From contig CP070727.1 in the NCBI GenBank assembly GCA_020350885.1, positions 3,732,738 to 3,796,737 on the forward strand: a stretch of 64,000 nucleotides of DNA. Reading direction: 5' to 3'. Source of the DNA: a bacterium. GTDB taxonomy: Bacteria; Krumholzibacteriota; Krumholzibacteriia; Krumholzibacteriales; Krumholzibacteriaceae. The stretch's first letter is position 1; every line of letters starts with the position of its first letter. Shown piece after piece: positions 1 to 64,000 of the stretch. The notes below the pieces were generated by a model. The model ran no database searches, was not told the DNA's origin, and saw only the letters and a list, made by a program, of their open reading frames with translations. Position numbers and translations under genes: made by a program.

Positions 1-968
1 GTGAAACCGTTGACAGTGACCTCCCCGTTGCTCATCGATCCACCGTGCACGGCGTATCCCCCTGTTTCATGATCGGAGGTGACGATGACGAGGGTGGTTC
101 CGTCATTTTCTGCGAAGTCCAGGCCTTTTTCGATGGCCCCGTCGAAATCGATCATTTCGGCGATGATCTCGTCACTGTCGTGATCGTGGCCGACCCAATC
201 GATCTGGGAACCCTCAACCAAGAGAAAGAAGCCGTTTTCGTTTTTTGACAGAATACGAATCGCTTTTTCCGTGAGCTCGGCTAGGGAGATCTCGCGTTTG
301 GCGGCAACGGGTGGATGGCGTCGCGCAAGAAGCGCTGCGGCGCGTGGTACATCACCGAGGTCCCTGAACTCCTCGGGGGAACGGGCGATCTTCATCTCCG
401 CCGCCAGCCTCGTCAGAAGATCTGTATCGTCGCGGCGCCTGCTCCCCGTGGTACCCTGTGGGACAAAGTGAGCCCATCCGCCGCCGAAGAGAACGTCGAC
501 ACCGCTCGCTACGATCTGCTCGGCGATTTCATTCTCCTTCTGCCTGTTGTCGATATGGGCGGCGAACGCGGCGGGCGTGGCGTGCGTAACAGAACAGGTG
601 ACCACCAATCCGGTCGACATCCCGAGCTCCTCGGCGTATTCGAGCACTGTCTTGAGCGGTTTTCCATCGGGGGATACAGAGATCGCGCCGTTGTATGTCT
701 TGACACCCGTCGCCATTGCGGTGCTGCTCGCCGCCGAATCGGTTATGAGATCATCATGCGCATGGGTCGTAAGAAGCCCCACTACCGTGAAACGTTCGAG
801 ATTCAGCGTGCCGCTGACGATCTTCGCCGCCGTGATATGTGCCACTCCCATACCATCGCCGATGAAGAGTATTATATTCCTGGGGGCCTGTGGTTCGCCG
901 GTGACCGCCGTGCGGAAGCCCAAGACGGAAACTGCGATACAAAACAGGACGATCAAACGCTTAAACAT
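1..968 (-). CDS. Alkaline phosphatase (PhoA family), partial: N-terminus at 968, C-terminal part runs off the left edge
   Basis: My minus-strand translation (ORF not in supplied track because it is truncated by the window edge): MFKRLIVLFCIAVSVLGF... signal peptide, GDGMGVAH, active-site DSAASSTAMATG, QIDWVGHDHD and SDHETGG motifs typical of alkaline phosphatases; GGAGG RBS a few nt upstream of ATG at 966-968. Confidence 0.8.
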   Translation of the reverse strand, partial: MFKRLIVLFCIAVSVLGFRTAVTGEPQAPRNIILFIGDGMGVAHITAAKIVSGTLNLERFTVVGLLTTHAHDDLITDSAASSTAMATGVKTYNGAISVSPDGKPLKTVLEYAEELGMSTGLVVTCSVTHATPAAFAAHIDNRQKENEIAEQIVASGVDVLFGGGWAHFVPQGTTGSRRRDDTDLLTRLAAEMKIARSPEEFRDLGDVPRAAALLARRHPPVAAKREISLAELTEKAIRILSKNENGFFLLVEGSQIDWVGHDHDSDEIIAEMIDFDGAIEKGLDFAENDGTTLVIVTSDHETGGYAVHGGSMSNGEVTVNGF

Positions 969-1177
969 GTGCCGTGCCTCCGGAAAGCAACGATTCGCTT
1001 GTGCTAATATATATCATTTCCAACGGGAACCGAAATGTAATTCGCATACCGGTGCGTCTGAGCCGTATATGCTTGAAGAATCTGTAGTCTAGCGTATACT
1101 GTAGCGGTCATATCTGATTGATATATACTCGTAACGTCGGCTGTACACAAGAGGCAGATCCAAAAGGAGGTTCACGC

Positions 1178-2272
1178 ATGCGCGAGGTTTTTCGCTCTTC
1201 GCTGGTGCTCGGTGTCGCCATCCTACTGACATTGACCGCCAGTACCACAGCGGCACATGAATCGAAAACACAGACCACCGGCGAGCTCGAGAAGCTCGCC
1301 GAATACCACACGTTGCTCGCACACCGGCTCGACAGGCTCGAGAAGGCGGTCGACGATCTGCTCTGGCACCAAAGGCTCGGGAACGGGATCTTTATCGACA
1401 AGGTATACATCACCGGTCCACCGCTCAGGCACGAGGAGAATCCGACGGCCCAGGGGGCCGGCAATCGTGTGAAGTTCTGGTCGTATATCTTTATCCCGCG
1501 TGAAATCGATCCCGGAAAAAAATATCCGCTCATCGTCCTTCCCCACGGGGGCGTCCACAGCAGCTTCACCACATACTACACACATATCGTCAGGGAGCTC
1601 ATCGCCCAGCAATACATAGTCGTGGCACCCGAGTATAGAGGCAGCACGGGCTATGGAAAGTCGTTCTACGAGAAGATCGACTACGGTGGACTGGAGACCG
1701 AGGATGTGAAGGCGAGCCGGGATTACATGATCGATAACTACGACTTCGTCGACGGTCGCCGGGTCGGCATTATCGGCTGGAGTCACGGCGGTCTCATCAC
1801 GCTGCACAATATCTTCGATCACCCCGAAGATTACAAGGTCGCCTTCGCCGGTGTGCCCGTGAGCGATCTCATCGCCCGTATGGGGTATAAGACGCAGGCC
1901 TACCGCGATCTCTACTCGGTCGAATACCACATCGGTAAGACCGCCTACGAGGATGTCGAGGAATACCGGAGGCGCTCACCTGCCTGGAACGCCCATAAGC
2001 TGCAAACCCCCCTGCTCATCCATACCAACACCAACGATGCCGATGTCAATGTTCTCGAGGTCGAGCACCTGATCAAATCACTCAAGGCAGAAGGCAAGGA
2101 GTTCGAGTACGAGATCTACGAGGATATCCCGGGCGGTCACTCATTCGACCGTATGGACACGGGGAAGGCGAAGCAGATACGGTTGAAGATCTACCGGTTC
2201 CTGGCCGGATACCTGAAACCACCGAACCGCTTTTCGTCGGTAAAGGACATCGAAGAGGCCGCCTACCGGTAG
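1178..2272 (+). CDS. Secreted alpha/beta-hydrolase, S9 prolyl-oligopeptidase/dienelactone-hydrolase-like serine hydrolase
   Basis: ORF 1118..2272; preferred start MREVF at 1178 preceded by AAAAGGAGG; N-terminal signal peptide; GWSHGG nucleophile elbow (GxSxG), C-terminal D..H consistent with catalytic triad. Confidence 0.65.
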   Translation: MREVFRSSLVLGVAILLTLTASTTAAHESKTQTTGELEKLAEYHTLLAHRLDRLEKAVDDLLWHQRLGNGIFIDKVYITGPPLRHEENPTAQGAGNRVKFWSYIFIPREIDPGKKYPLIVLPHGGVHSSFTTYYTHIVRELIAQQYIVVAPEYRGSTGYGKSFYEKIDYGGLETEDVKASRDYMIDNYDFVDGRRVGIIGWSHGGLITLHNIFDHPEDYKVAFAGVPVSDLIARMGYKTQAYRDLYSVEYHIGKTAYEDVEEYRRRSPAWNAHKLQTPLLIHTNTNDADVNVLEVEHLIKSLKAEGKEFEYEIYEDIPGGHSFDRMDTGKAKQIRLKIYRFLAGYLKPPNRFSSVKDIEEAAYR

Positions 2273-2324
2273 CCGCCGCTCGAACCGATGGACGGCAACA
2301 CCGGTATCGACGAGATACCGGCAC

Positions 2325-2876
2325 CTACAGATCTCTGTCCCGCAGAAAGGTACGCACGAACTCTTTGATCCTCTCGAGCTCGGACTCCACCGGAATCTCA
2401 TCGAGAAGTCCGGGAATCTGCTCCCTGTTGTCGAGGTATGCAATGAGGGGGCGCCCGTAGTGCAGGGCCAGGGCAACTTCACTCGCCGTACCGGCCGAGC
2501 CCGGCAGCGCTACGATCACATCGGAGCTCAGGACGTTTATATGGTTGCGTGACATCGGCTCCGTGCCTCGGTCACCGCGTAGAGGAAGATGCGTGAATAT
2601 TGGTACCTCCACCCATGGATTCGGATAGCCTTCGTGGGACTGCCCTCCCGTCTCCCCCGGATCAGCGGGAATGATACCGATCACGAGCCCCTTCCTCGGA
2701 GATACGAGGTGATACGCCCTGCTCACGCTTGTCATCACGCCGCCACCGCCTCCCGTCAGAAGATGCACGCCGAGTTCCGCCAGCCACACGCCGAGGCGCT
2801 CGGCCCGCTCGGTATGCGGCTCATTCCCCGAGCCCATTACACCGACGATCGGTAGTCTAACCTGTAATGGTATCAT
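2325..2876 (-). CDS. LOG-family / TIGR00725-type Rossmann-fold nucleotide-binding protein
   Basis: 183 aa; VGVMGSG and LTGGGGGVM glycine-rich motifs, PGSAGTASE resembling the LOG PGGxGTxxE motif. Confidence 0.55.
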   Translation of the reverse strand: MIPLQVRLPIVGVMGSGNEPHTERAERLGVWLAELGVHLLTGGGGGVMTSVSRAYHLVSPRKGLVIGIIPADPGETGGQSHEGYPNPWVEVPIFTHLPLRGDRGTEPMSRNHINVLSSDVIVALPGSAGTASEVALALHYGRPLIAYLDNREQIPGLLDEIPVESELERIKEFVRTFLRDRDL

Positions 2877-2910
2877 GATTACGTATATATATAGGAAACA
2901 GACGATCCGA

Positions 2911-3645
2911 TCAACCGTTCTCTCTCCGTTTCCATCCTATGTGGGCGGCCACGGCCCCGAACGTCATTCTGCGAAAACCGACATCCACAAATCCTGCCTC
3001 CTCGAGAATCCCGGTGAGCTCCTCGGCCCCGTAGAATCGCGGTATCGTGGCCGCGAGGTAGGCATAGGCGATGGTCGAACCCGATATCACCCGCCCGACC
3101 GCCCGCACAAACAGGCGGACATAGAGATGGAACAGCCACCTCACGAGCGGCGATGGAGGCTGGCTTGTCTCGAGATTCAGAAACATGCCACCCGGCTTGA
3201 GCACACGTCGGAACTCCCTGAAGCTGTGTATCAGGACACTCTCGCTGAGATTGATATTTCGTGTGGCAAAGGAGATCGTTACGAGATCGAAGGTGTCGTC
3301 AGGAAAGGGAAGGCCCTTGATGTCGGAAAGCACCGGCGTCACACCGTCCCCCCCTGGCTTCTGCCTGATACGATCGAGCATAGGCCGCACGAAATCTACC
3401 GCATAGACTCCCGTGCCCGAGGGGGCCGATCGCTTGAGATAGGCAGCGGTTTCCCCCGTTCCGCTGCATACATCCACCCACCGGTTCCCGCCCACCTGCA
3501 CGGCCATCCGAACCGCATTCCTGCGCCATAGGATATCGAGACCGAGTGTAAGGATGTGATTGACGATTTCGTAGGTGTGGGGTATCTCGGCGAAGATTCT
3601 CCTGATACTCGGTTCCATCCGCCCGTCACGCCCATCCCCGTTCAA
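2911..3645 (-). CDS. ubiE: Class I SAM-dependent methyltransferase, UbiE/MenG (demethylmenaquinone/ubiquinone C-methyltransferase) family
   Basis: YEIVNHILTLGLDILWRR (UbiE N-terminal signature YDxMNDxxSxGxHRxWR), SAM motif I VDVCSGTGE, motif post-I VYAVDF; true start may be the second Met (3618). Confidence 0.7.
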   Translation of the reverse strand: MNGDGRDGRMEPSIRRIFAEIPHTYEIVNHILTLGLDILWRRNAVRMAVQVGGNRWVDVCSGTGETAAYLKRSAPSGTGVYAVDFVRPMLDRIRQKPGGDGVTPVLSDIKGLPFPDDTFDLVTISFATRNINLSESVLIHSFREFRRVLKPGGMFLNLETSQPPSPLVRWLFHLYVRLFVRAVGRVISGSTIAYAYLAATIPRFYGAEELTGILEEAGFVDVGFRRMTFGAVAAHIGWKRRENG

Positions 3646-3655
3646 ACGGAACGGA

Positions 3656-4087
3656 TCACTTCTTCAGATCCCACCATCCGACCCAATTCACGTAAATGAC
3701 AGCCTTATGATACATGGTGTCGGGGCCATATAACAGCTTTTCCCACTGGTATTCGAAACCGAGCGTCGCAATGACACCGCCGGGACTGTACGTATCGAGC
3801 GATATCCCGACTCCGGGGGCGATCGCATTGTTCCAATCGTACTCCTCGATATCCCACTTGTAACGCAATACCGCATACGTGTTCAGCGTAGTGTTTCCAC
3901 TGCGCATCCAGTCGATCCCCTGCTTGAACCACCCGTTGAAGATAAGGTTGTCCTCGCCTTCCCGCGGCAGGTCCCACCTGAGTTCACCCCACGTGGAACC
4001 CCTGAATCCCTCGAAAGCTCGTGCCGTCCCGGTAACCGTTACGGAAAAAAGGAGCATAACGAGCAGCCCACATTGAATTAGCTTCAT
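3656..4087 (-). CDS. Small secreted hypothetical protein (signal peptide, Trp/Tyr-rich, possible beta-rich envelope protein)
   Basis: 143 aa ORF with N-terminal signal-peptide-like MKLIQCGLLVMLLFSVTVTGTARA; immediately downstream of the GT-C gene in the same orientation. Confidence 0.4.
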   Translation of the reverse strand: MKLIQCGLLVMLLFSVTVTGTARAFEGFRGSTWGELRWDLPREGEDNLIFNGWFKQGIDWMRSGNTTLNTYAVLRYKWDIEEYDWNNAIAPGVGISLDTYSPGGVIATLGFEYQWEKLLYGPDTMYHKAVIYVNWVGWWDLKK

Positions 4088-4090
4088 TGG

Positions 4091-5500
4091 TCAAATCCTC
4101 CCAAAGATCCGTGCACTGGTAACACCCCACGAATGCGTTATCGTGAAATCCTCGATCAGGGTGTACTCATTTTTTATACATGCTTCGTATTCCTCACATG
4201 GAAACTGATCTCCATAGAATTCCTCACATATGATAAAATCGACCTCTTCCTTGAATGCAGGGCCCGAATTCCCGCTGTCGGCTATGTCCGTGATATGCAT
4301 GTATCTGGCATGTGGATACTTATCCCCGAATGTATAGATCAGTACAACTCCGTCCCATCCGTTCAGGGCGACACGCATTCCGTCGAAACCGTTCTCATCG
4401 AAGAAATCTATGACCTGTGAGGAATCGGGGTACTGCCGTTCGAGCCATCTCAGGTTGTTGAAACCGTAAGCCCAGAAGACCACAAGCACAGCAACCGTGA
4501 AGAATGTGCGTGCGGTCCGGCTTGCGTTTCTCATCGAGAAGAGGTTGGCGATATGATCGACACCGAGTGCGGCGGCCGGTGCCAGAAACACGAGTGCATA
4601 TATCATATTCTTGTTCACCGACTGCTCCGAGCGGGTCATGAGATGCACAATGATGATCGGCGTCGAAAGAATGATGGAGAGTATCGCCGGAATCCCCCAC
4701 TTCTCGTGGAAGATGCCGAAGATCGCCAGAAGATACGCAAGCGAGACCCACCGGAGCGACCAATCGAGAAGCGTCGACAGCGGAAGCTGGGTCATACTGC
4801 GGGCGCTCTGCACTTGACCCACTATTTCGGCACGAGGTGCAAACGGGGCAAAAAGATAGTAGAGGAGCAGAAGAACGGCGACCGGAGCGATATACAGTAT
4901 CAGCGTTCTTCGAACCCCGTGCTTGAATACGGCATAGGCGAGGAAGAAGGGTATATAGACGGGAAGCAGATACTTTGTCACCGAGGCGATGAAGAGGATC
5001 ACAGCACCCTCGAGGAGCGCGAGATCCCTCCAGAGCTGCGAGCCGGCTCTGGTCGATACGACGAGCATGAGAAACGCCGTTCCGAGGAAGAAGGCGGCAA
5101 TCATATCGTACGTGGCAAGCTTCATAAGGTAGAGTGTCTGGCCGGAGAAGATAATGATCGTTGCGGCTATGAATCCGATCTTTTCGTCGAAGAGGAGCCG
5201 TGCCGTCAGAAAGGCGACGATCGCCAATGCCAGCCCGAAGAATGCATTCATGATCCTGGCGCCGTTGAGCCCTCCCATCGAATCCCCAAATGCCATGAAT
5301 ATCGGCTGAATGAAGACGGAACCGGTCATGTACGGACACCCCGGGCACGGCTCCCCGGCGAGGAGCTGCTGGCCGATGAGTATTGGAATCGCCTCATCCA
5401 TGTAAATCGAGTTGTAGTTCAAGTTCAGCACGGTGATCAGAAAGCCGTACATGAGCAGAACCAACAACAGATACCGGTATGTCGTTCCATTCCGTTTCAT
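4091..5500 (-). CDS. Polytopic GT-C-type glycosyltransferase (PMT/ArnT, family 39-like) membrane protein
   Basis: 469 aa, roughly 10 predicted hydrophobic helices, N-terminal DE-containing loop, overall architecture of dolichyl-phosphate-mannose/undecaprenyl-phosphate sugar transferases; start overlaps the stop of the upstream GT2 gene by 4 nt (5497-5500). Confidence 0.5.
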   Translation of the reverse strand: MKRNGTTYRYLLLVLLMYGFLITVLNLNYNSIYMDEAIPILIGQQLLAGEPCPGCPYMTGSVFIQPIFMAFGDSMGGLNGARIMNAFFGLALAIVAFLTARLLFDEKIGFIAATIIIFSGQTLYLMKLATYDMIAAFFLGTAFLMLVVSTRAGSQLWRDLALLEGAVILFIASVTKYLLPVYIPFFLAYAVFKHGVRRTLILYIAPVAVLLLLYYLFAPFAPRAEIVGQVQSARSMTQLPLSTLLDWSLRWVSLAYLLAIFGIFHEKWGIPAILSIILSTPIIIVHLMTRSEQSVNKNMIYALVFLAPAAALGVDHIANLFSMRNASRTARTFFTVAVLVVFWAYGFNNLRWLERQYPDSSQVIDFFDENGFDGMRVALNGWDGVVLIYTFGDKYPHARYMHITDIADSGNSGPAFKEEVDFIICEEFYGDQFPCEEYEACIKNEYTLIEDFTITHSWGVTSARIFGRI

Positions 5501-7716
5501 TCGTGATACAACGCCTTCGCCTTGTGGGCCAATTGCAGGATGTACTTTACACGCTCCGAATCCGGCTCCGACAGCCTGATACCGGCATAGTACTCGGGGT
5601 AGTTCTCGGATTGATGACGCACTGTCCGCACGACGGTCCCCATGAGCCGGATGTTACCTGTCTCTGGTGCAACCACGAGCTGCACCTGCTCCTCCGGCCG
5701 GTAATTCTCCTGCGCGGCGAGCAAGACACCGGTCGACGAGATATTCCGGATGACTCCAATCGATAAGCGATTGTTCCCCGATGAGAGCGCAACCGGCAGA
5801 TTCGCATAATGGCGCCGGGCGCGTCTCTTCCGCCTGCGGTGTTCCTCGAGTTGCCGCTCGAGAAATGTCCTGTACCGCTTCGAGTATTCCCTCAAGAATT
5901 TCACCAGTGCACCTTCGTGGAGGTAATGGGAGAGCTCGTCTCGGGCGGTTGTATCGATATTGACAAAGCGGAGACCCGTCCGCGAGATCAGGTGATTCGC
6001 CGCGGCGACGGTCTTCCCGTGCAGGAACACACAGTCGATGGAGACCTCCTTTTTCGGAAGCAGCACGGTGAGCCGGACAACCCGGTCGTCGGGAACCCTC
6101 CCGATCGAAAACAGTGAGATGCCGTATCGGGTCATGTTGTCGATGACCGCATACCGACCCGAATCCCGGCCACGGCCGGAATAGCTATAACGGACGGGAA
6201 GGGAATCCGGTATCCGGAAGATCTTTCTTCTCTGAAAGAGCTTCTTCCGCGCATAGAGGATGATCCCGATTGCCAGGCCGCTGTTGTAAAGAGCCCAGAG
6301 GCTGTTGACCACGATAATAAAATCATCATTACGTAACTGGAGAATCAGCTCGACGAGGGCCCATACAATCGCAACGATGCTGATAATGCATACCACGATC
6401 TGCGGGATCAGGAGCCGGTACGGTGCAAGGGATCGTTGTCCCTTTGGAGTTACTTTGAACTGTTTCGATTTCCGAGAGAATAGAAATGCCCCGAGCGTGC
6501 CGATATAGGTGACGAACTTGCCCATGCTGAACTGCTCGAGCAAGAGGTTGCCGCCGACACCGCGGCTCATCTCGTTGAACGCAAAGAGCGAGATCGTATA
6601 GTAGGGGATAAAGTGCAGAAGATAGTTGATATCGAGTGCCCGCATGGGCAGTATTCCCGTGATGAGCGCAATAGGCGGCGTGGCGTAAAAGATGAGCTTC
6701 TGAAAACCCTCGAGCGGATATATCAGGCTCTCGAGGTAACAGAGCCGCTGTGCAAAACTCATGCCCCTCATGAAGAGCGGATTCGCCCTGAAGAATACCT
6801 GCCAGCTCCCGATCCCCCACCGCATCCGCTGGATCTGAAAGGGATGTATGGTCTCGGCCGCTATTCCGTATGCCAGGACCTCGTTGTGATAGACCGATGA
6901 CCAGCCCTTGGAGTGAATCCGGACCGAAGTCAGGAGATCCTCGGTGACGGACTCGTGTGCGAATCCGCCGATATCATCGAGTGCCTTGCGCCTTATGATC
7001 GCACAGCTGCCGACGAAGTATGCCGCCTTCCAGTGATCACGGCCCGGCTGGATCAATGAATAGAAGAGGTACTGTTCGGCCCATATATATTTTTTCTTCG
7101 CATCCACCCGGTGCTGGAAGGAGTCGATATTGTAGTATTCCTGCGGTGTCTGAACGAAGGCGACTTCATCATCCCTGAAGTAGCCCAAGAGTTGGTCCAG
7201 AAAATGCGGCAACGGTGCGTGGTCGGCATCGAAGACGGCGACAAATTCGGCTTCCGAGTGCTCAAGCCCGAAGTTGAGGTTCCCCGCCTTTGCATGCTTG
7301 TGGGAGGACCGTGCGAGATGGATGCAACCCAGCTCCCCGCAGAGGTCCCTGACCTCTCGGCGGTTGCCGTCGTCGAGAACGATCGTGCGATGAGGGTACT
7401 TGAGATTATTGCAGGCAAGCAGAGTCTTTCTGAGGACATCGACCGATTCATTGACCGTGGGAATAAAGACATCTACCGTACGGCCGGGAAGCGGCTCGGG
7501 CGTCGTTCGCTCCTTCTGCTTCCAGACGACGAAATAGAGCAGGAAGGTGGAAAATGCCCCGAACACCTCCGCTACCCAGAGCGCCCAGGAGAACACCAGG
7601 GCGTTCGGGTTGAAGGTCTCCGTGATCCTCCAATAGAGGTAATAGACGGTCACTATGACCGCCACAATCGCAAAGACACGCCGTAGATGCTCAGCTCTTG
7701 ATGCATGCGTCTTCAT
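5497..7716 (-). CDS. bcsA: Cellulose-synthase-like processive GT2 glycosyltransferase with C-terminal PilZ (c-di-GMP-binding) domain, BcsA-like
   Basis: 739 aa; GT2 motifs DDG, DAD, QTPQ, QRMRW (QxxRW); multiple TM helices; C-terminal RRARR...IRNISSTGVLL matching PilZ RxxxR / DxSxxG signature. Confidence 0.75.
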   Translation of the reverse strand: MKTHASRAEHLRRVFAIVAVIVTVYYLYWRITETFNPNALVFSWALWVAEVFGAFSTFLLYFVVWKQKERTTPEPLPGRTVDVFIPTVNESVDVLRKTLLACNNLKYPHRTIVLDDGNRREVRDLCGELGCIHLARSSHKHAKAGNLNFGLEHSEAEFVAVFDADHAPLPHFLDQLLGYFRDDEVAFVQTPQEYYNIDSFQHRVDAKKKYIWAEQYLFYSLIQPGRDHWKAAYFVGSCAIIRRKALDDIGGFAHESVTEDLLTSVRIHSKGWSSVYHNEVLAYGIAAETIHPFQIQRMRWGIGSWQVFFRANPLFMRGMSFAQRLCYLESLIYPLEGFQKLIFYATPPIALITGILPMRALDINYLLHFIPYYTISLFAFNEMSRGVGGNLLLEQFSMGKFVTYIGTLGAFLFSRKSKQFKVTPKGQRSLAPYRLLIPQIVVCIISIVAIVWALVELILQLRNDDFIIVVNSLWALYNSGLAIGIILYARKKLFQRRKIFRIPDSLPVRYSYSGRGRDSGRYAVIDNMTRYGISLFSIGRVPDDRVVRLTVLLPKKEVSIDCVFLHGKTVAAANHLISRTGLRFVNIDTTARDELSHYLHEGALVKFLREYSKRYRTFLERQLEEHRRRKRRARRHYANLPVALSSGNNRLSIGVIRNISSTGVLLAAQENYRPEEQVQLVVAPETGNIRLMGTVVRTVRHQSENYPEYYAGIRLSEPDSERVKYILQLAHKAKALYHE

Positions 7717-7825
7717 GATAATTATCTTTTTATAATTATAGCATACGTGCGGTGCCAGATGTGAAAAAATAAACGGATTATTGGTGGTGTTTCAGGCCAG
7801 CGAAGCTCCAGGGTAACCCTAAAAA

Positions 7826-8473
7826 TCATTCCTGATTAGAAAATACAAGACAGTAGCTGTGATGATAGCCGAACAGCGAACCTTCGTGGCAGATGATCAC
7901 TTCACCCTGAAAGGTAAGTACCTCCGAGAGGGCTGTGCCGACGTCCCAGGAGAACGTCGTTACTCCCCTGCCACTCTTGATATTGACCACCTCCACCACG
8001 ACGTGGGCACCCGGTTTCATGAGCCGTCGCACCTGCTCGAAGATGAGTTTGAGCGATTGGATATAGGATGCATACTCCATTCCCTCTCTTGAATGAGAGG
8101 CAAGAGGATTCCGTATCTCTCCCTTCTCCATAAAGGGTGGTGAGGTAATCGATACATCGAATGAGGGAACGTCGAGGGACTCGATGTGCTGTGCATCCCC
8201 GCAAATCATGTGTGATGGTTGATGGAGCTTCGAACGTGCATACGCTACACGCCGCTCGTCCCGCTCGACACCGTACGGGATCCGCCCCATTCGCTGAGCT
8301 ACAAGCAAGGTCGTCCCATACCCGGCGAATGGATCGAACACGGTATCCCCCTCACGGGAAAACCGTTCCAGAAAATATTCAATGAGATCCTCAGAGGAAC
8401 GATCGTCCTCATCAGGCGAAACGCCCGGAGGTCGCTCACTGTATGCACGTTTCAACATCAGATACGTCTTCAT
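7826..8473 (-). CDS. Small orphan nucleic-acid N-methyltransferase (N6_N4-Mtase-like; motif I before motif IV)
   Basis: 215 aa; DPFAGYGTTLLVAQRMGR (FxGxG SAM motif I as in DNA methylase N-4/N-6 domain) followed about 60 aa later by TSPPF ((S/N/D)PP(Y/F) motif IV); no restriction endonuclease partner visible. Confidence 0.5.
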   Translation of the reverse strand: MKTYLMLKRAYSERPPGVSPDEDDRSSEDLIEYFLERFSREGDTVFDPFAGYGTTLLVAQRMGRIPYGVERDERRVAYARSKLHQPSHMICGDAQHIESLDVPSFDVSITSPPFMEKGEIRNPLASHSREGMEYASYIQSLKLIFEQVRRLMKPGAHVVVEVVNIKSGRGVTTFSWDVGTALSEVLTFQGEVIICHEGSLFGYHHSYCLVFSNQE

Positions 8474-8645
8474 AGCGGTCTTTCGGATCAGGTTGCAACA
8501 TCATGCGGCATGCTTCTCATATATCCGGTACCCGTGCGGTTATACGCACATCCGGGAATCAGTATTATGAGGGTATTTTCTATTTGTCAAATAGTTACTG
8601 TCCGGGTACACTCGATCGATCCTCTATCAAAGGAGATCTTCAGCC

Positions 8646-10973
8646 ATGATAAAACGATTTGTCTGTATGATCGTACTCTGTTTGGCGGTGCAGGGACATG
8701 CGGAACCGACCGTGACCACGGTCGATCTTATCGCCGGGACCGGTGTCGGCGTAAATGCAGCAGGACCGCTACTCGTTCAGATGGACAACGAGCGGAACCG
8801 GCTCATCGTAGCAAATACACTCACCTCCTCACTGACCCTCATCGACGGAACGTCCCATGCTGTCCGAAATATCCCGATCGGCGGCCGGGCCCTGCAACAT
8901 CTCAAGACGGAGGCTATGACGGTACGGCGGAAAACGGGGGACATCTACCTGATCGGTGACGGTGCCGTTCATATCATCTTCCCGGATAGAAATACGTCGA
9001 GAACGATAGCTACCGAATTCCAATTCGAGTCTATCGCCGTGGATGAGGAGACGGGAAATGCCTTTATCGCCGGGAGGGAGAGCAAACACCTCGGCTTTTA
9101 CGATGCAAAACGTAAAAAGCTCCATATGCGGAAATGGCTCGACACACGGGAAGATCTCATCAACCTCAATGCAACTCCCCCGCCCCCGATCAGGAAGGTG
9201 GTAACGGATCGGAACCTGAACCGGGTCATCGCAGTTGACGGTACCGCGCCCGCGCTCCACCTATTCGATGCGAAAGACGGTACGACGGTCACTTCCCGTC
9301 CGTTGGACCTCGACGCCGGCGGGCGTTGGCACCTGGCCGGATACAATGACAAGACCCACCATCTCTACATAGTCGTGGAGACAGACCGCCGGAAGGTGAT
9401 TCAGGCGGCCAGAATCGACATCGTGGGTGGGGATGATACTATCGTACCCCTGCCCGAATACACCGAAGGCGTAGGTATCATTTACAATCCCGCCCGCGAA
9501 GAGGTCTACATTCCCTACGACAACCACCCGTCGGTTCATGTCGTTACATTCGCTGCGGGCGGATCCGTCGACGAGATCAAGATCCCCGCCTACGGCAACG
9601 ACGCCAGTGCGATCGATACCGAGCACGATCTGCTCTACATCGCAAGCTGGGCCTTCGGGGAGATCGACATCGTCGATTGTGCAAGCCGCACGCTCGTAAG
9701 GCGCATCCCGGGCCTGGGGATCATACCGCATATGTTCACGATGGCCTTCAATCCGAATGCCAATCGTCTCTACTTCCCCAAGGGAGCTACCGCCGTAAAC
9801 GGAACCTTCGGTTCCGCAATAACCGTTTTCGATCCTGAAAGCGGACGGACCGATAAGATCCACACTGGATGGGCCCCGATCGAGCTGATCGAGTTACCCG
9901 ATCGCAATTCGTTTCTCGTTTTCGGCTCGGAAGACCGTTTCGCCGAGGTGCATCCCGACGGACGATACGCGGTATACCGGCTTCCATTCGACTATCCCGT
10001 CAACGCGTGCCGCAGTCCCGGGGGGAATATCTATCTCTCGTACGGACCACATCAATCCTACTGGCCCACCGTCTATATTTGGGATGCGAAGAACGGTGTC
10101 CTTACAATCGACAAGGAAGACTTGAGCTTCTACGACCGACGCATTCCCCGGCAGGCTCATAAAATGGTACTGGACAGGAACGGAGTGCTCTATTTCACAC
10201 AGAACAATTGGGGCGGCGAACAGCAATTCCTGGGTATCCTCGAGGACGAGGTGCGCGTCTTCGAGGCAGGCAAACGGATCGCCCTCCCCGACACGGTCGA
10301 GCGCGAGATAACGCAACGGATTCTGCGCTACGATCGCAAGAGGCACCGGCTGTACCTCGTGCGGGTCGGCGAGCGTGACGAGGATCCCAGCATACTGCAG
10401 GTAATCGACCCGGAGGAGCAGAGCGTGATCGGCAGGATACCGCTCGGCCGAACGGCGACAGATCTCTGCTGCAACGATTCGCAACTCTTCATTGCCAATT
10501 TCGATTCGAAGAGCATCTCAGTAATAGACAAGACCGATTTCACCCTCTCGGAGATCGAAATGGAGGGGAAACCGCTCAAGCTCTGCCGCTGCGGGAGCAG
10601 GATGTACGTGATAGATCATACCGGCAACAAGCTGCGGAATCTCTCCGCAATCGATGCAACCTACACGATCCCCCATGAAGGACTGCCGGACAACATCTTC
10701 AACTGGAACGGAACGCCGGTCATCACCTCTCACAGCAGTGAACGATGCTACATTATACGATTTGATCCGGCGACCGAACGCTTCACGCTCATCCACGAGC
10801 ACCGATACCCATACGGTGACACCAGCTTCGATACGCGGAATATCTCCTTCTATGTGCGTGGACAGTTCGGGGATGCGATCTTCGAGATCACCAAGGGCAG
10901 GGTGGACACAGAGGGCAGGCTCTGGATAGTGGACTACCTCTCGGGAAAGCTCTTTATCGTTACCGGTTCGTGA
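8646..10973 (+). CDS. Secreted beta-propeller repeat protein (YVTN/NHL-like), function unknown
   Basis: 775 aa, signal peptide MIKRFVCMIVLCLAVQGHA, recurring NRLYxx/ hydrophobic-Asp repeat pattern consistent with multi-blade beta-propeller; RBS AAAGGAG upstream. Confidence 0.5.
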   Translation: MIKRFVCMIVLCLAVQGHAEPTVTTVDLIAGTGVGVNAAGPLLVQMDNERNRLIVANTLTSSLTLIDGTSHAVRNIPIGGRALQHLKTEAMTVRRKTGDIYLIGDGAVHIIFPDRNTSRTIATEFQFESIAVDEETGNAFIAGRESKHLGFYDAKRKKLHMRKWLDTREDLINLNATPPPPIRKVVTDRNLNRVIAVDGTAPALHLFDAKDGTTVTSRPLDLDAGGRWHLAGYNDKTHHLYIVVETDRRKVIQAARIDIVGGDDTIVPLPEYTEGVGIIYNPAREEVYIPYDNHPSVHVVTFAAGGSVDEIKIPAYGNDASAIDTEHDLLYIASWAFGEIDIVDCASRTLVRRIPGLGIIPHMFTMAFNPNANRLYFPKGATAVNGTFGSAITVFDPESGRTDKIHTGWAPIELIELPDRNSFLVFGSEDRFAEVHPDGRYAVYRLPFDYPVNACRSPGGNIYLSYGPHQSYWPTVYIWDAKNGVLTIDKEDLSFYDRRIPRQAHKMVLDRNGVLYFTQNNWGGEQQFLGILEDEVRVFEAGKRIALPDTVEREITQRILRYDRKRHRLYLVRVGERDEDPSILQVIDPEEQSVIGRIPLGRTATDLCCNDSQLFIANFDSKSISVIDKTDFTLSEIEMEGKPLKLCRCGSRMYVIDHTGNKLRNLSAIDATYTIPHEGLPDNIFNWNGTPVITSHSSERCYIIRFDPATERFTLIHEHRYPYGDTSFDTRNISFYVRGQFGDAIFEITKGRVDTEGRLWIVDYLSGKLFIVTGS

Positions 10974-11014
10974 GGATGGGTCCGCTCGTCGGCAGCGTAT
11001 ATGTGCTAAAGGTC

Positions 11015-11842
11015 TTACGGGACGACAAACTCCAGCTTGAATCCAAGCACTCCGTCGACATCATCGCTCAATACATCCTTCAGGTACAGCATGTAGAAAA
11101 TCCCCGGCCGCAAGGGAATTCCGGTGTACTGGGCCCCGAAGGCCAGTGAATGATAGAAGCGATCGCCGAAGTCGACGAAATCCCCGCTCAGCCATACGAG
11201 CCCTGTCAGTTCGAAGAGGAAGGCGAATCCCGAAGTACTCACCCCACCCGTGAGGCCGTAACGGGCGAACATATCCGTATCCCTGTACTCTTGATCCTCT
11301 GTAGGAATTAATATATTCGCACCGGCCTCGATCCCGAAAATGGCACCTTCCAGAGTATTGAAGCGCACCGATTGATTCACGTACGCCGTTAGGGTGTGTG
11401 GGATATATTTCTGAAATTCATGGTAGTTCGAAAACATCCCGATTATATTGGCATCCCACTTGTTCTCCCCTGCCGTTGGTATAAAAAGGCCGACTGTAAA
11501 AGCGGAGGTTCGTATGTCCGAACTCCCTATGTGTGCCTGCAGTCCGAGAAAGATGTTTCCGATACCGCTCTCGCGGTCCCAGCCCTCGGCCGCAATGGTG
11601 GAAAACGGAAGTGATGCGAGTATTGCGGTTGACGGGGATAACGGAAGGGTGAAAGAGAGATCGAAGGCGCCCGACATTGCTGAAAGGTCGACGCCATCAA
11701 CGGCTGGCCGCATGAACCGCACACCGATCCGTGGCCTGTCTCCTGCGATATCCCTCATGATGAACGACTGCGCCATCACGTGGGACGATCCCAGAAGTAC
11801 GGTGATGAACAGTGGTACGACGAGACAACGTACGGACTTCAT
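11015..11842 (-). CDS. Outer-membrane beta-barrel-like protein (hypothetical)
   Basis: 275 aa, signal peptide, alternating hydrophobic pattern, aromatic-rich C-terminus; last gene of polyphosphate operon. Confidence 0.4.
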   Translation of the reverse strand: MKSVRCLVVPLFITVLLGSSHVMAQSFIMRDIAGDRPRIGVRFMRPAVDGVDLSAMSGAFDLSFTLPLSPSTAILASLPFSTIAAEGWDRESGIGNIFLGLQAHIGSSDIRTSAFTVGLFIPTAGENKWDANIIGMFSNYHEFQKYIPHTLTAYVNQSVRFNTLEGAIFGIEAGANILIPTEDQEYRDTDMFARYGLTGGVSTSGFAFLFELTGLVWLSGDFVDFGDRFYHSLAFGAQYTGIPLRPGIFYMLYLKDVLSDDVDGVLGFKLEFVVP

Positions 11843-11861
11843 ACAAACCTCCCTGCAGGTG

Positions 11862-13478
11862 TTATTGACCCCCAGTGTCGCCTTTCCGATGCAATATGGT
11901 CAAGAGATTCCCGCTGGTCGAATCGGTATCGAACAATTTCCAGATCTCCACAAATTGTGCCTGCTTGGTGCGTGCGATCTCGCTCTGGAGCTGGTAGATC
12001 TCCCCGAGCATGAATAGCAGTTTCGGCTCCACCACCTTACCATCCCATTCAGAGCGGATGTAGTCGATGAAGTTGCGGGTGAATACGGTGTCCTGGAGCT
12101 CGCCGAGACAGTCCTGGATCTTTACCGTTTCCCGGATGAATTCCTGTAGGGCCTTCCCGTAGGCGGGAGATACGAACTCGCAGGCATAGCGGAGCTTCTT
12201 TACCTGGATCCTCAGATTGTGGAAGTTCTTCAGTTTCGGTTTCTCGATGACCTTCCGCCCCTGCTTCAATACCGACCTATGTTTCTCGAGTATTATCTCC
12301 GGGGCGCCGTCCTGCAACATGCGTAGAGCAAGCGGTGCTGCCGGGCGCTTCGGAAGCGGTCTTTTGATATAGGCCGACATCCGTGTGCGGAATCTCTTCA
12401 ACCTCTGTGATACGAGCGCATTCCGCAGGTTTTCGAGATGCACTGAGCGATGATCCGCGATCCAGTCTTCCAGTATCTTACGGTGCCTTGCGGAGGATGA
12501 TTCTATCATCTTCTCGAACTTGTTGAAGTTCAGGAGAAATACGTCCAGATCCCGTACATGACCGAAGACCGTTCCGAGCCACTTCAACTCGTTTGCAAAG
12601 AAGCCGGCCGTACCCTTGGGCAGCGTACCCTTGAAGAGCCTGAGCGCCGAGCGCATTCGCCTGGTCGAGACGCGGGCCTGGTGAACGAATTCCGTATCCA
12701 CATCCAGGTGAACTCCGGGCAGGTATTCTTCGAAGCGTTCCATATGGAACTGGAGTATCTTCTTAACGGCTAGATCGAACCGGTCGTCCAGCTTCACCCG
12801 CAATCTAGACGGTGGTCTCTTGGAGACGATGTGTACCTTCAGGCGCTCCATCGCCGTCTCGAGCTTGGATTGAGTCGAGGGAAGATACCCGAATTGCTGA
12901 ACGATGAGCTCGGATAGATCCCCGAGCGATTGTGGGAGCCCCTTCTTGAGCTCGGCCTCCATTTCGTACAGCCTCGGCACCTTTCGTCCCTTGTTGAATC
13001 CCTTCGCCAGGAAACTCGACACATCGAATGCCAGCTCGATTCGATCCCCCGAGGGGCACACGAGCTCGTAGAGCTGCCGGTTGGTTTTTATCAGTATCTG
13101 CTCCACGAGGCTGCGCGGATAAATCTGGTCGTAGACGAATTTCTTGATTTTCTTCGCAGTGATATCGGTTGGGGTGGTTACCGGTCTGCGGGATACTATC
13201 TCCATCTCGTGCCTATCGGCCAAACCCCTCTCCATCGAACCGATGCTTTTCAGTGTATATATCTCCTTGCCGTCCGATCGGCGCAGGCGGAGCGCGTAAT
13301 TGTTCCTGAACAGGGTCCACTCGAACGAGTCCATGTACAGATCCTCGTTGAGTACCTTTTTACCGAGCTTCAGGCGGTACCCCTTCGAATCAAGAAATCC
13401 GACTATCAATTGTTGTGCGTCCGGAACGGGGAGCTGCAGTTTCAGTTCGATTTCCCTCGCTCCTGGTTCACTCTTCAT
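11862..13478 (-). CDS. CYTH-domain (triphosphate tunnel metalloenzyme) + CHAD-domain protein
   Basis: 538 aa; N-terminal EIELKL (ExExK CYTH signature) followed by long helical His/Arg-rich region typical of CHAD; 4-nt overlap with the upstream metallophosphoesterase gene. Confidence 0.65.
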   Translation of the reverse strand: MKSEPGAREIELKLQLPVPDAQQLIVGFLDSKGYRLKLGKKVLNEDLYMDSFEWTLFRNNYALRLRRSDGKEIYTLKSIGSMERGLADRHEMEIVSRRPVTTPTDITAKKIKKFVYDQIYPRSLVEQILIKTNRQLYELVCPSGDRIELAFDVSSFLAKGFNKGRKVPRLYEMEAELKKGLPQSLGDLSELIVQQFGYLPSTQSKLETAMERLKVHIVSKRPPSRLRVKLDDRFDLAVKKILQFHMERFEEYLPGVHLDVDTEFVHQARVSTRRMRSALRLFKGTLPKGTAGFFANELKWLGTVFGHVRDLDVFLLNFNKFEKMIESSSARHRKILEDWIADHRSVHLENLRNALVSQRLKRFRTRMSAYIKRPLPKRPAAPLALRMLQDGAPEIILEKHRSVLKQGRKVIEKPKLKNFHNLRIQVKKLRYACEFVSPAYGKALQEFIRETVKIQDCLGELQDTVFTRNFIDYIRSEWDGKVVEPKLLFMLGEIYQLQSEIARTKQAQFVEIWKLFDTDSTSGNLLTILHRKGDTGGQ

Positions 13479-14209
13479 GGTGTTTCCCTCTTCTTATTCC
13501 CCTCGCTGAAATCCTTGAGCAAGCGATTCGGTAGCGATGAATTCTCGATGGCTGCAAGTACCTGCTCGACCGGGTACTCGAACCGAACGATTCGTGCGGA
13601 TGGCTTGGATGCTTTTTCAATACGTACGAGCGCATATGCAGGCCGGGGATCACCGTCGACCGGATGCCCGGCCGATCCACAATTAACAACCAGAGTGTTT
13701 GAAATCCTTTTCACAAAAGGAATATGTATATGCCCGCATACGAGGATGTGCGGCGGTTTGCAATTCATCTTTTTCCTCAAGGCGGCAGGGGTGATACTCG
13801 GTAGAATCGTGTCGTTCTCCGAGATCGGACTTCCATGGACCATCATGAGGTCCACACGGCCGTAGACTTGCTCCCGAAACGCCTCGGGAAGCTTTCCGAG
13901 GTATCTGCGTCCCTTTGCCCCGATCTGGTCCCGGGTCCAGTCGAGTATCTTCCATTTGTAGGGTTTCATCTTTTTTCGTAATGACTGCATTGCATTCTTT
14001 CCCCGGAGTAGCTTGCGGTCGTAATTGCCTATGACAGTCGGTATCCTGCGACTCTTTACAAAGTCTACAACCTCTGCGGGAAAGGGTCCGTATCCCGTTA
14101 GATCGCCTGCACAGAAGATTTTCCGTGCTCCCTTCGCCTTCGCATCCTTTACAGCCGCTTCGAGGGCGGGGTAATTCCCATGGATATCTGATACAATCGC
14201 AATCAGCAT
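13475..14209 (-). CDS. Calcineurin-like metallophosphoesterase (YfcE/MPP family)
   Basis: MLIAIVSDIHGN (DxH motif I), GDLTGYG (GD motif II), GNYD (GNH(D/E)-like motif III), VCGHIH (GHxH); start placed at MLIAIV (ORF track extends to 14275). Confidence 0.65.
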   Translation of the reverse strand: MLIAIVSDIHGNYPALEAAVKDAKAKGARKIFCAGDLTGYGPFPAEVVDFVKSRRIPTVIGNYDRKLLRGKNAMQSLRKKMKPYKWKILDWTRDQIGAKGRRYLGKLPEAFREQVYGRVDLMMVHGSPISENDTILPSITPAALRKKMNCKPPHILVCGHIHIPFVKRISNTLVVNCGSAGHPVDGDPRPAYALVRIEKASKPSARIVRFEYPVEQVLAAIENSSLPNRLLKDFSEGNKKRETP

Positions 14210-14799
14210 ACCTTGAATACGAGTTTCTTCCCTAGTTTCCGCTCCAGGAGCTGTGCCTTCCTCTCGGCACCCCACACTTCCGTATCACACCGCGTCTTGG
14301 TTTCCAGACATAATGTCACCTCGTCCCGTGAAATACGGCATGTGATATTCTGGACGCAATTGAAGTGACTCCGGTCGAGACCATCGGCGACACGCAGTAT
14401 ACCTGCGAGCCATTCTACGATGTTGCGCTTTTTCTGAGGGAGGGCGGCGAACGGTTTGTGCCGATCCGGATCGGGCTCCGCCTTTCGATGGAAACGCGCA
14501 ACGAGTGCGCATACCGCCCGGTCCGGCTCCGGCAGCCCGGGTATAACCGATTCCATGATCATATCGTAACTGTGCTTGTGATGCTTGCTCGTCATCGTAC
14601 GCGCCCAGCCGATATCATGGAGGAACGCCGCAATCCGGAGAAGATCCCGCTCATGCGTGCAGAATCGATGTAACTTTTGTAATCCGTCGAAAAGCACCAC
14701 CGCGAGCTTCGCCACCTGACTCGCATGATCCGGATCCGGATCGTTTCGTTCTGTGATATCGATGACCTTATCGAGAACCGTTCGATGCATCCCCGTCAC
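14203..14799 (-). CDS. HD-domain phosphohydrolase (resembles stand-alone C-terminal HD domain of Ppx/GppA)
   Basis: 198 aa; H...HD metal-binding pattern (HASQVAKLAVVLF ... AAFLHDIGW), later Asp; sits between ppk1 and metallophosphoesterase. Confidence 0.55.
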   Translation of the reverse strand: MTGMHRTVLDKVIDITERNDPDPDHASQVAKLAVVLFDGLQKLHRFCTHERDLLRIAAFLHDIGWARTMTSKHHKHSYDMIMESVIPGLPEPDRAVCALVARFHRKAEPDPDRHKPFAALPQKKRNIVEWLAGILRVADGLDRSHFNCVQNITCRISRDEVTLCLETKTRCDTEVWGAERKAQLLERKLGKKLVFKVC

Positions 14800-14858
14800 A
14801 ATCCCCGTTCAGCGGCTTCCGGCAAACGCCCCCCGGTATCGGCACGCTCACAAAAGAC

Positions 14859-17078
14859 TTACCGCTTTTTCTTCCGCCTTTTCTTTCCGATCCGCCGGAC
14901 GAGCTCCTCGTATGGAGGAGATTTCACTCCACCCTTTCTGGCAATCGCGATCAACCGCTCCTGGCTCCGAACCGTCCCGGTATCCTTATCCCGCTCCACC
15001 CTCACATAACTTCCGTCGGACTGCATGATCCTGGCCTTGGTATTATCACTGAGGTAGGTCATCAGGATCTCGTCTATGAGCCTCGTTTTGATCGTCGTGT
15101 CCTCTATAGGGTAGAGTATCTCGGCGCGCCGCTTGAAATTCCTCGGCATCCAATCGGCACTTCCCGAGAAGATTTCCGGCTCGCCCCCGTTGTGAAAGTA
15201 GTAGATCCTGGTGTGTTCGAGGAACCGGTCGAGGATACTGATCACCTTTATATGTTCGCTGATACCCGGAAGTCCCGGACGAAGACAGCATATGCCCCGA
15301 ACGATCAAATCGATACGCACGCCTGCCTGCGATGCCTTGTAGAGCATTCGAATCGTCTTCGCATCGACGAGCGCATTCATCTTTGCAATGATCCGACCTG
15401 GATTCTTCGGCTTGGATTTTGCAATCTCACGCTCGATCAATTGGTGTATCTTGAGCTGGGTGTTCACCGGGGATAGTGAAACCTTCTCGAACATGGAAAC
15501 GACGGTCTCCGGCTTGAACATCTCGCTGCCCGTCCATGAGTTGAAACCGGTGATAACGTTGAAGAGCGCCGAAACGTCGTTGCCGAATACCGGATCGGCT
15601 GTGAACAACCCCAAATCGGTGTACAGTTTCGCAGTTTCCGAGTTGTAATTACCGGTCGAGAGATGAACGTAACGGCGGAGGATCCGTCCTTCGCGTCTTA
15701 CAACCAGTGTCGCTTTACAGTGTGTCTTCCAGGTCACGAATCCATAGACCGGATTGACACCGACCTCCTCCATCTGCCGGGCGAAGTCGATGTTCGACTC
15801 CTCGTCGAAGCGCGCCTTGAGCTCGACAACAGCGGTCACCTGCTTTCCGCTCTCTGCCGCCCGCCGGAGTGCATGGATGACGGGCGAATCCTTATCGACG
15901 CGATAGAGTGTTTGCTTTATCGCAAGGACGTCGGGATCATCGGCGGCGGCATTGAGGAAATCAACCACGACTGCGAACGAATCGTACGGATGGTGCAGGA
16001 GGATATCCCCTTCACGGATCACGGTGAAGATATCCTTATCGGTATCGAAGCGCCTCGGGATGCGGGGATTGAATGGTGGATCCTTGTGTATCGGATCGAC
16101 GGGCAGGCTGTAGAGGTCCATAAACGACCTGAGATTGAGCGGACCGGGGATATGGTAGACATGTGCCCGGTCCATATCCAGCTGCTCACATAGAATATCC
16201 AGTATGCTGTCGGGAGCACCTTTCATTATCTCGAGTCGTACAGCGATCTTGTTTGATCTATCCTTGAGCTCTGCCTCGACCGATTTCAAGAGATCGCTCA
16301 CTTCATCCTCATGCAAGTCGTAATCCTGGTTCCTGGTAATCCTGAACGGCACTACACACTTGATCTTCATTCCTGGAAAGAGGCTACCGATGTTGGCCGT
16401 GATCAGATCCTCGAGAAGGATGAAATGATGACCCTTGAGCTTCTTGTTTACCGGAATCAGTCTCGGCAGCACCGTGGGTACTTCGACGAATGCATATGCC
16501 TTTGGTTTCTTGTTCTCGATGTATTCCTTGAAGACGACCATGAGGTTCAGCTTTAGATTAGCGAGGAATGGAAACGGGTGTCCTGCATCCACGGCAAGCG
16601 GTGTGAGAATCGGGAAAACCTGTTTCTTGAAATACGAATTGAGGCGCTGGATCTCCTTGGAATCGAGCGATGAAATGTCATGAATTTCGATTCCGGCCTT
16701 CTTGAGCTCCGTAAGCACGATTCGATTGAAACACCTGTACTGCTCATTGACGTACCTGCGCGACGTATCGAGAATCTCTCCGAGCTGCCGCATCGGTGTT
16801 CTCCCGCTTGAATCGGTGTCTTCGACATCGGCCTGAACGAGCCGGCAGAGTCCGCCCACGCGTACCATGAAGAATTCATCGAGATTGGAGCTGAAGATCG
16901 AAATGAACTTCACCCTGTCGAGTGCGGGGGTTGTGTTGTCTTCGGCCTCTTCGAGAACCCTGCGGTTGAATTCCAGCCAGGAAAGCTCGCGGTTTATATA
17001 CAACGAGGGATCCTTCAGGTTGATCTCGCCTTTCTTCTTGGAGGACTCAGTATCACCCTTGGCATTCATTACTGTCAC
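14859..17078 (-). CDS. ppk: Polyphosphate kinase 1 (PPK1)
   Basis: 739 aa; N-terminal LYINRELSWLEFNRRVLEEA, FISIFSSNLDEFFMVRV, and C-terminal PLD-like HxK regions characteristic of PPK1; size and order of domains match PPK1. Confidence 0.9.
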   Translation of the reverse strand: MTVMNAKGDTESSKKKGEINLKDPSLYINRELSWLEFNRRVLEEAEDNTTPALDRVKFISIFSSNLDEFFMVRVGGLCRLVQADVEDTDSSGRTPMRQLGEILDTSRRYVNEQYRCFNRIVLTELKKAGIEIHDISSLDSKEIQRLNSYFKKQVFPILTPLAVDAGHPFPFLANLKLNLMVVFKEYIENKKPKAYAFVEVPTVLPRLIPVNKKLKGHHFILLEDLITANIGSLFPGMKIKCVVPFRITRNQDYDLHEDEVSDLLKSVEAELKDRSNKIAVRLEIMKGAPDSILDILCEQLDMDRAHVYHIPGPLNLRSFMDLYSLPVDPIHKDPPFNPRIPRRFDTDKDIFTVIREGDILLHHPYDSFAVVVDFLNAAADDPDVLAIKQTLYRVDKDSPVIHALRRAAESGKQVTAVVELKARFDEESNIDFARQMEEVGVNPVYGFVTWKTHCKATLVVRREGRILRRYVHLSTGNYNSETAKLYTDLGLFTADPVFGNDVSALFNVITGFNSWTGSEMFKPETVVSMFEKVSLSPVNTQLKIHQLIEREIAKSKPKNPGRIIAKMNALVDAKTIRMLYKASQAGVRIDLIVRGICCLRPGLPGISEHIKVISILDRFLEHTRIYYFHNGGEPEIFSGSADWMPRNFKRRAEILYPIEDTTIKTRLIDEILMTYLSDNTKARIMQSDGSYVRVERDKDTGTVRSQERLIAIARKGGVKSPPYEELVRRIGKKRRKKKR

Positions 17079-17118
17079 TCCCCAGGTATACCACCTGCCT
17101 TGATCGGTCAGGCATTCT

Positions 17119-18669
17119 CTATTCCTTATTGTCCTTCTTTTTCTTTTGCTGCATCAATGATTCGAACTCAGGCAGTTTCCGAGAAACCACATCGTTAAAT
17201 GTCTCTATCACCTTGGTCCGTGAATACAACTTGTTGTTGGATTCGACGACCGTCCATGGTGCGTAGGTCGTCGAGGTTTTCTGAATCATATCCGCTACGG
17301 CCATCTCGTAATCTTCCCATTTCTCGCGGTTCCGCCAGTCCTCGTCGGTGATCTTCCACCGCTTGTACGACACACTTTCACGGCGTTTGAACCGCTTCAA
17401 CTGCTCTTCCTTGTCGATGTGAAGCCAGAACTTGATTATGACAAATCCGGAGTTCGTGAGCATCTTCTCGAATTCATTTATCTCCTTGTATGCCCGCTGC
17501 CACTCCTCGGTCGTACAGAACTGCTCGACGCGTTCCACGAGGACCCTGCCGTACCAGCTTCTATCGAATATCGTCAGAAATCCCGCTTTCGGAACATTCA
17601 GCCAAAAACGCCAGAGATAGTGGTGGGCCTTCTCCTCACGTGTCGGAGCAGGTGTCGTTACCACCTCGAACCTGCGGGTATCAAGAGGGGCCAGTAGCCT
17701 TTTTATGGCACCGCCTTTTCCGGCCGCATCCCAACCCTCGAAGACAATAATCGTTCCCACCTTATTGAGGAACATACCGTGGTGTACCCGCCGGGCGATC
17801 TTCTGTAGGTGGTCAAGTTTCTCCCTATACACATCCACCGTCAGCTTCTTTGACAGGTCGAACCGCTTGAGGAACCGCTCACTCTTGAGCACGATTGTCT
17901 TGTAGTTGTTCGGATCGACGGGAAGACCGTAGGAAGGTTTGATCTTCTTTTTTTTCTCGTACCTGCCGAGGGCCTCTTCCATCGCGTGAGCGAGGGTTTC
18001 ATAGATCTTGAGGCGTCCGAAATATTTGCATTCGGCCTCGACGATCGTCCACGGGGCTCTCGGGTTTGATGTCTTTTGCAGCATTTCCTCCACAGCGTCT
18101 GCGTATTTCTTGTACTTCTTGTTGTTGCTCCAGTTCTCCGGTTTGACTTTCCAGGATTCGAGTGGATCATTTTCCATCTTCCTGAGCCGGCTTTTCTGTT
18201 CCTTCTTGCTTATATGAAGCCAGAACTTGACCAGGACATAACCGTCTTCGATGAGTTGACGCTCGAAGGCGACTATATCGTCGAAGGCTTCCTTCCATTC
18301 TCGTTCCGGTATAACCTTCTCGACGCGTTCCACGAGCAACCGCCCGTACCACGATCTTATAAAGATACCTATGAATCCCCTGTGAGGCATTCTGATAGCG
18401 TACCGCCAGAGAAAGGGCCGCGCCTTCGCGTCCTCCTTCGGCGCACCGATAGCATACACCTTGAAACCTCTCGGATCGATGAGCCGCATCAAACGGTTCA
18501 CGGCGCCGTCCTTGCCGCTTGCATCCCACCCTTCGAAGACGACGACGATCGGGATACCCGCTTGGCGACAGCGCTGCTGCAGCTCATTGAGGCGGTGGCC
18601 CAGTGGTTCGAGAAGCTCGTGGTATTCCGCCTTGGCAAGACTCAACGATAAATCGACCTGTTCGAGCAT
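17119..18669 (-). CDS. Two-domain PPK2 (tandem polyphosphate kinase 2 domains; polyphosphate:AMP phosphotransferase-like)
   Basis: Two repeats of PPK2 core: VVFEGWDASGKDG / IVFEGWDAAGKGG Walker-A-like motifs each followed by FxRSWY and lid regions; start placed at MLEQV (18669); ORF track extends to 18798. Confidence 0.8.
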   Translation of the reverse strand: MLEQVDLSLSLAKAEYHELLEPLGHRLNELQQRCRQAGIPIVVVFEGWDASGKDGAVNRLMRLIDPRGFKVYAIGAPKEDAKARPFLWRYAIRMPHRGFIGIFIRSWYGRLLVERVEKVIPEREWKEAFDDIVAFERQLIEDGYVLVKFWLHISKKEQKSRLRKMENDPLESWKVKPENWSNNKKYKKYADAVEEMLQKTSNPRAPWTIVEAECKYFGRLKIYETLAHAMEEALGRYEKKKKIKPSYGLPVDPNNYKTIVLKSERFLKRFDLSKKLTVDVYREKLDHLQKIARRVHHGMFLNKVGTIIVFEGWDAAGKGGAIKRLLAPLDTRRFEVVTTPAPTREEKAHHYLWRFWLNVPKAGFLTIFDRSWYGRVLVERVEQFCTTEEWQRAYKEINEFEKMLTNSGFVIIKFWLHIDKEEQLKRFKRRESVSYKRWKITDEDWRNREKWEDYEMAVADMIQKTSTTYAPWTVVESNNKLYSRTKVIETFNDVVSRKLPEFESLMQQKKKKDNKE

Positions 18670-18845
18670 ATATTCCCGTGCCTCCCCTGGAATAGTGTTC
18701 GGTGAGCATCTTTCGGGCCAGCCTGTGGGAAGGATAAGATTATATGATATAACCTCATGGGCAGCAAGCATTAAGTTGGCAATGCATCCGGCCTCCATGT
18801 GATTTTTTTATCCAATATCGCAGGAAAATACTGCATCATTCGAAG

Positions 18846-18941
18846 AGAGCCCGCGTGTGTTGGGATTCCGTTAGGTTCAATCCCTCCCGTGCCAGATTCC
18901 GTTAGATAAGAGCCCGAGTGTGCTGAGATTTCGTTGAGCTT
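18846..18941. repeat. Imperfect tandem direct repeats (3 copies of GATTCCGTTAG-like core at about 31-bp spacing; two longer ~32-bp units AGAGCCCG(C/A)GTGTG(T/C)TG(G/A)GATT(C/T)CGTT(A/G)G) in the intergenic region upstream of the polyphosphate operon
   Basis: Direct reading: 18846-18877 vs 18909-18941 nearly identical; core at 18864, 18895, 18927. Confidence 0.6.
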
Positions 18942-19035
18942 ATGGAGTGTTTCTATCGGGCCCGAAAGGTATTATACTATAGAATGGAATTTGAATCATG
19001 TATCGCTGGGTACGATAGGAAGCGAGACTGCTGAC

Positions 19036-19203
19036 ATGGCAAAGTTGAAGGGCAAATCGCTATGCAAGATCGCCAGTAAAAAGCAATTCAAGAACAACAT
19101 TGATGACTACCGGAAATTGGTCAAACAGGCAAAGTATATCTGCCTGAAATGCGGTCGGGTTGCGAAAGCGAAGAAGAATCTGTGCGAACCCACTAAACTC
19201 TGA
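19036..19203 (+). CDS. Small Lys-rich protein with four Cys (possible zinc ribbon), hypothetical
   Basis: 55 aa MAKLKGKSLCKIASKKQFKNNIDDYRKLVKQAKYICLKCGRVAKAKKNLCEPTKL; embedded in a locally AT-rich patch; upstream part of track ORF 18934..19203 is probably non-coding. Confidence 0.3.
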   Translation: MAKLKGKSLCKIASKKQFKNNIDDYRKLVKQAKYICLKCGRVAKAKKNLCEPTKL

Positions 19204-19206
19204 GGT

Positions 19207-19824
19207 TTAGATCACCAGTCTCTCCAGCCAGAAGGGGAATCCGAAGGAATGAGATGAATCGAATGCAGGGGGCTCTGCCGCCGAGAACACGTGCTCGGCC
19301 ACCAGAAGGAGATTATCCTGAAGGACCTCCTCGCCTCCGTAGGCCTCGAATCCAATGGTCCACCACCTCCCGTCCCCGACCTCGATTGTCGTAAACTCGA
19401 GCTCGCATCCGCTTTCACACCACCGGCCGGCCTCAACGGCTCCGACCGAGCCGTCACCGGCGATCCGGTATCTTCTGAGCCATCGTCTCTTCCGCACCGC
19501 AATCCACAGCGGTCGTCCCGTTGCCGGTTCCAGGAACGGTTCCCCGGGATCGGCGAGTTCGTAACTCCACTTATACCATAGCTCGGGTTCGCCCCACACC
19601 GTTTCGTGAAAACGCCGCTCGCCGAACCGGTGCTGGCGTTGCTTCACCTCGATCCTCCCCTCGCGTAGCTTCAGGCCGAGTGAACCACCGCACCGTGTCC
19701 GGAGGTAGCAATCCGTACGGGTTTCCGGAGTGCCGGGAACGGGCTCTCCATGGAGAAACCACTCGAGGACTTCATCGGGTGCCGTTCCTTCCCGGAACCA
19801 TCTCACCTCCAGTGATGGAACCAT
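19207..19824 (-). CDS. Hypothetical protein (Trp/Arg/Glu-rich, no recognisable motif)
   Basis: 205 aa ORF in a coding-dense region, good codon usage for this genome; no family assignable by eye. Confidence 0.4.
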   Translation of the reverse strand: MVPSLEVRWFREGTAPDEVLEWFLHGEPVPGTPETRTDCYLRTRCGGSLGLKLREGRIEVKQRQHRFGERRFHETVWGEPELWYKWSYELADPGEPFLEPATGRPLWIAVRKRRWLRRYRIAGDGSVGAVEAGRWCESGCELEFTTIEVGDGRWWTIGFEAYGGEEVLQDNLLLVAEHVFSAAEPPAFDSSHSFGFPFWLERLVI

Positions 19825-19872
19825 GTCAACCTTTCGTTCAACGCTTCTAATCCATCCGTTCAGCCACTGATG

Positions 19873-21015
19873 CTACTGAAGGATCCGCGGCAGATGCTCC
19901 TCGAGAAACCGAAAGAAAGCCTCCGCGATGATACGGTTCCCCCTCGGAGAGACATGGACGATGAAAAGATCGGGTATCTCGTCGATTGACTCGGCCTTGC
20001 CTGCGAGGGCATCAATCGAATTGAAGCAGAGACACACCTTCTGCGTGCAGTAGTCGGCGACCATCGTTACACTGGCGGGATAGGTATTCGTGCAGTACTT
20101 CTGAAAGACCTCGTCCTGCAAGGGCATGATCATGATGATGGGAACCGCCCCCCTGCTCCGTACGTCCCCGATAAACGAATCCATAACGGAATACATGAGG
20201 GAGACCGGTTCCTCTTCCTGCCAGAGATCCTCCCACGGCCGTGGATTCGTATCGTCGATCCGGCGGTCCTCCTTTCCGTACAGCGCCTCGAGCCACATCC
20301 GCTTGTTGAAGAGAATCCGCAGGTATGGAAACCGGTAGATCGGGTAATTGTCCTTGTTGTACCACCAGTCTGCGGCACCAAGCCCCTGGACGAACCGCAC
20401 GTCCGTAAGCAGCCCGATATCCTCGATGGAACGTATAGGATTGGGGATGAGCTTCATTCGCCCCCCCATCTGCATGAAACGGGGTTTTGGCAGCTTGATA
20501 CCCGTCTTGGGAAAATAGAACGGACGGTACACGTTCACGAGCCTGTTGATGTTCTCGGAGTTGACACCCAGGACGGCGACGGGAACTTCGAGTGACTCTG
20601 TGATCGAGATGTATTTGAGGTACGCCTGGTCAGGACCGAAGCCACCGGTACCGAAGTTGAAGACATCTGCCTGAACGAGGGAGGACAGGTATACCTGCCA
20701 GGTCTCGTCATCATTCACATCCGTCCCGTGCATGAAGGAGTCGCCGAAGGTCGCCATCAGCGGCCTGCCGTATGTGACGGGATGCGGCCTCTCGGTGTAC
20801 TCCGTTTCGTAGTGATAGTCCCAACCGAGGCGGCTGTCGTAGTAGCGGCCGAGGCTGTCTATATCCTTTTCATCAACGACATACTGCTCGAGCTTGTAGA
20901 AGGAGAACCGCGCCCGAAACGAACGGAAAAAGATAACGGAGAAAAGTTCCAGAAAACAGATCCCCAGTACAATGCTCACTACGGTGAAGACGAACTTTTT
21001 CTGATTTCCACTCAT
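19873..21015 (-). CDS. Membrane-anchored SGNH/GDSL-like hydrolase
   Basis: 380 aa; N-terminal TM helix; FGDSFMHG (GDSx block I), later Gly and DxxH-type blocks. Confidence 0.45.
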   Translation of the reverse strand: MSGNQKKFVFTVVSIVLGICFLELFSVIFFRSFRARFSFYKLEQYVVDEKDIDSLGRYYDSRLGWDYHYETEYTERPHPVTYGRPLMATFGDSFMHGTDVNDDETWQVYLSSLVQADVFNFGTGGFGPDQAYLKYISITESLEVPVAVLGVNSENINRLVNVYRPFYFPKTGIKLPKPRFMQMGGRMKLIPNPIRSIEDIGLLTDVRFVQGLGAADWWYNKDNYPIYRFPYLRILFNKRMWLEALYGKEDRRIDDTNPRPWEDLWQEEEPVSLMYSVMDSFIGDVRSRGAVPIIMIMPLQDEVFQKYCTNTYPASVTMVADYCTQKVCLCFNSIDALAGKAESIDEIPDLFIVHVSPRGNRIIAEAFFRFLEEHLPRILQ

Positions 21016-21033
21016 TCCGTTCTCCGGCCAGGG

Positions 21034-22818
21034 TCACTGCATATTGTGCGAGACACCCCACCACAATTCAGCGAATTCCTCGAGATCGTCGAAGTCGCTG
21101 CTCCATGTCGTATACATCGTACCGATAATACCCGGAATATCTTCGGCAGCCCGGATCCACATCCTGTAATTCTCCCTGGTATCCCCATCGTAGTACGCAG
21201 CAAGTATCTGACGGTGTCCCCTTCCTGCAAAGAACTCGAGGCTCTCCCGCCTGCCGCTCCAATTCAGGATGGCGATATCAGAGGCCAGTCCCTCCCACGA
21301 ACCTTCCACGGTATTGTTGACGAGGTAGTAACCATTCCGGGCGTTGTGATGGGGATCGTACATGTCCGACCAGATAAAGAGCGCTACACCCCCGGTCGAC
21401 TCTTCGGCGACACTCCGGCACTGTGCGATGTTGAAGGCGAAGAGTTCACCCGATGTACGGTACCTCGTCATCTGCCGCGGCTCCCAACCGGCACATCGGA
21501 TCTCGTTGTGCGACATGAGATAACCATCAGGATCGAGCGCCTCATCGAGCCGCCGCACCTGCTCGCCGCATAGAACGAAGACAGCCGGCTCGTCCATGCT
21601 ACAGGCGACCTGCCCGGTGTGCACGATCACCGCATGGTAACACGAGAGAAGGACGCGCTCTCCTGGGACGATGCGGCTTTCCGGCGTCAGCCGAATAGGG
21701 GGTGGATCGTGTCTGGTATCGTATGAGCCGGGCCACCGGGTCTGTCCAAGACCACTATCGGCGATATACTCGAAATCATCTCCCTCCCGGTATATGGTGC
21801 CATCGATACCTGTGATACGCAGGGGCAACGAGTCGCGGCGAAGCAGGTTGAGAGTGGGAACGGCATCGATTCGCAGATCGTCCCACCACACCGTGCCATC
21901 TCTCCCCCCCCATACGCCCACGTAGATCAAGACACTGGAGTTATCGAGGCTGTTGAAGGTTACACGTTGCTCTATCCAATCGGTTGTGAGATCCTCCACC
22001 CGCCTCAGGTACCGCACCCCATCGCCTTCCCCGGTAACGAGGTCCTGCCACTGGAGGGTGCGATCCCCGGCACTTACCACGATCTGAACCTTGTCCGCCG
22101 TAAGATGCCGCGCCCGCATCCAGACACGGATACGGTACTGTTGCCAGGGACGCACGGCGATTTCCTGATAGAATCGACCGAGTCCCGACTCGGCGTCGCC
22201 CCCGGCCTCGATCCTGAGAGATGCACCGCCTTCCCTGACATGCTGGGTGTCGATGAACGAGGTCTGTCCCGGTCCATCCTGGAAGCTGTAGGCGATGAGC
22301 CTATTCCCACGGTGCTTCTCGAAGGAGCCGTTCTCGAGGATCGCTGTCTGCTCCGGCACGAGCAGACCGTTTCTCTCTCTGAGTGGGGCGTCCCGTACCG
22401 GCATGCCCGAGGCGAGATTGGGATCATGCCACAGGAGTGAACCCGAACGGCCGAATGGAAAGACAGACACGATGAATTCGAGATCGGACTCACGAGCCGC
22501 CCGGCGCACCGCTCGAGCATTCTTCAGCCAGCGGTGCGCCTCTTTGAGTTCCCACCATGTAAATGTCTTGAAATCGTCGAAGAGAATGCCGTTGTACCCG
22601 GCATGCCGTGCCCGCTGAAAGAGCGAGTCGAGCTTCGGCACATTTTCATCGATATACAGGTTTGTAGAAATGTAGACCCAGCGCTTCTCCCATTTATTAC
22701 CGTCCCCCGTCCGCTTCCGGCACGCGGGACCGGGCGAACTGCAGACAGCACAGCAGAGCAACACTGTGATTCCCGAACGTAATCTCATGAAGCACATTAT
22801 ACACCACTTGACCTTCAC
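21034..22818 (-). CDS. Lipoprotein, putative glycoside-hydrolase-like (TIM-barrel type) with central beta-sandwich carbohydrate-binding-like insertion
   Basis: 594 aa; lipoprotein-like signal (LLCCAVCSS); N- and C-terminal halves aromatic/acidic-rich like glycosidase barrels; central region (RIEAGGDAESGLGRFYQEI...WWDDLRI) resembles CBM/galactose-binding-like fold; true start may be the MRLRSG Met. Confidence 0.35.
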   Translation of the reverse strand: MKVKWCIMCFMRLRSGITVLLCCAVCSSPGPACRKRTGDGNKWEKRWVYISTNLYIDENVPKLDSLFQRARHAGYNGILFDDFKTFTWWELKEAHRWLKNARAVRRAARESDLEFIVSVFPFGRSGSLLWHDPNLASGMPVRDAPLRERNGLLVPEQTAILENGSFEKHRGNRLIAYSFQDGPGQTSFIDTQHVREGGASLRIEAGGDAESGLGRFYQEIAVRPWQQYRIRVWMRARHLTADKVQIVVSAGDRTLQWQDLVTGEGDGVRYLRRVEDLTTDWIEQRVTFNSLDNSSVLIYVGVWGGRDGTVWWDDLRIDAVPTLNLLRRDSLPLRITGIDGTIYREGDDFEYIADSGLGQTRWPGSYDTRHDPPPIRLTPESRIVPGERVLLSCYHAVIVHTGQVACSMDEPAVFVLCGEQVRRLDEALDPDGYLMSHNEIRCAGWEPRQMTRYRTSGELFAFNIAQCRSVAEESTGGVALFIWSDMYDPHHNARNGYYLVNNTVEGSWEGLASDIAILNWSGRRESLEFFAGRGHRQILAAYYDGDTRENYRMWIRAAEDIPGIIGTMYTTWSSDFDDLEEFAELWWGVSHNMQ

Positions 22819-22875
22819 TGTACCAAGCGGATACTGGCATTCCGTCCGGACTTCGAGAGTTACCGAGCAGGTGAG

Positions 22876-23484
22876 CTATTTTTTCGCTTTCTCAACCGGC
22901 ACGAGGATCTCGACGGAGCCGCACAATTCCCCCGCCTCGTTCGGTTGTGGGGCACGAAGATATCGCTCCATCATCGGGCCGGCGGGGACGAAGCCATTCT
23001 TTTCGATCCATTGGTATATTTCCTCGTATGCTTTTCCCATTTCCTCTTCTGAGAACGCCCCCTTATACCCGCGTGAGGCCATTGTGGTGAATTTCCATTC
23101 CTTGATCTTCAACGGTTCCTTCACCTCATGCTTCTCGAGCAGGCGGAAACCGATCTCCCACAAGAGATCCTCCTCGGCAGTTGTCTGAGGATCGTTCCAA
23201 TAGATGCCGAAGGGAATGTCATCGTATGCAACAGCCTGCTTCATCGTCTCACCGTAGAGGGTCATAAAGGCGGTCGTATGCTGCTCATAGCTTCCCTTCA
23301 TCTCCAGTGCACAATACGTGAAGGGTTCGGTTTCCTTCAGCTTGATGATCTCCGTCTTCGTCTCTTTCTCCGCCACCGGCGTCTTTGCCTTCGCATCCTT
23401 CTGTTCTACCTCCTGCGTCCATACAGCTTGAGTACAGAGACCGATGACCGCCGACGCCACAACCATCACCAGAACTTTTCTCAT
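22876..23484 (-). CDS. Secreted GyrI-like (AraC-effector-binding / SOUL-like) small-molecule-binding domain protein
   Basis: Start at MRKVLVMVV signal peptide; overall pattern of GyrI-like fold proteins (two tandem half-domains, conserved aromatic/Glu positions). Confidence 0.45.
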   Translation of the reverse strand: MRKVLVMVVASAVIGLCTQAVWTQEVEQKDAKAKTPVAEKETKTEIIKLKETEPFTYCALEMKGSYEQHTTAFMTLYGETMKQAVAYDDIPFGIYWNDPQTTAEEDLLWEIGFRLLEKHEVKEPLKIKEWKFTTMASRGYKGAFSEEEMGKAYEEIYQWIEKNGFVPAGPMMERYLRAPQPNEAGELCGSVEILVPVEKAKK

Positions 23485-23597
23485 ATCATCTCTCTCCTTC
23501 CTCTGAGAACACCTTCTCATCGATACGATCCATCCCCACCGGGTCATCGAGGTTCCGAACCTGCCCTTCCGTCACCGGCGTACCCTCGAGCATCTCC

Positions 23598-23996
23598 CTA
23601 CTTCTGCCATACTGCATACCCCTTTTCACGAAGCATCCTGGCCAATTCGATCTCCATCTCCCGTGCATCCTCGTAGGATAACGGATTGTATTCCTCATAC
23701 AGGAGAGGACGTAACCTCAAACCGTACCGCTTTACGAACCTGTTCGACTTATAACCGGTCTTATGATTCTCGAAACGCTCCTCTGGTGTCAAGCCGGTCG
23801 AACCAACATAGAGGCAATCCATCGATGGACCGTGATCGGGATTGGCCGTTGCGAACTTGGGCTCCTGCAAGACATCCTTGTCCAGCTCGATTACATAGAC
23901 ATGATGGTGTTTACGATCAGACAACCGACCCTCGTTACCATAATACCAGCAATTACGTGTGATTATCACCTGTCGATGAGCTTTGCTATCAGCCAT
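23598..23996 (-). CDS. GIY-YIG nuclease superfamily protein (UPF0213-like small GIY-YIG)
   Basis: HHHVYVIELD ... CLYVGSTGLTPEERFENHKTG ... NRFVKRYG ... EMEIELARMLREKGY: GIY / YIG / Arg / Glu core motifs; start set at MADSKAHRQ. Confidence 0.5.
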   Translation of the reverse strand: MADSKAHRQVIITRNCWYYGNEGRLSDRKHHHVYVIELDKDVLQEPKFATANPDHGPSMDCLYVGSTGLTPEERFENHKTGYKSNRFVKRYGLRLRPLLYEEYNPLSYEDAREMEIELARMLREKGYAVWQK

Positions 23997-24127
23997 CCCA
24001 TCACCACTCCGACGATTACACCGGCGATGGTCCATAGAAAGAGGTTATGGACGAGGACACCGATGGTCAGCCCGATGCCCGCACCAAATAAGAAGCCATA
24101 TCCGATTCCTGCAGTCGTCCTACGCAT
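23966..24127 (-). CDS. Tiny (53 aa) glycine-zipper membrane protein, hypothetical
   Basis: My translation MRRTTAGIGYGFLFGAGIGLTIGVLVHNLFLWTIAGVIVGVVMGWLIAKLIDR; GGAG 7 nt upstream; below ORF-track size cut-off. Confidence 0.2.
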   Translation of the reverse strand: MRRTTAGIGYGFLFGAGIGLTIGVLVHNLFLWTIAGVIVGVVMGWLIAKLIDR

Positions 24128-24507
24128 GCCACATCTCCATCGTTCGAGATAATCGAGAGCATTCCCGGTGACCAGCGTTCGAGCACGGATGTGATATCAC
24201 GAATCCGATTCGAGCCCGTAGGCACCCACGTCGGCAATTTGTCACCGGATCTAACAAACCACGACCGATGCACTCGGTGCCGGTCGTCGTACAACGCTAC
24301 CATACGGTTAGCACGTTGGCAACTTCAGCCTTCGTAACAGGCTCGAAAAAAATCTTTAAATATTATAAAGAATCAGTATTATGGGTACGGTTATTGCCTA
24401 GCAAAACATATCACCTAAGGTCTTCTCACACGGGATCCGCTGCACCTTCGTTCTCGGCATCACGGCTCATTGCGCTGATAGCACATGGATACAAGGGGGA
24501 ATATACA

Positions 24508-26763
24508 ATGCCGATTCCGGAGTCCCGAACATCTTTCATCGATTTTATTGAAAAGACAGGACCAGCCTTCGTGATTCTGGATCGTACAGGAGCATTCCGG
24601 TACTTCAACGAACGATTCGCTCGGCTGTTTGGATATTCGAGAGATGAAATGAAGGCTCGAGCGATCGATACCATCGTCCAATCCGAAGACGTCGATTCAG
24701 TTATTTCGATACACGGGCGTTGCCTGAATGGAGAGGATCCGATGTCCCGTCATGAATTCAGGGGAATAAAGAAGGACGGTTCCATCGTAGATCTCGAGAT
24801 CGACATATATGCACTCAAAGAGGATGGCCGGATTACGGGCACACAAGTCTTTCTCTGGGACATCACTGAGCGAATAAGAATCGAAGAGAATATCCGTAGC
24901 ATAGAACACGAACAAGCAATGATCCTCGATACCCTTGCCGAGCATGTCATCTACTACCAAGGCGATGATATGCGGATCATTCGTGCGAACAAGGCGGCAG
25001 CAGACTCTTTAGGTTTATCGATCGGGGACCTGATTGGGAAACGTTGTTACGATCTCTGGCACCACCGAAGCGAACCATGTAACGATTGCCCCATTGTGGA
25101 GGTTTTCAAAACGCATAAGCCGGTTGAACGTGAGGTGATATCACCCGATGGGCGGAATTGGCTAATAAAAGGGTACCCGGTCTTCGGCGAGGAAAATGTT
25201 CTCCGGGGCGCGGTTGAGATCACTATGGATATCACCGAAAAGCGTAGGGCCGAAGAATCGCTGCGTGAGAGTGAGGAAAAATACAGGAATGTCGTCGAGC
25301 ATGCAAGTGATGGAATCGTTATTGCTCAGGGCGACACTCTCATGTTCGCCAATAGTAAGGCCAGTGAGATTCTCGGATATCCAGCCGAAGAGCTGATCGG
25401 TATGATGTGGGAAAAGCTGGTCCCTGCGGACGTACGCGATATCTCTCTGAAGCGCTATGACCGGCTCATGGAGGGTGTCGAAGACGAACAGCGTTACGAG
25501 CTCACGGTTCCCGACAGTAAAGGAGAACAAAAGCTGCTCGATGTGTATGTAAATAAAACCTCACTGGAAGGGGATCCTGCAATAATCATCTTTTTCAGGG
25601 ACATAACAAAGCAGCGGAGACTCGAGGAGGAGATCCAGAAAGCGGAGCAGCTGGAATCGATCGGTATTCTGGCGGGCGGGATCGCCCACGACTTCAACAA
25701 TATCCTGACGGCGATCCTCGGTAACATCACGCTCGCCACCAAGCAGACGGGAGGCAACAAATCGCTCCGTGAAGCGCTCTGCGATGCCGAAAAGGCGACT
25801 CTGCGGGCACGCGATCTCACTCAGCAGCTCCTCACCTTCTCCAAGGGCGGAGAACCGATCAAGGCGATAGCATCGCTTGGCGAACTCATCCATGAATCCG
25901 CCAGTTTCGCACTCAGGGGTTCGAATGTGAGTTGCGAATACATGCTCCCGAATACCCTGTGGAACTCCAATATCGACAAAGCCCAGGTCAGTCAGGTGAT
26001 TCACAACCTGGTGATCAACGCCGTCCAGGCGATGCCCGGTGGTGGAACAATCTTTGTTGCAGCAGAGAACATTACGATCGGTAATAAAAATATCATAAAT
26101 CTCGAGCCGGGTAACTATATCAAGGTATCGGTACGGGACAAGGGGATCGGTATCGCACCCGAGTATATCGAACATGTATTCGATCCGTACTTCACAACAA
26201 AAAAGCGCGGGAGCGGCCTCGGCCTGGCGGTGTCATACTCGATCATTAAAAAACACCACGGTCATATCACTCTCGAATCGGAACTCAACAAAGGAACGAC
26301 ATTCTATATATATCTTCCGGCCACACATGAGGAGATTACTGTTACTCCGTTTGAACACCATGAGGAGTTCATCAAACATCAAGGCAGGATACTTCTCATG
26401 GACGATGAGGAGATAGTGCGCAAGGTTGCAAAACGAATCATCGAAGAAATCGGATTCACGGTCGTAACGGCCAGTGACGGCGCGGAAACGATAGAACTCT
26501 TTTCTGCAAGCAAGGAGAAAGGCAATCACTTCGATGCAATCATCATGGATCTGACCATTCCGGGAGGCATGGGAGGTCTCGAAACGATTCGTAAGCTCCG
26601 TGAGATCGATCGAGAGGTCCGGGTGATTGTTTCGAGTGGATATTCCAACGATCCCGTGCTCGCCAACTACGCGGAATACGGATTCAACGGCTACATTCCA
26701 AAACCGTACAAACTCGGCGAAATGAGAAGTGCGCTCTCGAAGGTTCTCTCCGATAAACACTGA
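24508..26763 (+). CDS. Hybrid sensor histidine kinase: 3x PAS - HisKA - HATPase_c - receiver (REC)
   Basis: Start MPIPESR with AAGGGGGA RBS; PAS repeats (FRYFNERFARLFGY, ITERI, DITEKRRAEE, DITKQRRLEE linkers), H-box GIAHDFNN, N/G1/G2 boxes (VIHNLVINAVQAM, DKGIGI, GSGLGL), C-terminal REC with LLMDDE ... DAIIMDL ... KP. Confidence 0.85.
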   Translation: MPIPESRTSFIDFIEKTGPAFVILDRTGAFRYFNERFARLFGYSRDEMKARAIDTIVQSEDVDSVISIHGRCLNGEDPMSRHEFRGIKKDGSIVDLEIDIYALKEDGRITGTQVFLWDITERIRIEENIRSIEHEQAMILDTLAEHVIYYQGDDMRIIRANKAAADSLGLSIGDLIGKRCYDLWHHRSEPCNDCPIVEVFKTHKPVEREVISPDGRNWLIKGYPVFGEENVLRGAVEITMDITEKRRAEESLRESEEKYRNVVEHASDGIVIAQGDTLMFANSKASEILGYPAEELIGMMWEKLVPADVRDISLKRYDRLMEGVEDEQRYELTVPDSKGEQKLLDVYVNKTSLEGDPAIIIFFRDITKQRRLEEEIQKAEQLESIGILAGGIAHDFNNILTAILGNITLATKQTGGNKSLREALCDAEKATLRARDLTQQLLTFSKGGEPIKAIASLGELIHESASFALRGSNVSCEYMLPNTLWNSNIDKAQVSQVIHNLVINAVQAMPGGGTIFVAAENITIGNKNIINLEPGNYIKVSVRDKGIGIAPEYIEHVFDPYFTTKKRGSGLGLAVSYSIIKKHHGHITLESELNKGTTFYIYLPATHEEITVTPFEHHEEFIKHQGRILLMDDEEIVRKVAKRIIEEIGFTVVTASDGAETIELFSASKEKGNHFDAIIMDLTIPGGMGGLETIRKLREIDREVRVIVSSGYSNDPVLANYAEYGFNGYIPKPYKLGEMRSALSKVLSDKH

Positions 26764-26801
26764 CCTTTTCCCATTAATTCCAGTGACTTAAACATTCAAA
26801 T

Positions 26802-29741
26802 GTGGTATGTTTATCAATGGATGTCGACGCGGGCATATGCCAGCGATATGCACACCGGCACTCCGAGTTTTTAACGTGGGAACTTTCGGCTGCAGAGGGA
26901 AACGTATTGTCCCGCCGAGCATCGATCCTGATCATCCTCTGTGCAACAGCCTCCATGGCACTCACCGTCTCCTCGGCCCGGGCCGCTCCCGTACATACAA
27001 CCTACCTCTGGCACATGCATCAACCGATCTACTGGCCTGAGCGGAGTACGTGGTATCCGGTACGTTACGAGACCGCCTACGAGACGATTACACTCGGTCA
27101 TTCCGAGAGCGACGTATACGGTATCTTCAACAAGGATGACCGCGTGCACGACTACCAGGACTATCCGAAGACCGCAATCCAGTCGGTTCTCGATCTCGCC
27201 GACGCCGGAGCGCAAATCAGCTTCGCGTCCGCACTCATAGAGAACGTCAAGAGTCTCGCCGACAACGGGTGGAACGGGGGACGGTACGCAACCGACTGGT
27301 ATCAGGATTACCGGACGGCCCGCTCGTGGATGACATCCGGCGGTCGCTCCCGGATGCCGCAGCTTCTCGTGGCCGCCCACCACCCGATCGCTCCGCTCAT
27401 GGACGAGAATGCATTGCACCGCGAGATTCAGGTCGCCAAGGTGGCATACGGGATTGCCTGGGGGGATACCAGTTATTCGAAGGGGTACTTTCCCGCCGAG
27501 TTGTGTTTCTCCCAGCGGATGATACCGGTCCTCGCAGCAGCCGGCATCGAGTGGGTCGTCATAGCGGATATCCATATCTCCCGGGCCTGCATCGACTACC
27601 CGTACACCGCCCACGAGGACAACTGCGATCCCCCCAACATGGCCGACCAGCTGAATCCTGTTCAAGGGTACTACGAAAGCACCGCCATAAGCCGCGGAGT
27701 AACCGTGAAGATCCCTCCGCCCTTCGGTTACAGGCCGCACTATGCACGGTATGTCGATCCCGTCACGGGAGAGGCCGACTCGATAATTGTCGTTCCCGCC
27801 GCCAATGCCATGAGCTGGAACGAGGGATACAGCATGTACGGCACCGGAGAGATCGACGCCATCGCCCCGCATAACGATCCGAACCACCCGATGCTGATCC
27901 TCTTTGCACACGACGGCGACAATGCCTGGTCCGGGGGATATTCCTATTACAACGAGAACGTTACGAGTTTCTGCCACGAGGCTGCATCGAAGGGCTACGA
28001 ACCGACCACCGTTGCCGAGTACCTGGCGGATCACCCGATCGATCCATCCGACATCGTCCATGTCGAAGACGGCGGATGGGTGAACGCTGATGGCGATTTC
28101 GGCTCACCCCAATTCATCAACTGGAACTGGCCCCTGGTGGATGCGGACGGCAACTTCGACATCCCCGGCGGTTGGGCCGAGGACGAACGGAACTGGGCGG
28201 TGATGACCGCGGCACAGAACCGGGTGGAGACGGCCGAGGCGATCTCCGGCGTGGAGCCGGACCCGGAACACATCTTCGATCCGATGACCGGCGCGAACAA
28301 CGTCGAAAAGGCATGGCATCATCTGCTCTCGAGCTACGAGAGCGGGTACATGTACTACGGCACATCACTCGATATGGAAGTGAAGGCCACCCTGGCGGCA
28401 AACGCCGCTGTTCTCTATGCCGATGCCGTCATCAACGGCGGAGGAGGAGATACCACACCACCCACGGTCTGGCTCCCCCAGAGGCTTCCATGGAATCCCG
28501 GTGGTAGAGGCGGCGGGGCCCTGTGGGGCTATCCAGGTGGAGAGGGAACCGAGATGCCGAGTGATTTCTGGGTCTGGACCTTTGCCTACGATGTCTCGGG
28601 TGTGGCACGTGTGGAGCTCAAGTACCGGTTGGACATTGACGGAACGAATCCGTCAACAAACGATCAGAACGAAACGTATATAGGTGGTGCTGAGGTTGGA
28701 ACCTGGCAGACACTTCCGATGACACACCGCCCCTTCCCGAAAGGGAATTTCTTCGGTGATCCGAGCATCAACTTCTTTGTACTCCCCGAATATATTGCCG
28801 ACGAATACTACATCCAGGTAATCGGTCTGTCCGAGGTGCTGGTCGACTACTACGTTGAAGCGGAAGATTCTGTGGGAAATATCAAACGAAGCCCCATCCA
28901 ACATGTCTGGATCGGTGAAGCCTCGGGACCACCGGCCCATCAGATCGACGGCGAGCTGGATACAACTGCAACACTCCTTGCCTCGAACGGCCCGTTCGAT
29001 CTCTATGCCGATTGGGACGGAGAATACCTGTATCTGGCTGCACAGGGAGTGGGAAGCACGAGCGGTTGGGACCACTTCATCATCGTCGGTGTCGATCTCT
29101 CGACTCCGGTCTCGGCCCCCTGGGCGAAATCAGGTTCCGTCGCCGACCGCAGTCTCTTTCTCGGCAACGAGGACGGTAACAACTGGTGCGGCTGGTTCGA
29201 TGAGTTCGAAGCCGTTCTCAGCGAAGGCGTCGATTGCGCCTCGGGCAGCTACCTGGAAGGTGTGATCAGACTCGAGGATTATCTCGGCACCCAGCTTCCC
29301 GGGGGCGTCTATCTCGCCGTTTCAGGCTACGACACGCCGAACGGCGGTTCCCTGCACGCGCAGGCCCCCGCCGGAGACGGTAACGGGAATATCGAGGATA
29401 GCGAGTATATCTTCTTCCCGCTTACCGTGACAGGACTCGAACCCGGATCCCCCGGATTCAATGGGACGCTCTCACTCTCCCCGGCCCGACCCAATCCGTT
29501 CGGCTCCGCAACACGGATCGATCTCTTCGTACCGAAAACGCAGTGGATATCCGTCGAGGTCTATAATGTCCGAGGACAGCGGGTATCGAAGCTCGTATCG
29601 AGAACAATGGCTGCGGGGCGTCATACACTCGAATGGAACGGGCGGAATGCACAGGGACATCGAGTCTCGGCGGGGATCTACTTCATCCGTCTCGACGCCC
29701 GGGATCTTACCCTCACCCGAAAGATAGTGTTCCTTCAGTAA
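26802..29741 (+). CDS. Secreted GH57-family glycoside hydrolase (alpha-glucan active) with CBM9/DOMON-like module and T9SS C-terminal sorting domain
   Basis: YLWHMHQPIYW (GH57 region I HxHQP), signal peptide, DWDGEYLYLAAQG module, C-terminus SPARPNPF...VEVYNVRGQRV...GIYFIRL matching the Por/T9SS C-terminal sorting domain; exact start uncertain (signal peptide begins about 26930). Confidence 0.65.
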   Translation: MVCLSMDVDAGICQRYAHRHSEFLTWELSAAEGNVLSRRASILIILCATASMALTVSSARAAPVHTTYLWHMHQPIYWPERSTWYPVRYETAYETITLGHSESDVYGIFNKDDRVHDYQDYPKTAIQSVLDLADAGAQISFASALIENVKSLADNGWNGGRYATDWYQDYRTARSWMTSGGRSRMPQLLVAAHHPIAPLMDENALHREIQVAKVAYGIAWGDTSYSKGYFPAELCFSQRMIPVLAAAGIEWVVIADIHISRACIDYPYTAHEDNCDPPNMADQLNPVQGYYESTAISRGVTVKIPPPFGYRPHYARYVDPVTGEADSIIVVPAANAMSWNEGYSMYGTGEIDAIAPHNDPNHPMLILFAHDGDNAWSGGYSYYNENVTSFCHEAASKGYEPTTVAEYLADHPIDPSDIVHVEDGGWVNADGDFGSPQFINWNWPLVDADGNFDIPGGWAEDERNWAVMTAAQNRVETAEAISGVEPDPEHIFDPMTGANNVEKAWHHLLSSYESGYMYYGTSLDMEVKATLAANAAVLYADAVINGGGGDTTPPTVWLPQRLPWNPGGRGGGALWGYPGGEGTEMPSDFWVWTFAYDVSGVARVELKYRLDIDGTNPSTNDQNETYIGGAEVGTWQTLPMTHRPFPKGNFFGDPSINFFVLPEYIADEYYIQVIGLSEVLVDYYVEAEDSVGNIKRSPIQHVWIGEASGPPAHQIDGELDTTATLLASNGPFDLYADWDGEYLYLAAQGVGSTSGWDHFIIVGVDLSTPVSAPWAKSGSVADRSLFLGNEDGNNWCGWFDEFEAVLSEGVDCASGSYLEGVIRLEDYLGTQLPGGVYLAVSGYDTPNGGSLHAQAPAGDGNGNIEDSEYIFFPLTVTGLEPGSPGFNGTLSLSPARPNPFGSATRIDLFVPKTQWISVEVYNVRGQRVSKLVSRTMAAGRHTLEWNGRNAQGHRVSAGIYFIRLDARDLTLTRKIVFLQ

Positions 29742-30003
29742 ACGGAAAAAAATCTGCCTGCCCCATTGAATTGAGGGAAAACCACGAGTCTCTCCTAACG
29801 GGTTTCTATGGAACCACCGCAAGCAGTCTTCGCTCTTTGACATTATAGAATGCTTCTAATAAGTTGTTTGATTCGCAATACGCACAAGGGGAACAAGATG
29901 GAAATATATTACGGGGAGCGGGCGGGATTGCTGCCGGTTTTCTTCCGACGGCCGGTACCGTCGCGACATGTGCCCCCGGTGATACACCGGACCGTTACAC
30001 TAT

Positions 30004-30528
30004 TCACCCGATCCGGGCCCGGCAGAGGCTGCAATATTCGGCACCCTTGGCATCGGTATCGGCAAGGCTGTTTGAGAAATGCATAACACAACGAAGATCG
30101 CTGCAGTGGGAGAGCCCCCACGTATGACCGAATTCGTGCATTATCTCCTTGAGGGTCCGTTCGTGGAAAAGCTTCTCGTCTTCGGGATATCCGTAAAAGG
30201 ATTGGCGCAGCCGCGGCAATGCAACAAACGCCTCCCTTCCACCCATCACCGCCTGCCCGAAGATGAAATTGAGTCCCGACGTATAGCAGTCCTCATCCAC
30301 GAGCCCTACCAACCGCCATGTACCGTCATTGGGTATCGCTTTGAGCGCTGCGAGAATCGATTCGCCCGTATACTGTTCCCGGCGATTATCGAATCCATCA
30401 ACCGGAATGGCGACCTCTTCTCCTATGACGGCCCTGTGGGGCAAGGATTGACCGAGTGCTTCCACGAGCCAATGCAGGAGATCGATACAGACCGTTCCGA
30501 CTGGAATTAGCTGCAATTCCTTCTTCAT
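30004..30528 (-). CDS. Archaemetzincin-like zinc metallopeptidase (M54 family)
   Basis: HEFGHTWGLSHCSDLRCVMHFSNSLADTDAKGAEYCSLC: HExxHxxGxxHC + C ... CxxC pattern of archaemetzincins; start set at MKKELQLIP (30528). Confidence 0.65.
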   Translation of the reverse strand: MKKELQLIPVGTVCIDLLHWLVEALGQSLPHRAVIGEEVAIPVDGFDNRREQYTGESILAALKAIPNDGTWRLVGLVDEDCYTSGLNFIFGQAVMGGREAFVALPRLRQSFYGYPEDEKLFHERTLKEIMHEFGHTWGLSHCSDLRCVMHFSNSLADTDAKGAEYCSLCRARIG

Positions 30529-30589
30529 GAGAAATGGTTTCCGCTTCAGCCCGTGTATATATGTAGCATAGGGATCTATTTCAAACTCA

Positions 30590-33500
30590 TTACAGCAGAC
30601 GCAGGATCTTGGTTGTTCCGACACCCTTACCGTCGATCATAACTCGCAGAAAATAGATGCCCGCTGCCGCCGGCCTCCCGGATCTGGTGCGGCCGTTCCA
30701 GCTGAACAAATGCCTGCCGGCGGGAAGATGCCCGTTGAAGATCGTACGCACGGTGCGTCCCGCCACATCATAGACGACCGCCTGAACGTTGTACCGCTCT
30801 GAGCCGCCTGCAGAGGGGGAACCGAGTATCATGGGTACCCGCACCATCGACCGGCTCGGGTTCGGGTAGGCGCTGAGTACCCTGACAACAGCCCTGAAAC
30901 CGTCTTCGGGAACATCGGTGGTCGAGGGTGGATCGGGCACGCCGTCATTGTCGGAATCCACAACGGCGACACAGAATGTATCGATGGCCGGTAACGTGGC
31001 TGCTACGTTGCTCGGTGTTGAGTCGCCGCCGAGCTCGCCGTCGGGCTCGGGATCCCAGCAAACGGAGGCAACGACACCGATCGATGTACCGACGGGAACC
31101 TGTCCCGGACCAAGACCGTAGAGCACATCCCAGGGAATCGCTAGCTCGCTCCCACCGTCATAACCGAAGATATGTTGCGGATCGAAGGCCATAAAGATCT
31201 GTGCACTCATGTTCTCGCTCGTGGTGTCACTCGTGAGATGCCACATCGACTGGGAATCGTACGGCCCCTGGTGCTGATAGGCGCCGTATTGATAATCGAC
31301 CTTGAATCCCGCCGCCGAGAATGTGGCACCCCGCTCCCATGTATCGATCGCCGTAAGGTCGGTATAGCCCTCTGGGCCGTCGACGTCGGTATCGAGATAG
31401 AGAATCCATGAATTCCCCTGCACGTGGCCGCGAATACCCAGGTAGAGGTAGGTCGAATCCCAGTCCACAAAGAGGACATTGATCTCGTTCGTATCCCCCG
31501 GTGCCGTGCCGTTCCATGATGAATCCCAGTAGTCCTCGCAGCTCACCCGTGGATCGGACCATTCCGAATCGGAAAGCCATCCGTCGATCTGGTATTTGGT
31601 CACTGGTGCTATTTCAACAGGTACATCGTCGGCATTCGTAACGGCCTCGTTTCCATTACCCGCATCATCCTGCACCGTGTTGGCCGCCAGCATGAGCTCG
31701 ATCGGCTCGGTCAGCGCCTCGATGGATGCGGCCGTGACTGCGCTCAGATCGAAGTTCAACCGCTTGTTGAATCCCGTGGTGGTGAGCGAATCGAGCACTG
31801 TTAAGCTCACGTCCGGGATACCGTCATCGTCGTCATCGAGCGAGATACCGGTCACTACGACCGTCGAGGCATCGATCTCTTCATCGAAGTACAGTACAAG
31901 ATGATCGGTCGCAGGGTAGTACGTACCGCTCAGTGGGCTCGGTCCCATCACATCGACGAGGCTGTCCCTCAGGGCCTTGAGCTCGGGGATATGCCCATCG
32001 ATATCCGTCGGACTCGTATAGCCGCCGTAGACCCAGACCTCGAAAGGACTGTCGCCGTAGAGTTCGTCCCCTTCGAGGAGTGTAGCGCTGAACTGGAAGT
32101 TGTGTGTTGCCCCCGCTGTGCCGACGATGATGGCGGCTGTTGCATCAGTATTCGTATTCTTCTGACCGAAGTAACCACCCCCATCGGGATCCCAGATGCG
32201 CTCGAGGGACTGTCCCGACCAGGTGAGGTCGAGGTTGTCGGGTGTAAAACCGCTCTTCACGTAGACACGCTCCCCCGAAGCCCTATACTGCACCTTGAGA
32301 TAAGGATAGCCGAGGGTCAGGGAAACGGTCTTCGTCACGCTCGGATGGACGATCTCGGCACCGACCGTGTTACCGACAGGATCGGTCACATTGAAGCTGT
32401 AGAAGTCGTTCTCCCGATCGATCCCCCCCACACTCACATCGCTGAGCGCGGCGACATGGTTCGTCTCGTTGTAATCGCCGTCGGTATCGACCCAATACAC
32501 GTTGTCGTTCGAGACGACGCTGTAGTTGTAGCCGGATCCCTTGCAGAAGAGCCACTGGAGCTTGCCGCCTATGCCATCGAAGACGGCAAGCAGGCGATCG
32601 TTGTAGAGAACGAGCTCGTCGACACCGTCATCGTCGAAATCCGATGTATAGGCGCCGGCGGGATCGACATAGAGGCCGCCTGCCCACCGGGCTGCCTCGG
32701 CATGGGCGTTCCCGCTTCGGATGTGATTGCTGTAATGGTGCTGCCAGCCGGAGATCTCGCCCCCGTCGTGCCAGCCGGTCTCATGCAGGTTGGTCATCAG
32801 CACGTACCAGGCCATTTCGCTTATGTTGTTGGCCGGCACACTAAGGATCTTGGTCAGGGTGAAGTCCCACTGGGTTCCGTAGTTCCACTTGGGGTCGTGG
32901 CCGTCGAGGTTCGAGTCCCCGGTGTATCCGGCCCAGTCGCCGTACCAGGAGTTGTTACCGCCGCCATAGCCGCCGTGCCCCCCCAGAAGACCGTAGGTGC
33001 CGTTCTGCAGTAACAAGGGCTGGGTTGTGAAACCGGGATCCTGGAGCACATCGGTCAGCTTCCATACGCCGACACTGCCACCGGCGTTCGCACACTGCTG
33101 GAGTACCCAGATATAGTTGTTCAGGGCATCGGGATTGCCCGCTCCCTGCGACACCTCTGCTGCGATCTCAGCATCGTTCCCGTAGATAATGATCTCATCC
33201 GAGGTTCCCGCCAGGATCGTGTTCCAGGCGTCACCCGCGTTCCAGTTCATCTGCCCGACGAAATCACCGTCCATCGGCAGAACCTTGATCGCGTTGTACG
33301 TGTAGATATGGTGATCGTCGAGCGGCCCGTTGTTGTACTCGCAGTGTATGTAGTCGTCGAGCAGCACCGCCCAGATGCCGTTATCGGTGAAGTCATCGCC
33401 TATGTAATCGATCACATTCGCCGAGGCGTCGGTGCCGTTCCCGTCGACATCAGGATTCTCACACCAGACGCGTTCGGGTACCCATGCCACACGCGGGGTG

Positions 33501-34636
33501 TAGCCGTAATGCGTTTGGATCATGTCGTTCTCCACAGAGACCGATTTGCCGTTTATCTCGTCACGGATAAACGGCATCATCTGCTGGCCCAATGCAGAAG
33601 AGATGATCTCGTACCGCCCGGCCGTGACGCCGGCGGCAAGCCAATCGTTGAATGCGGGGTCATGCCACTCTGCCGCTGAGATCAAGAGCCCCCCCTGGTG
33701 CCAGTTGAGCGGGAGGTTGTAGTAGTCGTGGGCGGCTAGAAGCTCGTCGGCGCCGTCATCGGGATTGTTTGGATCGCCGTCGTAGGCCGCCGCCTCACCC
33801 CGCTCGCCCCGGAAGACCGTTGTGTAGGTGAGCCCCTGGTTGAGATGGTGCATGAAGGCGACGTTGTGCGGGTTGGAAAGCATTTCGTTCGTGGCGGTGA
33901 TCTCATCGAGCACCCGTTGTCCGTCTGTCGTAAAGATATAAAAACCAATAGGGGTGTTGTCGTGTTCCGATACCGACGCTGCCACGGAACCGTATGCCTC
34001 GACCGTTGCGCCCGCCGCAGCGCATACCGCTTCCTTGAAGCCTCCGGGTAGCGTAATACTCGCCTCCAGGCAGGTCCACCGGTGCGAGCCGCGTGCATGC
34101 AGCACGGAAGCCCTCCCGCCCGGATACCTCCGCAGGGATGCATCGTCGGATGCCGCGACGGGAGCGACCCGGATGCGGGCCCGGATCCCGCCTCCATCGC
34201 CGTAGAGCTCAATCGCCCGATCCCACGCATGCGGCGGGGTGCCCGGAACACCGCCGGGAAGCTCCGCCGCCCCCCCATCCATGTAATCGAAGAGTACGAA
34301 TGCACGCACACCTTCACCGAGGAGCGGTGTATCCTCGGGTGTGCCCGGTGGCCGGTAAAGATTGATACGAACGGAAAGCCGGTCGACCCCCTGGTCGAAG
34401 TAGAATCCCATAAGATCGCCCAATCCATCTCTCCCACTGGCCCCGTCGTAGACCGGATCCAGTGCCTTCACACTCCCCCGATCCCACAGAGCGGGATCCC
34501 CTTCGAGTACCTCCCTTCCGGGCGATCTATCGACCGATGGATCCGGTCCGCCCGTCTGCGCACCGATTGATACGAGAAGTACGAAAAAGCTAAGGACGAT
34601 TACACTGAGGGTGGCCTTCCGCGGTAACGATTCCAT
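30590..34636 (-). CDS. Very large secreted GH57-related/glycoside-hydrolase-like multidomain protein with CBM9/DOMON-like module and T9SS C-terminal sorting domain
   Basis: 1348 aa; signal peptide; FMHHLNQ region reminiscent of GH57 N-terminal block; DWDSTYLYLGIRG module paralogous to that in 26802..29741; C-terminal YPNPSRS...AVVYDVAGRTV...GIYFLRV T9SS sorting domain. Confidence 0.55.
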   Translation of the reverse strand: MESLPRKATLSVIVLSFFVLLVSIGAQTGGPDPSVDRSPGREVLEGDPALWDRGSVKALDPVYDGASGRDGLGDLMGFYFDQGVDRLSVRINLYRPPGTPEDTPLLGEGVRAFVLFDYMDGGAAELPGGVPGTPPHAWDRAIELYGDGGGIRARIRVAPVAASDDASLRRYPGGRASVLHARGSHRWTCLEASITLPGGFKEAVCAAAGATVEAYGSVAASVSEHDNTPIGFYIFTTDGQRVLDEITATNEMLSNPHNVAFMHHLNQGLTYTTVFRGERGEAAAYDGDPNNPDDGADELLAAHDYYNLPLNWHQGGLLISAAEWHDPAFNDWLAAGVTAGRYEIISSALGQQMMPFIRDEINGKSVSVENDMIQTHYGYTPRVAWVPERVWCENPDVDGNGTDASANVIDYIGDDFTDNGIWAVLLDDYIHCEYNNGPLDDHHIYTYNAIKVLPMDGDFVGQMNWNAGDAWNTILAGTSDEIIIYGNDAEIAAEVSQGAGNPDALNNYIWVLQQCANAGGSVGVWKLTDVLQDPGFTTQPLLLQNGTYGLLGGHGGYGGGNNSWYGDWAGYTGDSNLDGHDPKWNYGTQWDFTLTKILSVPANNISEMAWYVLMTNLHETGWHDGGEISGWQHHYSNHIRSGNAHAEAARWAGGLYVDPAGAYTSDFDDDGVDELVLYNDRLLAVFDGIGGKLQWLFCKGSGYNYSVVSNDNVYWVDTDGDYNETNHVAALSDVSVGGIDRENDFYSFNVTDPVGNTVGAEIVHPSVTKTVSLTLGYPYLKVQYRASGERVYVKSGFTPDNLDLTWSGQSLERIWDPDGGGYFGQKNTNTDATAAIIVGTAGATHNFQFSATLLEGDELYGDSPFEVWVYGGYTSPTDIDGHIPELKALRDSLVDVMGPSPLSGTYYPATDHLVLYFDEEIDASTVVVTGISLDDDDDGIPDVSLTVLDSLTTTGFNKRLNFDLSAVTAASIEALTEPIELMLAANTVQDDAGNGNEAVTNADDVPVEIAPVTKYQIDGWLSDSEWSDPRVSCEDYWDSSWNGTAPGDTNEINVLFVDWDSTYLYLGIRGHVQGNSWILYLDTDVDGPEGYTDLTAIDTWERGATFSAAGFKVDYQYGAYQHQGPYDSQSMWHLTSDTTSENMSAQIFMAFDPQHIFGYDGGSELAIPWDVLYGLGPGQVPVGTSIGVVASVCWDPEPDGELGGDSTPSNVAATLPAIDTFCVAVVDSDNDGVPDPPSTTDVPEDGFRAVVRVLSAYPNPSRSMVRVPMILGSPSAGGSERYNVQAVVYDVAGRTVRTIFNGHLPAGRHLFSWNGRTRSGRPAAAGIYFLRVMIDGKGVGTTKILRLL

Positions 34637-35040
34637 GATTTCACTCCCTTGAATAAGCTATTAGCATACATTAGTTTAACCGATTTTCTTCATTTTGTCA
34701 ATTCAATGCTTCGTGGAGGGCCGGCAGTGCTCATGGGGAACCGGTGCAGCACTCACCGGCCGTACCTTTCGAATGAGACTGTTTCGTATATAATAATTAT
34801 ACCTAGACGTCTCGGTCGCAAGGGCTAGGCGAGAAAGAACTTGTCCCCGAGGTGCTGATTGGATATCTTCCAGTATGAGACGCTTCCGATCCCGTTTCGG
34901 GGAACGGTATCGATTCCCGGAACGTGCGGATCGAAGCCGTCACGACGAGGAGAGAGTCACCCCACCTATATTCCCCTAAAATACCCTCGAACCGTGTGTG
35001 ATAAACACGATAGGGGCTACGCAAGAAGGAGGGAGATGAG

Positions 35041-37296
35041 ATGCTTCTGCGTAAGAATGTCGTTGTCATGCCGGTGTTTTGTGTGATGCTCCTCGCCGTC
35101 GCATCCTCGGGCATGTGGGCCCGCGATCCGCTCGACAAAGCGGCGGGAAAGGCGCATCAGAAACCTGAAAGGATCCGTGTCATTGACGGTAGCAACGTCC
35201 ACGATGTCGGCGAGCTCCAGGTGCACGTGGCCAACTGGGGACTATTCGGCTCGTTCCCATCTTCGAATTTTCCGTGCTCGCACGCCCCTTCCGCACAGTG
35301 GCCGGCCGGCAGCGGTATCGAGCACCTCTTCGGCGCCGGCCTCTGGGTCGGTGCGATAAAGAACGGGGTTCCCCACGTATCCACGTCACTCTTCGAGTTC
35401 GAGTTCATGCCCACGGATGATACGCTCGATGTGATCTACCGGACGTTCGAGGGGGCGCCGAACGGCGCCCGCATACCCTCTCCGTTCGCCGATGATGACG
35501 GTGACGGGGCGAGGGACGAGGACTTCCTCGACGGCCACGACAACGACGGTGACGGTCTCATCGATGAGGACTTCGCCGCCGTCTCGACGCAGATGTTCAG
35601 CTGCTGGTTCACCGACGACCAGCCGAATGCAACGGGCATCTACCCCGAGCACGAACCCCTCAATCTCCTTGTCAGGCAGGAGAGCTACCAGTGGGATGAT
35701 CCCCGCTTCGACGACTTTGTTGGAATTAAATTCACAATCACCAATACTGGCAACGTTCTGCTCGAGGATGTCCATCTGGGGTTCTTCGCGGACTGCGATG
35801 TCGGTCACCGAGATCGCCCGCAGTACTGGGAAGACGATGCCGAAGGGAGCTGGCGGGGAGCCCGCTGCACCGATATCGGACCCGCCCATCTGAATATCGG
35901 GTACTGTTACGATGCCGACGGGGACGAAGGCATGACAACGAGCTACTTCGGCGTTATGCTGCTCGGCCACACCATCGACCCGCTCGGTCTCCGGGCCCCG
36001 CGCCACGTCGAGCTCCATGCCTACCGGGTATTCAGCGGCACGCAACCCTACGAAAACGGTGGTGATCCCGTCAACGATTTCCAGCGATACGAAGTGCTCT
36101 CCACGTGGCGCATCGATGCAAACAGCCCCTCACCGAGGGACGTACGGTTCGTGATGAGCACGGGATCATTCCCGGAGCTCCCCCCCGGTGAGACGATCGT
36201 CATCCACATCGGACTCGTCGCCGGCGAGGGGCTCGAAGGCATGCTCGATAACGCCGCCTCGGCCCAGCGTCTCTTCGACGGCATCTGGTACGACTTCGAC
36301 GGTGACCCGGCGACAGGCATCGCCGGCAGGGAATCCCCCGTCTACGGTCCTGCACAGAACGTGTACATCGACGAATGCCGGCTGGATATCATCCAGCCCA
36401 TCGACGTCCCGGCAGGATCGGTCGTTTGGATCAACAACGACTGCCAGCGCGAGACGGAGCGTAAGCATATATGCTCATACGGCAGTGCCGACAGCCTCCT
36501 CTACCGGACCGGTGTCGCCGGCAGGGAAACACAGATCAACTGGTTTCTCGATGTCCCACCCCTTTCACTGCCCGTCCTGGACATCCGGCCGAGGCTGTGT
36601 CCGAATCCATTCCACCTGAAATGGATCTATGGCAACAGGGGAAGGAAACGGCCCTGGGGCGCCTTGATCCGCATTGCAATCCTCGGGATGGAGAACTTCG
36701 ACGTCAGGGATATCGACATCTCCTCACTGCGTCTCGAAGGTGTCGAGCCGCTGCGCTGGGGACGGCGCTACCGGGACGTCTCGAGGCCGGTTACCGGAAA
36801 AACCGGGTGCGAGTGTACGGCCGAGGGCCGCGACGGCTACCGCGACCTCATACTGCGATTCAGGGCCCGGGAGATCGGTGAGGCCCTGAGGGAGACGGGA
36901 CCTTTCGAGCCGGGCGATGAAAGGATGCTCACACTTACCGGCCTGCTCGAGGACGGGACGGCATTCACGGCCTCGGACTGTGTCGTATTCATTGGAAGAT
37001 GCCCACGGCCCGGGAGACCGGAGCCTCCGGAAGACAAGGACGAGCAGATACGGATATCACCGAATCCATTCAATCCGGTTACACGGATCACGTTCTATCT
37101 GGCGGAGCCCCGGCACGTCAGGATCTCCATCTACGATGTATCTGGACGGCTGATCGAACAACTTGCAGACGGGTGGCGGGAAGCGGGTGAACATACAATC
37201 GAATGGAGAGCGGGAGGTATCGCAAGCGGAATCTACTTCCTGCACATGGACGGAGGCACTATCTCCCAGACGCGCAAGATGATCCTATTGAGATGA
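35041..37296 (+). CDS. Secreted protein with acidic Ca-binding-like DxDGD repeats and T9SS C-terminal sorting domain, function unknown
   Basis: 751 aa; signal peptide; DDDGDGARDEDFLDGHDNDGDGLIDEDF; C-terminal ISPNPFNPVTRITFYL...ISIYDVSGRLI...GIYFLHM; GGAGGGAG RBS. Confidence 0.55.
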   Translation: MLLRKNVVVMPVFCVMLLAVASSGMWARDPLDKAAGKAHQKPERIRVIDGSNVHDVGELQVHVANWGLFGSFPSSNFPCSHAPSAQWPAGSGIEHLFGAGLWVGAIKNGVPHVSTSLFEFEFMPTDDTLDVIYRTFEGAPNGARIPSPFADDDGDGARDEDFLDGHDNDGDGLIDEDFAAVSTQMFSCWFTDDQPNATGIYPEHEPLNLLVRQESYQWDDPRFDDFVGIKFTITNTGNVLLEDVHLGFFADCDVGHRDRPQYWEDDAEGSWRGARCTDIGPAHLNIGYCYDADGDEGMTTSYFGVMLLGHTIDPLGLRAPRHVELHAYRVFSGTQPYENGGDPVNDFQRYEVLSTWRIDANSPSPRDVRFVMSTGSFPELPPGETIVIHIGLVAGEGLEGMLDNAASAQRLFDGIWYDFDGDPATGIAGRESPVYGPAQNVYIDECRLDIIQPIDVPAGSVVWINNDCQRETERKHICSYGSADSLLYRTGVAGRETQINWFLDVPPLSLPVLDIRPRLCPNPFHLKWIYGNRGRKRPWGALIRIAILGMENFDVRDIDISSLRLEGVEPLRWGRRYRDVSRPVTGKTGCECTAEGRDGYRDLILRFRAREIGEALRETGPFEPGDERMLTLTGLLEDGTAFTASDCVVFIGRCPRPGRPEPPEDKDEQIRISPNPFNPVTRITFYLAEPRHVRISIYDVSGRLIEQLADGWREAGEHTIEWRAGGIASGIYFLHMDGGTISQTRKMILLR

Positions 37297-37391
37297 TATG
37301 GATCCGGCTGGAGCGATTACAGAAACGCGCGCCCGGTCTTCATGCATAGAAATGCTAAACGACCGGGCGCTTTCTCTATCCTCATACCCGA

Positions 37392-37706
37392 TTACAGATC
37401 TTCCACAAATATCACCAGGGCGGTGCCCGCTGTCACCTTCCCCATATGCCGGTGCTCTTTGCCCGCCGGTATGAAGAGACCGTCTCCCTTTCTGTACTGG
37501 TGGGTCACTGTTTCGAAAACGATCTCGAGCTCCCCCTCGAGGACATACCCGAAATGCCCCCTCTCGCACCAGTGCGGCTCCATTTCGTTCGAGTACTCGA
37601 CGAGCCGAAGCCGTTTCCCCTCGTGCACGAAGGCCTTCTGACGCATCCCCGTTATCGGGCTTTCCCAGCCGATCGATCCGAAGTCAATCCTATAATCCAT
37701 ATGCAC
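37392..37706 (-). CDS. Cupin-domain protein
   Basis: 104 aa; conserved-barrel pattern HxH...E ... H (HWCERGHFGYVLEGELEIVF...GKEHRHMG). Confidence 0.5.
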   Translation of the reverse strand: MHMDYRIDFGSIGWESPITGMRQKAFVHEGKRLRLVEYSNEMEPHWCERGHFGYVLEGELEIVFETVTHQYRKGDGLFIPAGKEHRHMGKVTAGTALVIFVEDL

Positions 37707-37802
37707 CCTTCCATGGCGGTCCGTATCTCAAGGTTTTCTGAACCGGCCGTCAACGATGCGAACGTTCCCCATCGCGGTACCGATGATCGGCCGACACACG
37801 TT

Positions 37803-38882
37803 CTACAACACGCCCCCGATGACGATCCCGTAGGCATCTTCGGAGTCGAATATAAACCAATGGGCCTGTGGATCGATCCGTGCATAATCGAGCTGCACCA
37901 TGATCCGCCCGAAGTCCCATCCAAGACCGATTCCGAAGGTATTGAAGCGTTCTCCCGGGAAGACCTCCTCGCACGCTCCAAAGCGTAGCTGCAGCATCTC
38001 GAGGATCGAAGCCTCCATGCCGAAGGCCCAGCCATCCTCATTGTTCGAGCCGGTGCCGCTCACGAGATCGAAATCGACCGAGACACCGAGGATCGCCACA
38101 CGGCGCCGCAGGGCATCGGTCAGCATCTCGTTCGACGGCGTGCCGAGATCGAGGCCGAAACCGACACGCTCCGCCCCCGGTTGCTCGGCGATGGAGCTGG
38201 CACCAAACTCGATACTTTCACCGAGATTCGAGACACTCGCACCCACGCGGGGACGCACGGTATAATCGCTCGACCGGAAGATATCGGCGGAGATAATAAC
38301 ACCGAGATCGAAGGCCCACAGCGAATAGTCCAAAACTGTGTTCGCATCGAGATACTTGGTCGTCACACCTACACCCATCTCCCATATCCCAGCCCTGAAT
38401 CCACCTGCACATGCACCGGAGACATAATAATCGGTATCATCTATCCCCTCCGCCTGACCCTCCGGAAGGTATATGGTTCTCATCCAGTCCACTTCCGCGG
38501 ACATCGTCGAATAGCCGATCGATCCCCCGACCATCCACCCTCCCTGATCTTCCCCCGACAGCCATCGGCGGCCTCCGGAAATGCGAGTATCGGTAAACGT
38601 CAGGTGAGAGCTCCAGTCGTTGATGCCGGTGCCGAGTGTTAACATCTGGCACCATGCGAAGCTCGCCGGATTGTAGTATCCCGTTGTAAATCCCATGATA
38701 TCCGAAGCCCCTGCGCCACCCATCCCAATGTTGCGTACACCCCGAGGGAAGAATGCGGCCGTCAGCACTCTCGTTTCTACCCGCTCAAACGGTGTCTGAG
38801 CTTGTACGGCGTGAGAGAAAAAAGCCAGAACCGCAGCACCGATAATGATACCTCTTCCTACATCTCGCCTATGGGATACCAT
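37803..38882 (-). CDS. Outer-membrane beta-barrel protein, PorV/PorQ-like (T9SS-associated) family candidate
   Basis: 359 aa; signal peptide; N-terminal GVRNIGMGGAGASD...YYNPASFA motif resembling PorV/PorQ-type N-terminal signature; aromatic C-terminus. Confidence 0.4.
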   Translation of the reverse strand: MVSHRRDVGRGIIIGAAVLAFFSHAVQAQTPFERVETRVLTAAFFPRGVRNIGMGGAGASDIMGFTTGYYNPASFAWCQMLTLGTGINDWSSHLTFTDTRISGGRRWLSGEDQGGWMVGGSIGYSTMSAEVDWMRTIYLPEGQAEGIDDTDYYVSGACAGGFRAGIWEMGVGVTTKYLDANTVLDYSLWAFDLGVIISADIFRSSDYTVRPRVGASVSNLGESIEFGASSIAEQPGAERVGFGLDLGTPSNEMLTDALRRRVAILGVSVDFDLVSGTGSNNEDGWAFGMEASILEMLQLRFGACEEVFPGERFNTFGIGLGWDFGRIMVQLDYARIDPQAHWFIFDSEDAYGIVIGGVL

Positions 38883-39022
38883 ATTGTTTTTCCTCCCCGG
38901 TTAGATCAACCAAACAAAGCCCCGACATCTCCCCTATATAGTATAATAATATATATTATACACAATTTTGCATAAGATGCAGTATAAATATCAGTTAAGC
39001 TGCATTTGAATAAAAATTTTCC

Positions 39023-39051
39023 TTGACCTCAAAAACGGTTACTTCTATAAT
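39023..39051 (+). promoter_or_regulatory. Near-consensus sigma70-type promoter TTGACC-N17-TATAAT upstream of precursor-peptide ORF
   Basis: TTGACC 39023-39028, 17-nt spacer, TATAAT 39046-39051; AT-rich UP-like region upstream (38930-39020). Confidence 0.5.
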
Positions 39052-39138
39052 GCGATCCGCAACTTAGGGACGATACAATCAAGTAAATCTGGTGTGCCCT
39101 TTGATACCTAATCATGTCATGGGGGGAGGTGAATAGGT

Positions 39139-39270
39139 ATGGTATTCGAATATGAAGACACCATGGCAGGCGATCTCGGAGGAGCAATTACCGCAACATT
39201 GTGCAGGATAGGTTTCACACCTGTTTGCGGAGGTTCATCACCTGAGACCATCTCCGGTTGCGTTACCTAA
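39139..39270 (+). CDS. Candidate RiPP precursor peptide (lanthipeptide-like), 43 aa: MVFEYEDTMAGDLGGAITATLCRIGFTPVCGGSSPETISGCVT
   Basis: Not in ORF track (<60 aa). GGGAGGTG RBS 7 nt upstream of ATG; in-frame TGA immediately upstream; acidic leader with GG motif followed by a 28-aa core with 3 Cys and 7 Ser/Thr; first ORF of an operon encoding kinase and LanC-like proteins. Confidence 0.55.
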   Translation: MVFEYEDTMAGDLGGAITATLCRIGFTPVCGGSSPETISGCVT

Positions 39271-39304
39271 TGGGTCGACCGTAAAGAATCATTAGATACA
39301 CAAA

Positions 39305-39323
39305 GAGCACAGTGCTCGTTTTG
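39305..39323 (+). terminator. Weak hairpin + U-tract (GAGCA-CAG-UGCUC-GUUUUGU), possible partial terminator/attenuator after precursor gene
   Basis: 5-bp stem, 3-nt loop followed by T-rich run, 35 nt downstream of the precursor stop codon. Confidence 0.25.
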
Positions 39324-39420
39324 TAACTACTCGTACCAACTCCTGATTTTGAGTGTAGCCAGGGGGCACGTCAGATACGGGGATGGTGGTAGAGGTCTGC
39401 CGTTCTTACCGGGATTCTCC

Positions 39421-39448
39421 TTGCTACTCAAAGTTCCTTCCATATAAT
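39421..39448 (+). promoter_or_regulatory. Possible internal promoter TTGCTA-N16-TATAAT upstream of modification-enzyme genes
   Basis: TTGCTA 39421-39426, TATAAT 39443-39448; about 40 nt upstream of the ATG at 39487 with GAGGA RBS. Confidence 0.3.
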
Positions 39449-39486
39449 TCTCTGAAACCGGATTGAAATATCACTCGAGGACAAGA

Positions 39487-40689
39487 ATGCTCGACAAGAC
39501 ATTTCGCTTGAATCCCGTCTTCTCGATAACACCGATCGAAGAGCTGACGGAGGAGCAGCGGAGGAACTTCCGGCGTATCCTTTCGGGTAAGGGTATTTAC
39601 AGTCTGCTCCATGCCCCCAGAGAAGCGAATTTCACGGTGAAGGCCTTGAACCGTCCCCTCTCCGACTTCCTCGAAGATCTACGGGAGCCAACCGTACTGA
39701 CGGACCTTCTGGAGAAATTTGGAGAAGAATCCGATAAGGATGTGCAGCAGCTCATCACACGTTTTCTCCTGGATGGTGTCCTGGAGGTTCGTACACGCGG
39801 AGGTTTTGTAAGCGGCATAGAGGCCCTCAATTCGCTGCTGTCCCTCTCGGAACCGGTACCCGTCCCGGCGGATGCCGACGATTCGAACTACATCCGCAGG
39901 ATCTCCAGCGCGGCGCTCGATATCGCCATGAAGAGCACCTACAAACATACCCGTGATATCGCCTGGATCCTGTATAATTTCAACCGCATGCCGATGAACC
40001 GGGCCCGCCGCCGGCAACTGCCGGATGAGGAAGCAGTGCTCGACTTTCTCGGCCTGGACGGGGATGGCTGCTGGACCGGGATGCCCGATACGATACGGCC
40101 GGTACCTCCGGAGACTGATGAAGACGGTAATTTTACGCCGTTCTTCCAGGTCTGGAGATCATGGACGATCAGCCCAAAGCGAGGGAAAAAAAACGAACTG
40201 GGGTATAAGGTGTATGTAAGTGCCCTACCCGATGAAACACCCGAGGTATTCAAGATAGTGAGGGAACATATCGCCGATGCCGGGGCCAGCTCGATGAAGA
40301 TCGGAAGGGTGGGTTCCGCCATGCTACGCTGCGACAAACTCCTGGTGTATTTCAAGAGCATCGAGACGGCCATGGAGTTTGGTAGGGAAATCGCCAAATT
40401 GACCACCGCGTTTCATGGACAGGGCGTCCCGTTCACGTATCCCCTGGAACCGGAGAACCGCCTGATCAGTATCGGTGTCGATCCGCCCGGAAAGTTCAGC
40501 ATCGTGAATAGTTGGCGCCGCTATGTGACCGATAAACTCGCCGTTGCCATTCAGGGTGCCCACAGGGAGAGAGCGCAGGATCCGCTGGGCTACATTCGCA
40601 CAAATATGAGATTATTTGGCGTTGATATCGATGAATGGCGCCCCGCAAGCAGAGACTGGACCATGGAATTCGACCTCGATACCGAATAA
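39487..40689 (+). CDS. Unknown 401-aa protein, candidate stand-alone phospho-Ser/Thr lyase (OspF/SpvC/HopA1-like) of a split lanthionine synthetase
   Basis: Start MLDKTF with GAGGA RBS (ORF track starts 39463); C-terminal half contains GYKVYVSALPDE resembling the SpvC/OspF catalytic GDKFHISV Lys motif; gene order (this - kinase - LanC) mirrors domain order lyase-kinase-cyclase of class III/IV lanthipeptide synthetases. Functional call is inference. Confidence 0.4.
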   Translation: MLDKTFRLNPVFSITPIEELTEEQRRNFRRILSGKGIYSLLHAPREANFTVKALNRPLSDFLEDLREPTVLTDLLEKFGEESDKDVQQLITRFLLDGVLEVRTRGGFVSGIEALNSLLSLSEPVPVPADADDSNYIRRISSAALDIAMKSTYKHTRDIAWILYNFNRMPMNRARRRQLPDEEAVLDFLGLDGDGCWTGMPDTIRPVPPETDEDGNFTPFFQVWRSWTISPKRGKKNELGYKVYVSALPDETPEVFKIVREHIADAGASSMKIGRVGSAMLRCDKLLVYFKSIETAMEFGREIAKLTTAFHGQGVPFTYPLEPENRLISIGVDPPGKFSIVNSWRRYVTDKLAVAIQGAHRERAQDPLGYIRTNMRLFGVDIDEWRPASRDWTMEFDLDTE

Positions 40690-40693
40690 GCTG

Positions 40694-41938
40694 ATGTCAG
40701 AAAAGAAAAAGAAGCATAACCGGCGCATCTGGCGCTTATCCTCCGATGTCGTAATACGCCCGGTGACGGAGATGCCGGAGGAGGCAATCGAACAGATAAC
40801 ACAGAACAAAAGGAATCCGGAGAACTACTTCGGAATCGAACGGAAGAAATCACGAGCACAAGCCAAGATCGTCAACAAGGACGTCATAGATGTACTGAGG
40901 GCTTTCGGGGATGAGGGCAAGACCTACGATGAGGTGCTCGAATACTTTCTCGAACTCAAGGGACTCGAGCGGGATGAGCTGCACCCGGCAATGTCTAAGA
41001 TGGTAAATACCTTCATTGGCAGCAATTTTCTGGTCGAGGGAAGGAGATACGACAAGGACACTTCCGAATCCGTCGAGCCCAGCTTCCAGGATGGTGACAG
41101 GTGGCTCTCATACAGGATACTCAAGAATGTCCACGTTATTATCGACACCGAGATCTACCAGGTGGAACATATTCCCTCCGGCGTAACGAGGGCCTTGAAG
41201 ATCACTCAACCCACGTTTCCGCGAGAGAAGATGAAGAAGAAGATATTCAAGCGGCTCGAGCACGAATTCAAAACCATTCAAAAGATCAAACATCCTAATA
41301 TCATCAAGGTCCACGATTACGGAATGCACGAAGGGCGTATGTACGGGATCCTCGACTGGGTGGATGGAAGATCGGTATACTCGCACGCCTACGATTCGGG
41401 CACTCCCCCGCATGATGGCCTGCTGCTCGAACTGTCGATCGAGTGTCTCGAGGCGCTCGGTGCCGTTCACAGGGCACGGTACCTCCATGGCGACGTTCAC
41501 ACGAGAAACTTCCTCATAAAGAACGGTCATGTCTGCCTTATCGATTTCGGTCTCTCACGCCCCATAAAGGTCAGAAAGGCGGAGGAGCGCAGGTACGTCG
41601 AGGGCGGGGTTATACGATTCATGCCGCCGGAGTATGTGCAGTACAAGCTCGAGGAAAAGAAGGGGTTATGGGGGAGTATCGCCGGTGAGATATACTCGGT
41701 GGGAGTAATGATCTTCTCGCTTTTCACCAGCACATACCCGTACAAGTGGTCGTTCTATCGCAAGGATTTTATGGAACATATTCTAAACGACCCGCCTCCG
41801 AGTTTCGAGGAGTGCGAACGCGACCCCTGGCCGGAACTCGAAGCCGTACTGCACAAGGCCCTGGAAAAGGATCCGAAAGACCGGTTTGCCAGCGTGGACG
41901 AATTCAGCCGGGCATTACAAAAACTCTCCGTCCCCTAA
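40694..41938 (+). CDS. Ser/Thr protein kinase (Hanks-type) with ~190-aa N-terminal extension; candidate lanthipeptide kinase component
   Basis: ATG 5 nt after upstream stop (translational coupling); kinase subdomains: RALKI (VAIK), HPNIIKV, HGDVHTRNFLI (HRDxxxxN), DFGLS, PPEY (APE), DPKDRF. Confidence 0.75.
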   Translation: MSEKKKKHNRRIWRLSSDVVIRPVTEMPEEAIEQITQNKRNPENYFGIERKKSRAQAKIVNKDVIDVLRAFGDEGKTYDEVLEYFLELKGLERDELHPAMSKMVNTFIGSNFLVEGRRYDKDTSESVEPSFQDGDRWLSYRILKNVHVIIDTEIYQVEHIPSGVTRALKITQPTFPREKMKKKIFKRLEHEFKTIQKIKHPNIIKVHDYGMHEGRMYGILDWVDGRSVYSHAYDSGTPPHDGLLLELSIECLEALGAVHRARYLHGDVHTRNFLIKNGHVCLIDFGLSRPIKVRKAEERRYVEGGVIRFMPPEYVQYKLEEKKGLWGSIAGEIYSVGVMIFSLFTSTYPYKWSFYRKDFMEHILNDPPPSFEECERDPWPELEAVLHKALEKDPKDRFASVDEFSRALQKLSVP

Positions 41939-42001
41939 CAGGCGAGAAGGGCCGGTATACCTCATACACACTGCGGATCCGGTACAGAAAGTGAACACGG
42001 T

Positions 42002-43132
42002 ATGAACGCAACAGCCTGGCAGGAGAAAGCCCTGAAGGGTCTCAAGAAGCTGTCCGATTGCCGATTCGAGAGCTTCAATATGATACACGGCCCGCCGTAC
42101 CGCTCGCTGAACAACGGAGCTACAGGCATCGCATATACATTCTGGAAGGCCGCCAATGTCCTGGATGATCCCGAATGGCTTCATCACGCACGCCTCTGGA
42201 TAGACCATACCGTGGCCCTGCCCGAGGATGACCGCATCGTCGGCCTTCCGGAGGATGAAGGGGATTCGGCCGAAATAGAGATCGAGGACTCGCTCTATCA
42301 TGGTAACAGAGGTCTTCAGTTTGTGAAGATGCTTGTGGCGTATGCACAGGCGGACGATTACAACGCCAACAAGTTTTTACGGCAATTCGAAAAGCCGACA
42401 GCCAGGAGATCGGAGGCTCAGGAGCTTCTCCAGGGCGTCCCGGGCCGGTTGGTGGGCTTTGCGATTCTCTACGAAGAGACGGGGTACGATTATATAAAGG
42501 AAAAGGGCGACGAGGTCACCGAGGAGCTGCTGGGGACGGCGGATCTATCCATGAAGGATACCCTCTGGGGCAACAACCGGTATCTGGGCATCGCCCACGG
42601 GCGCGCCGGCATACTCTATTCTCTTCTTTTCTGGTCGAGGGCTTCCGGATACGTTCTACCGGACCGTATACATGAAGAGGTTACAAAGCATGCTGCATTC
42701 GGGATAGAGCAGGAACACGGGCTCAGATGGCCCATACAGGAGCACAAGGAGGATAGGTTCATGGATAGCTGGTGTCACGGCACCCCCGGACAGCTCCATC
42801 TGTGCTCCCTCGCCTACGAGCTCTACAAGGAGCCGCTTTTCCTGAAAACTGCACGCGGCGCCGGGGAATCTATCATTCACATCAAGGGATATCCACTTGG
42901 GCACCTGTGCTGCGGGTCAGCCGGTGCAAGCTACGCACTCCTCTCCCTTAATCGGATAGATCCCGGCGGGCCATGGCTGGACCATGCCATCAGGTTCGCC
43001 GAGATGAGCGAGAAAGCCCAGTTGATAACGCGGTTCAGGCTCGGTCTGTATACCGGATTGGCCGGCGTTGTATGCCTGATGCTCGATATGACAAATGTGG
43101 CCGAAGCGCGGCAACCGGGATTTCAGGGCTGA
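42002..43132 (+). CDS. LanC-like lanthionine cyclase domain protein
   Basis: 376 aa; LanC signature blocks: NGATGIAY, LYHGNRG, IAHGRAGILY (GxAHG), SWCHGTPG (WCxG), HLCCGSAG (position of CHG block, here C-C-G). Confidence 0.7.
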   Translation: MNATAWQEKALKGLKKLSDCRFESFNMIHGPPYRSLNNGATGIAYTFWKAANVLDDPEWLHHARLWIDHTVALPEDDRIVGLPEDEGDSAEIEIEDSLYHGNRGLQFVKMLVAYAQADDYNANKFLRQFEKPTARRSEAQELLQGVPGRLVGFAILYEETGYDYIKEKGDEVTEELLGTADLSMKDTLWGNNRYLGIAHGRAGILYSLLFWSRASGYVLPDRIHEEVTKHAAFGIEQEHGLRWPIQEHKEDRFMDSWCHGTPGQLHLCSLAYELYKEPLFLKTARGAGESIIHIKGYPLGHLCCGSAGASYALLSLNRIDPGGPWLDHAIRFAEMSEKAQLITRFRLGLYTGLAGVVCLMLDMTNVAEARQPGFQG

Positions 43133-43171
43133 GTGAAGGACCGCGATGGGGATTCGATGCAAAGTCCCGCA

Positions 43172-44236
43172 CTACCTGGATAGACCATCCATTATCAATC
43201 GATAGAGCCGGACTTCCGGCTTTACTACTATCTCGGTCCTACCCGTCAAACCGTATTTGAGGAAGGTCCGGTCGCCGTTCTCCTCTTCCACCCAGGGTTC
43301 CTCTATCGCTATTTCGACCTCGAATGTGGATTGACCACGTGAGACCATCGGGACCGATGCAATCCTGCCCACCCTTCCCTCGAAGACCTTGTACTCCCTA
43401 TGGGGATAACTATTCAAGAATATCTTCGCGTCCTGGCCCCGCTGTACATCCGTGATATCGGTTTCACCGATATCGGCAGAAAAGATCACCGTATCAAAGA
43501 ATCCGATCTCCATAACCGGCTTCCCCTTGCCGACCATGGTACCTACCAGGTTCTCCGGTGCAGCGGTCAGTACGGTCCCTTCCCCTGGTGCCAGTACAAC
43601 GGTCTCATCCAGCTTCTTCTTCGAAAGTGCGAAGGAGCTTTCCGCCAGCTCGAGGTTTCTGCGCTTTTCCTCTATCTGCCGTTCGAGCTGCTTCTTGAGA
43701 ATCTGGTTTCTGGACTTGAGAATCTCGTAGTATGACTTGCTCGACTCGTAGCCGAGTTTCGCCCTCTCGTACTCCTCGGCGTTGACCAATTCCTTATCGA
43801 AGAGCTTTGTTACCCGCTCGAGGTTCTCCTCGTTGAACTTCATTCGTTGCTCTGCTTCGTTGAGATCGGCCAGTATCATGCCGAGCTCGTATGACTTGCT
43901 CGTCGTCAGATTCCTGTATTCATCTTCCGCTCTCCTGAGCTCGGAACGGGCATTTGCCAGTATATTCCCCGCGCGCTTAACCTCCAGCTCGATCTCTTCA
44001 GAATAAATGGTGAAAAGGGTGTCGTTTCTCGCAACCTTTTCTCCCTCAATGACAAAGACTTCTTCGACTATGCCGTTGATTCTCGGCGCGACACCGACCT
44101 GCCGTCCCGGCGAGACCATGCCAAAACCTTCGACGGTCTCATCCATCTTGCCGAAGTAGAGAACGGCGGCGGCACAAATGAGGATCGAGATCGCAATATA
44201 GAAGGCAAATGCGAATACTTTCGTTACCCGTTTCAT
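43172..44236 (-). CDS. HlyD-family membrane fusion protein (secretion/efflux adaptor)
   Basis: 354 aa; N-terminal TM anchor, long coiled-coil (heptad EE/KR-rich 100-200), beta-barrel/lipoyl-like C-terminal region; downstream of ABC exporter gene. Confidence 0.75.
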   Translation of the reverse strand: MKRVTKVFAFAFYIAISILICAAAVLYFGKMDETVEGFGMVSPGRQVGVAPRINGIVEEVFVIEGEKVARNDTLFTIYSEEIELEVKRAGNILANARSELRRAEDEYRNLTTSKSYELGMILADLNEAEQRMKFNEENLERVTKLFDKELVNAEEYERAKLGYESSKSYYEILKSRNQILKKQLERQIEEKRRNLELAESSFALSKKKLDETVVLAPGEGTVLTAAPENLVGTMVGKGKPVMEIGFFDTVIFSADIGETDITDVQRGQDAKIFLNSYPHREYKVFEGRVGRIASVPMVSRGQSTFEVEIAIEEPWVEEENGDRTFLKYGLTGRTEIVVKPEVRLYRLIMDGLSR

Positions 44237-44281
44237 GTCTATCAGTGTACCCTGTATCCGTGGGTAATCCGGACGATATCG

Positions 44282-46081
44282 CTACCGGTTCTGCGACTTC
44301 CTCGTCTTCGTTATCCTCGACTCACTTTCACGTGTCATTTGATCCCACAACATCCTGTATATCCCGCCCCGGTTCATGAGATCTTCATGGATACCTACCT
44401 CGGCGAACCGCCCCTCATACAGGACATAAATTGCATCCGCATCAATAATGGAAGTTAATCTGTGGGCCACGATGATTGTGGTTTTCTTCTCCATGAGTGG
44501 TTCCAGGGCCCTGTGAATAAATAATTCCGATTTCGTATCCAGTGAGGACATCGCCTCATCGAGAATCAGAATCTCCGGATCCTTCAGTATCGTTCTTGCT
44601 ATCGAGATCCTCTGACACTGGCCGCCCGAGAGCCGCAGGCCCCTTTCCCCCACTACGGTGTCGTAACCGTCGGGAAGGCTCGTTATGAAGCCATGGATAT
44701 CAGCCTTCCTGGCGGCCTCCAGGATCTCGTCCTTCGTGGCCCTCCTGTTACCATACATGATGTTCTCTCGTATCGTCGTATTGAACAGGATGGTTTCCTG
44801 TGATACCAGACCAATGTGCTGCCGCAGGGAATGCAGCTTGATCTCCCGCAGATCTGTGCCGTCAATTAGAACCCGACCCGATGTCGGATCGTGGAACCTG
44901 CTTATGAGATCGACGATCGTGCTCTTTCCAACGCCGCTCGGACCAACGACGGCGACCCTCTGCCCGGGATCGATATGCATGGAAACATCGATCAGAACAG
45001 GCTCGTCGGGGTTATAAGAGAAATGAACCTTTTCGAAATCGATTTCACCCCTCACCCTCTCGATTCTCCTGCTGCCGGGAATATCAACGATCATCGGCTG
45101 GACATCGAAGAACTCGAAGATCCTGTCGATCGCCGCACGTGCCGTCTGGATCGAAACATTGTACTGCGCAAGCCTGAAGATCGGCCTGAAGAGCCTGCCC
45201 ACGTATGCATAGAAGGCGACGAAGCTGCCCAGGGACAGGGCACCCGCCATGACCTGGCGGGCCCCGTATACAAGTACGATTACAGGACCGAGTGTGGATA
45301 GGAAGACGGCGATCGATGCCGACACCGCTCCCAGTACACCCAGGGTTATTCTCAGATTTATGAGTTCCTTGCTCTTTCGTAACAGACGTATCGCTTCGAA
45401 TCTCTCCTTGACGAAGGACTGGATGAGCTTGATGGACGAGAAGGTTTCCTGGAAAAAACTTACTATCTCTGCCGATTTATCGCGGGTCTCCCTGCTCTTC
45501 TTCTTTATCTTGCGCCCCAGGTAAAACTGGGTGATGAACAGGGCAGGGAAGATCACCATCGACAACAGAGCCAGCTTCCAGTTGAGGAACAGCATGATAA
45601 CAATGATGATGGCAATTGATGCGATATCGGTCACGAGGGCTATCAGTGTTGTGGTGAGAACATCCTGCACTCTCGATACATCGTTGTTGACCCGCGTAAT
45701 GATTTCACCTGTCTTGGTCTCGGTAAAAAATCCTATGTGAAGATGCTCCAGGTGCCTGAAAAGGTCGAATCTTATGTTGAAGAGGATCCTCTGACCTACA
45801 TACTGTATCAGGTAGTTTATGACCACCCTCATTCCACATCTCAGAAGAAAGAGCGCTATCAGGGCGATGACGATTACATTTAAAAGAGGTATGTTCCTGT
45901 CGATTATCACGTCGTCGATCACTATCTTCATTGCAAGCGGATCGAGCAGGGATAGCCCGGCGACGATCATCATCAGGAAGGCAATGCCCAGCTCCAAACC
46001 GAGAAACGGTTTGATGTACCTGATGATTCTCTTCGACGATTTCTTCGGAGCATTTTCTCTATCTGATTTCATACAAACCAC
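44282..46081 (-). CDS. ABC exporter, fused TMD-NBD (type I exporter, MsbA/peptide-exporter-like); no N-terminal C39 peptidase domain
   Basis: 599 aa; six TM helices then Walker A GPSGVGKST, Q-loop, signature LSGGQCQR, Walker B ILILDEAMSSLD, H-loop. Confidence 0.85.
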   Translation of the reverse strand: MVCMKSDRENAPKKSSKRIIRYIKPFLGLELGIAFLMMIVAGLSLLDPLAMKIVIDDVIIDRNIPLLNVIVIALIALFLLRCGMRVVINYLIQYVGQRILFNIRFDLFRHLEHLHIGFFTETKTGEIITRVNNDVSRVQDVLTTTLIALVTDIASIAIIIVIMLFLNWKLALLSMVIFPALFITQFYLGRKIKKKSRETRDKSAEIVSFFQETFSSIKLIQSFVKERFEAIRLLRKSKELINLRITLGVLGAVSASIAVFLSTLGPVIVLVYGARQVMAGALSLGSFVAFYAYVGRLFRPIFRLAQYNVSIQTARAAIDRIFEFFDVQPMIVDIPGSRRIERVRGEIDFEKVHFSYNPDEPVLIDVSMHIDPGQRVAVVGPSGVGKSTIVDLISRFHDPTSGRVLIDGTDLREIKLHSLRQHIGLVSQETILFNTTIRENIMYGNRRATKDEILEAARKADIHGFITSLPDGYDTVVGERGLRLSGGQCQRISIARTILKDPEILILDEAMSSLDTKSELFIHRALEPLMEKKTTIIVAHRLTSIIDADAIYVLYEGRFAEVGIHEDLMNRGGIYRMLWDQMTRESESRITKTRKSQNR

Positions 46082-46218
46082 CGCTTTATCTATTATATTT
46101 CTTTAATGCTATATATGTCAAGAAATTGGGGCGGCATTCGTTCATCCGCCACGAATGTTCCAGACGCACCCCGCCACCTCAATACGTACCGATCGAAACG
46201 GATCTGTCTCGAGGGCCG

Positions 46219-47520
46219 CTACGCGGCGTTTCCGATTGGTAGTGATTTGCTCATATCCAGTCGCTGAACCGACGCAACGAGCCTGTACAGTGTTATCTGA
46301 AGAAGCAAGCTGGCGCAGAGGAGCATACCGTACCTGCTGTACGTGATCCAGTGATCGAACCGGTTGAAGACGAACACACTCGATAATGCACATGAAACGA
46401 CCGTCGCAGCAGAGAGCAGAATAGACTGGAATCCGTGCGAGTGCCGGAACGAGTGTAGTTGCTTCAAGAGCACGGCCTGGCAGAACGGGAGGAAGACGAA
46501 GTAATGCGGCCACGACGTCTGCAGGATGAACGGCAGGGCAAGAAAGAGCGTCACAGCGGACAGCGCCTCCTTGTCCCGTACCGACGACTTCTGGATCAAC
46601 CACAGCAACGCGAGATTCGCGCAGGCGACCGCATAACCGAGCAGTTTCAGCACAACGGCCGCTGTCCCCGTTGCTCCCGAGGACATGAATCTGAGAGCAA
46701 CGTGGGCGAAATACTGTGAATTCGGATTCTGTGCGATCAACGAAGAATCCGGTATCGCCGCGAAGGATTCCCTGTGAAACGTGAGCCACTGATACGGTCC
46801 CATGACCAACGCCGGAGAGACAAAGAAGAGGATCAAAAGAGCAACGAGGAATGAAGACAACACTCGGAGATCACGCCGGAAGACGTAATACAGGATGAAT
46901 ATCCCGGGATAGTACTTGATCGATGTACCGAGGGCGAGCAGGAATCCTGCGAGGACGCGCCGGTCGCGCCTGTATGCATGAAATGAAGCGATGATGCAGA
47001 GGGTCACGAGTACACTCACCTGTCCCCACTTGAAGTTATGGAGCAGGGGGAGGGATGTAACGAATAGAAACACGTAGAGGGTGGTGCCGCGCCAGGAAAG
47101 ACGCAGCAGGTCCTTGAGCGGGACGATGCAGAGAAGTACCCCAAGCACGATCTGTAGGGCTCCCCAGAACCAGGTCGCCGCCGGGAGGGGTGCCGAACCG
47201 AATGGGACGAGGAGAAGTGAGAAGAAGGCGGAGTAGAGGTATCCGCCGACCGGCCTGGCGGATGAGAGGACGATTCTCCCCATCGTGTGAAAGTGCCTGA
47301 CGAAATCGCAGAATAGCGTGTCGCAATGATCGATTGCCGAGACGAATCCGGAGACACTTTTCCATTCTACCCGGTAATACACCGCTACGAGCGCGAGTGC
47401 CAGGGACACAGCAACCAGAGTCGCTTTACACTCCCAACGGGTACCGGCATTCGTAACCAACAACGATCGTCTCCACCGTTCGCCCGGATCGAGGCGATGA
47501 CCATATCGCTTTCTGCACAT
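46219..47520 (-). CDS. Polytopic membrane protein, possible GT-C-like (DUF2029/GT87-like) glycosyltransferase
   Basis: 433 aa, >10 hydrophobic helices, conserved-looking loop motifs; N-terminal extent uncertain. Confidence 0.35.
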   Translation of the reverse strand: MCRKRYGHRLDPGERWRRSLLVTNAGTRWECKATLVAVSLALALVAVYYRVEWKSVSGFVSAIDHCDTLFCDFVRHFHTMGRIVLSSARPVGGYLYSAFFSLLLVPFGSAPLPAATWFWGALQIVLGVLLCIVPLKDLLRLSWRGTTLYVFLFVTSLPLLHNFKWGQVSVLVTLCIIASFHAYRRDRRVLAGFLLALGTSIKYYPGIFILYYVFRRDLRVLSSFLVALLILFFVSPALVMGPYQWLTFHRESFAAIPDSSLIAQNPNSQYFAHVALRFMSSGATGTAAVVLKLLGYAVACANLALLWLIQKSSVRDKEALSAVTLFLALPFILQTSWPHYFVFLPFCQAVLLKQLHSFRHSHGFQSILLSAATVVSCALSSVFVFNRFDHWITYSRYGMLLCASLLLQITLYRLVASVQRLDMSKSLPIGNAA

Positions 47521-47628
47521 GGTAGCACCCCGACAATTCTATTGACAATCGATAACCATAATCTACAATGGATCATACAATTAGAGTGGCATAATCCTGC
47601 CCTACGACCTTTGAGCAAGGAGGTTTTG

Positions 47629-48789
47629 ATGCCGCAACCAATTGATTATGACGAAGATCGTATCAAACGATTGATACAGGAAAAGCAGGCAAACGAGATC
47701 GAGCTGGCCTGGGATCTTCTGGAGGTCTTCAACACCAACGAACCACTAGTCGGTCCGCTGAGACAGCTCGTCAGCTTTGCGGTGGATGAGCTGGAGGAGA
47801 TGAAGAGGGAGAGTCATATCGGACATCAGATCGTCAAGGCGGCCTGGAACAAGGAGGTCGGGGGTCCCAAGAACAAGACATTGATAAATTACGGGAATCT
47901 CATAAAGATACGGAACAACGTACCGGCTCTCAAGGCCGAGGAGTGCAACGACATTATCCGCTACTACGGCGAAGTCGTCGAGATGGCGGCAGAGAAATAC
48001 AGGGCACAAAAGAAAGCAGCAAAGTATGTACCCCCCACAGGCACGCTGAGGAAATACGACGTGCTGGATACAGAGAAGGGTACATTCCGCAGGGGAGGTG
48101 ACCCCGTCTGGAAGGTCGGACGACAGCGCGATAAGAAGCCTCCGACTGCCCCGGTGGAACATCCGTACAGCGCTCCATATGATTTCATATACAGCCAGAA
48201 AGGCGGCATAGCGAATATCACACTCAGAGACACCAGCACGGTTCTCAGGATCGACAGGGTATTCGGGTTGGCGCTGGCCGGCGATATCTCCGGCACGACG
48301 ACCGATGCACTGTTCTTTATCAACCGCTACGCAAACCTGTTCCGCGCCCAATTCAATCAGTATCCTCTTTTTGCAGGGGCGCTCGATGATCCCATCTACC
48401 AGTTACTTCCTCTTGCGACACTCGTGGCTGGCGGGCACCATTCGCTGGTCGAGTCGGCTCTGTCCCTCACGATCAACAGGCATCTCACCGGTGTGAACTA
48501 CAAGATCGGTTTGTACACCTCGCTGCTTCCCGACAACACGAATCACCCAACGCGGGGTGAGATATGGAATAAGCTGCACCTGGCCGAAACGAATATGCGC
48601 AACCGCCTCATGCTCATCTACTACAAGAGGCCGACCCGGATCGGGGGATGTTTCCTCTTCGCCAAGAAGGGAATTGAGAAACACCAATTCGAGCAGCTGG
48701 CGACGGCGAATCTACACCTGTTGCATACCTTCATGCAGTGTCATTTGTGGCCCACGGAGGAGTATGTCCGGCGCCTCTTCGAGGCATAG
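47629..48789 (+). CDS. Hypothetical soluble protein (386 aa) adjacent and convergent to the T6SS PAAR-like gene; possible effector/cargo or immunity candidate
   Basis: Start MPQPIDYDEDRIK with AAGGAGG RBS (ORF track starts 47326); no recognisable motif. Confidence 0.45.
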   Translation: MPQPIDYDEDRIKRLIQEKQANEIELAWDLLEVFNTNEPLVGPLRQLVSFAVDELEEMKRESHIGHQIVKAAWNKEVGGPKNKTLINYGNLIKIRNNVPALKAEECNDIIRYYGEVVEMAAEKYRAQKKAAKYVPPTGTLRKYDVLDTEKGTFRRGGDPVWKVGRQRDKKPPTAPVEHPYSAPYDFIYSQKGGIANITLRDTSTVLRIDRVFGLALAGDISGTTTDALFFINRYANLFRAQFNQYPLFAGALDDPIYQLLPLATLVAGGHHSLVESALSLTINRHLTGVNYKIGLYTSLLPDNTNHPTRGEIWNKLHLAETNMRNRLMLIYYKRPTRIGGCFLFAKKGIEKHQFEQLATANLHLLHTFMQCHLWPTEEYVRRLFEA

Positions 48790-48806
48790 GGAAACCGGGC
48801 CGTCTG

Positions 48807-49166
48807 CTACTTCGTTTCCTCGATTACATTGCTGGGATTGGTGATACTGATCATCCCGCCGATTCCACACACCAATTTACTCGTATCCGTAAGGACCGGC
48901 AGGTTGTTGATCTTCTGAACGATCGACCCGGGCATCCATGTACCGGCGGGCGCCATGGCGCACGGTGTGGGCGTACCCATGGCCGATGCGGTTAATATCT
49001 GACACGTGCCGAAGGGTGGCAGGTTCGACCCGGTCACGCAGTCCTGGATCGTTGCGACCAGCATGCCGCCTATCTTGACGATCTGCTGGCTCGTCACAGA
49101 CAGCGTGGACGGGGCACTGCCCATGGGACAACTACACATCGCTCCCTGACAGACCGCCTTCGGCAT
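48807..49166 (-). CDS. DUF4280 PAAR-like spike-tip protein
   Basis: 119 aa MPKAVCQGAMCSCPMGSAPSTLSV...PFGTCQ...PCAMAPAGTWMPGS...KLVCGIGGMISI: Cys/Gly/Pro pattern of DUF4280 PAAR-like proteins; last gene of contractile-system operon. Confidence 0.6.
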   Translation of the reverse strand: MPKAVCQGAMCSCPMGSAPSTLSVTSQQIVKIGGMLVATIQDCVTGSNLPPFGTCQILTASAMGTPTPCAMAPAGTWMPGSIVQKINNLPVLTDTSKLVCGIGGMISITNPSNVIEETK

Positions 49167-49224
49167 TATGGATCCTTCTCTGCTATCGTAATTCTCCGTG
49201 TGCCGCCCGTCGCAGGCGACACCG

Positions 49225-49911
49225 TCACGAATCCTTCTTCCTGACCTTCCCCAGTGCCGTATTCAATCCGACGACCGGCAATTCCACACCGGTTGTACCT
49301 TTCTCTTCATCCTTACGGATCAATTGCATCGTATAATCACTCTCGCTGACACGGAAACGAAGGACGTAATCCAGATTCAACGGGACGGCACGCTCGAGTG
49401 AGCTCATGATGCAATCGACGACATCCGGGCGCTGCCTCAATACGGTCGCCTGTGCCATCTTCAGCTCGACATCGATGGTCAGGGTCCACACGGTCTCGGC
49501 CGGGCTCGAGCCCAGAGCGATTTCCTGGCCGATGGGTGCACTGCCAAGGGCAAAACCGGAACCGCTCGATTCAACGAGCGGCCTGCTCCCGATACGCCTG
49601 CATTCGAGACCTATCGTCACAGGCGCCCGCCCTACCTCCTCGGCCTCCTCCCTGCTCGTGGCGAGCAGTATCGAGAATCCGAGACAAACCACCGTCTGCA
49701 CGAGTTTGCGCAGGCTGTCCTGATCGTTGCTGGATGAGAGAATGTAGGCGCGCACATGACGCCACACGCGGTATTCATAGTAGGTCCGCAGCAATGCAGT
49801 CACATCATTGTCCTCGACCGTCTCATCCCGTGGTGTCGAGGAGACGAAGCGGCTCTCCACCCTGCCCCGGATGTAACTATCCCGTTCGATGGACAGTGCT
49901 CCGGTAGACAT
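49225..49911 (-). CDS. Hypothetical T6SS-associated protein (possibly baseplate TssG/TssE-like)
   Basis: 228 aa, operon position between VgrG-downstream gene and PAAR-like gene; no clear motif. Confidence 0.3.
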   Translation of the reverse strand: MSTGALSIERDSYIRGRVESRFVSSTPRDETVEDNDVTALLRTYYEYRVWRHVRAYILSSSNDQDSLRKLVQTVVCLGFSILLATSREEAEEVGRAPVTIGLECRRIGSRPLVESSGSGFALGSAPIGQEIALGSSPAETVWTLTIDVELKMAQATVLRQRPDVVDCIMSSLERAVPLNLDYVLRFRVSESDYTMQLIRKDEEKGTTGVELPVVGLNTALGKVRKKDS

Positions 49912-49915
49912 CCCC

Positions 49916-51430
49916 TTACCTCACTTCCATGATGATACGGCTTCCGATCGGGGCACGGTCGTTCAGGTAACCTTGAATCATAGCAATGTCCCTTATGTCA
50001 AGCGGCTTGCCTCCCCTGTTCCTCACATAGACGACCGTGACCCGCTGCCGGGCGCCATCGATGACCCGGAGCTCCGTAACAGGATCGTGGATATCGACGT
50101 CCCGGTATCCGAGCCCGGTGATGAGTTCCTCGATCGTCGACAACAGCGTGTCCCGGTACAGGAGCTTTTGAGGTGGAATGGCATGGCCGAGTATCAAACG
50201 ATTGTACCAGTCCGATTCGTCCGATCTCTCACAATCGCCGCCCCCGAAGCAGGGCATGATCGTGAAAGCCGACTGCATCAGTGTCGAGGCCTTGTGAAGC
50301 GGCTGGAAGATATCCGTCTCGTTGTATGTGTAGTTGTATCCCGACAACGCGTTCCCATGCGTCATCCACATGAAGAACTGTTTCTTCTTCTCGGTGTCCT
50401 TCTCTCCGGGAAGGCTGTAGTGATTCAGCACCGAACCCGATGGATCTATCTGAACGGAGAAGACCGGGCTGCCCGCATCCACCGGGCCGAGGAACTCCTT
50501 TTTCCCCGCCTTCCGGAAGGGGAATATTCCTGCCGCTCCGAGCGGTTTCATCCCCGAGCTACGCACAAAATCGGCAAATGTCTCGTTCGGTTCCCATGCC
50601 TTGAGATCGACGTTCATGATAGGCAGGACGTTTGCGAAGATCGATATCCCGGAAAGCAGGGGCTCCCCTACGCCAGCCTCGTGATAGAGCCTCCTGAGGG
50701 ACTCCTCACGGAGACGAAAATGCAACTCAAGCGAATCCATATCGAGATCCACCGTCTGCCCGTCGAAGGATTCGACCTGGGGACCGAACTCCAGCCGGAA
50801 CACGAAGGGTGAAAGAAGCTGATATGCATAGTTCAACGGGAAGCAGAGACTCTCCGCCGCTCGCTCGGGCACCCATGACGAGAGCGCCCACTTGGGCTCG
50901 AGATCGAGGGAACGATCCCGCAGGCGCAGCTCCACGGTGATTTCCCGGCCCGTCCTCTCCATGGCCCGGCTGATCGCAATAAGCTCTTCAGGCGTCCACT
51001 GTCGCTGCTCCCTCTTGTAATCCCAGGGAAGCACGGCAAAATGGATACTGACCTTTTCCCACCGGTCGTTCGGCTTGAGCTCTACCGTCTTTTCGAACTT
51101 GGATATCTCTTTACCTTGTTCCACGTCGATGAGCGGGATCGTTACATCCACAATGGGCGTGAAGAACGCTATCTCGTAGGGGGTTTCGGAAGCCGATTCC
51201 GCATCCGTTTTCAGAGAGATGAGATCGCCGGGGCGCCACCGCTCCGCCCCCTGCTTCATCCTCGTGATCCACGATTCGCTCGAAAGAATCGAGACCGCAG
51301 GCAGGGCCGTGAATCCCGGAATGAAGAGTCCCGTCGTATCCTGAAAGAAATCACCGATGATCTTGCTTTCGGTGAAGCTTTTGATCTCGGCGAGCAGTTG
51401 TTCGAGATGATCATCCTTTTTCGCTGGCAT
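49916..51430 (-). CDS. Hypothetical T6SS-associated protein (possibly baseplate TssF-like)
   Basis: 504 aa, operon position immediately after VgrG-like gene; size compatible with TssF; assignment tentative. Confidence 0.3.
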   Translation of the reverse strand: MPAKKDDHLEQLLAEIKSFTESKIIGDFFQDTTGLFIPGFTALPAVSILSSESWITRMKQGAERWRPGDLISLKTDAESASETPYEIAFFTPIVDVTIPLIDVEQGKEISKFEKTVELKPNDRWEKVSIHFAVLPWDYKREQRQWTPEELIAISRAMERTGREITVELRLRDRSLDLEPKWALSSWVPERAAESLCFPLNYAYQLLSPFVFRLEFGPQVESFDGQTVDLDMDSLELHFRLREESLRRLYHEAGVGEPLLSGISIFANVLPIMNVDLKAWEPNETFADFVRSSGMKPLGAAGIFPFRKAGKKEFLGPVDAGSPVFSVQIDPSGSVLNHYSLPGEKDTEKKKQFFMWMTHGNALSGYNYTYNETDIFQPLHKASTLMQSAFTIMPCFGGGDCERSDESDWYNRLILGHAIPPQKLLYRDTLLSTIEELITGLGYRDVDIHDPVTELRVIDGARQRVTVVYVRNRGGKPLDIRDIAMIQGYLNDRAPIGSRIIMEVR

Positions 51431-51446
51431 ATGCTACACCTGCCGA

Positions 51447-52955
51447 TCAGCCAACATCCAACTTCATGGTCTTGAGCTTTATACCCGTCGGTGCATCGAG
51501 TGTGATCGATCCCGTTGCCGAGAGCTCGATGTCACTGGAATCCATCTTGACCGTCGAGCCGGCTGCATCGATCTCGATGAGCTTTTGCTCCATCCGGATC
51601 TCGACGTCCTTGTTCTGCATCGTGATCTTGTCCTTGCTGATATGGATCGTCTGGCCGTCGACCGTCTGCAATACGAGATTCGCCTTGGGCTCGCCGACCT
51701 TATCCCCGGCCGTTACACAGCCCAGCACCAGCGGATCCATGTCGTTCTGCCCCCAGACGACCAGCACCGTGTCACCCTGCCGCGGCGGTATGAAGTGCAT
51801 ATGCTCCTTCCCCCAAGAGGGGGCTGCGATTCTCAGCCAGGGTGTCACCTTCTGGTTGCCGTCCCACGGGAACATCACACGGACACGGTTGAGATCGTCG
51901 TTCGTCTCTTCCACAACGGCCGTTGAGGTTATCAATGATCTCTGATGCTTGATCTCATCGGATAGGACACCTTCGGGATTCACCGCCTCGAAACGCCAGA
52001 TCACCTCATTGGTGCTATAGTCACCGGCACACTGGACAGTGCGGATAATCCCGGTTTCTGCGCCCGCCCCGGCACCGGCGCCCTGCACCGTGACTTTGGC
52101 CCCGAGCTCGACGGGCGACAGCACGCGCCCCTCGATCATGAACCGGCCGGCCGCCTGCGATCGCAGAAAGCGGTTTGCGGAATGTTTCGTGTCGTCGTAG
52201 CTCGTATCCTCGTGGACGACATGGAGGAGCCTCTTTGCCTTTGCCTTCTTCCGAAGGTCGATGGAGGCATCCTGGATCGAGCCAAAACTCCCACCCTTGA
52301 GCTCGTACTCAGAGGTCTTTGGTTTGTTCTTCACGTACGGGATGGATGTGAGCTCGATCTGCTCAGCCCCCAGTCGCGTATGAATGAGAAACTCCTGGAT
52401 GTCCTTATCGAGCTTGAGCGATTTGGACTGGGGCGTCGGCCCCACGCCGATATAGACCTTGTCCCGGGCACACCAGATCTGTCCCCCGAACTCCGACAGG
52501 AGCCTCTTGATGAACCGAAGTGCCGACTCCTGGTACTGAATGGCGAGCTTTACCTTGATGCCGTCGTAGCCGCCCAGGTATTCGACGCTCACCCCCGACG
52601 GGGTCACACTGGAGACGATATCCTTGATCGTCTGGTCGGCGAAGACGTTGGAGTCGATCGTTCCATCGAACTTCAACAGCTCGTCGCGCACCGTGAGCCG
52701 AAAATCCCCCGAAGAGGAGTCATACGTTATGGAATCCACGGTGCCGGCAAAACGCCAATCGCCGACCGAACAGGTCACCTCCTCGCCGAGGGCTCCCTGA
52801 ACGGAGGCGTAGGCGTCAAGATGAGGTTCACTCGTGGTCTGGCGGGAGTGCAAGTTTAAATGAAGCCATCCGATTTCGCCGAGTGCCTGAAAAGCGTCGA
52901 AACCGGTTACGGTGTGCTTACTCAAAAATTTCGGTTTGCCCTCGAAGGTGAGCAT
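51447..52955 (-). CDS. vgrG: VgrG-like spike protein (gp27/gp5 fusion)
   Basis: 502 aa; central RQGDTVLVVWGQNDMDPLVLGCV matching VgrG/gp5 OB-fold motif (GQEVxVxFxxGDPDRPxIxG); C-terminal beta-helix-like repeats (IHISKDKITMQNKDVEIRMEQKLIEID...). Confidence 0.7.
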   Translation of the reverse strand: MLTFEGKPKFLSKHTVTGFDAFQALGEIGWLHLNLHSRQTTSEPHLDAYASVQGALGEEVTCSVGDWRFAGTVDSITYDSSSGDFRLTVRDELLKFDGTIDSNVFADQTIKDIVSSVTPSGVSVEYLGGYDGIKVKLAIQYQESALRFIKRLLSEFGGQIWCARDKVYIGVGPTPQSKSLKLDKDIQEFLIHTRLGAEQIELTSIPYVKNKPKTSEYELKGGSFGSIQDASIDLRKKAKAKRLLHVVHEDTSYDDTKHSANRFLRSQAAGRFMIEGRVLSPVELGAKVTVQGAGAGAGAETGIIRTVQCAGDYSTNEVIWRFEAVNPEGVLSDEIKHQRSLITSTAVVEETNDDLNRVRVMFPWDGNQKVTPWLRIAAPSWGKEHMHFIPPRQGDTVLVVWGQNDMDPLVLGCVTAGDKVGEPKANLVLQTVDGQTIHISKDKITMQNKDVEIRMEQKLIEIDAAGSTVKMDSSDIELSATGSITLDAPTGIKLKTMKLDVG

Positions 52956-53011
52956 ACGAATACACCTCCACCTCTTGTGCCACCGGGCTCACATTGTGAC
53001 GTTTCGGATGT

Positions 53012-53434
53012 CTATTCTGCGAACAACTTCTCTCGAGCGTCGTGTTTGAAGTTCTCCCCCGAGATCGTGACCTCGGTCGCAATGAAGTTGACATTAAAGT
53101 TGAAGTTGTCATCGTGCTCGGAAACGCTCGTGGCGATATCTGAAAACCAGGCCTTCGAGAAGGTAATGGTCTGAATTGCCTGGCCCTCCTTCTTGTCGTC
53201 ATGCCCCTTGAACACCGATATCTGCCCCTTGCCCTTCGCCTTGGCATTGGCATGCTGGGTCCTCGCAAAGTTGAAGAAATCCTTTGCGGGTGACGCCTTC
53301 GGGGGTATCTCCAGGGCTACGTTGATCGATCCCGGGATGCAATCGGCGAGCTGGTGGGCACCTGCGCTCTGTAGCGAAACGCTGAAGGCGTTTACCTTGT
53401 AAGTCTTGTTGTTCCATTTGAATTCGATGACCAC
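53012..53434 (-). CDS. hcp: Hcp/tail-tube-like protein
   Basis: 140 aa, size and position (between sheath-like and VgrG-like genes), beta-rich composition. Confidence 0.5.
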   Translation of the reverse strand: MVIEFKWNNKTYKVNAFSVSLQSAGAHQLADCIPGSINVALEIPPKASPAKDFFNFARTQHANAKAKGKGQISVFKGHDDKKEGQAIQTITFSKAWFSDIATSVSEHDDNFNFNVNFIATEVTISGENFKHDAREKLFAE

Positions 53435-53509
53435 GATTCAACCTCCTTTATAAACGATTAACGGTTACAATCGCTCCTGCGGTACGGACCGATACGAGCA
53501 GCCCACTCG

Positions 53510-54928
53510 CTAGGCTTCCTCGGCCCCCTCTCCTTCCTCGCGGCTTTCCGCATCTATCTCGAAACTCTCGGCCGTGGCCGACCAGTTGACCTGGACCTTG
53601 ATCTTGAACCGGCCCAATTCATCCTTCTCGCACGTCGGGACCTTCCACCCCAGGATCTGCTTCTTGTCCATCATGTCCTGGAGATAGCGTTCCACCTGCT
53701 TCTTGATCACCGTCGGATCTTCCTGGCCGCCCACGTACCGCTCGAGCTGCGTGACGAGGAAGAAGTAGATACGGTTCTTTGTCACACGCGCCTGGGACTG
53801 TATGAGCGGGACGGCCTGATTGCCCAGGGAATCCACATCGACGGCATCCTCGGGAAAGACGGTCGATCCGCCGTAGATGCGCACACCGGGCTCCTTGGCG
53901 TCCTGCTCCTTGGTCGTCGTGAAGGCGTAGTTGAACTGCTGCTCGACCGCTTTGCGCCACGTATCGAGCTTGTCGACCGTATTCACCGTACCCATATCGG
54001 ACGGTTTGAGCTTCGGGTGAATGATCGGATTGAACCACATCCCCTTCTTCTCTCTCTGGAAATACCGGGTCATCTGGGCGGCGAAGGCGGTGTTGAGCCC
54101 GACCGTGAGCGGCTCCGTCTCGTGGTACTCCTTGTACGCATCCCGGACCACCAGATCGTTGGCCACGATCGAGGCGCGTGAGAGAAGCTCCTGCTCCTCG
54201 TCGTTCACGGAGGTGATGTCGAACTTCCACTCCTTGGTGATCTTACCGAAGGAGTCCTTGGTGTTGCCGAGAGACAGGCTGCCCATGATGTGCATGTGAT
54301 ACCTATCGGCGAGGCGCAGGTACGGAACGAGCGACATCGTCTCTCCCTCGATCTTCTCGAACGGTAGAAACATGAAGCTACGGTACTGGCCGCGCCCGAT
54401 GTGGAAATTCGTCGACTTCAGCTCGTGATCCAGGGCCTTCTGGAACGCCGGCTTTATGAGGTAGTTCGGGCAGAGGAGCACCGTTGTCTGACCCTTGGGA
54501 AGGGCCGCCCCACCGGCATGAACCGAGTTCGACTTCCACATGACGAGCTGGTTGGCGAGTATCTCGCGGGGACGGAGCCTCTGGAGCATCTGCCCGACAC
54601 CGAGGTTGATCGCGCTCGAGAGCGCCTTCTGCGACTCGCGGAGCTTCGTGAGCTCCACGTTCTGCTGCTTCTCGGGATCGAGTGAATCGGCGATGAGGTT
54701 CAGCACCTCCGCCATGATGAGCTTCTTGCGGTAGGTGAAGTTGGGACTCACCTTGAGGTCTTTGTTGGTCGCCCACTTCGCATTGAGAATATCGAGCTCG
54801 GTATTCTGCTTGGTCTTCGCGTTGAGGACCGCATCCGCCTGTGCCGCCACCTCGGCCTCGAGGGGCTCGACCTTCTGTAGCTGCTCGATCGGACGTCTTC
54901 CTGCTTCGTTCATCTCGGGAGTCATCAC
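53510..54928 (-). CDS. tssC: Contractile sheath large subunit (TssC-like / phage tail sheath-like)
   Basis: 472 aa; position immediately upstream of tube gene and downstream of a small TssB-sized gene with 4-nt overlap; size typical of T6SS-iii TssC; acidic C-terminus. Confidence 0.5.
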   Translation of the reverse strand: MMTPEMNEAGRRPIEQLQKVEPLEAEVAAQADAVLNAKTKQNTELDILNAKWATNKDLKVSPNFTYRKKLIMAEVLNLIADSLDPEKQQNVELTKLRESQKALSSAINLGVGQMLQRLRPREILANQLVMWKSNSVHAGGAALPKGQTTVLLCPNYLIKPAFQKALDHELKSTNFHIGRGQYRSFMFLPFEKIEGETMSLVPYLRLADRYHMHIMGSLSLGNTKDSFGKITKEWKFDITSVNDEEQELLSRASIVANDLVVRDAYKEYHETEPLTVGLNTAFAAQMTRYFQREKKGMWFNPIIHPKLKPSDMGTVNTVDKLDTWRKAVEQQFNYAFTTTKEQDAKEPGVRIYGGSTVFPEDAVDVDSLGNQAVPLIQSQARVTKNRIYFFLVTQLERYVGGQEDPTVIKKQVERYLQDMMDKKQILGWKVPTCEKDELGRFKIKVQVNWSATAESFEIDAESREEGEGAEEA

Positions 54929-55620
54929 TCACCTCCCTGGAACAGCTCGTTCACATCGCCCTCCGTCAATCCGCCTTCCTGAATCGCATCCTCTGTGGTG
55001 ACGGTGTAGCGCATGAACCGATCCTTTGTATTCTCAACGGCCTGCCGCAGACGGGCGTTGTCCTCGTCCGTCTTGCTGTCGATCTCGTTGAGGGCTTCGT
55101 CCTGGAGCTCGGCGGAGAGCTGCCGCGCCCGTTGTGCGACAATCTTCTTCTCCTCGTCACTCATCGAGCCCACGAAATCCAGCGCTGCGGGATCCTTCAC
55201 GAAGTGCGTGACCGCATTGAGCTTGGCCTGCAGCTGGGCGAGCAGCGCAGACCGCCAGATGAGCTCCTTCGGATCGTCGATCCACTTGGAGTCGTCCACG
55301 GAAAAGCGGTCCGCAATGGCTTCGCTGAGCGCTATGAAGCCCTCACCGGTCGGATTGAGGAACACGTTGCCCGTGTAATCCGTGAGTTTTTCGAGAAGAG
55401 CCTTTATCGTGTCCTTACCGAGCTGCTTGGAGAAATCAAGCGAGCCCGTTACCGGACACCGGGCAAAGATGTCGTTTTCGTCCTTGACGCTGTCGAGGAG
55501 GACCATGTCGCTCATCCCCTCGTCGACGCCAACATTGATGTTCTGATCCAGCGCGCCCTCCTCGGCGGCCCTCTCGACCGGGTCGCCTTTTATGATCTGC
55601 GCGCCTTTCTTTCCAGCCAT
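54925..55620 (-). CDS. Possible sheath small subunit (TssB-like)
   Basis: 231 aa acidic protein, ATGA overlap with sheath gene, directly downstream of clpV; no strong motif. Confidence 0.3.
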   Translation of the reverse strand: MAGKKGAQIIKGDPVERAAEEGALDQNINVGVDEGMSDMVLLDSVKDENDIFARCPVTGSLDFSKQLGKDTIKALLEKLTDYTGNVFLNPTGEGFIALSEAIADRFSVDDSKWIDDPKELIWRSALLAQLQAKLNAVTHFVKDPAALDFVGSMSDEEKKIVAQRARQLSAELQDEALNEIDSKTDEDNARLRQAVENTKDRFMRYTVTTEDAIQEGGLTEGDVNELFQGGE

Positions 55621-55646
55621 GTGAAACCTCCAGCATTAATGCCGGC

Positions 55647-57923
55647 TCACTTGACCTTCAGTGAGCCATCGTCTCCAACAAATAACGTATAGCTTCCTCC
55701 GGATGTAATAAGCCCGTTAATGAAACCATCACCAATCACTCGGGATACGGTGCTTTCGACAAGCCGCTGCACGGAACGGGCTCCCGTCGTCCGGCTGTCG
55801 ATCTGTGATATGATCCACTCCATGGTAGCATCTTCGACCGTAATCGTGCATGTCATAATTTCGCTTGTCGATACCTGAGAGATCACGCGATCGATCTCCC
55901 GGCGGGCGATCTTCTTCAGCGTTTCGTTTCCGAGGCGGCCGAACGGAATGATCTCCAGCCGATCGACGAATTCCCGCCGGAACGTCGGACCCTGCTGGTG
56001 GGGATTGTGGGGATCGTGATACTGCAGCAGCAACTCACGGATTGCGGGGCCCTCGAGATCCTCGACATCGGCAAGGGCGTTCGACGTCATGATAAACACC
56101 GAGTTCTTGCAATCGACGATGCGACCGTGGTTATCCGTGAGATGACCATCGCTCAGCACCTGAAGCAGCACATCGAAAACACGGTTGGCACCCTTCTCGA
56201 TCTCATCGAACAGGACCACACTGTACGGATTTTCCATCAGCCGGTTCGTCAACTCGCCGCCCTCGTCATAGCCGACGTATCCCGGCGGCGGCCCGACAAG
56301 GCGCTGGTAGCTCTCGGGCGTTTGAAACTCCGACATGTTGAAGCGCACGAGTGCCCTGGGATTGCCCATGAGATACTCGGCCACCGCCTTGGCCAGCTCT
56401 GTCTTTCCCGTGCCGGGCGGGCCGACACAAATGAACGACACCTTTGTCCTTGAGGGATCGCTCAGGCCCAGGCGGAGGCGCTGGATGGCGCTTGTCATCG
56501 CATTCGTCGCCCGCTTTTGATCATATACGCGGCTTTCCAGGTAATCCTTGAGACCCTTGAGCCGTGCATGCTCCATCTCAGAAAGGCGTGAGATAGGGAT
56601 GCCGGACTCCCGCGAGATCACCTTGAGCACGGTCTCCGTTGTAACGCCGCCGTCGGTTTTCTTACCCGCTTCACTTTCATCGCGCACATTCTGAAAGGCG
56701 GAGTCGAGGATCGATATCGCTTTCGCCGGGAACCGCAGCGAGGGAAGATACCGCTCGCAGTTACTGACGATTGCACTTACTGCATCCTCTTCGATACCGT
56801 ATCCGAAATGTTTCTCGAAACGCGGCAGGTGGGCGCGCAACATATCGAGCGTCTCCTCGCGTGTGGGTTCGTCCACCTTCACAACCTCAAACCGTCGCAC
56901 GAATGCATCGTTCGGACGGATCTTTCCTTCGAAGTCCTTCGTCGTCGTCGCCGTGATCAATTTGAAGGCGCACCGGCTCAGGTAGGGATTGAACAGTCCG
57001 AGGAGATTGCTCGATCCGGTGCTGCCCGGGTCGGCGAGAATATGAACCTCGTCCAGAAAGAGAATGATATCCTTCCGTACGATCGCCGCATCGATGAGCT
57101 GCTGGAGCCGTTCCTCGAGCTGTCCCCTATAGCTCGCCCCGGCGATCAACGACGAGCAGGAGACCGAATATATCTGGCAGCCTTCGAGCCACTTCGGCGC
57201 CTCGTCCGTGCCGAGCCATGCAGCCAGCCCCTCGACGACGGCCGTCTTCCCGACACCCGGATCGCCGATGACCATCGGATTCGGTCGAACGAGACGCCCC
57301 AGGATGCCGGCGATGTGGCGTATCCGGTCCATGCGCGTCTTCGTCAGGTCGAATTCCTTGCTCTTGACGGATTCGGATAGGTTCTCGGCGTACCGGGCAA
57401 GCACATCCTCGAACGTCTTTGCCCCCTTTCCGGATGGAACGGCCTTCGGCGTCGGTGTCTTCGAATCGGTTGTGGCGGCAGCGATTGCCGGATTCACCTT
57501 CGCGAATTCCAGATATACCTCGTCGATCGAGAACGGGGCGGTCCGCAGTTCGCTGGAGACGAATCCGAGACCGGTGCTCAGCATCGACTCGACGATGTCG
57601 TATTCGTTCAAGAGGCGCTCGAATTCCCGTCCCTTTGCAACCAGATCACTCGCGGTGGCGGCCTCGAGGATCGGTTCGGTCGTGCCAGAGTATCGGGTCG
57701 TTGCCTTCTCGGCAATCGGGAGGCACCAGCTCACCGCCTCTTCGGGGTCGGCGCCGGTGCGCAGAAGGGCATTGTCTATGAGACCGCTCTCGAGTGCGAC
57801 GAGAAGCATCTGCGGTCCGCGGAAGTATCGCTGCCCGAATGCGACAGCCCTCTCCCGGGCCTTCTCGACGAGGCCGAGACCGCTCTCGTCAAGCCAGTGG
57901 TTGACATCGGAAAATGTCGGCAT
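55647..57923 (-). CDS. clpV: ClpV/ClpB-like double-ring AAA+ ATPase (T6SS TssH)
   Basis: 758 aa; D1 Walker A GDPGVGKTAVVEGLA, Walker B ILFLDEVH; D2 Walker A GPPGTGKTELAKAVA, Walker B VVLFDEIEKG, sensor/Arg finger regions; lacks long ClpB middle domain. Confidence 0.8.
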   Translation of the reverse strand: MPTFSDVNHWLDESGLGLVEKARERAVAFGQRYFRGPQMLLVALESGLIDNALLRTGADPEEAVSWCLPIAEKATTRYSGTTEPILEAATASDLVAKGREFERLLNEYDIVESMLSTGLGFVSSELRTAPFSIDEVYLEFAKVNPAIAAATTDSKTPTPKAVPSGKGAKTFEDVLARYAENLSESVKSKEFDLTKTRMDRIRHIAGILGRLVRPNPMVIGDPGVGKTAVVEGLAAWLGTDEAPKWLEGCQIYSVSCSSLIAGASYRGQLEERLQQLIDAAIVRKDIILFLDEVHILADPGSTGSSNLLGLFNPYLSRCAFKLITATTTKDFEGKIRPNDAFVRRFEVVKVDEPTREETLDMLRAHLPRFEKHFGYGIEEDAVSAIVSNCERYLPSLRFPAKAISILDSAFQNVRDESEAGKKTDGGVTTETVLKVISRESGIPISRLSEMEHARLKGLKDYLESRVYDQKRATNAMTSAIQRLRLGLSDPSRTKVSFICVGPPGTGKTELAKAVAEYLMGNPRALVRFNMSEFQTPESYQRLVGPPPGYVGYDEGGELTNRLMENPYSVVLFDEIEKGANRVFDVLLQVLSDGHLTDNHGRIVDCKNSVFIMTSNALADVEDLEGPAIRELLLQYHDPHNPHQQGPTFRREFVDRLEIIPFGRLGNETLKKIARREIDRVISQVSTSEIMTCTITVEDATMEWIISQIDSRTTGARSVQRLVESTVSRVIGDGFINGLITSGGSYTLFVGDDGSLKVK

Positions 57924-58019
57924 GCGCTACTCCCGTTCGAGTTCGATTCAGAGCTCCGGCACCACAAATCTTGCGCTACGATGCTGCTTGTGACTGCTCT
58001 CGACGGATGAGCTCGTCTA

Positions 58020-59000
58020 TTAGAATTTCACTTTTATAGCCATTGAACGGGGACCCGGCTCGAAGCGAACAGCCAGCGCTTCATCCGAGCGACCGTCATC
58101 CGACTTGCTGAGAAACGGCACGCCCTTGCCGCGGAAGTACCTGTAGATCAGAACGCTTGTCACGACGGCCGATACACCCGTTACGATCCACAGCACCGTT
58201 GACGTACCATCGTCGTCCGTTGACGCCGCCCAGGCTGCCGCGCCGCCGGTGACCGCCAGGCCGCCCAACGGCCATAGTATGCTCATTCTCCCGGAAAATA
58301 CCAACGGTACCGCCGTTGTCAGGCCGTGTTTCTTGTCACTGATAATGAGAGTACCGGATTGGTTTCCCCCCTTGAGGGCCGAGACGACGATCTTGCTACC
58401 CTCGGATCTGGCCGTTCCGCTTCCCTTGGGTTTTACCTCTATGCTGAAATTCGGGGAAAGCGACGTGAGTTGGATGTTCTCACTATTGATATACGTGGCG
58501 GTGAATACCGCCTCCTGCTGCTTCGTGATGGTCGCCTTTTTCGGATTCGTCGTGATACCCTTCGGTTTGTAGAAGCGGTTGAGTTGATTCGATACTGCCG
58601 ACTTATTACGCTCGCTCCAGGTGAATCCCTTGACCGCCCTCGCGGCCCCCTCGCTCCCTGCTCCTGCCATGATCTTCCACAGGAGCGGCTCGAGTTTGTA
58701 GTCGGTATCCTTGTGCAAGTTGTTCGCGAAATAGTGATCGACGACGGGGAGTATGTAGTCGTTCCAGACCGTGGAACTCTTCTTGTAATTACCGGTCTCG
58801 ACCACCTTCACCAGACACGGGAAGGTGGGCTTGTATTGGGCCTTGACAAGATATCCCTCATGAATGAGCTTCGGTGTTTTAAGTTTATCGCAGGGATCGT
58901 CCTCCTGCTGTGTAACGGCACCTGAGGGTGAACTCACACAGACGAGCAACATCGTCATGGAGATACAGATCCACACGCGTGTCGGGCAAACAAACCTCAT
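58020..59000 (-). CDS. Membrane-anchored protein (signal peptide + C-terminal TM), candidate T6SS membrane-complex component
   Basis: 326 aa; N-terminal signal, C-terminal helix VLWIVTGVSAVVTSVLIY; overlaps next gene by 4 nt. Confidence 0.35.
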   Translation of the reverse strand: MRFVCPTRVWICISMTMLLVCVSSPSGAVTQQEDDPCDKLKTPKLIHEGYLVKAQYKPTFPCLVKVVETGNYKKSSTVWNDYILPVVDHYFANNLHKDTDYKLEPLLWKIMAGAGSEGAARAVKGFTWSERNKSAVSNQLNRFYKPKGITTNPKKATITKQQEAVFTATYINSENIQLTSLSPNFSIEVKPKGSGTARSEGSKIVVSALKGGNQSGTLIISDKKHGLTTAVPLVFSGRMSILWPLGGLAVTGGAAAWAASTDDDGTSTVLWIVTGVSAVVTSVLIYRYFRGKGVPFLSKSDDGRSDEALAVRFEPGPRSMAIKVKF

Positions 59001-60238
59001 TGATTCCCCCCTGTATTATAACGAAGCGTGATGGTGGCATCGATAGTATCGGCCACGACAAAGATGAAGTCGCTCTTCTTCGTGACACCGCCCATACCGG
59101 GATCGGAGCTCAGGAACAGCTCGTCACTCAGCTTGAACTTGAACTCGTATTCTCCTGGTACCAGATCGAAATGCCAGCTCACTTCACCCGTCAACGAGTA
59201 CTCGAAGCCATTGAATAGTAACGGAATCTGAAGATTCTCATAGCCACTTGCTCCAGCGTAGCCGACAACCGTTACCGAGGTCGTATCGACAACAGTCGCC
59301 GAATCCGGCATTGCCGGAGGCAGCGGCTCGGTCCACATGCTGTCGGACTCGCTGATCCCCCCTTGAACCGCCCTCTCGAGAACCATGGCATGCTTTCGAA
59401 TCGGTTCTTCACGCGGGAAGATGTAGACGGTGTGCGATCCCTTCTCGAGACTTGCAGTTGGTTTTCCGTCTACCAATGGTACGAACTCCGCGGCACCATT
59501 GACCTTGACATTGCATTCGTAGGGTGCATCGAAGGTCACCCTGAAGCTCGGTACGTCGGTTCTCCACAAGAAGATCACGAGGAGAATGGCAACGATGCCC
59601 AGCGTGATCGCATAGCCCGTGAAGGGTCCTCTCGGTCCATAAAAGAAACATGGCGGCCAATCGAACCAGATCCGTGGCTTGACATCGACCTCGAGATCCG
59701 TCTCGAATCCCTGCTCGGCGAGGCTCAGATTCGGCTGGATCTTCTTTTTGGGGGCTCTCAGCTCAAACTGTTTTACGTTTTTAATTTCTTTACCGTAGAA
59801 TTTGTGTTTTCCGCTTATCTCGCCAAGCTTTTCCTCGATCTGGCCGATGAGCTGCTCGCTCGGGCTTACGGCTACGGTCTCCTTGATACTCAGCGTCTTG
59901 CGCCTGCCGAAGTATATCTTCCGCTGATCATCCGGATCATCGGCCTTGATTCGCATGGACAGGTTTATCTGGGAGGCAAGGTACCGCACTACTATCTCAT
60001 CGTGTTCATTGATACCGGGTGCGGCCTGCTGGACGGGAAGCTTCAGATTCAGGCGGACGCCCTTGTGCTCGACGATGACATTCTGTGCGGTGGCTTCCGG
60101 ATGCAACAGCCCTTTTTCTATGGCCTTCGGGACGATACGGGCAAGGTTTTCCTCGATGGTGACGTTGTCCTCGAATGTCGTAAACGCCTTCCGATCGTTC
60201 CCGGCAGCATCCCTATATACGATCCTGTATGTTCCCAT
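58997..60238 (-). CDS. Bitopic membrane protein, candidate T6SS membrane-complex component
   Basis: 413 aa; central TM FTGYAITLGIVAILLVIFLW; in operon between TssK-like and membrane protein genes. Confidence 0.35.
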   Translation of the reverse strand: MGTYRIVYRDAAGNDRKAFTTFEDNVTIEENLARIVPKAIEKGLLHPEATAQNVIVEHKGVRLNLKLPVQQAAPGINEHDEIVVRYLASQINLSMRIKADDPDDQRKIYFGRRKTLSIKETVAVSPSEQLIGQIEEKLGEISGKHKFYGKEIKNVKQFELRAPKKKIQPNLSLAEQGFETDLEVDVKPRIWFDWPPCFFYGPRGPFTGYAITLGIVAILLVIFLWRTDVPSFRVTFDAPYECNVKVNGAAEFVPLVDGKPTASLEKGSHTVYIFPREEPIRKHAMVLERAVQGGISESDSMWTEPLPPAMPDSATVVDTTSVTVVGYAGASGYENLQIPLLFNGFEYSLTGEVSWHFDLVPGEYEFKFKLSDELFLSSDPGMGGVTKKSDFIFVVADTIDATITLRYNTGGNQ

Positions 60239-60267
60239 CCCAATATGCCTCTCGTTACAGCGTGCAC

Positions 60268-61365
60268 CTAGATTATATCCAAGTCCTCGATGATTTGCTG
60301 AAGCTGTTCGATCGATCTACTGAGCAACGGTTCGGTATTGATGCAGAGATCTTCCCAGGTCAATCCCTTGAGATCCGGCCGTCTTGCGTAAAACTTCGGC
60401 AGATTGTCCTCACCGTATGCACGTGCGAAGTACCGCTCGTGCCAATCGGAAAGCGGATACATCAAATCGTAGAACAATGTCGCCGCGCTGATCTGCGGCA
60501 GATGGTGGATCAGCCCCAGCTTTGCGAGTAGAAACGTTCGCAATACGAGAATGTCCATGGCCTTGAAGAGTAGCTCGCTGTCCAGCTCCCCTATCAGGGC
60601 CTTGGTCTGTTCCGTCCGTTTCCGCGACACCTCCGATAAGAGTGTATTGAACAACCTCGACAGGTTATCGATATCGCCGCCGAATGCACGGGCATGCTCC
60701 AATCGCAAGACCGGCGGCACGTAATCCTCACGCAGCTTGATCTCGGGGCCGGCATTCTCGAGAAGCCCGAGCGCGACGAAGTCCACGAATGCATTGTGGA
60801 TATTTGACTTGTATTGGGATACCTCGATGAGTTCCAGTCCTACTGCGGGATATGCGAGCTCGATCTCCTCTGAACCCGCCGCCACACCCTCTTGCTGCAG
60901 GAACCGCCCTACCTGGTAATCGACCTTGAGACCGCGCCTGGTCTCCGGCCGGCCGGCTACGACATACTCACCGGGCGGAAAGCTATCCTTTTTCTGCACG
61001 ACCTTGAGATGCGGCATCGGCCACCCGAGGCGTTTCCCGCCGCTCTCGACACCGATGAATAGCTGTCCGTTGGGGGTCAGGGCCTTGATGGTCCGTGGTA
61101 TCTTGAAGGTGATCCCGACGGTCTGCTCCTGATGGTTAACCTCCGTGATCTCGATGGGCTGCATGCGCGCCCCGACCGATGTATCCACATCTATGATACC
61201 AGGTTGCCTCATGTGGAGACGCTGCGTCTCGGCGAAGAGATGATTCGACCGCTGGTCGGCATGGGAGAAATGAATCTCGTTGACCAGGAGGCCGTCGTAC
61301 CAGTTCACACCCAAGAGCTTCTCGATACTGTCACGAATCATAGTTTCCCTCTGCCGCTCTGACAT
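60268..61365 (-). CDS. tssK: TssK-like baseplate protein (short form)
   Basis: 365 aa; N-terminal NWYDGLLVNEIHFSHADQ resembling TssK N-terminal LWEDGxxLxPQHFQQ shoulder-domain motif; first gene of the operon. Confidence 0.4.
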   Translation of the reverse strand: MSERQRETMIRDSIEKLLGVNWYDGLLVNEIHFSHADQRSNHLFAETQRLHMRQPGIIDVDTSVGARMQPIEITEVNHQEQTVGITFKIPRTIKALTPNGQLFIGVESGGKRLGWPMPHLKVVQKKDSFPPGEYVVAGRPETRRGLKVDYQVGRFLQQEGVAAGSEEIELAYPAVGLELIEVSQYKSNIHNAFVDFVALGLLENAGPEIKLREDYVPPVLRLEHARAFGGDIDNLSRLFNTLLSEVSRKRTEQTKALIGELDSELLFKAMDILVLRTFLLAKLGLIHHLPQISAATLFYDLMYPLSDWHERYFARAYGEDNLPKFYARRPDLKGLTWEDLCINTEPLLSRSIEQLQQIIEDLDII

Positions 61366-61546
61366 ACACTAATCCCTCGGCACGCCCAACGTGCCCAGGC
61401 TAGGAATTTTCGAGGATATCCTAGTTTTCAACATAAGTAATGTCAAGACATAAGTTGACGTGTCAACACTTTTTATACCGTTCTACCATGCGGACAATTC
61501 ATACAATGATTCCACCGGTAAATCGATACAGGTTCGGGTGCATTAT

Positions 61547-62212
61547 TCACGCCGGCGCCTCGGTTTCCCGGTTGGTTCCACGATACGGCTGAATACGCTC
61601 GATAACTTTCCGGGCGGATTCATCGACCGGCTCCTCCCCGTCTATGATCAGATCAGCATATTGTATAACCGGCTCGACGTACTTCCGGTACATCGGAACA
61701 ACTGTTTGTTCCCACTGCTTGCGGACACCGGCAGGGGTACGCCCCCGCTCCCTCGTATCCCGTTCGATTCGCCGTGTAAGGCAGGTATCGAAGCTGCATT
61801 CCACGAATATCTTGAGATTCATCAATGCCCGGATATCCTCCCGGTAGAGCGCGTGCAGCCCCTCGACGATCACGATGGGGCTCCCTCCATGAGACCCGCT
61901 GAGACGGTTCCGTATTCTCAGGCTGCTCGGCACCCTCGTGTGGGTGGCGAAATCATAGACGGGTACGAGCACCTCGTCTCCTGCCAGGAGCGAGCGCAGG
62001 TGCTCTGCCAGCAGCTCGAAATCAACCGCCCCGGGAAGATCGAAATTCTGCCTGGCCCGCTCTTCTTCTTTCAGATGCGCGAGGTCGAAATAGTACGAAT
62101 CGATCTGGACGATTACCGTTTCCCGCCCCTCGAGCCCGCCGGCAACCGCCCCGGCCAACCCCGTCTTCCCCGAACAGGACCCGCCAGCTATGCCGATTAC
62201 AAATGGCTGCAT
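61547..62212 (-). CDS. udk: Uridine kinase / PRK-family nucleoside kinase
   Basis: 221 aa; Walker A VIGIAGGSCSGKT, DSYY, later lid motifs typical of uridine kinase. Confidence 0.75.
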   Translation of the reverse strand: MQPFVIGIAGGSCSGKTGLAGAVAGGLEGRETVIVQIDSYYFDLAHLKEEERARQNFDLPGAVDFELLAEHLRSLLAGDEVLVPVYDFATHTRVPSSLRIRNRLSGSHGGSPIVIVEGLHALYREDIRALMNLKIFVECSFDTCLTRRIERDTRERGRTPAGVRKQWEQTVVPMYRKYVEPVIQYADLIIDGEEPVDESARKVIERIQPYRGTNRETEAPA

Positions 62213-62428
62213 ACCGTCATATACCTCTTCCGAAAGACGAACACTGCAGGTTCGGACGCATACTGAAACATATCTTTGATAACCTCTCCGATGTGGGCAT
62301 CATAGACGCTGTTACGTGGATTTAATAGAGATTTCTGTATGGGTTTATTCCATGATACAAGGAATCGCGTAGGATCAGAAGATGGTATTCCCACCATTAC
62401 TGGTTCGGAGATTCAATCGCGTATCCCC

Positions 62429-62457
62429 TTGACCCGCGTTAGAAATTTCTGTTATAT
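62429..62457 (+). promoter_or_regulatory. Sigma70-like promoter TTGACC-N17-TTATAT upstream of a ~170-nt leader preceding saccharopine dehydrogenase genes
   Basis: TTGACC 62429-62434, TTATAT 62452-62457; same -35 hexamer as the precursor-peptide promoter. Confidence 0.35.
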
Positions 62458-62635
62458 TCCACTATAGAAAAATCGGGGTGGGTACATGGAGTGGACATAC
62501 TGGAGGACCAGCGGAGCAGCCTGGCCACTTAAAGTAAATATTAACAACACATTAAGAGACTACCGCTGAGGGTGAATAACGTGAAACGCCTCGAGGGTGA
62601 TCCCACGAACGAGTAGCTGAAAAACATCTATCGAC

Positions 62636-63937
62636 ATGGCAGACGTCATCGGAATCAGGCGGGAAGATAAGAGTGTGTGGGAACGCCGCACACCCCTCAT
62701 CCCCGAGCATGTGCGTGATCTCATGAATGAGGGGGTCGGCGTCGTCGTGCAGCCCTCCGAGATACGCATCTTCCGGGAGCCGGAGTACGAGACGGTGGGG
62801 GCGCGTATCGACGAGGATCTCTCAGATTGCAAGGTCATCTTCGGTATCAAGGAGATCCCCGAGAAGCTCTTTCGCAAGGGCGGCACGTATGTCTTCTTCT
62901 CGCACACGATCAAGGGCCAGGATTACAACATGCCGATGCTCAGGCGGATGATGGAGCTCGGCTGTAACCTCATCGACTACGAGCGGGTGGTAGATGGGGA
63001 GAACCAGCGCCTCATCTTCTTCGGCCGCCAGGCGGGGCAGGCCGGCATGATCGAGTCGATCACGGCTTACGGTCAACGGCTCGAGCTCGACGGCATCCCG
63101 AATCCCTTCACAGCCCTCAAGCGCCCCCTCGAGTACGAATCCCTCTCCGAGATCAAGGTCGCCCTCGACGTGCTCGGCCTCTGGATCCACTCCAGCGGGC
63201 TGCCCGAGGAGATAGTACCCATGACGGTCGGAATCACGGGCTACGGAAACGTATCGATCGGCGCCCAGGAGATGCTCGATATCCTTCCCGTCACGGAGAT
63301 CGCCCCGCAGGAGCTCGCCACTCTCACAAAGGATACGCCGGACGCCAGTCACACGATCTTCAAGATCATCTTCAAGGAAAAGGACATGGTCCGGCCGAAA
63401 AAGGCCGGCACCGCCTTCGAGCTCCAGGACTACTACGACCACCCGGAGAAGTACGATGGCGTCTTCGAGGAATACCTCCCCTACCTCACGATGCTCGTAA
63501 ACTGCATCTTCTGGACACCCGACTATCCGCGTCTCCTGACCAAACAGTACATAAAGGATCACTGGCCCGGTATGAAGCTTACGATCGTCGGTGACATAAG
63601 CTGCGATCCGGACGGATCGATCGAGGCGACCTACAAGCCCACAGAGCCGGGAGACCCGAACTACGTCTACGAACCGGCCACCGACCGGTACATCGACGGC
63701 GTCCAGGGCGACGGACCGGTCATCATGGCCGTCGACATACTCCCCTCGGAGATCCCGCGGGACAGCTCGATCTACTTCAGCGGTGTGCTCAGGGAATACA
63801 TACCGGCCATCGCGAAGGCGGACTACATGGCCCCCTTCGAGGAGCTCGATCTGCCAGATCCGATCAAGCGGGCAGTGATCCTCTACCACGGACGGCTCAC
63901 CCCTGAATACGAATACATTAAGGAGTTCCTGAAATAA
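62636..63937 (+). CDS. Saccharopine dehydrogenase (L-lysine-forming) / lysine-ketoglutarate reductase-like (AlaDH/PNT family)
   Basis: 433 aa; AlaDh_PNT N- and C-domain pattern, Rossmann GITGYGNVSIG, size and motifs match LKR-type saccharopine dehydrogenases. Confidence 0.7.
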   Translation: MADVIGIRREDKSVWERRTPLIPEHVRDLMNEGVGVVVQPSEIRIFREPEYETVGARIDEDLSDCKVIFGIKEIPEKLFRKGGTYVFFSHTIKGQDYNMPMLRRMMELGCNLIDYERVVDGENQRLIFFGRQAGQAGMIESITAYGQRLELDGIPNPFTALKRPLEYESLSEIKVALDVLGLWIHSSGLPEEIVPMTVGITGYGNVSIGAQEMLDILPVTEIAPQELATLTKDTPDASHTIFKIIFKEKDMVRPKKAGTAFELQDYYDHPEKYDGVFEEYLPYLTMLVNCIFWTPDYPRLLTKQYIKDHWPGMKLTIVGDISCDPDGSIEATYKPTEPGDPNYVYEPATDRYIDGVQGDGPVIMAVDILPSEIPRDSSIYFSGVLREYIPAIAKADYMAPFEELDLPDPIKRAVILYHGRLTPEYEYIKEFLK

Positions 63938-63960
63938 TCCGAATCCACAGAAGACGGAGG

Positions 63961-64000
63961 TAACGAAGTATGGCGCAGGTAGTAATATTCGGAGCAGGGA
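63961..64000 (+). CDS. Start of second saccharopine dehydrogenase-like (NAD(P)-binding) gene, truncated by window end
   Basis: GGAGG RBS then ATG; MAQVVIFGAG = Rossmann GxGxxG start typical of Sacchrp_dh_NADP; only 13 codons visible. Confidence 0.35.

Follow-up and report, generated by a model that had tools for sequence, protein, structure and literature searches.

The subtype i type VI secretion system (T6SS) of Pseudomonadota is built from 13 core genes, TssA-M. Subtype ii, encoded on the Francisella pathogenicity island, keeps the TssL/TssM-like proteins DotU and PdpB, uses the DUF4280 protein IglG as its PAAR-like tip and borrows ClpB, and we know of no dedicated ClpV in it; subtype iii reportedly goes back to Russell et al. 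2014. Reviews up to August 2026 recognise four T6SS classes, those of Pseudomonadota, Francisella, Bacteroidota and Amoebophilus (PMC10433429, PMC13584744), and nine components, TssE among them, are regarded as universal (PMC10781749). Subtype iii (T6SSiii) is confined to the phylum Bacteroidota (PMC10433429, PMC13584744) and was described by Bongiovanni et al. 2024 as TssB-K together with a TssNOPQR membrane complex (PMC10781749); it has neither TssJ/L/M nor TssA (PMC13584744). Almost every T6SSiii carries TssP and TssN, the latter with five transmembrane (TM) helices ahead of a cytoplasmic domain, and TssO, TssQ and TssR cannot always be identified, even in Bacteroidota (PMC10781749).

Here we analysed a 64,000-nucleotide stretch of contig CP070727.1 from a Krumholzibacteriaceae bacterium (the window). 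One locus in it is likely to encode an envelope-anchored contractile injection machine of the T6SS kind, representing an undescribed lineage whose known members come mostly from metagenome bins of Latescibacterota and Krumholzibacteria and whose sheath, tube and TssK-like proteins are nearest to those of subtype iii.

Organisation and spread of the locus

The locus spans positions 48807-61365 of the window (12.6 kb). Eleven co-directional minus-strand genes had been claimed there from the sequence, and all of these ORFs (g1-g11) were confirmed at their coordinates, with intergenic spacings of -4 to 96 nt. The several ATGA-type overlaps of the same reading came down to two overlapping junctions: g2/g3 is a true ATGA, and g5/g6 shows a GTGA overlap of 4 nt, or TGATG should translation begin at the following ATG, with GGAGG upstream. 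A sigma-70-like promoter candidate, TTGACA-17-TAGGAT, lies on the minus strand at 61418-61446, some 50 nt before g1 begins, with 10/12 matches; such sites are no commoner in the region than in shuffles, and it is therefore a weak pointer only. Seven of the 11 proteins reach no curated-family threshold in Pfam or NCBIfam. VgrG, the DUF4280 tip, the double-ring Hsp100 ATPase and the TssD/Hcp tube are firmly identified, and the TssK (g1), TssF/gp6-like (g9) and TssG (g10) assignments are weakly supported.

Every related contig that is long enough carries g1-g10 in the same order, at 46-92% sheath identity, so the arrangement is not due to chance. At least seven independent loci share it, including the complete loci L001, L002, L005, L006, L007 and L024 and locus L021, which is truncated in g9. 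By label, the related contigs come from Candidatus Latescibacterota, Krumholzibacteria and one Pirellulales bin, or are given simply as 'bacterium'. Among 5.8 billion proteins the g6 sheath family forms only 48 clusters, none of which carries a name; most of those with a phylum label come from Latescibacterota or Krumholzibacteria MAGs. Many residues are invariant across the family, which is known from uncultured bacteria only and has no relatives among 2.9 million viral contigs. The hosts and Bacteroidota both belong to the FCB superphylum. T9SS sorting domains are present within the window.

Sheath, tube, spike and unfoldase

The large sheath subunit TssC, the tube protein TssD/Hcp and the spike TssI/VgrG, all general T6SS components, are present as g6, g7 and g8. 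The model of g6 (53510-54928, 472 aa), which carries a long N-terminal helical region, is nearest to T6SS TssC and IglB, with eCIS sheaths scoring lower. An exhaustive comparison of the sheath profile with 1.84 billion representatives gave a single match outside the family, a PF17541 TssC in a bona fide T6SSiii locus, and hhalign of the g6 family with T6SSiii TssC gave 95.2%. The g7 protein (53012-53434, 140 aa) was aligned to the PF17642 TssD of T6SSiii locus L012 (hhalign 95.4%, E 1.8e-8), and this TssD, used as a phmmer query, recovered g7 orthologues in all loci. These profile comparisons make g6 and g7 distant homologues of T6SSiii TssC and TssD, respectively. By the same hhalign method, T6SSi and T6SSiii TssC score only 1.8% and Hcp and TssD only 11.5% against each other, which indicates that the new lineage stands nearer to subtype iii than subtype iii does to subtype i. 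The sequence-only reading had called the locus T6SS-like, and with a sheath nearest to TssC/IglB and a TssD-like tube this description holds, as against a phage tail or eCIS.

Between the unfoldase and sheath genes lies g5 (54925-55620), in the position held by tssB in locus L012. From this position and its translational coupling with g6 we presume that it encodes the small sheath subunit, a TssB analogue. The product had been described as TssB-sized, which does not fit its 231 aa against the 151-174 aa of TssB in five reference loci. It gave no family match in Pfam or NCBIfam and no PDB match, and hhalign with TssB of subtypes i and iii was not significant; with the same small profiles, TssB alone among the components connects subtypes i and iii (91%).

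The g8 protein (51447-52955, 502 aa) cleared the Pfam cut-offs for PF05954 Phage_GPD (42.5 bits) and PF04717 Phage_base_V (37.8 bits), matched TIGR03361 and TIGR01646 below cut-off, and was matched by T6SSiii VgrG in phmmer with an E of 1.3e-12. The VgrG motif read earlier, GDTVLVVWGQNDMDPLVLG, was found at residue 394. The DUF4280 identity proposed for g11 (48807-49166, 119 aa), a PAAR-like spike tip, was confirmed by PF14107 (E 3.3e-24, 86 bits); in other loci the DUF4280 gene is placed between vgrG and g9. Convergent to g11, a plus-strand ORF (47629-48789, ORF from 47326) encodes about 386 aa with no Pfam or PDB match, and in both L005 and L006 a homologue 29% identical to it directly adjoins the DUF4280 gene. 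It is a candidate cargo or effector, of uncertain membership in the system.

The ClpV-like Hsp100 unfoldase g4 (55647-57923, 758 aa) comprises AAA_2, AAA, AAA_lid_9 and ClpB_D2-small domains that form two complete AAA+ rings. The canonical Walker motifs previously noted in both rings are indeed there, Walker A as GDPGVGKT (220) and GPPGTGKT (501) and Walker B as ILFLDE (287) and VVLFDE (569), and the pore loops read SYRG and GYVG. The scores for ClpB (452 bits), ClpV1 (440 bits) and ClpA (433 bits) all fall below cut-off (885 for TIGR03345) and are alike, and by score g4 goes with ClpV no better than with ClpB, ClpA or ClpK. The match to the ClpA model is continuous, and those to the ClpB and ClpV models split where the middle domain is missing. 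Unlike T6SSiii ClpV, to which it is 32-34% identical, g4 has no Clp_N match and is without the insert of about 70 residues between the rings; the IG[FLM] ClpP loop is absent as well. Since it has neither middle domain nor ClpP loop, g4 is neither a ClpB-type DnaK-partner disaggregase nor a protease adaptor. The gene lies in the cluster in every related locus, and this invariant synteny ties the ATPase to the system.

Baseplate and membrane proteins

The TssK-like call for the most upstream gene, g1 (60268-61365, 365 aa), gained weak but consistent sub-threshold support. TIGR03353 TssK matched it at E 4.9e-5, far under cut-off, and PF05936 T6SS_VasE matched 4/6 g1 orthologues (best E 9.8e-4). 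Its two best hhalign scores were with a 392-aa protein of L012, the presumed TssK of that locus (45.6%, E 2.1e-4), and with T6SSi TssK (E 0.011); the 392-aa protein has no Pfam match on record and gave 0.6% with T6SSi TssK. Two shared N-terminal motifs, NW.DG...N..HF and YVPP, are visible in the alignment. These similarities tentatively point to a TssK-like protein, which would join the baseplate to the membrane complex.

Two genes that had been left as unknowns, g9 (49916-51430, 504 aa) and g10 (49225-49911, 228 aa), which starts 4 nt past g9, most likely encode TssF/gp6-like and TssG-like wedge proteins. A low-confidence model of g9 gave TssF/gp6-like fold matches, including gp6, Baseplate-J, Afp11 and Pvc11, and sequence searches gave g9 no TssF/gp6 support; on the fold, it is a probable TssF/gp6-type wedge protein. 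The g10 protein of the window matched no family itself, and its orthologue in the Krumholzibacteria locus L009 matched PF06996 T6SS_TssG over its C-terminal third (E 2.2e-4; 21 bits, cut-off 24.6), consistent with a probable TssG-like wedge protein. TssE, for which a profile search had been proposed, is absent from all loci: none of the 11 proteins matched TssE/GPW_gp25 in Pfam or NCBIfam, T6SSiii TssE as a phmmer query found nothing in the window or in loci L001-L011, in the later loci no further conserved gene would fit, and hhalign of the family profiles (all but g11) with TssE reached at most 4.4%. Likewise, no TssA match was found in the locus with Pfam or NCBIfam, and hhalign with reference TssA gave at most 2%. 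The machine seems to do without any recognisable sheath initiator (TssE/gp25) or cap (TssA).

Always located between g1 and g3, g2 (58997-60238, 413 aa) is a bitopic inner-membrane protein with a single TM helix at about 207-227, preceded by about 200 aa and followed by about 185 aa; this segment is hydrophobic in all orthologues. The envelope protein g3 (58020-59000, 326 aa) starts with a signal or anchor segment and also comprises a periplasmic domain, two hydrophobic segments near the C-terminus and a terminal Phe strand that is conserved; its orthologues vary from 325 to 464 aa through inserted domains. Neither belongs to a Pfam or NCBIfam family. As the sequence-only reading had stated, canonical TssJ, TssL and TssM gave no Pfam/NCBIfam matches in the locus, and TssL and TssJ of the reference loci scored at most 2% against the family profiles in hhalign. 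For g2 and g3, PF17555 TssN and related families gave no match and hhalign with L012 TssN reached at most 0.3%, and the two proteins match none of TssJ/L/M or TssN/O/P/Q/R. Topology and invariant synteny lead us to presume that g2 and g3 constitute the membrane complex, and the locus seems to use a new membrane anchor, smaller than that of any described type.

Proposed machine and alternative readings

We propose that g2 and g3, given their topology and invariant synteny, would anchor the machine in the envelope. The TssK-like g1 would then dock the wedge of g9 and g10 around a trimer of VgrG that has the DUF4280 protein as its cap; within this step the VgrG and DUF4280 identities are shown, and the remainder is weakly supported. 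The g7 tube would polymerise on the spike and be wrapped by the TssC-like g6 sheath, which g5, translationally coupled and suitably positioned, probably joins as the small subunit. Contraction would expel the tube, the spike and attached cargo from the cell, a cargo candidate being the product of the variable ORF next to the tip gene, and by ClpV precedent the Hsp100 g4 would unfold the contracted sheath for reuse.

The overall parts list of the locus resembles that of subtype i: a sheath, a tube, VgrG, a PAAR-like tip, a ClpV-like ATPase and a baseplate that is probably TssK/F/G-like. The locus differs in the absence of TssA, TssE, TssJ, TssL and TssM, in a sheath and tube without profile-level similarity (hhalign 1.8%, 1.1%) and in its 12.6 kb against about 20 kb in the subtype i reference locus L014. 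It resembles subtype ii in its extreme divergence and DUF4280 tip; unlike subtype ii, it has a presumably dedicated ATPase in the cluster and no DotU/IcmF-like proteins by Pfam or NCBIfam.

The likeness to T6SSiii goes further, and the sequence-only reading had accordingly raised the possibility of subtype iii. Sequence bridges lead only to T6SSiii proteins (TssC, TssD and the presumed TssK of L012, the best match of g1), the central order ClpV-x-TssC-TssD-VgrG-(TssE)-TssF is that of L012, and TssJ/L/M and TssA are missing from both. The hosts, which are of the same FCB superphylum, and the T9SS sorting domains of the window would also suit a very divergent subtype iii in which g2 and g3 are unrecognisable TssN/O/P/Q/R members and the rest are encoded elsewhere in the genome, as would the occasional unidentifiability of TssO, TssQ and TssR in Bacteroidota (PMC10781749). 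Against this, TssN and TssP, nearly ubiquitous in subtype iii (PMC10781749), are both undetectable here; TssN has five TM helices and g2 one; and the membrane proteins number two, not five. TssB, TssE and TssF, Pfam-detectable in L012, are undetectable or absent here, the TssB place is held by a protein with no TssB signal, and the parts are all shorter (g9 504 aa against 629 for TssF, g1 365 against 392). With no TssN/O/P/Q/R, other topologies and hosts outside Bacteroidota, the locus fails the definition of subtype iii, and we consider such a divergent member unlikely.

A phage-tail-like particle, extracellular or cytoplasmic (eCIS, T6SSiv-like or CISSc-like), with no envelope anchor would share the contractile sheath-tube-spike plan, the proteins that g9 resembles (gp6, Baseplate-J, Afp11 and Pvc11) being known in eCIS too, DUF4280 and VgrG-like spikes occurring in both kinds of system and the canonical membrane complex being missing here. 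That reading is nevertheless very improbable, given a sheath with a long N-terminal helical region that is nearest to T6SS sheaths, a tube homologous to TssD and two conserved membrane proteins in the operon. The ClpV-like g4 and TssK-like g1 have no counterparts in eCIS/T6SSiv, and T6SSiv is without ClpV (PMC10433429). The tape-measure, terminator and gp25 genes of those systems, like other Afp-type genes, gave no Pfam or NCBIfam match in the locus, which has no relatives among the viral contigs. Equally little credence is due to a decaying or non-secretory remnant, whether a co-opted sheath-tube assembly or a machine inactive for want of the essential TssE. TssE is missing in all loci and the system is known from genes alone, yet the ten core ORFs are intact and collinear at 46%-92% sheath identity, with many invariant residues and retained translational coupling, and therefore point to purifying selection on a working assembly.

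The envelope-anchored machine of T6SS kind thus remains our preferred reading. The chances seem about even that it amounts to a fifth T6SS class, with most members known to date in Latescibacterota and Krumholzibacteria. Such a class would be more compact than any other on record (10 core genes and the tip in 12.6 kb), with a new two-protein g2/g3 complex across the envelope, sheath nucleation without gp25/TssE and a small sheath subunit, g5, unrelated in sequence to TssB. As a natural minimal system, with two membrane proteins where others have three (TssJLM) or five (TssNOPQR) and with neither TssE nor TssA, it bears on which components are indispensable, and its small size could interest injection-system engineers. 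It also bears on how the core inherited from phages was grafted, more than once, on to envelope anchors of different kinds; because the lineage is close to subtype iii in sheath and tube and not in anchor, the order of these grafting events becomes testable. T6SS-type weapons would extend to little-studied phyla of sediment and soil in which standard profile tools report none.

Organisation, conservation and surroundings of the locus

The eleven minus-strand ORFs that the sequence-only reading had listed at 48807-61365 are present exactly as described. Numbered from upstream to downstream, they encode a TssK-like protein (g1), two membrane proteins (g2 and g3), a ClpV-like ATPase (g4), a small protein (g5), a TssC-like sheath protein (g6), a TssD/Hcp-like tube protein (g7), VgrG (g8), probable TssF/gp6-like and TssG-like proteins (g9 and g10) and a DUF4280 tip protein (g11). 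The intergenic spacing ranges from -4 to 96 nt, with 4-base overlaps at two junctions, ATGA at g2/g3 and GTGA (or TGATG) at g5/g6, the latter directly preceded by GGAGG. Upstream of g1 there is a sigma-70-like site, of a kind no more frequent here than in shuffled sequence. The g9 protein is 100% identical to GenBank entry UCF05186.1 ('MAG: hypothetical protein JSV33_14910 [bacterium]').

Pfam and NCBIfam profiles run on all 11 proteins gave a signal for four (g1, g4, g8 and g11), clear only for the last three, and no match for g2, g3, g5, g6, g7, g9 and g10; standard models match only a minority of this family's proteins. As VgrG, g8 matched Phage_GPD and Phage_base_V above threshold and carries the VgrG motif quoted earlier, and the DUF4280 identity of g11 was upheld (E 3e-24). 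Relaxed Pfam scans of individual orthologues of g1, g2, g3, g5, g9 and g10 returned signals for TssK and TssG, both under threshold, and no match for g2, g3, g5 or g9; PDB sequence and profile searches with g6, g9, g7, g5 and g1 found no relevant match.

Loci from genome and metagenome collections were compared, whose sheath proteins share between 46% and 92% identity with that of the window. The order g1-g2-g3-g4-g5-g6-g7-g8-g9-g10 is unchanged in every locus as far as the contig reaches, and the only mobile gene is that for DUF4280. In one related locus (L022, 3231-4026) the tube gene is present in two tandem copies. A word-indexed search of 5.8 billion proteins yielded only 48 clusters of g6 relatives, all unnamed; the labelled clusters trace to MAGs of Latescibacteria or Krumholzibacteria, with a single Pirellulales bin and one plain 'bacterium' besides. 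The Pirellulales member lies on a 4.1-kb contig (L011, JAFGTN010000271.1); either the gene was transferred horizontally beyond the FCB group or the contig was misbinned. Much more distant g5-g6 pairs were seen on short metagenome contigs, L033 (1.8 kb, 35% identity) and L035 (40%), the fragmented matches of L033 suggesting frameshifts. The family probably extends beyond these 48 clusters.

The ORF adjoining the tip gene varies between loci. Here, a plus-strand ORF (47326-48789, likely start 47629) converges on the DUF4280 gene; homologues sharing 29% identity with it sit immediately next to the tip gene in the related loci L005 and L006, and it has no Pfam or PDB match. Judged by its tip-side position, which fits a cargo slot, it may be the system's cargo or effector. 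In the divergent locus L024 (13510-15111), two ORFs encoding 150 aa and 182 aa come after the 104-aa tip gene and may form an effector-immunity pair. His/Asp motifs in the 150-aa product seem to us reminiscent of LAS/M15 cell-wall peptidases; a PDB sequence search gave no match for it.

Ordinary chromosomal genes flank the locus. A uridine kinase is encoded upstream of it; on the downstream side are genes for a GT87 glycosyltransferase and an ABC exporter, together with a lanthipeptide-like cluster. That cluster (39463-46081) comprises plus-strand genes for a protein with a weak RamC_N match, a Ser/Thr-kinase-domain protein and a LanC-like cyclase, followed by minus-strand genes for an HlyD-family protein and an ABC exporter. 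Three large proteins elsewhere in the window (26802-29741, 30590-34636 and 35041-37296) carry C-terminal FlgD_ig or Por_Secre_tail domains of type IX secretion sorting, which fits a host of the FCB superphylum. On the minus strand, polyphosphate kinase 1 adjoins a two-domain PPK2 at 14859-18798, and a cellulose-synthase-like GT2 glycosyltransferase with a C-terminal PilZ domain, encoded at 5497-7716, is likely under c-di-GMP control.

Sheath, tube and baseplate

An AlphaFold model of g6 built on 45 relatives (mean pLDDT 74.7) contains the long N-terminal helices of T6SS large sheath subunits. When the g6 family profile was searched exhaustively with HMMER against 1.84 billion representatives, 15 proteins matched, and the sole one from outside the family was P0084 (E 1.4e-4), a PF17541 TssC whose neighbourhood is a textbook subtype-iii locus (TssN, ClpV, VipA/TssB, TssC, TssD, VgrG, gp25/TssE and TssF). 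Family profiles were compared by hhalign with TssA/B/C/E/F/G/J/K/L, Hcp and TssN profiles from four plasmid T6SSi loci and one T6SSiii locus, and the method was informative for g6, g7 and g1 only. The g6 profile aligned to the P0084 TssC at 95.2% (E 2.5e-8, 314 columns) and that of g7 to the TssD of the same locus at 95.4% (E 1.8e-8), whereas by the same method the score between the TssC proteins of subtypes i and iii was just 1.8%, and that between Hcp and TssD just 11.5%. As judged from these profiles, the sheath and tube of this lineage lie nearer to those of subtype iii than the subtype-i proteins do.

The g5 gene occupies the tssB position and is translationally coupled to the sheath gene, and its product is 231 aa long versus 151-174 for TssB. 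A first collinear alignment with subtype-iii TssB (E 0.012) was not upheld when 18 g5 orthologues were compared with a combined TssB profile (1.0%); a search for TssB relatives had found only 8 close sequences. With these same small profiles, subtype-i TssB and subtype-iii TssB do find each other (91%), so the g5 negative is real, and we infer a small sheath subunit from position only.

For g1, the TssK model TIGR03353 gave a faint match (E 4.9e-5) and PF05936 matched four of six orthologues below threshold. The top two hhalign scores in its row were those to a 392-aa protein of the subtype-iii locus (45.6%, E 2e-4) and to subtype-i TssK (E 0.011), with shared N-terminal and YVPP motifs visible in the alignment. 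The 392-aa protein has no Pfam match on record and scores 0.6% against subtype-i TssK; we assume it to be the subtype-iii TssK. These signals, all sub-threshold, agree among themselves and are consistent with a TssK-like g1.

Positive controls showed that hhalign lacks power across subtypes for TssC, TssF, TssG and TssK, so its negatives for g9 and g10 weigh little. A poor-quality model of g9 gave no significant Foldseek match in the PDB; its few near-full-length alignments include one with TssF and one with a Baseplate-J protein, both non-significant. The C-terminal third of the TssG model matched a g10 orthologue on a Krumholzibacteria contig (E 2.2e-4, just below cut-off). Taking the gene order VgrG-g9-g10 into account, we regard g9 as TssF-like and g10 as TssG-like with moderate to low confidence. 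A gp25/TssE-like gene was found neither in the window nor in any related locus; the small gene between vgrG and g9 in some loci was rejected as TssE, being another DUF4280.

ATPase and membrane proteins

The g4 protein is a two-ring Hsp100 with AAA, AAA_lid_9, AAA_2 and ClpB_D2-small domains. The Walker A and B motifs attributed earlier to both AAA+ rings were confirmed, and pore loops are also present. Its model scores (ClpB 452, ClpV1 440 and ClpA 433 bits) are all far under cut-off and do not separate ClpV from ClpB, ClpA or ClpK. It aligned in one piece to ClpA and in two pieces to ClpB and ClpV because the middle domain is missing. Identity to subtype-iii ClpV is 32-34%; that protein is about 70 residues longer between the rings and bears a Clp_N domain, which g4 lacks. 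A ClpP-docking IG[FLM] tripeptide was not found in g4. A housekeeping ClpB appears improbable for a protein with neither middle domain nor ClpP loop that is always encoded in the cluster, at the same position in every locus.

In g2, a single TM helix separates about 200 N-terminal from about 185 C-terminal residues. In g3 (58020-59000, minus strand), an N-terminal signal or anchor is followed by a putative periplasmic part, whose inserted domains vary in number, and then by two hydrophobic segments and a tail. This tail ends in a conserved strand of alternating hydrophobic residues, the last residue being Phe in all orthologues; the C-termini of g3 and its orthologues in L001, L002 and L005-L007 are IKVKF, FNVTF, FNLSF, VHVSF, FTYNF and VQVRF. 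The strand is reminiscent of the C-terminal beta-signal of outer-membrane proteins, yet it is closely preceded by the two hydrophobic helices. Neither g2 nor g3 matched TssJ, TssL, TssM, TssN or any other Pfam family. Their topologies are unlike those of the subtype-iii membrane complex, in which TssN has five TM helices and a cytoplasmic domain, TssO, TssP and TssQ each have an N-terminal TM helix and TssR is a lipoprotein (PMC10781749).

Affiliation of the locus

The evidence supports g1-g11 as a T6SS-type envelope-anchored contractile injection system. An eCIS or a phage tail is argued against by the T6SS-like sheath, TssD-like tube and TssK signals, by the ClpV-type ATPase inside the cluster and the conserved membrane proteins, and by the lack of tape-measure, terminator and gp25 genes. 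No relative of the g6 sheath was found in a viral contig collection, and a phage or prophage origin was rejected because no viral contig encodes one. Strict collinearity and conservation make a decayed cluster unlikely.

As to the earlier suggestion of a possible subtype-iii system, the nearest relative of the locus is clearly subtype iii, but plain membership fails on the defining membrane complex, which g2 and g3 do not match, and on the host phylum, which differs. Four T6SS classes are given in reviews of 2023 and August 2026 (PMC10433429, PMC13584744), and literature searches found no published description of the g1-g11 cluster. The locus appears to be a compact sister lineage of subtype iii that has diverged deeply, carries no TssE gene and has an apparently new two-protein anchor.
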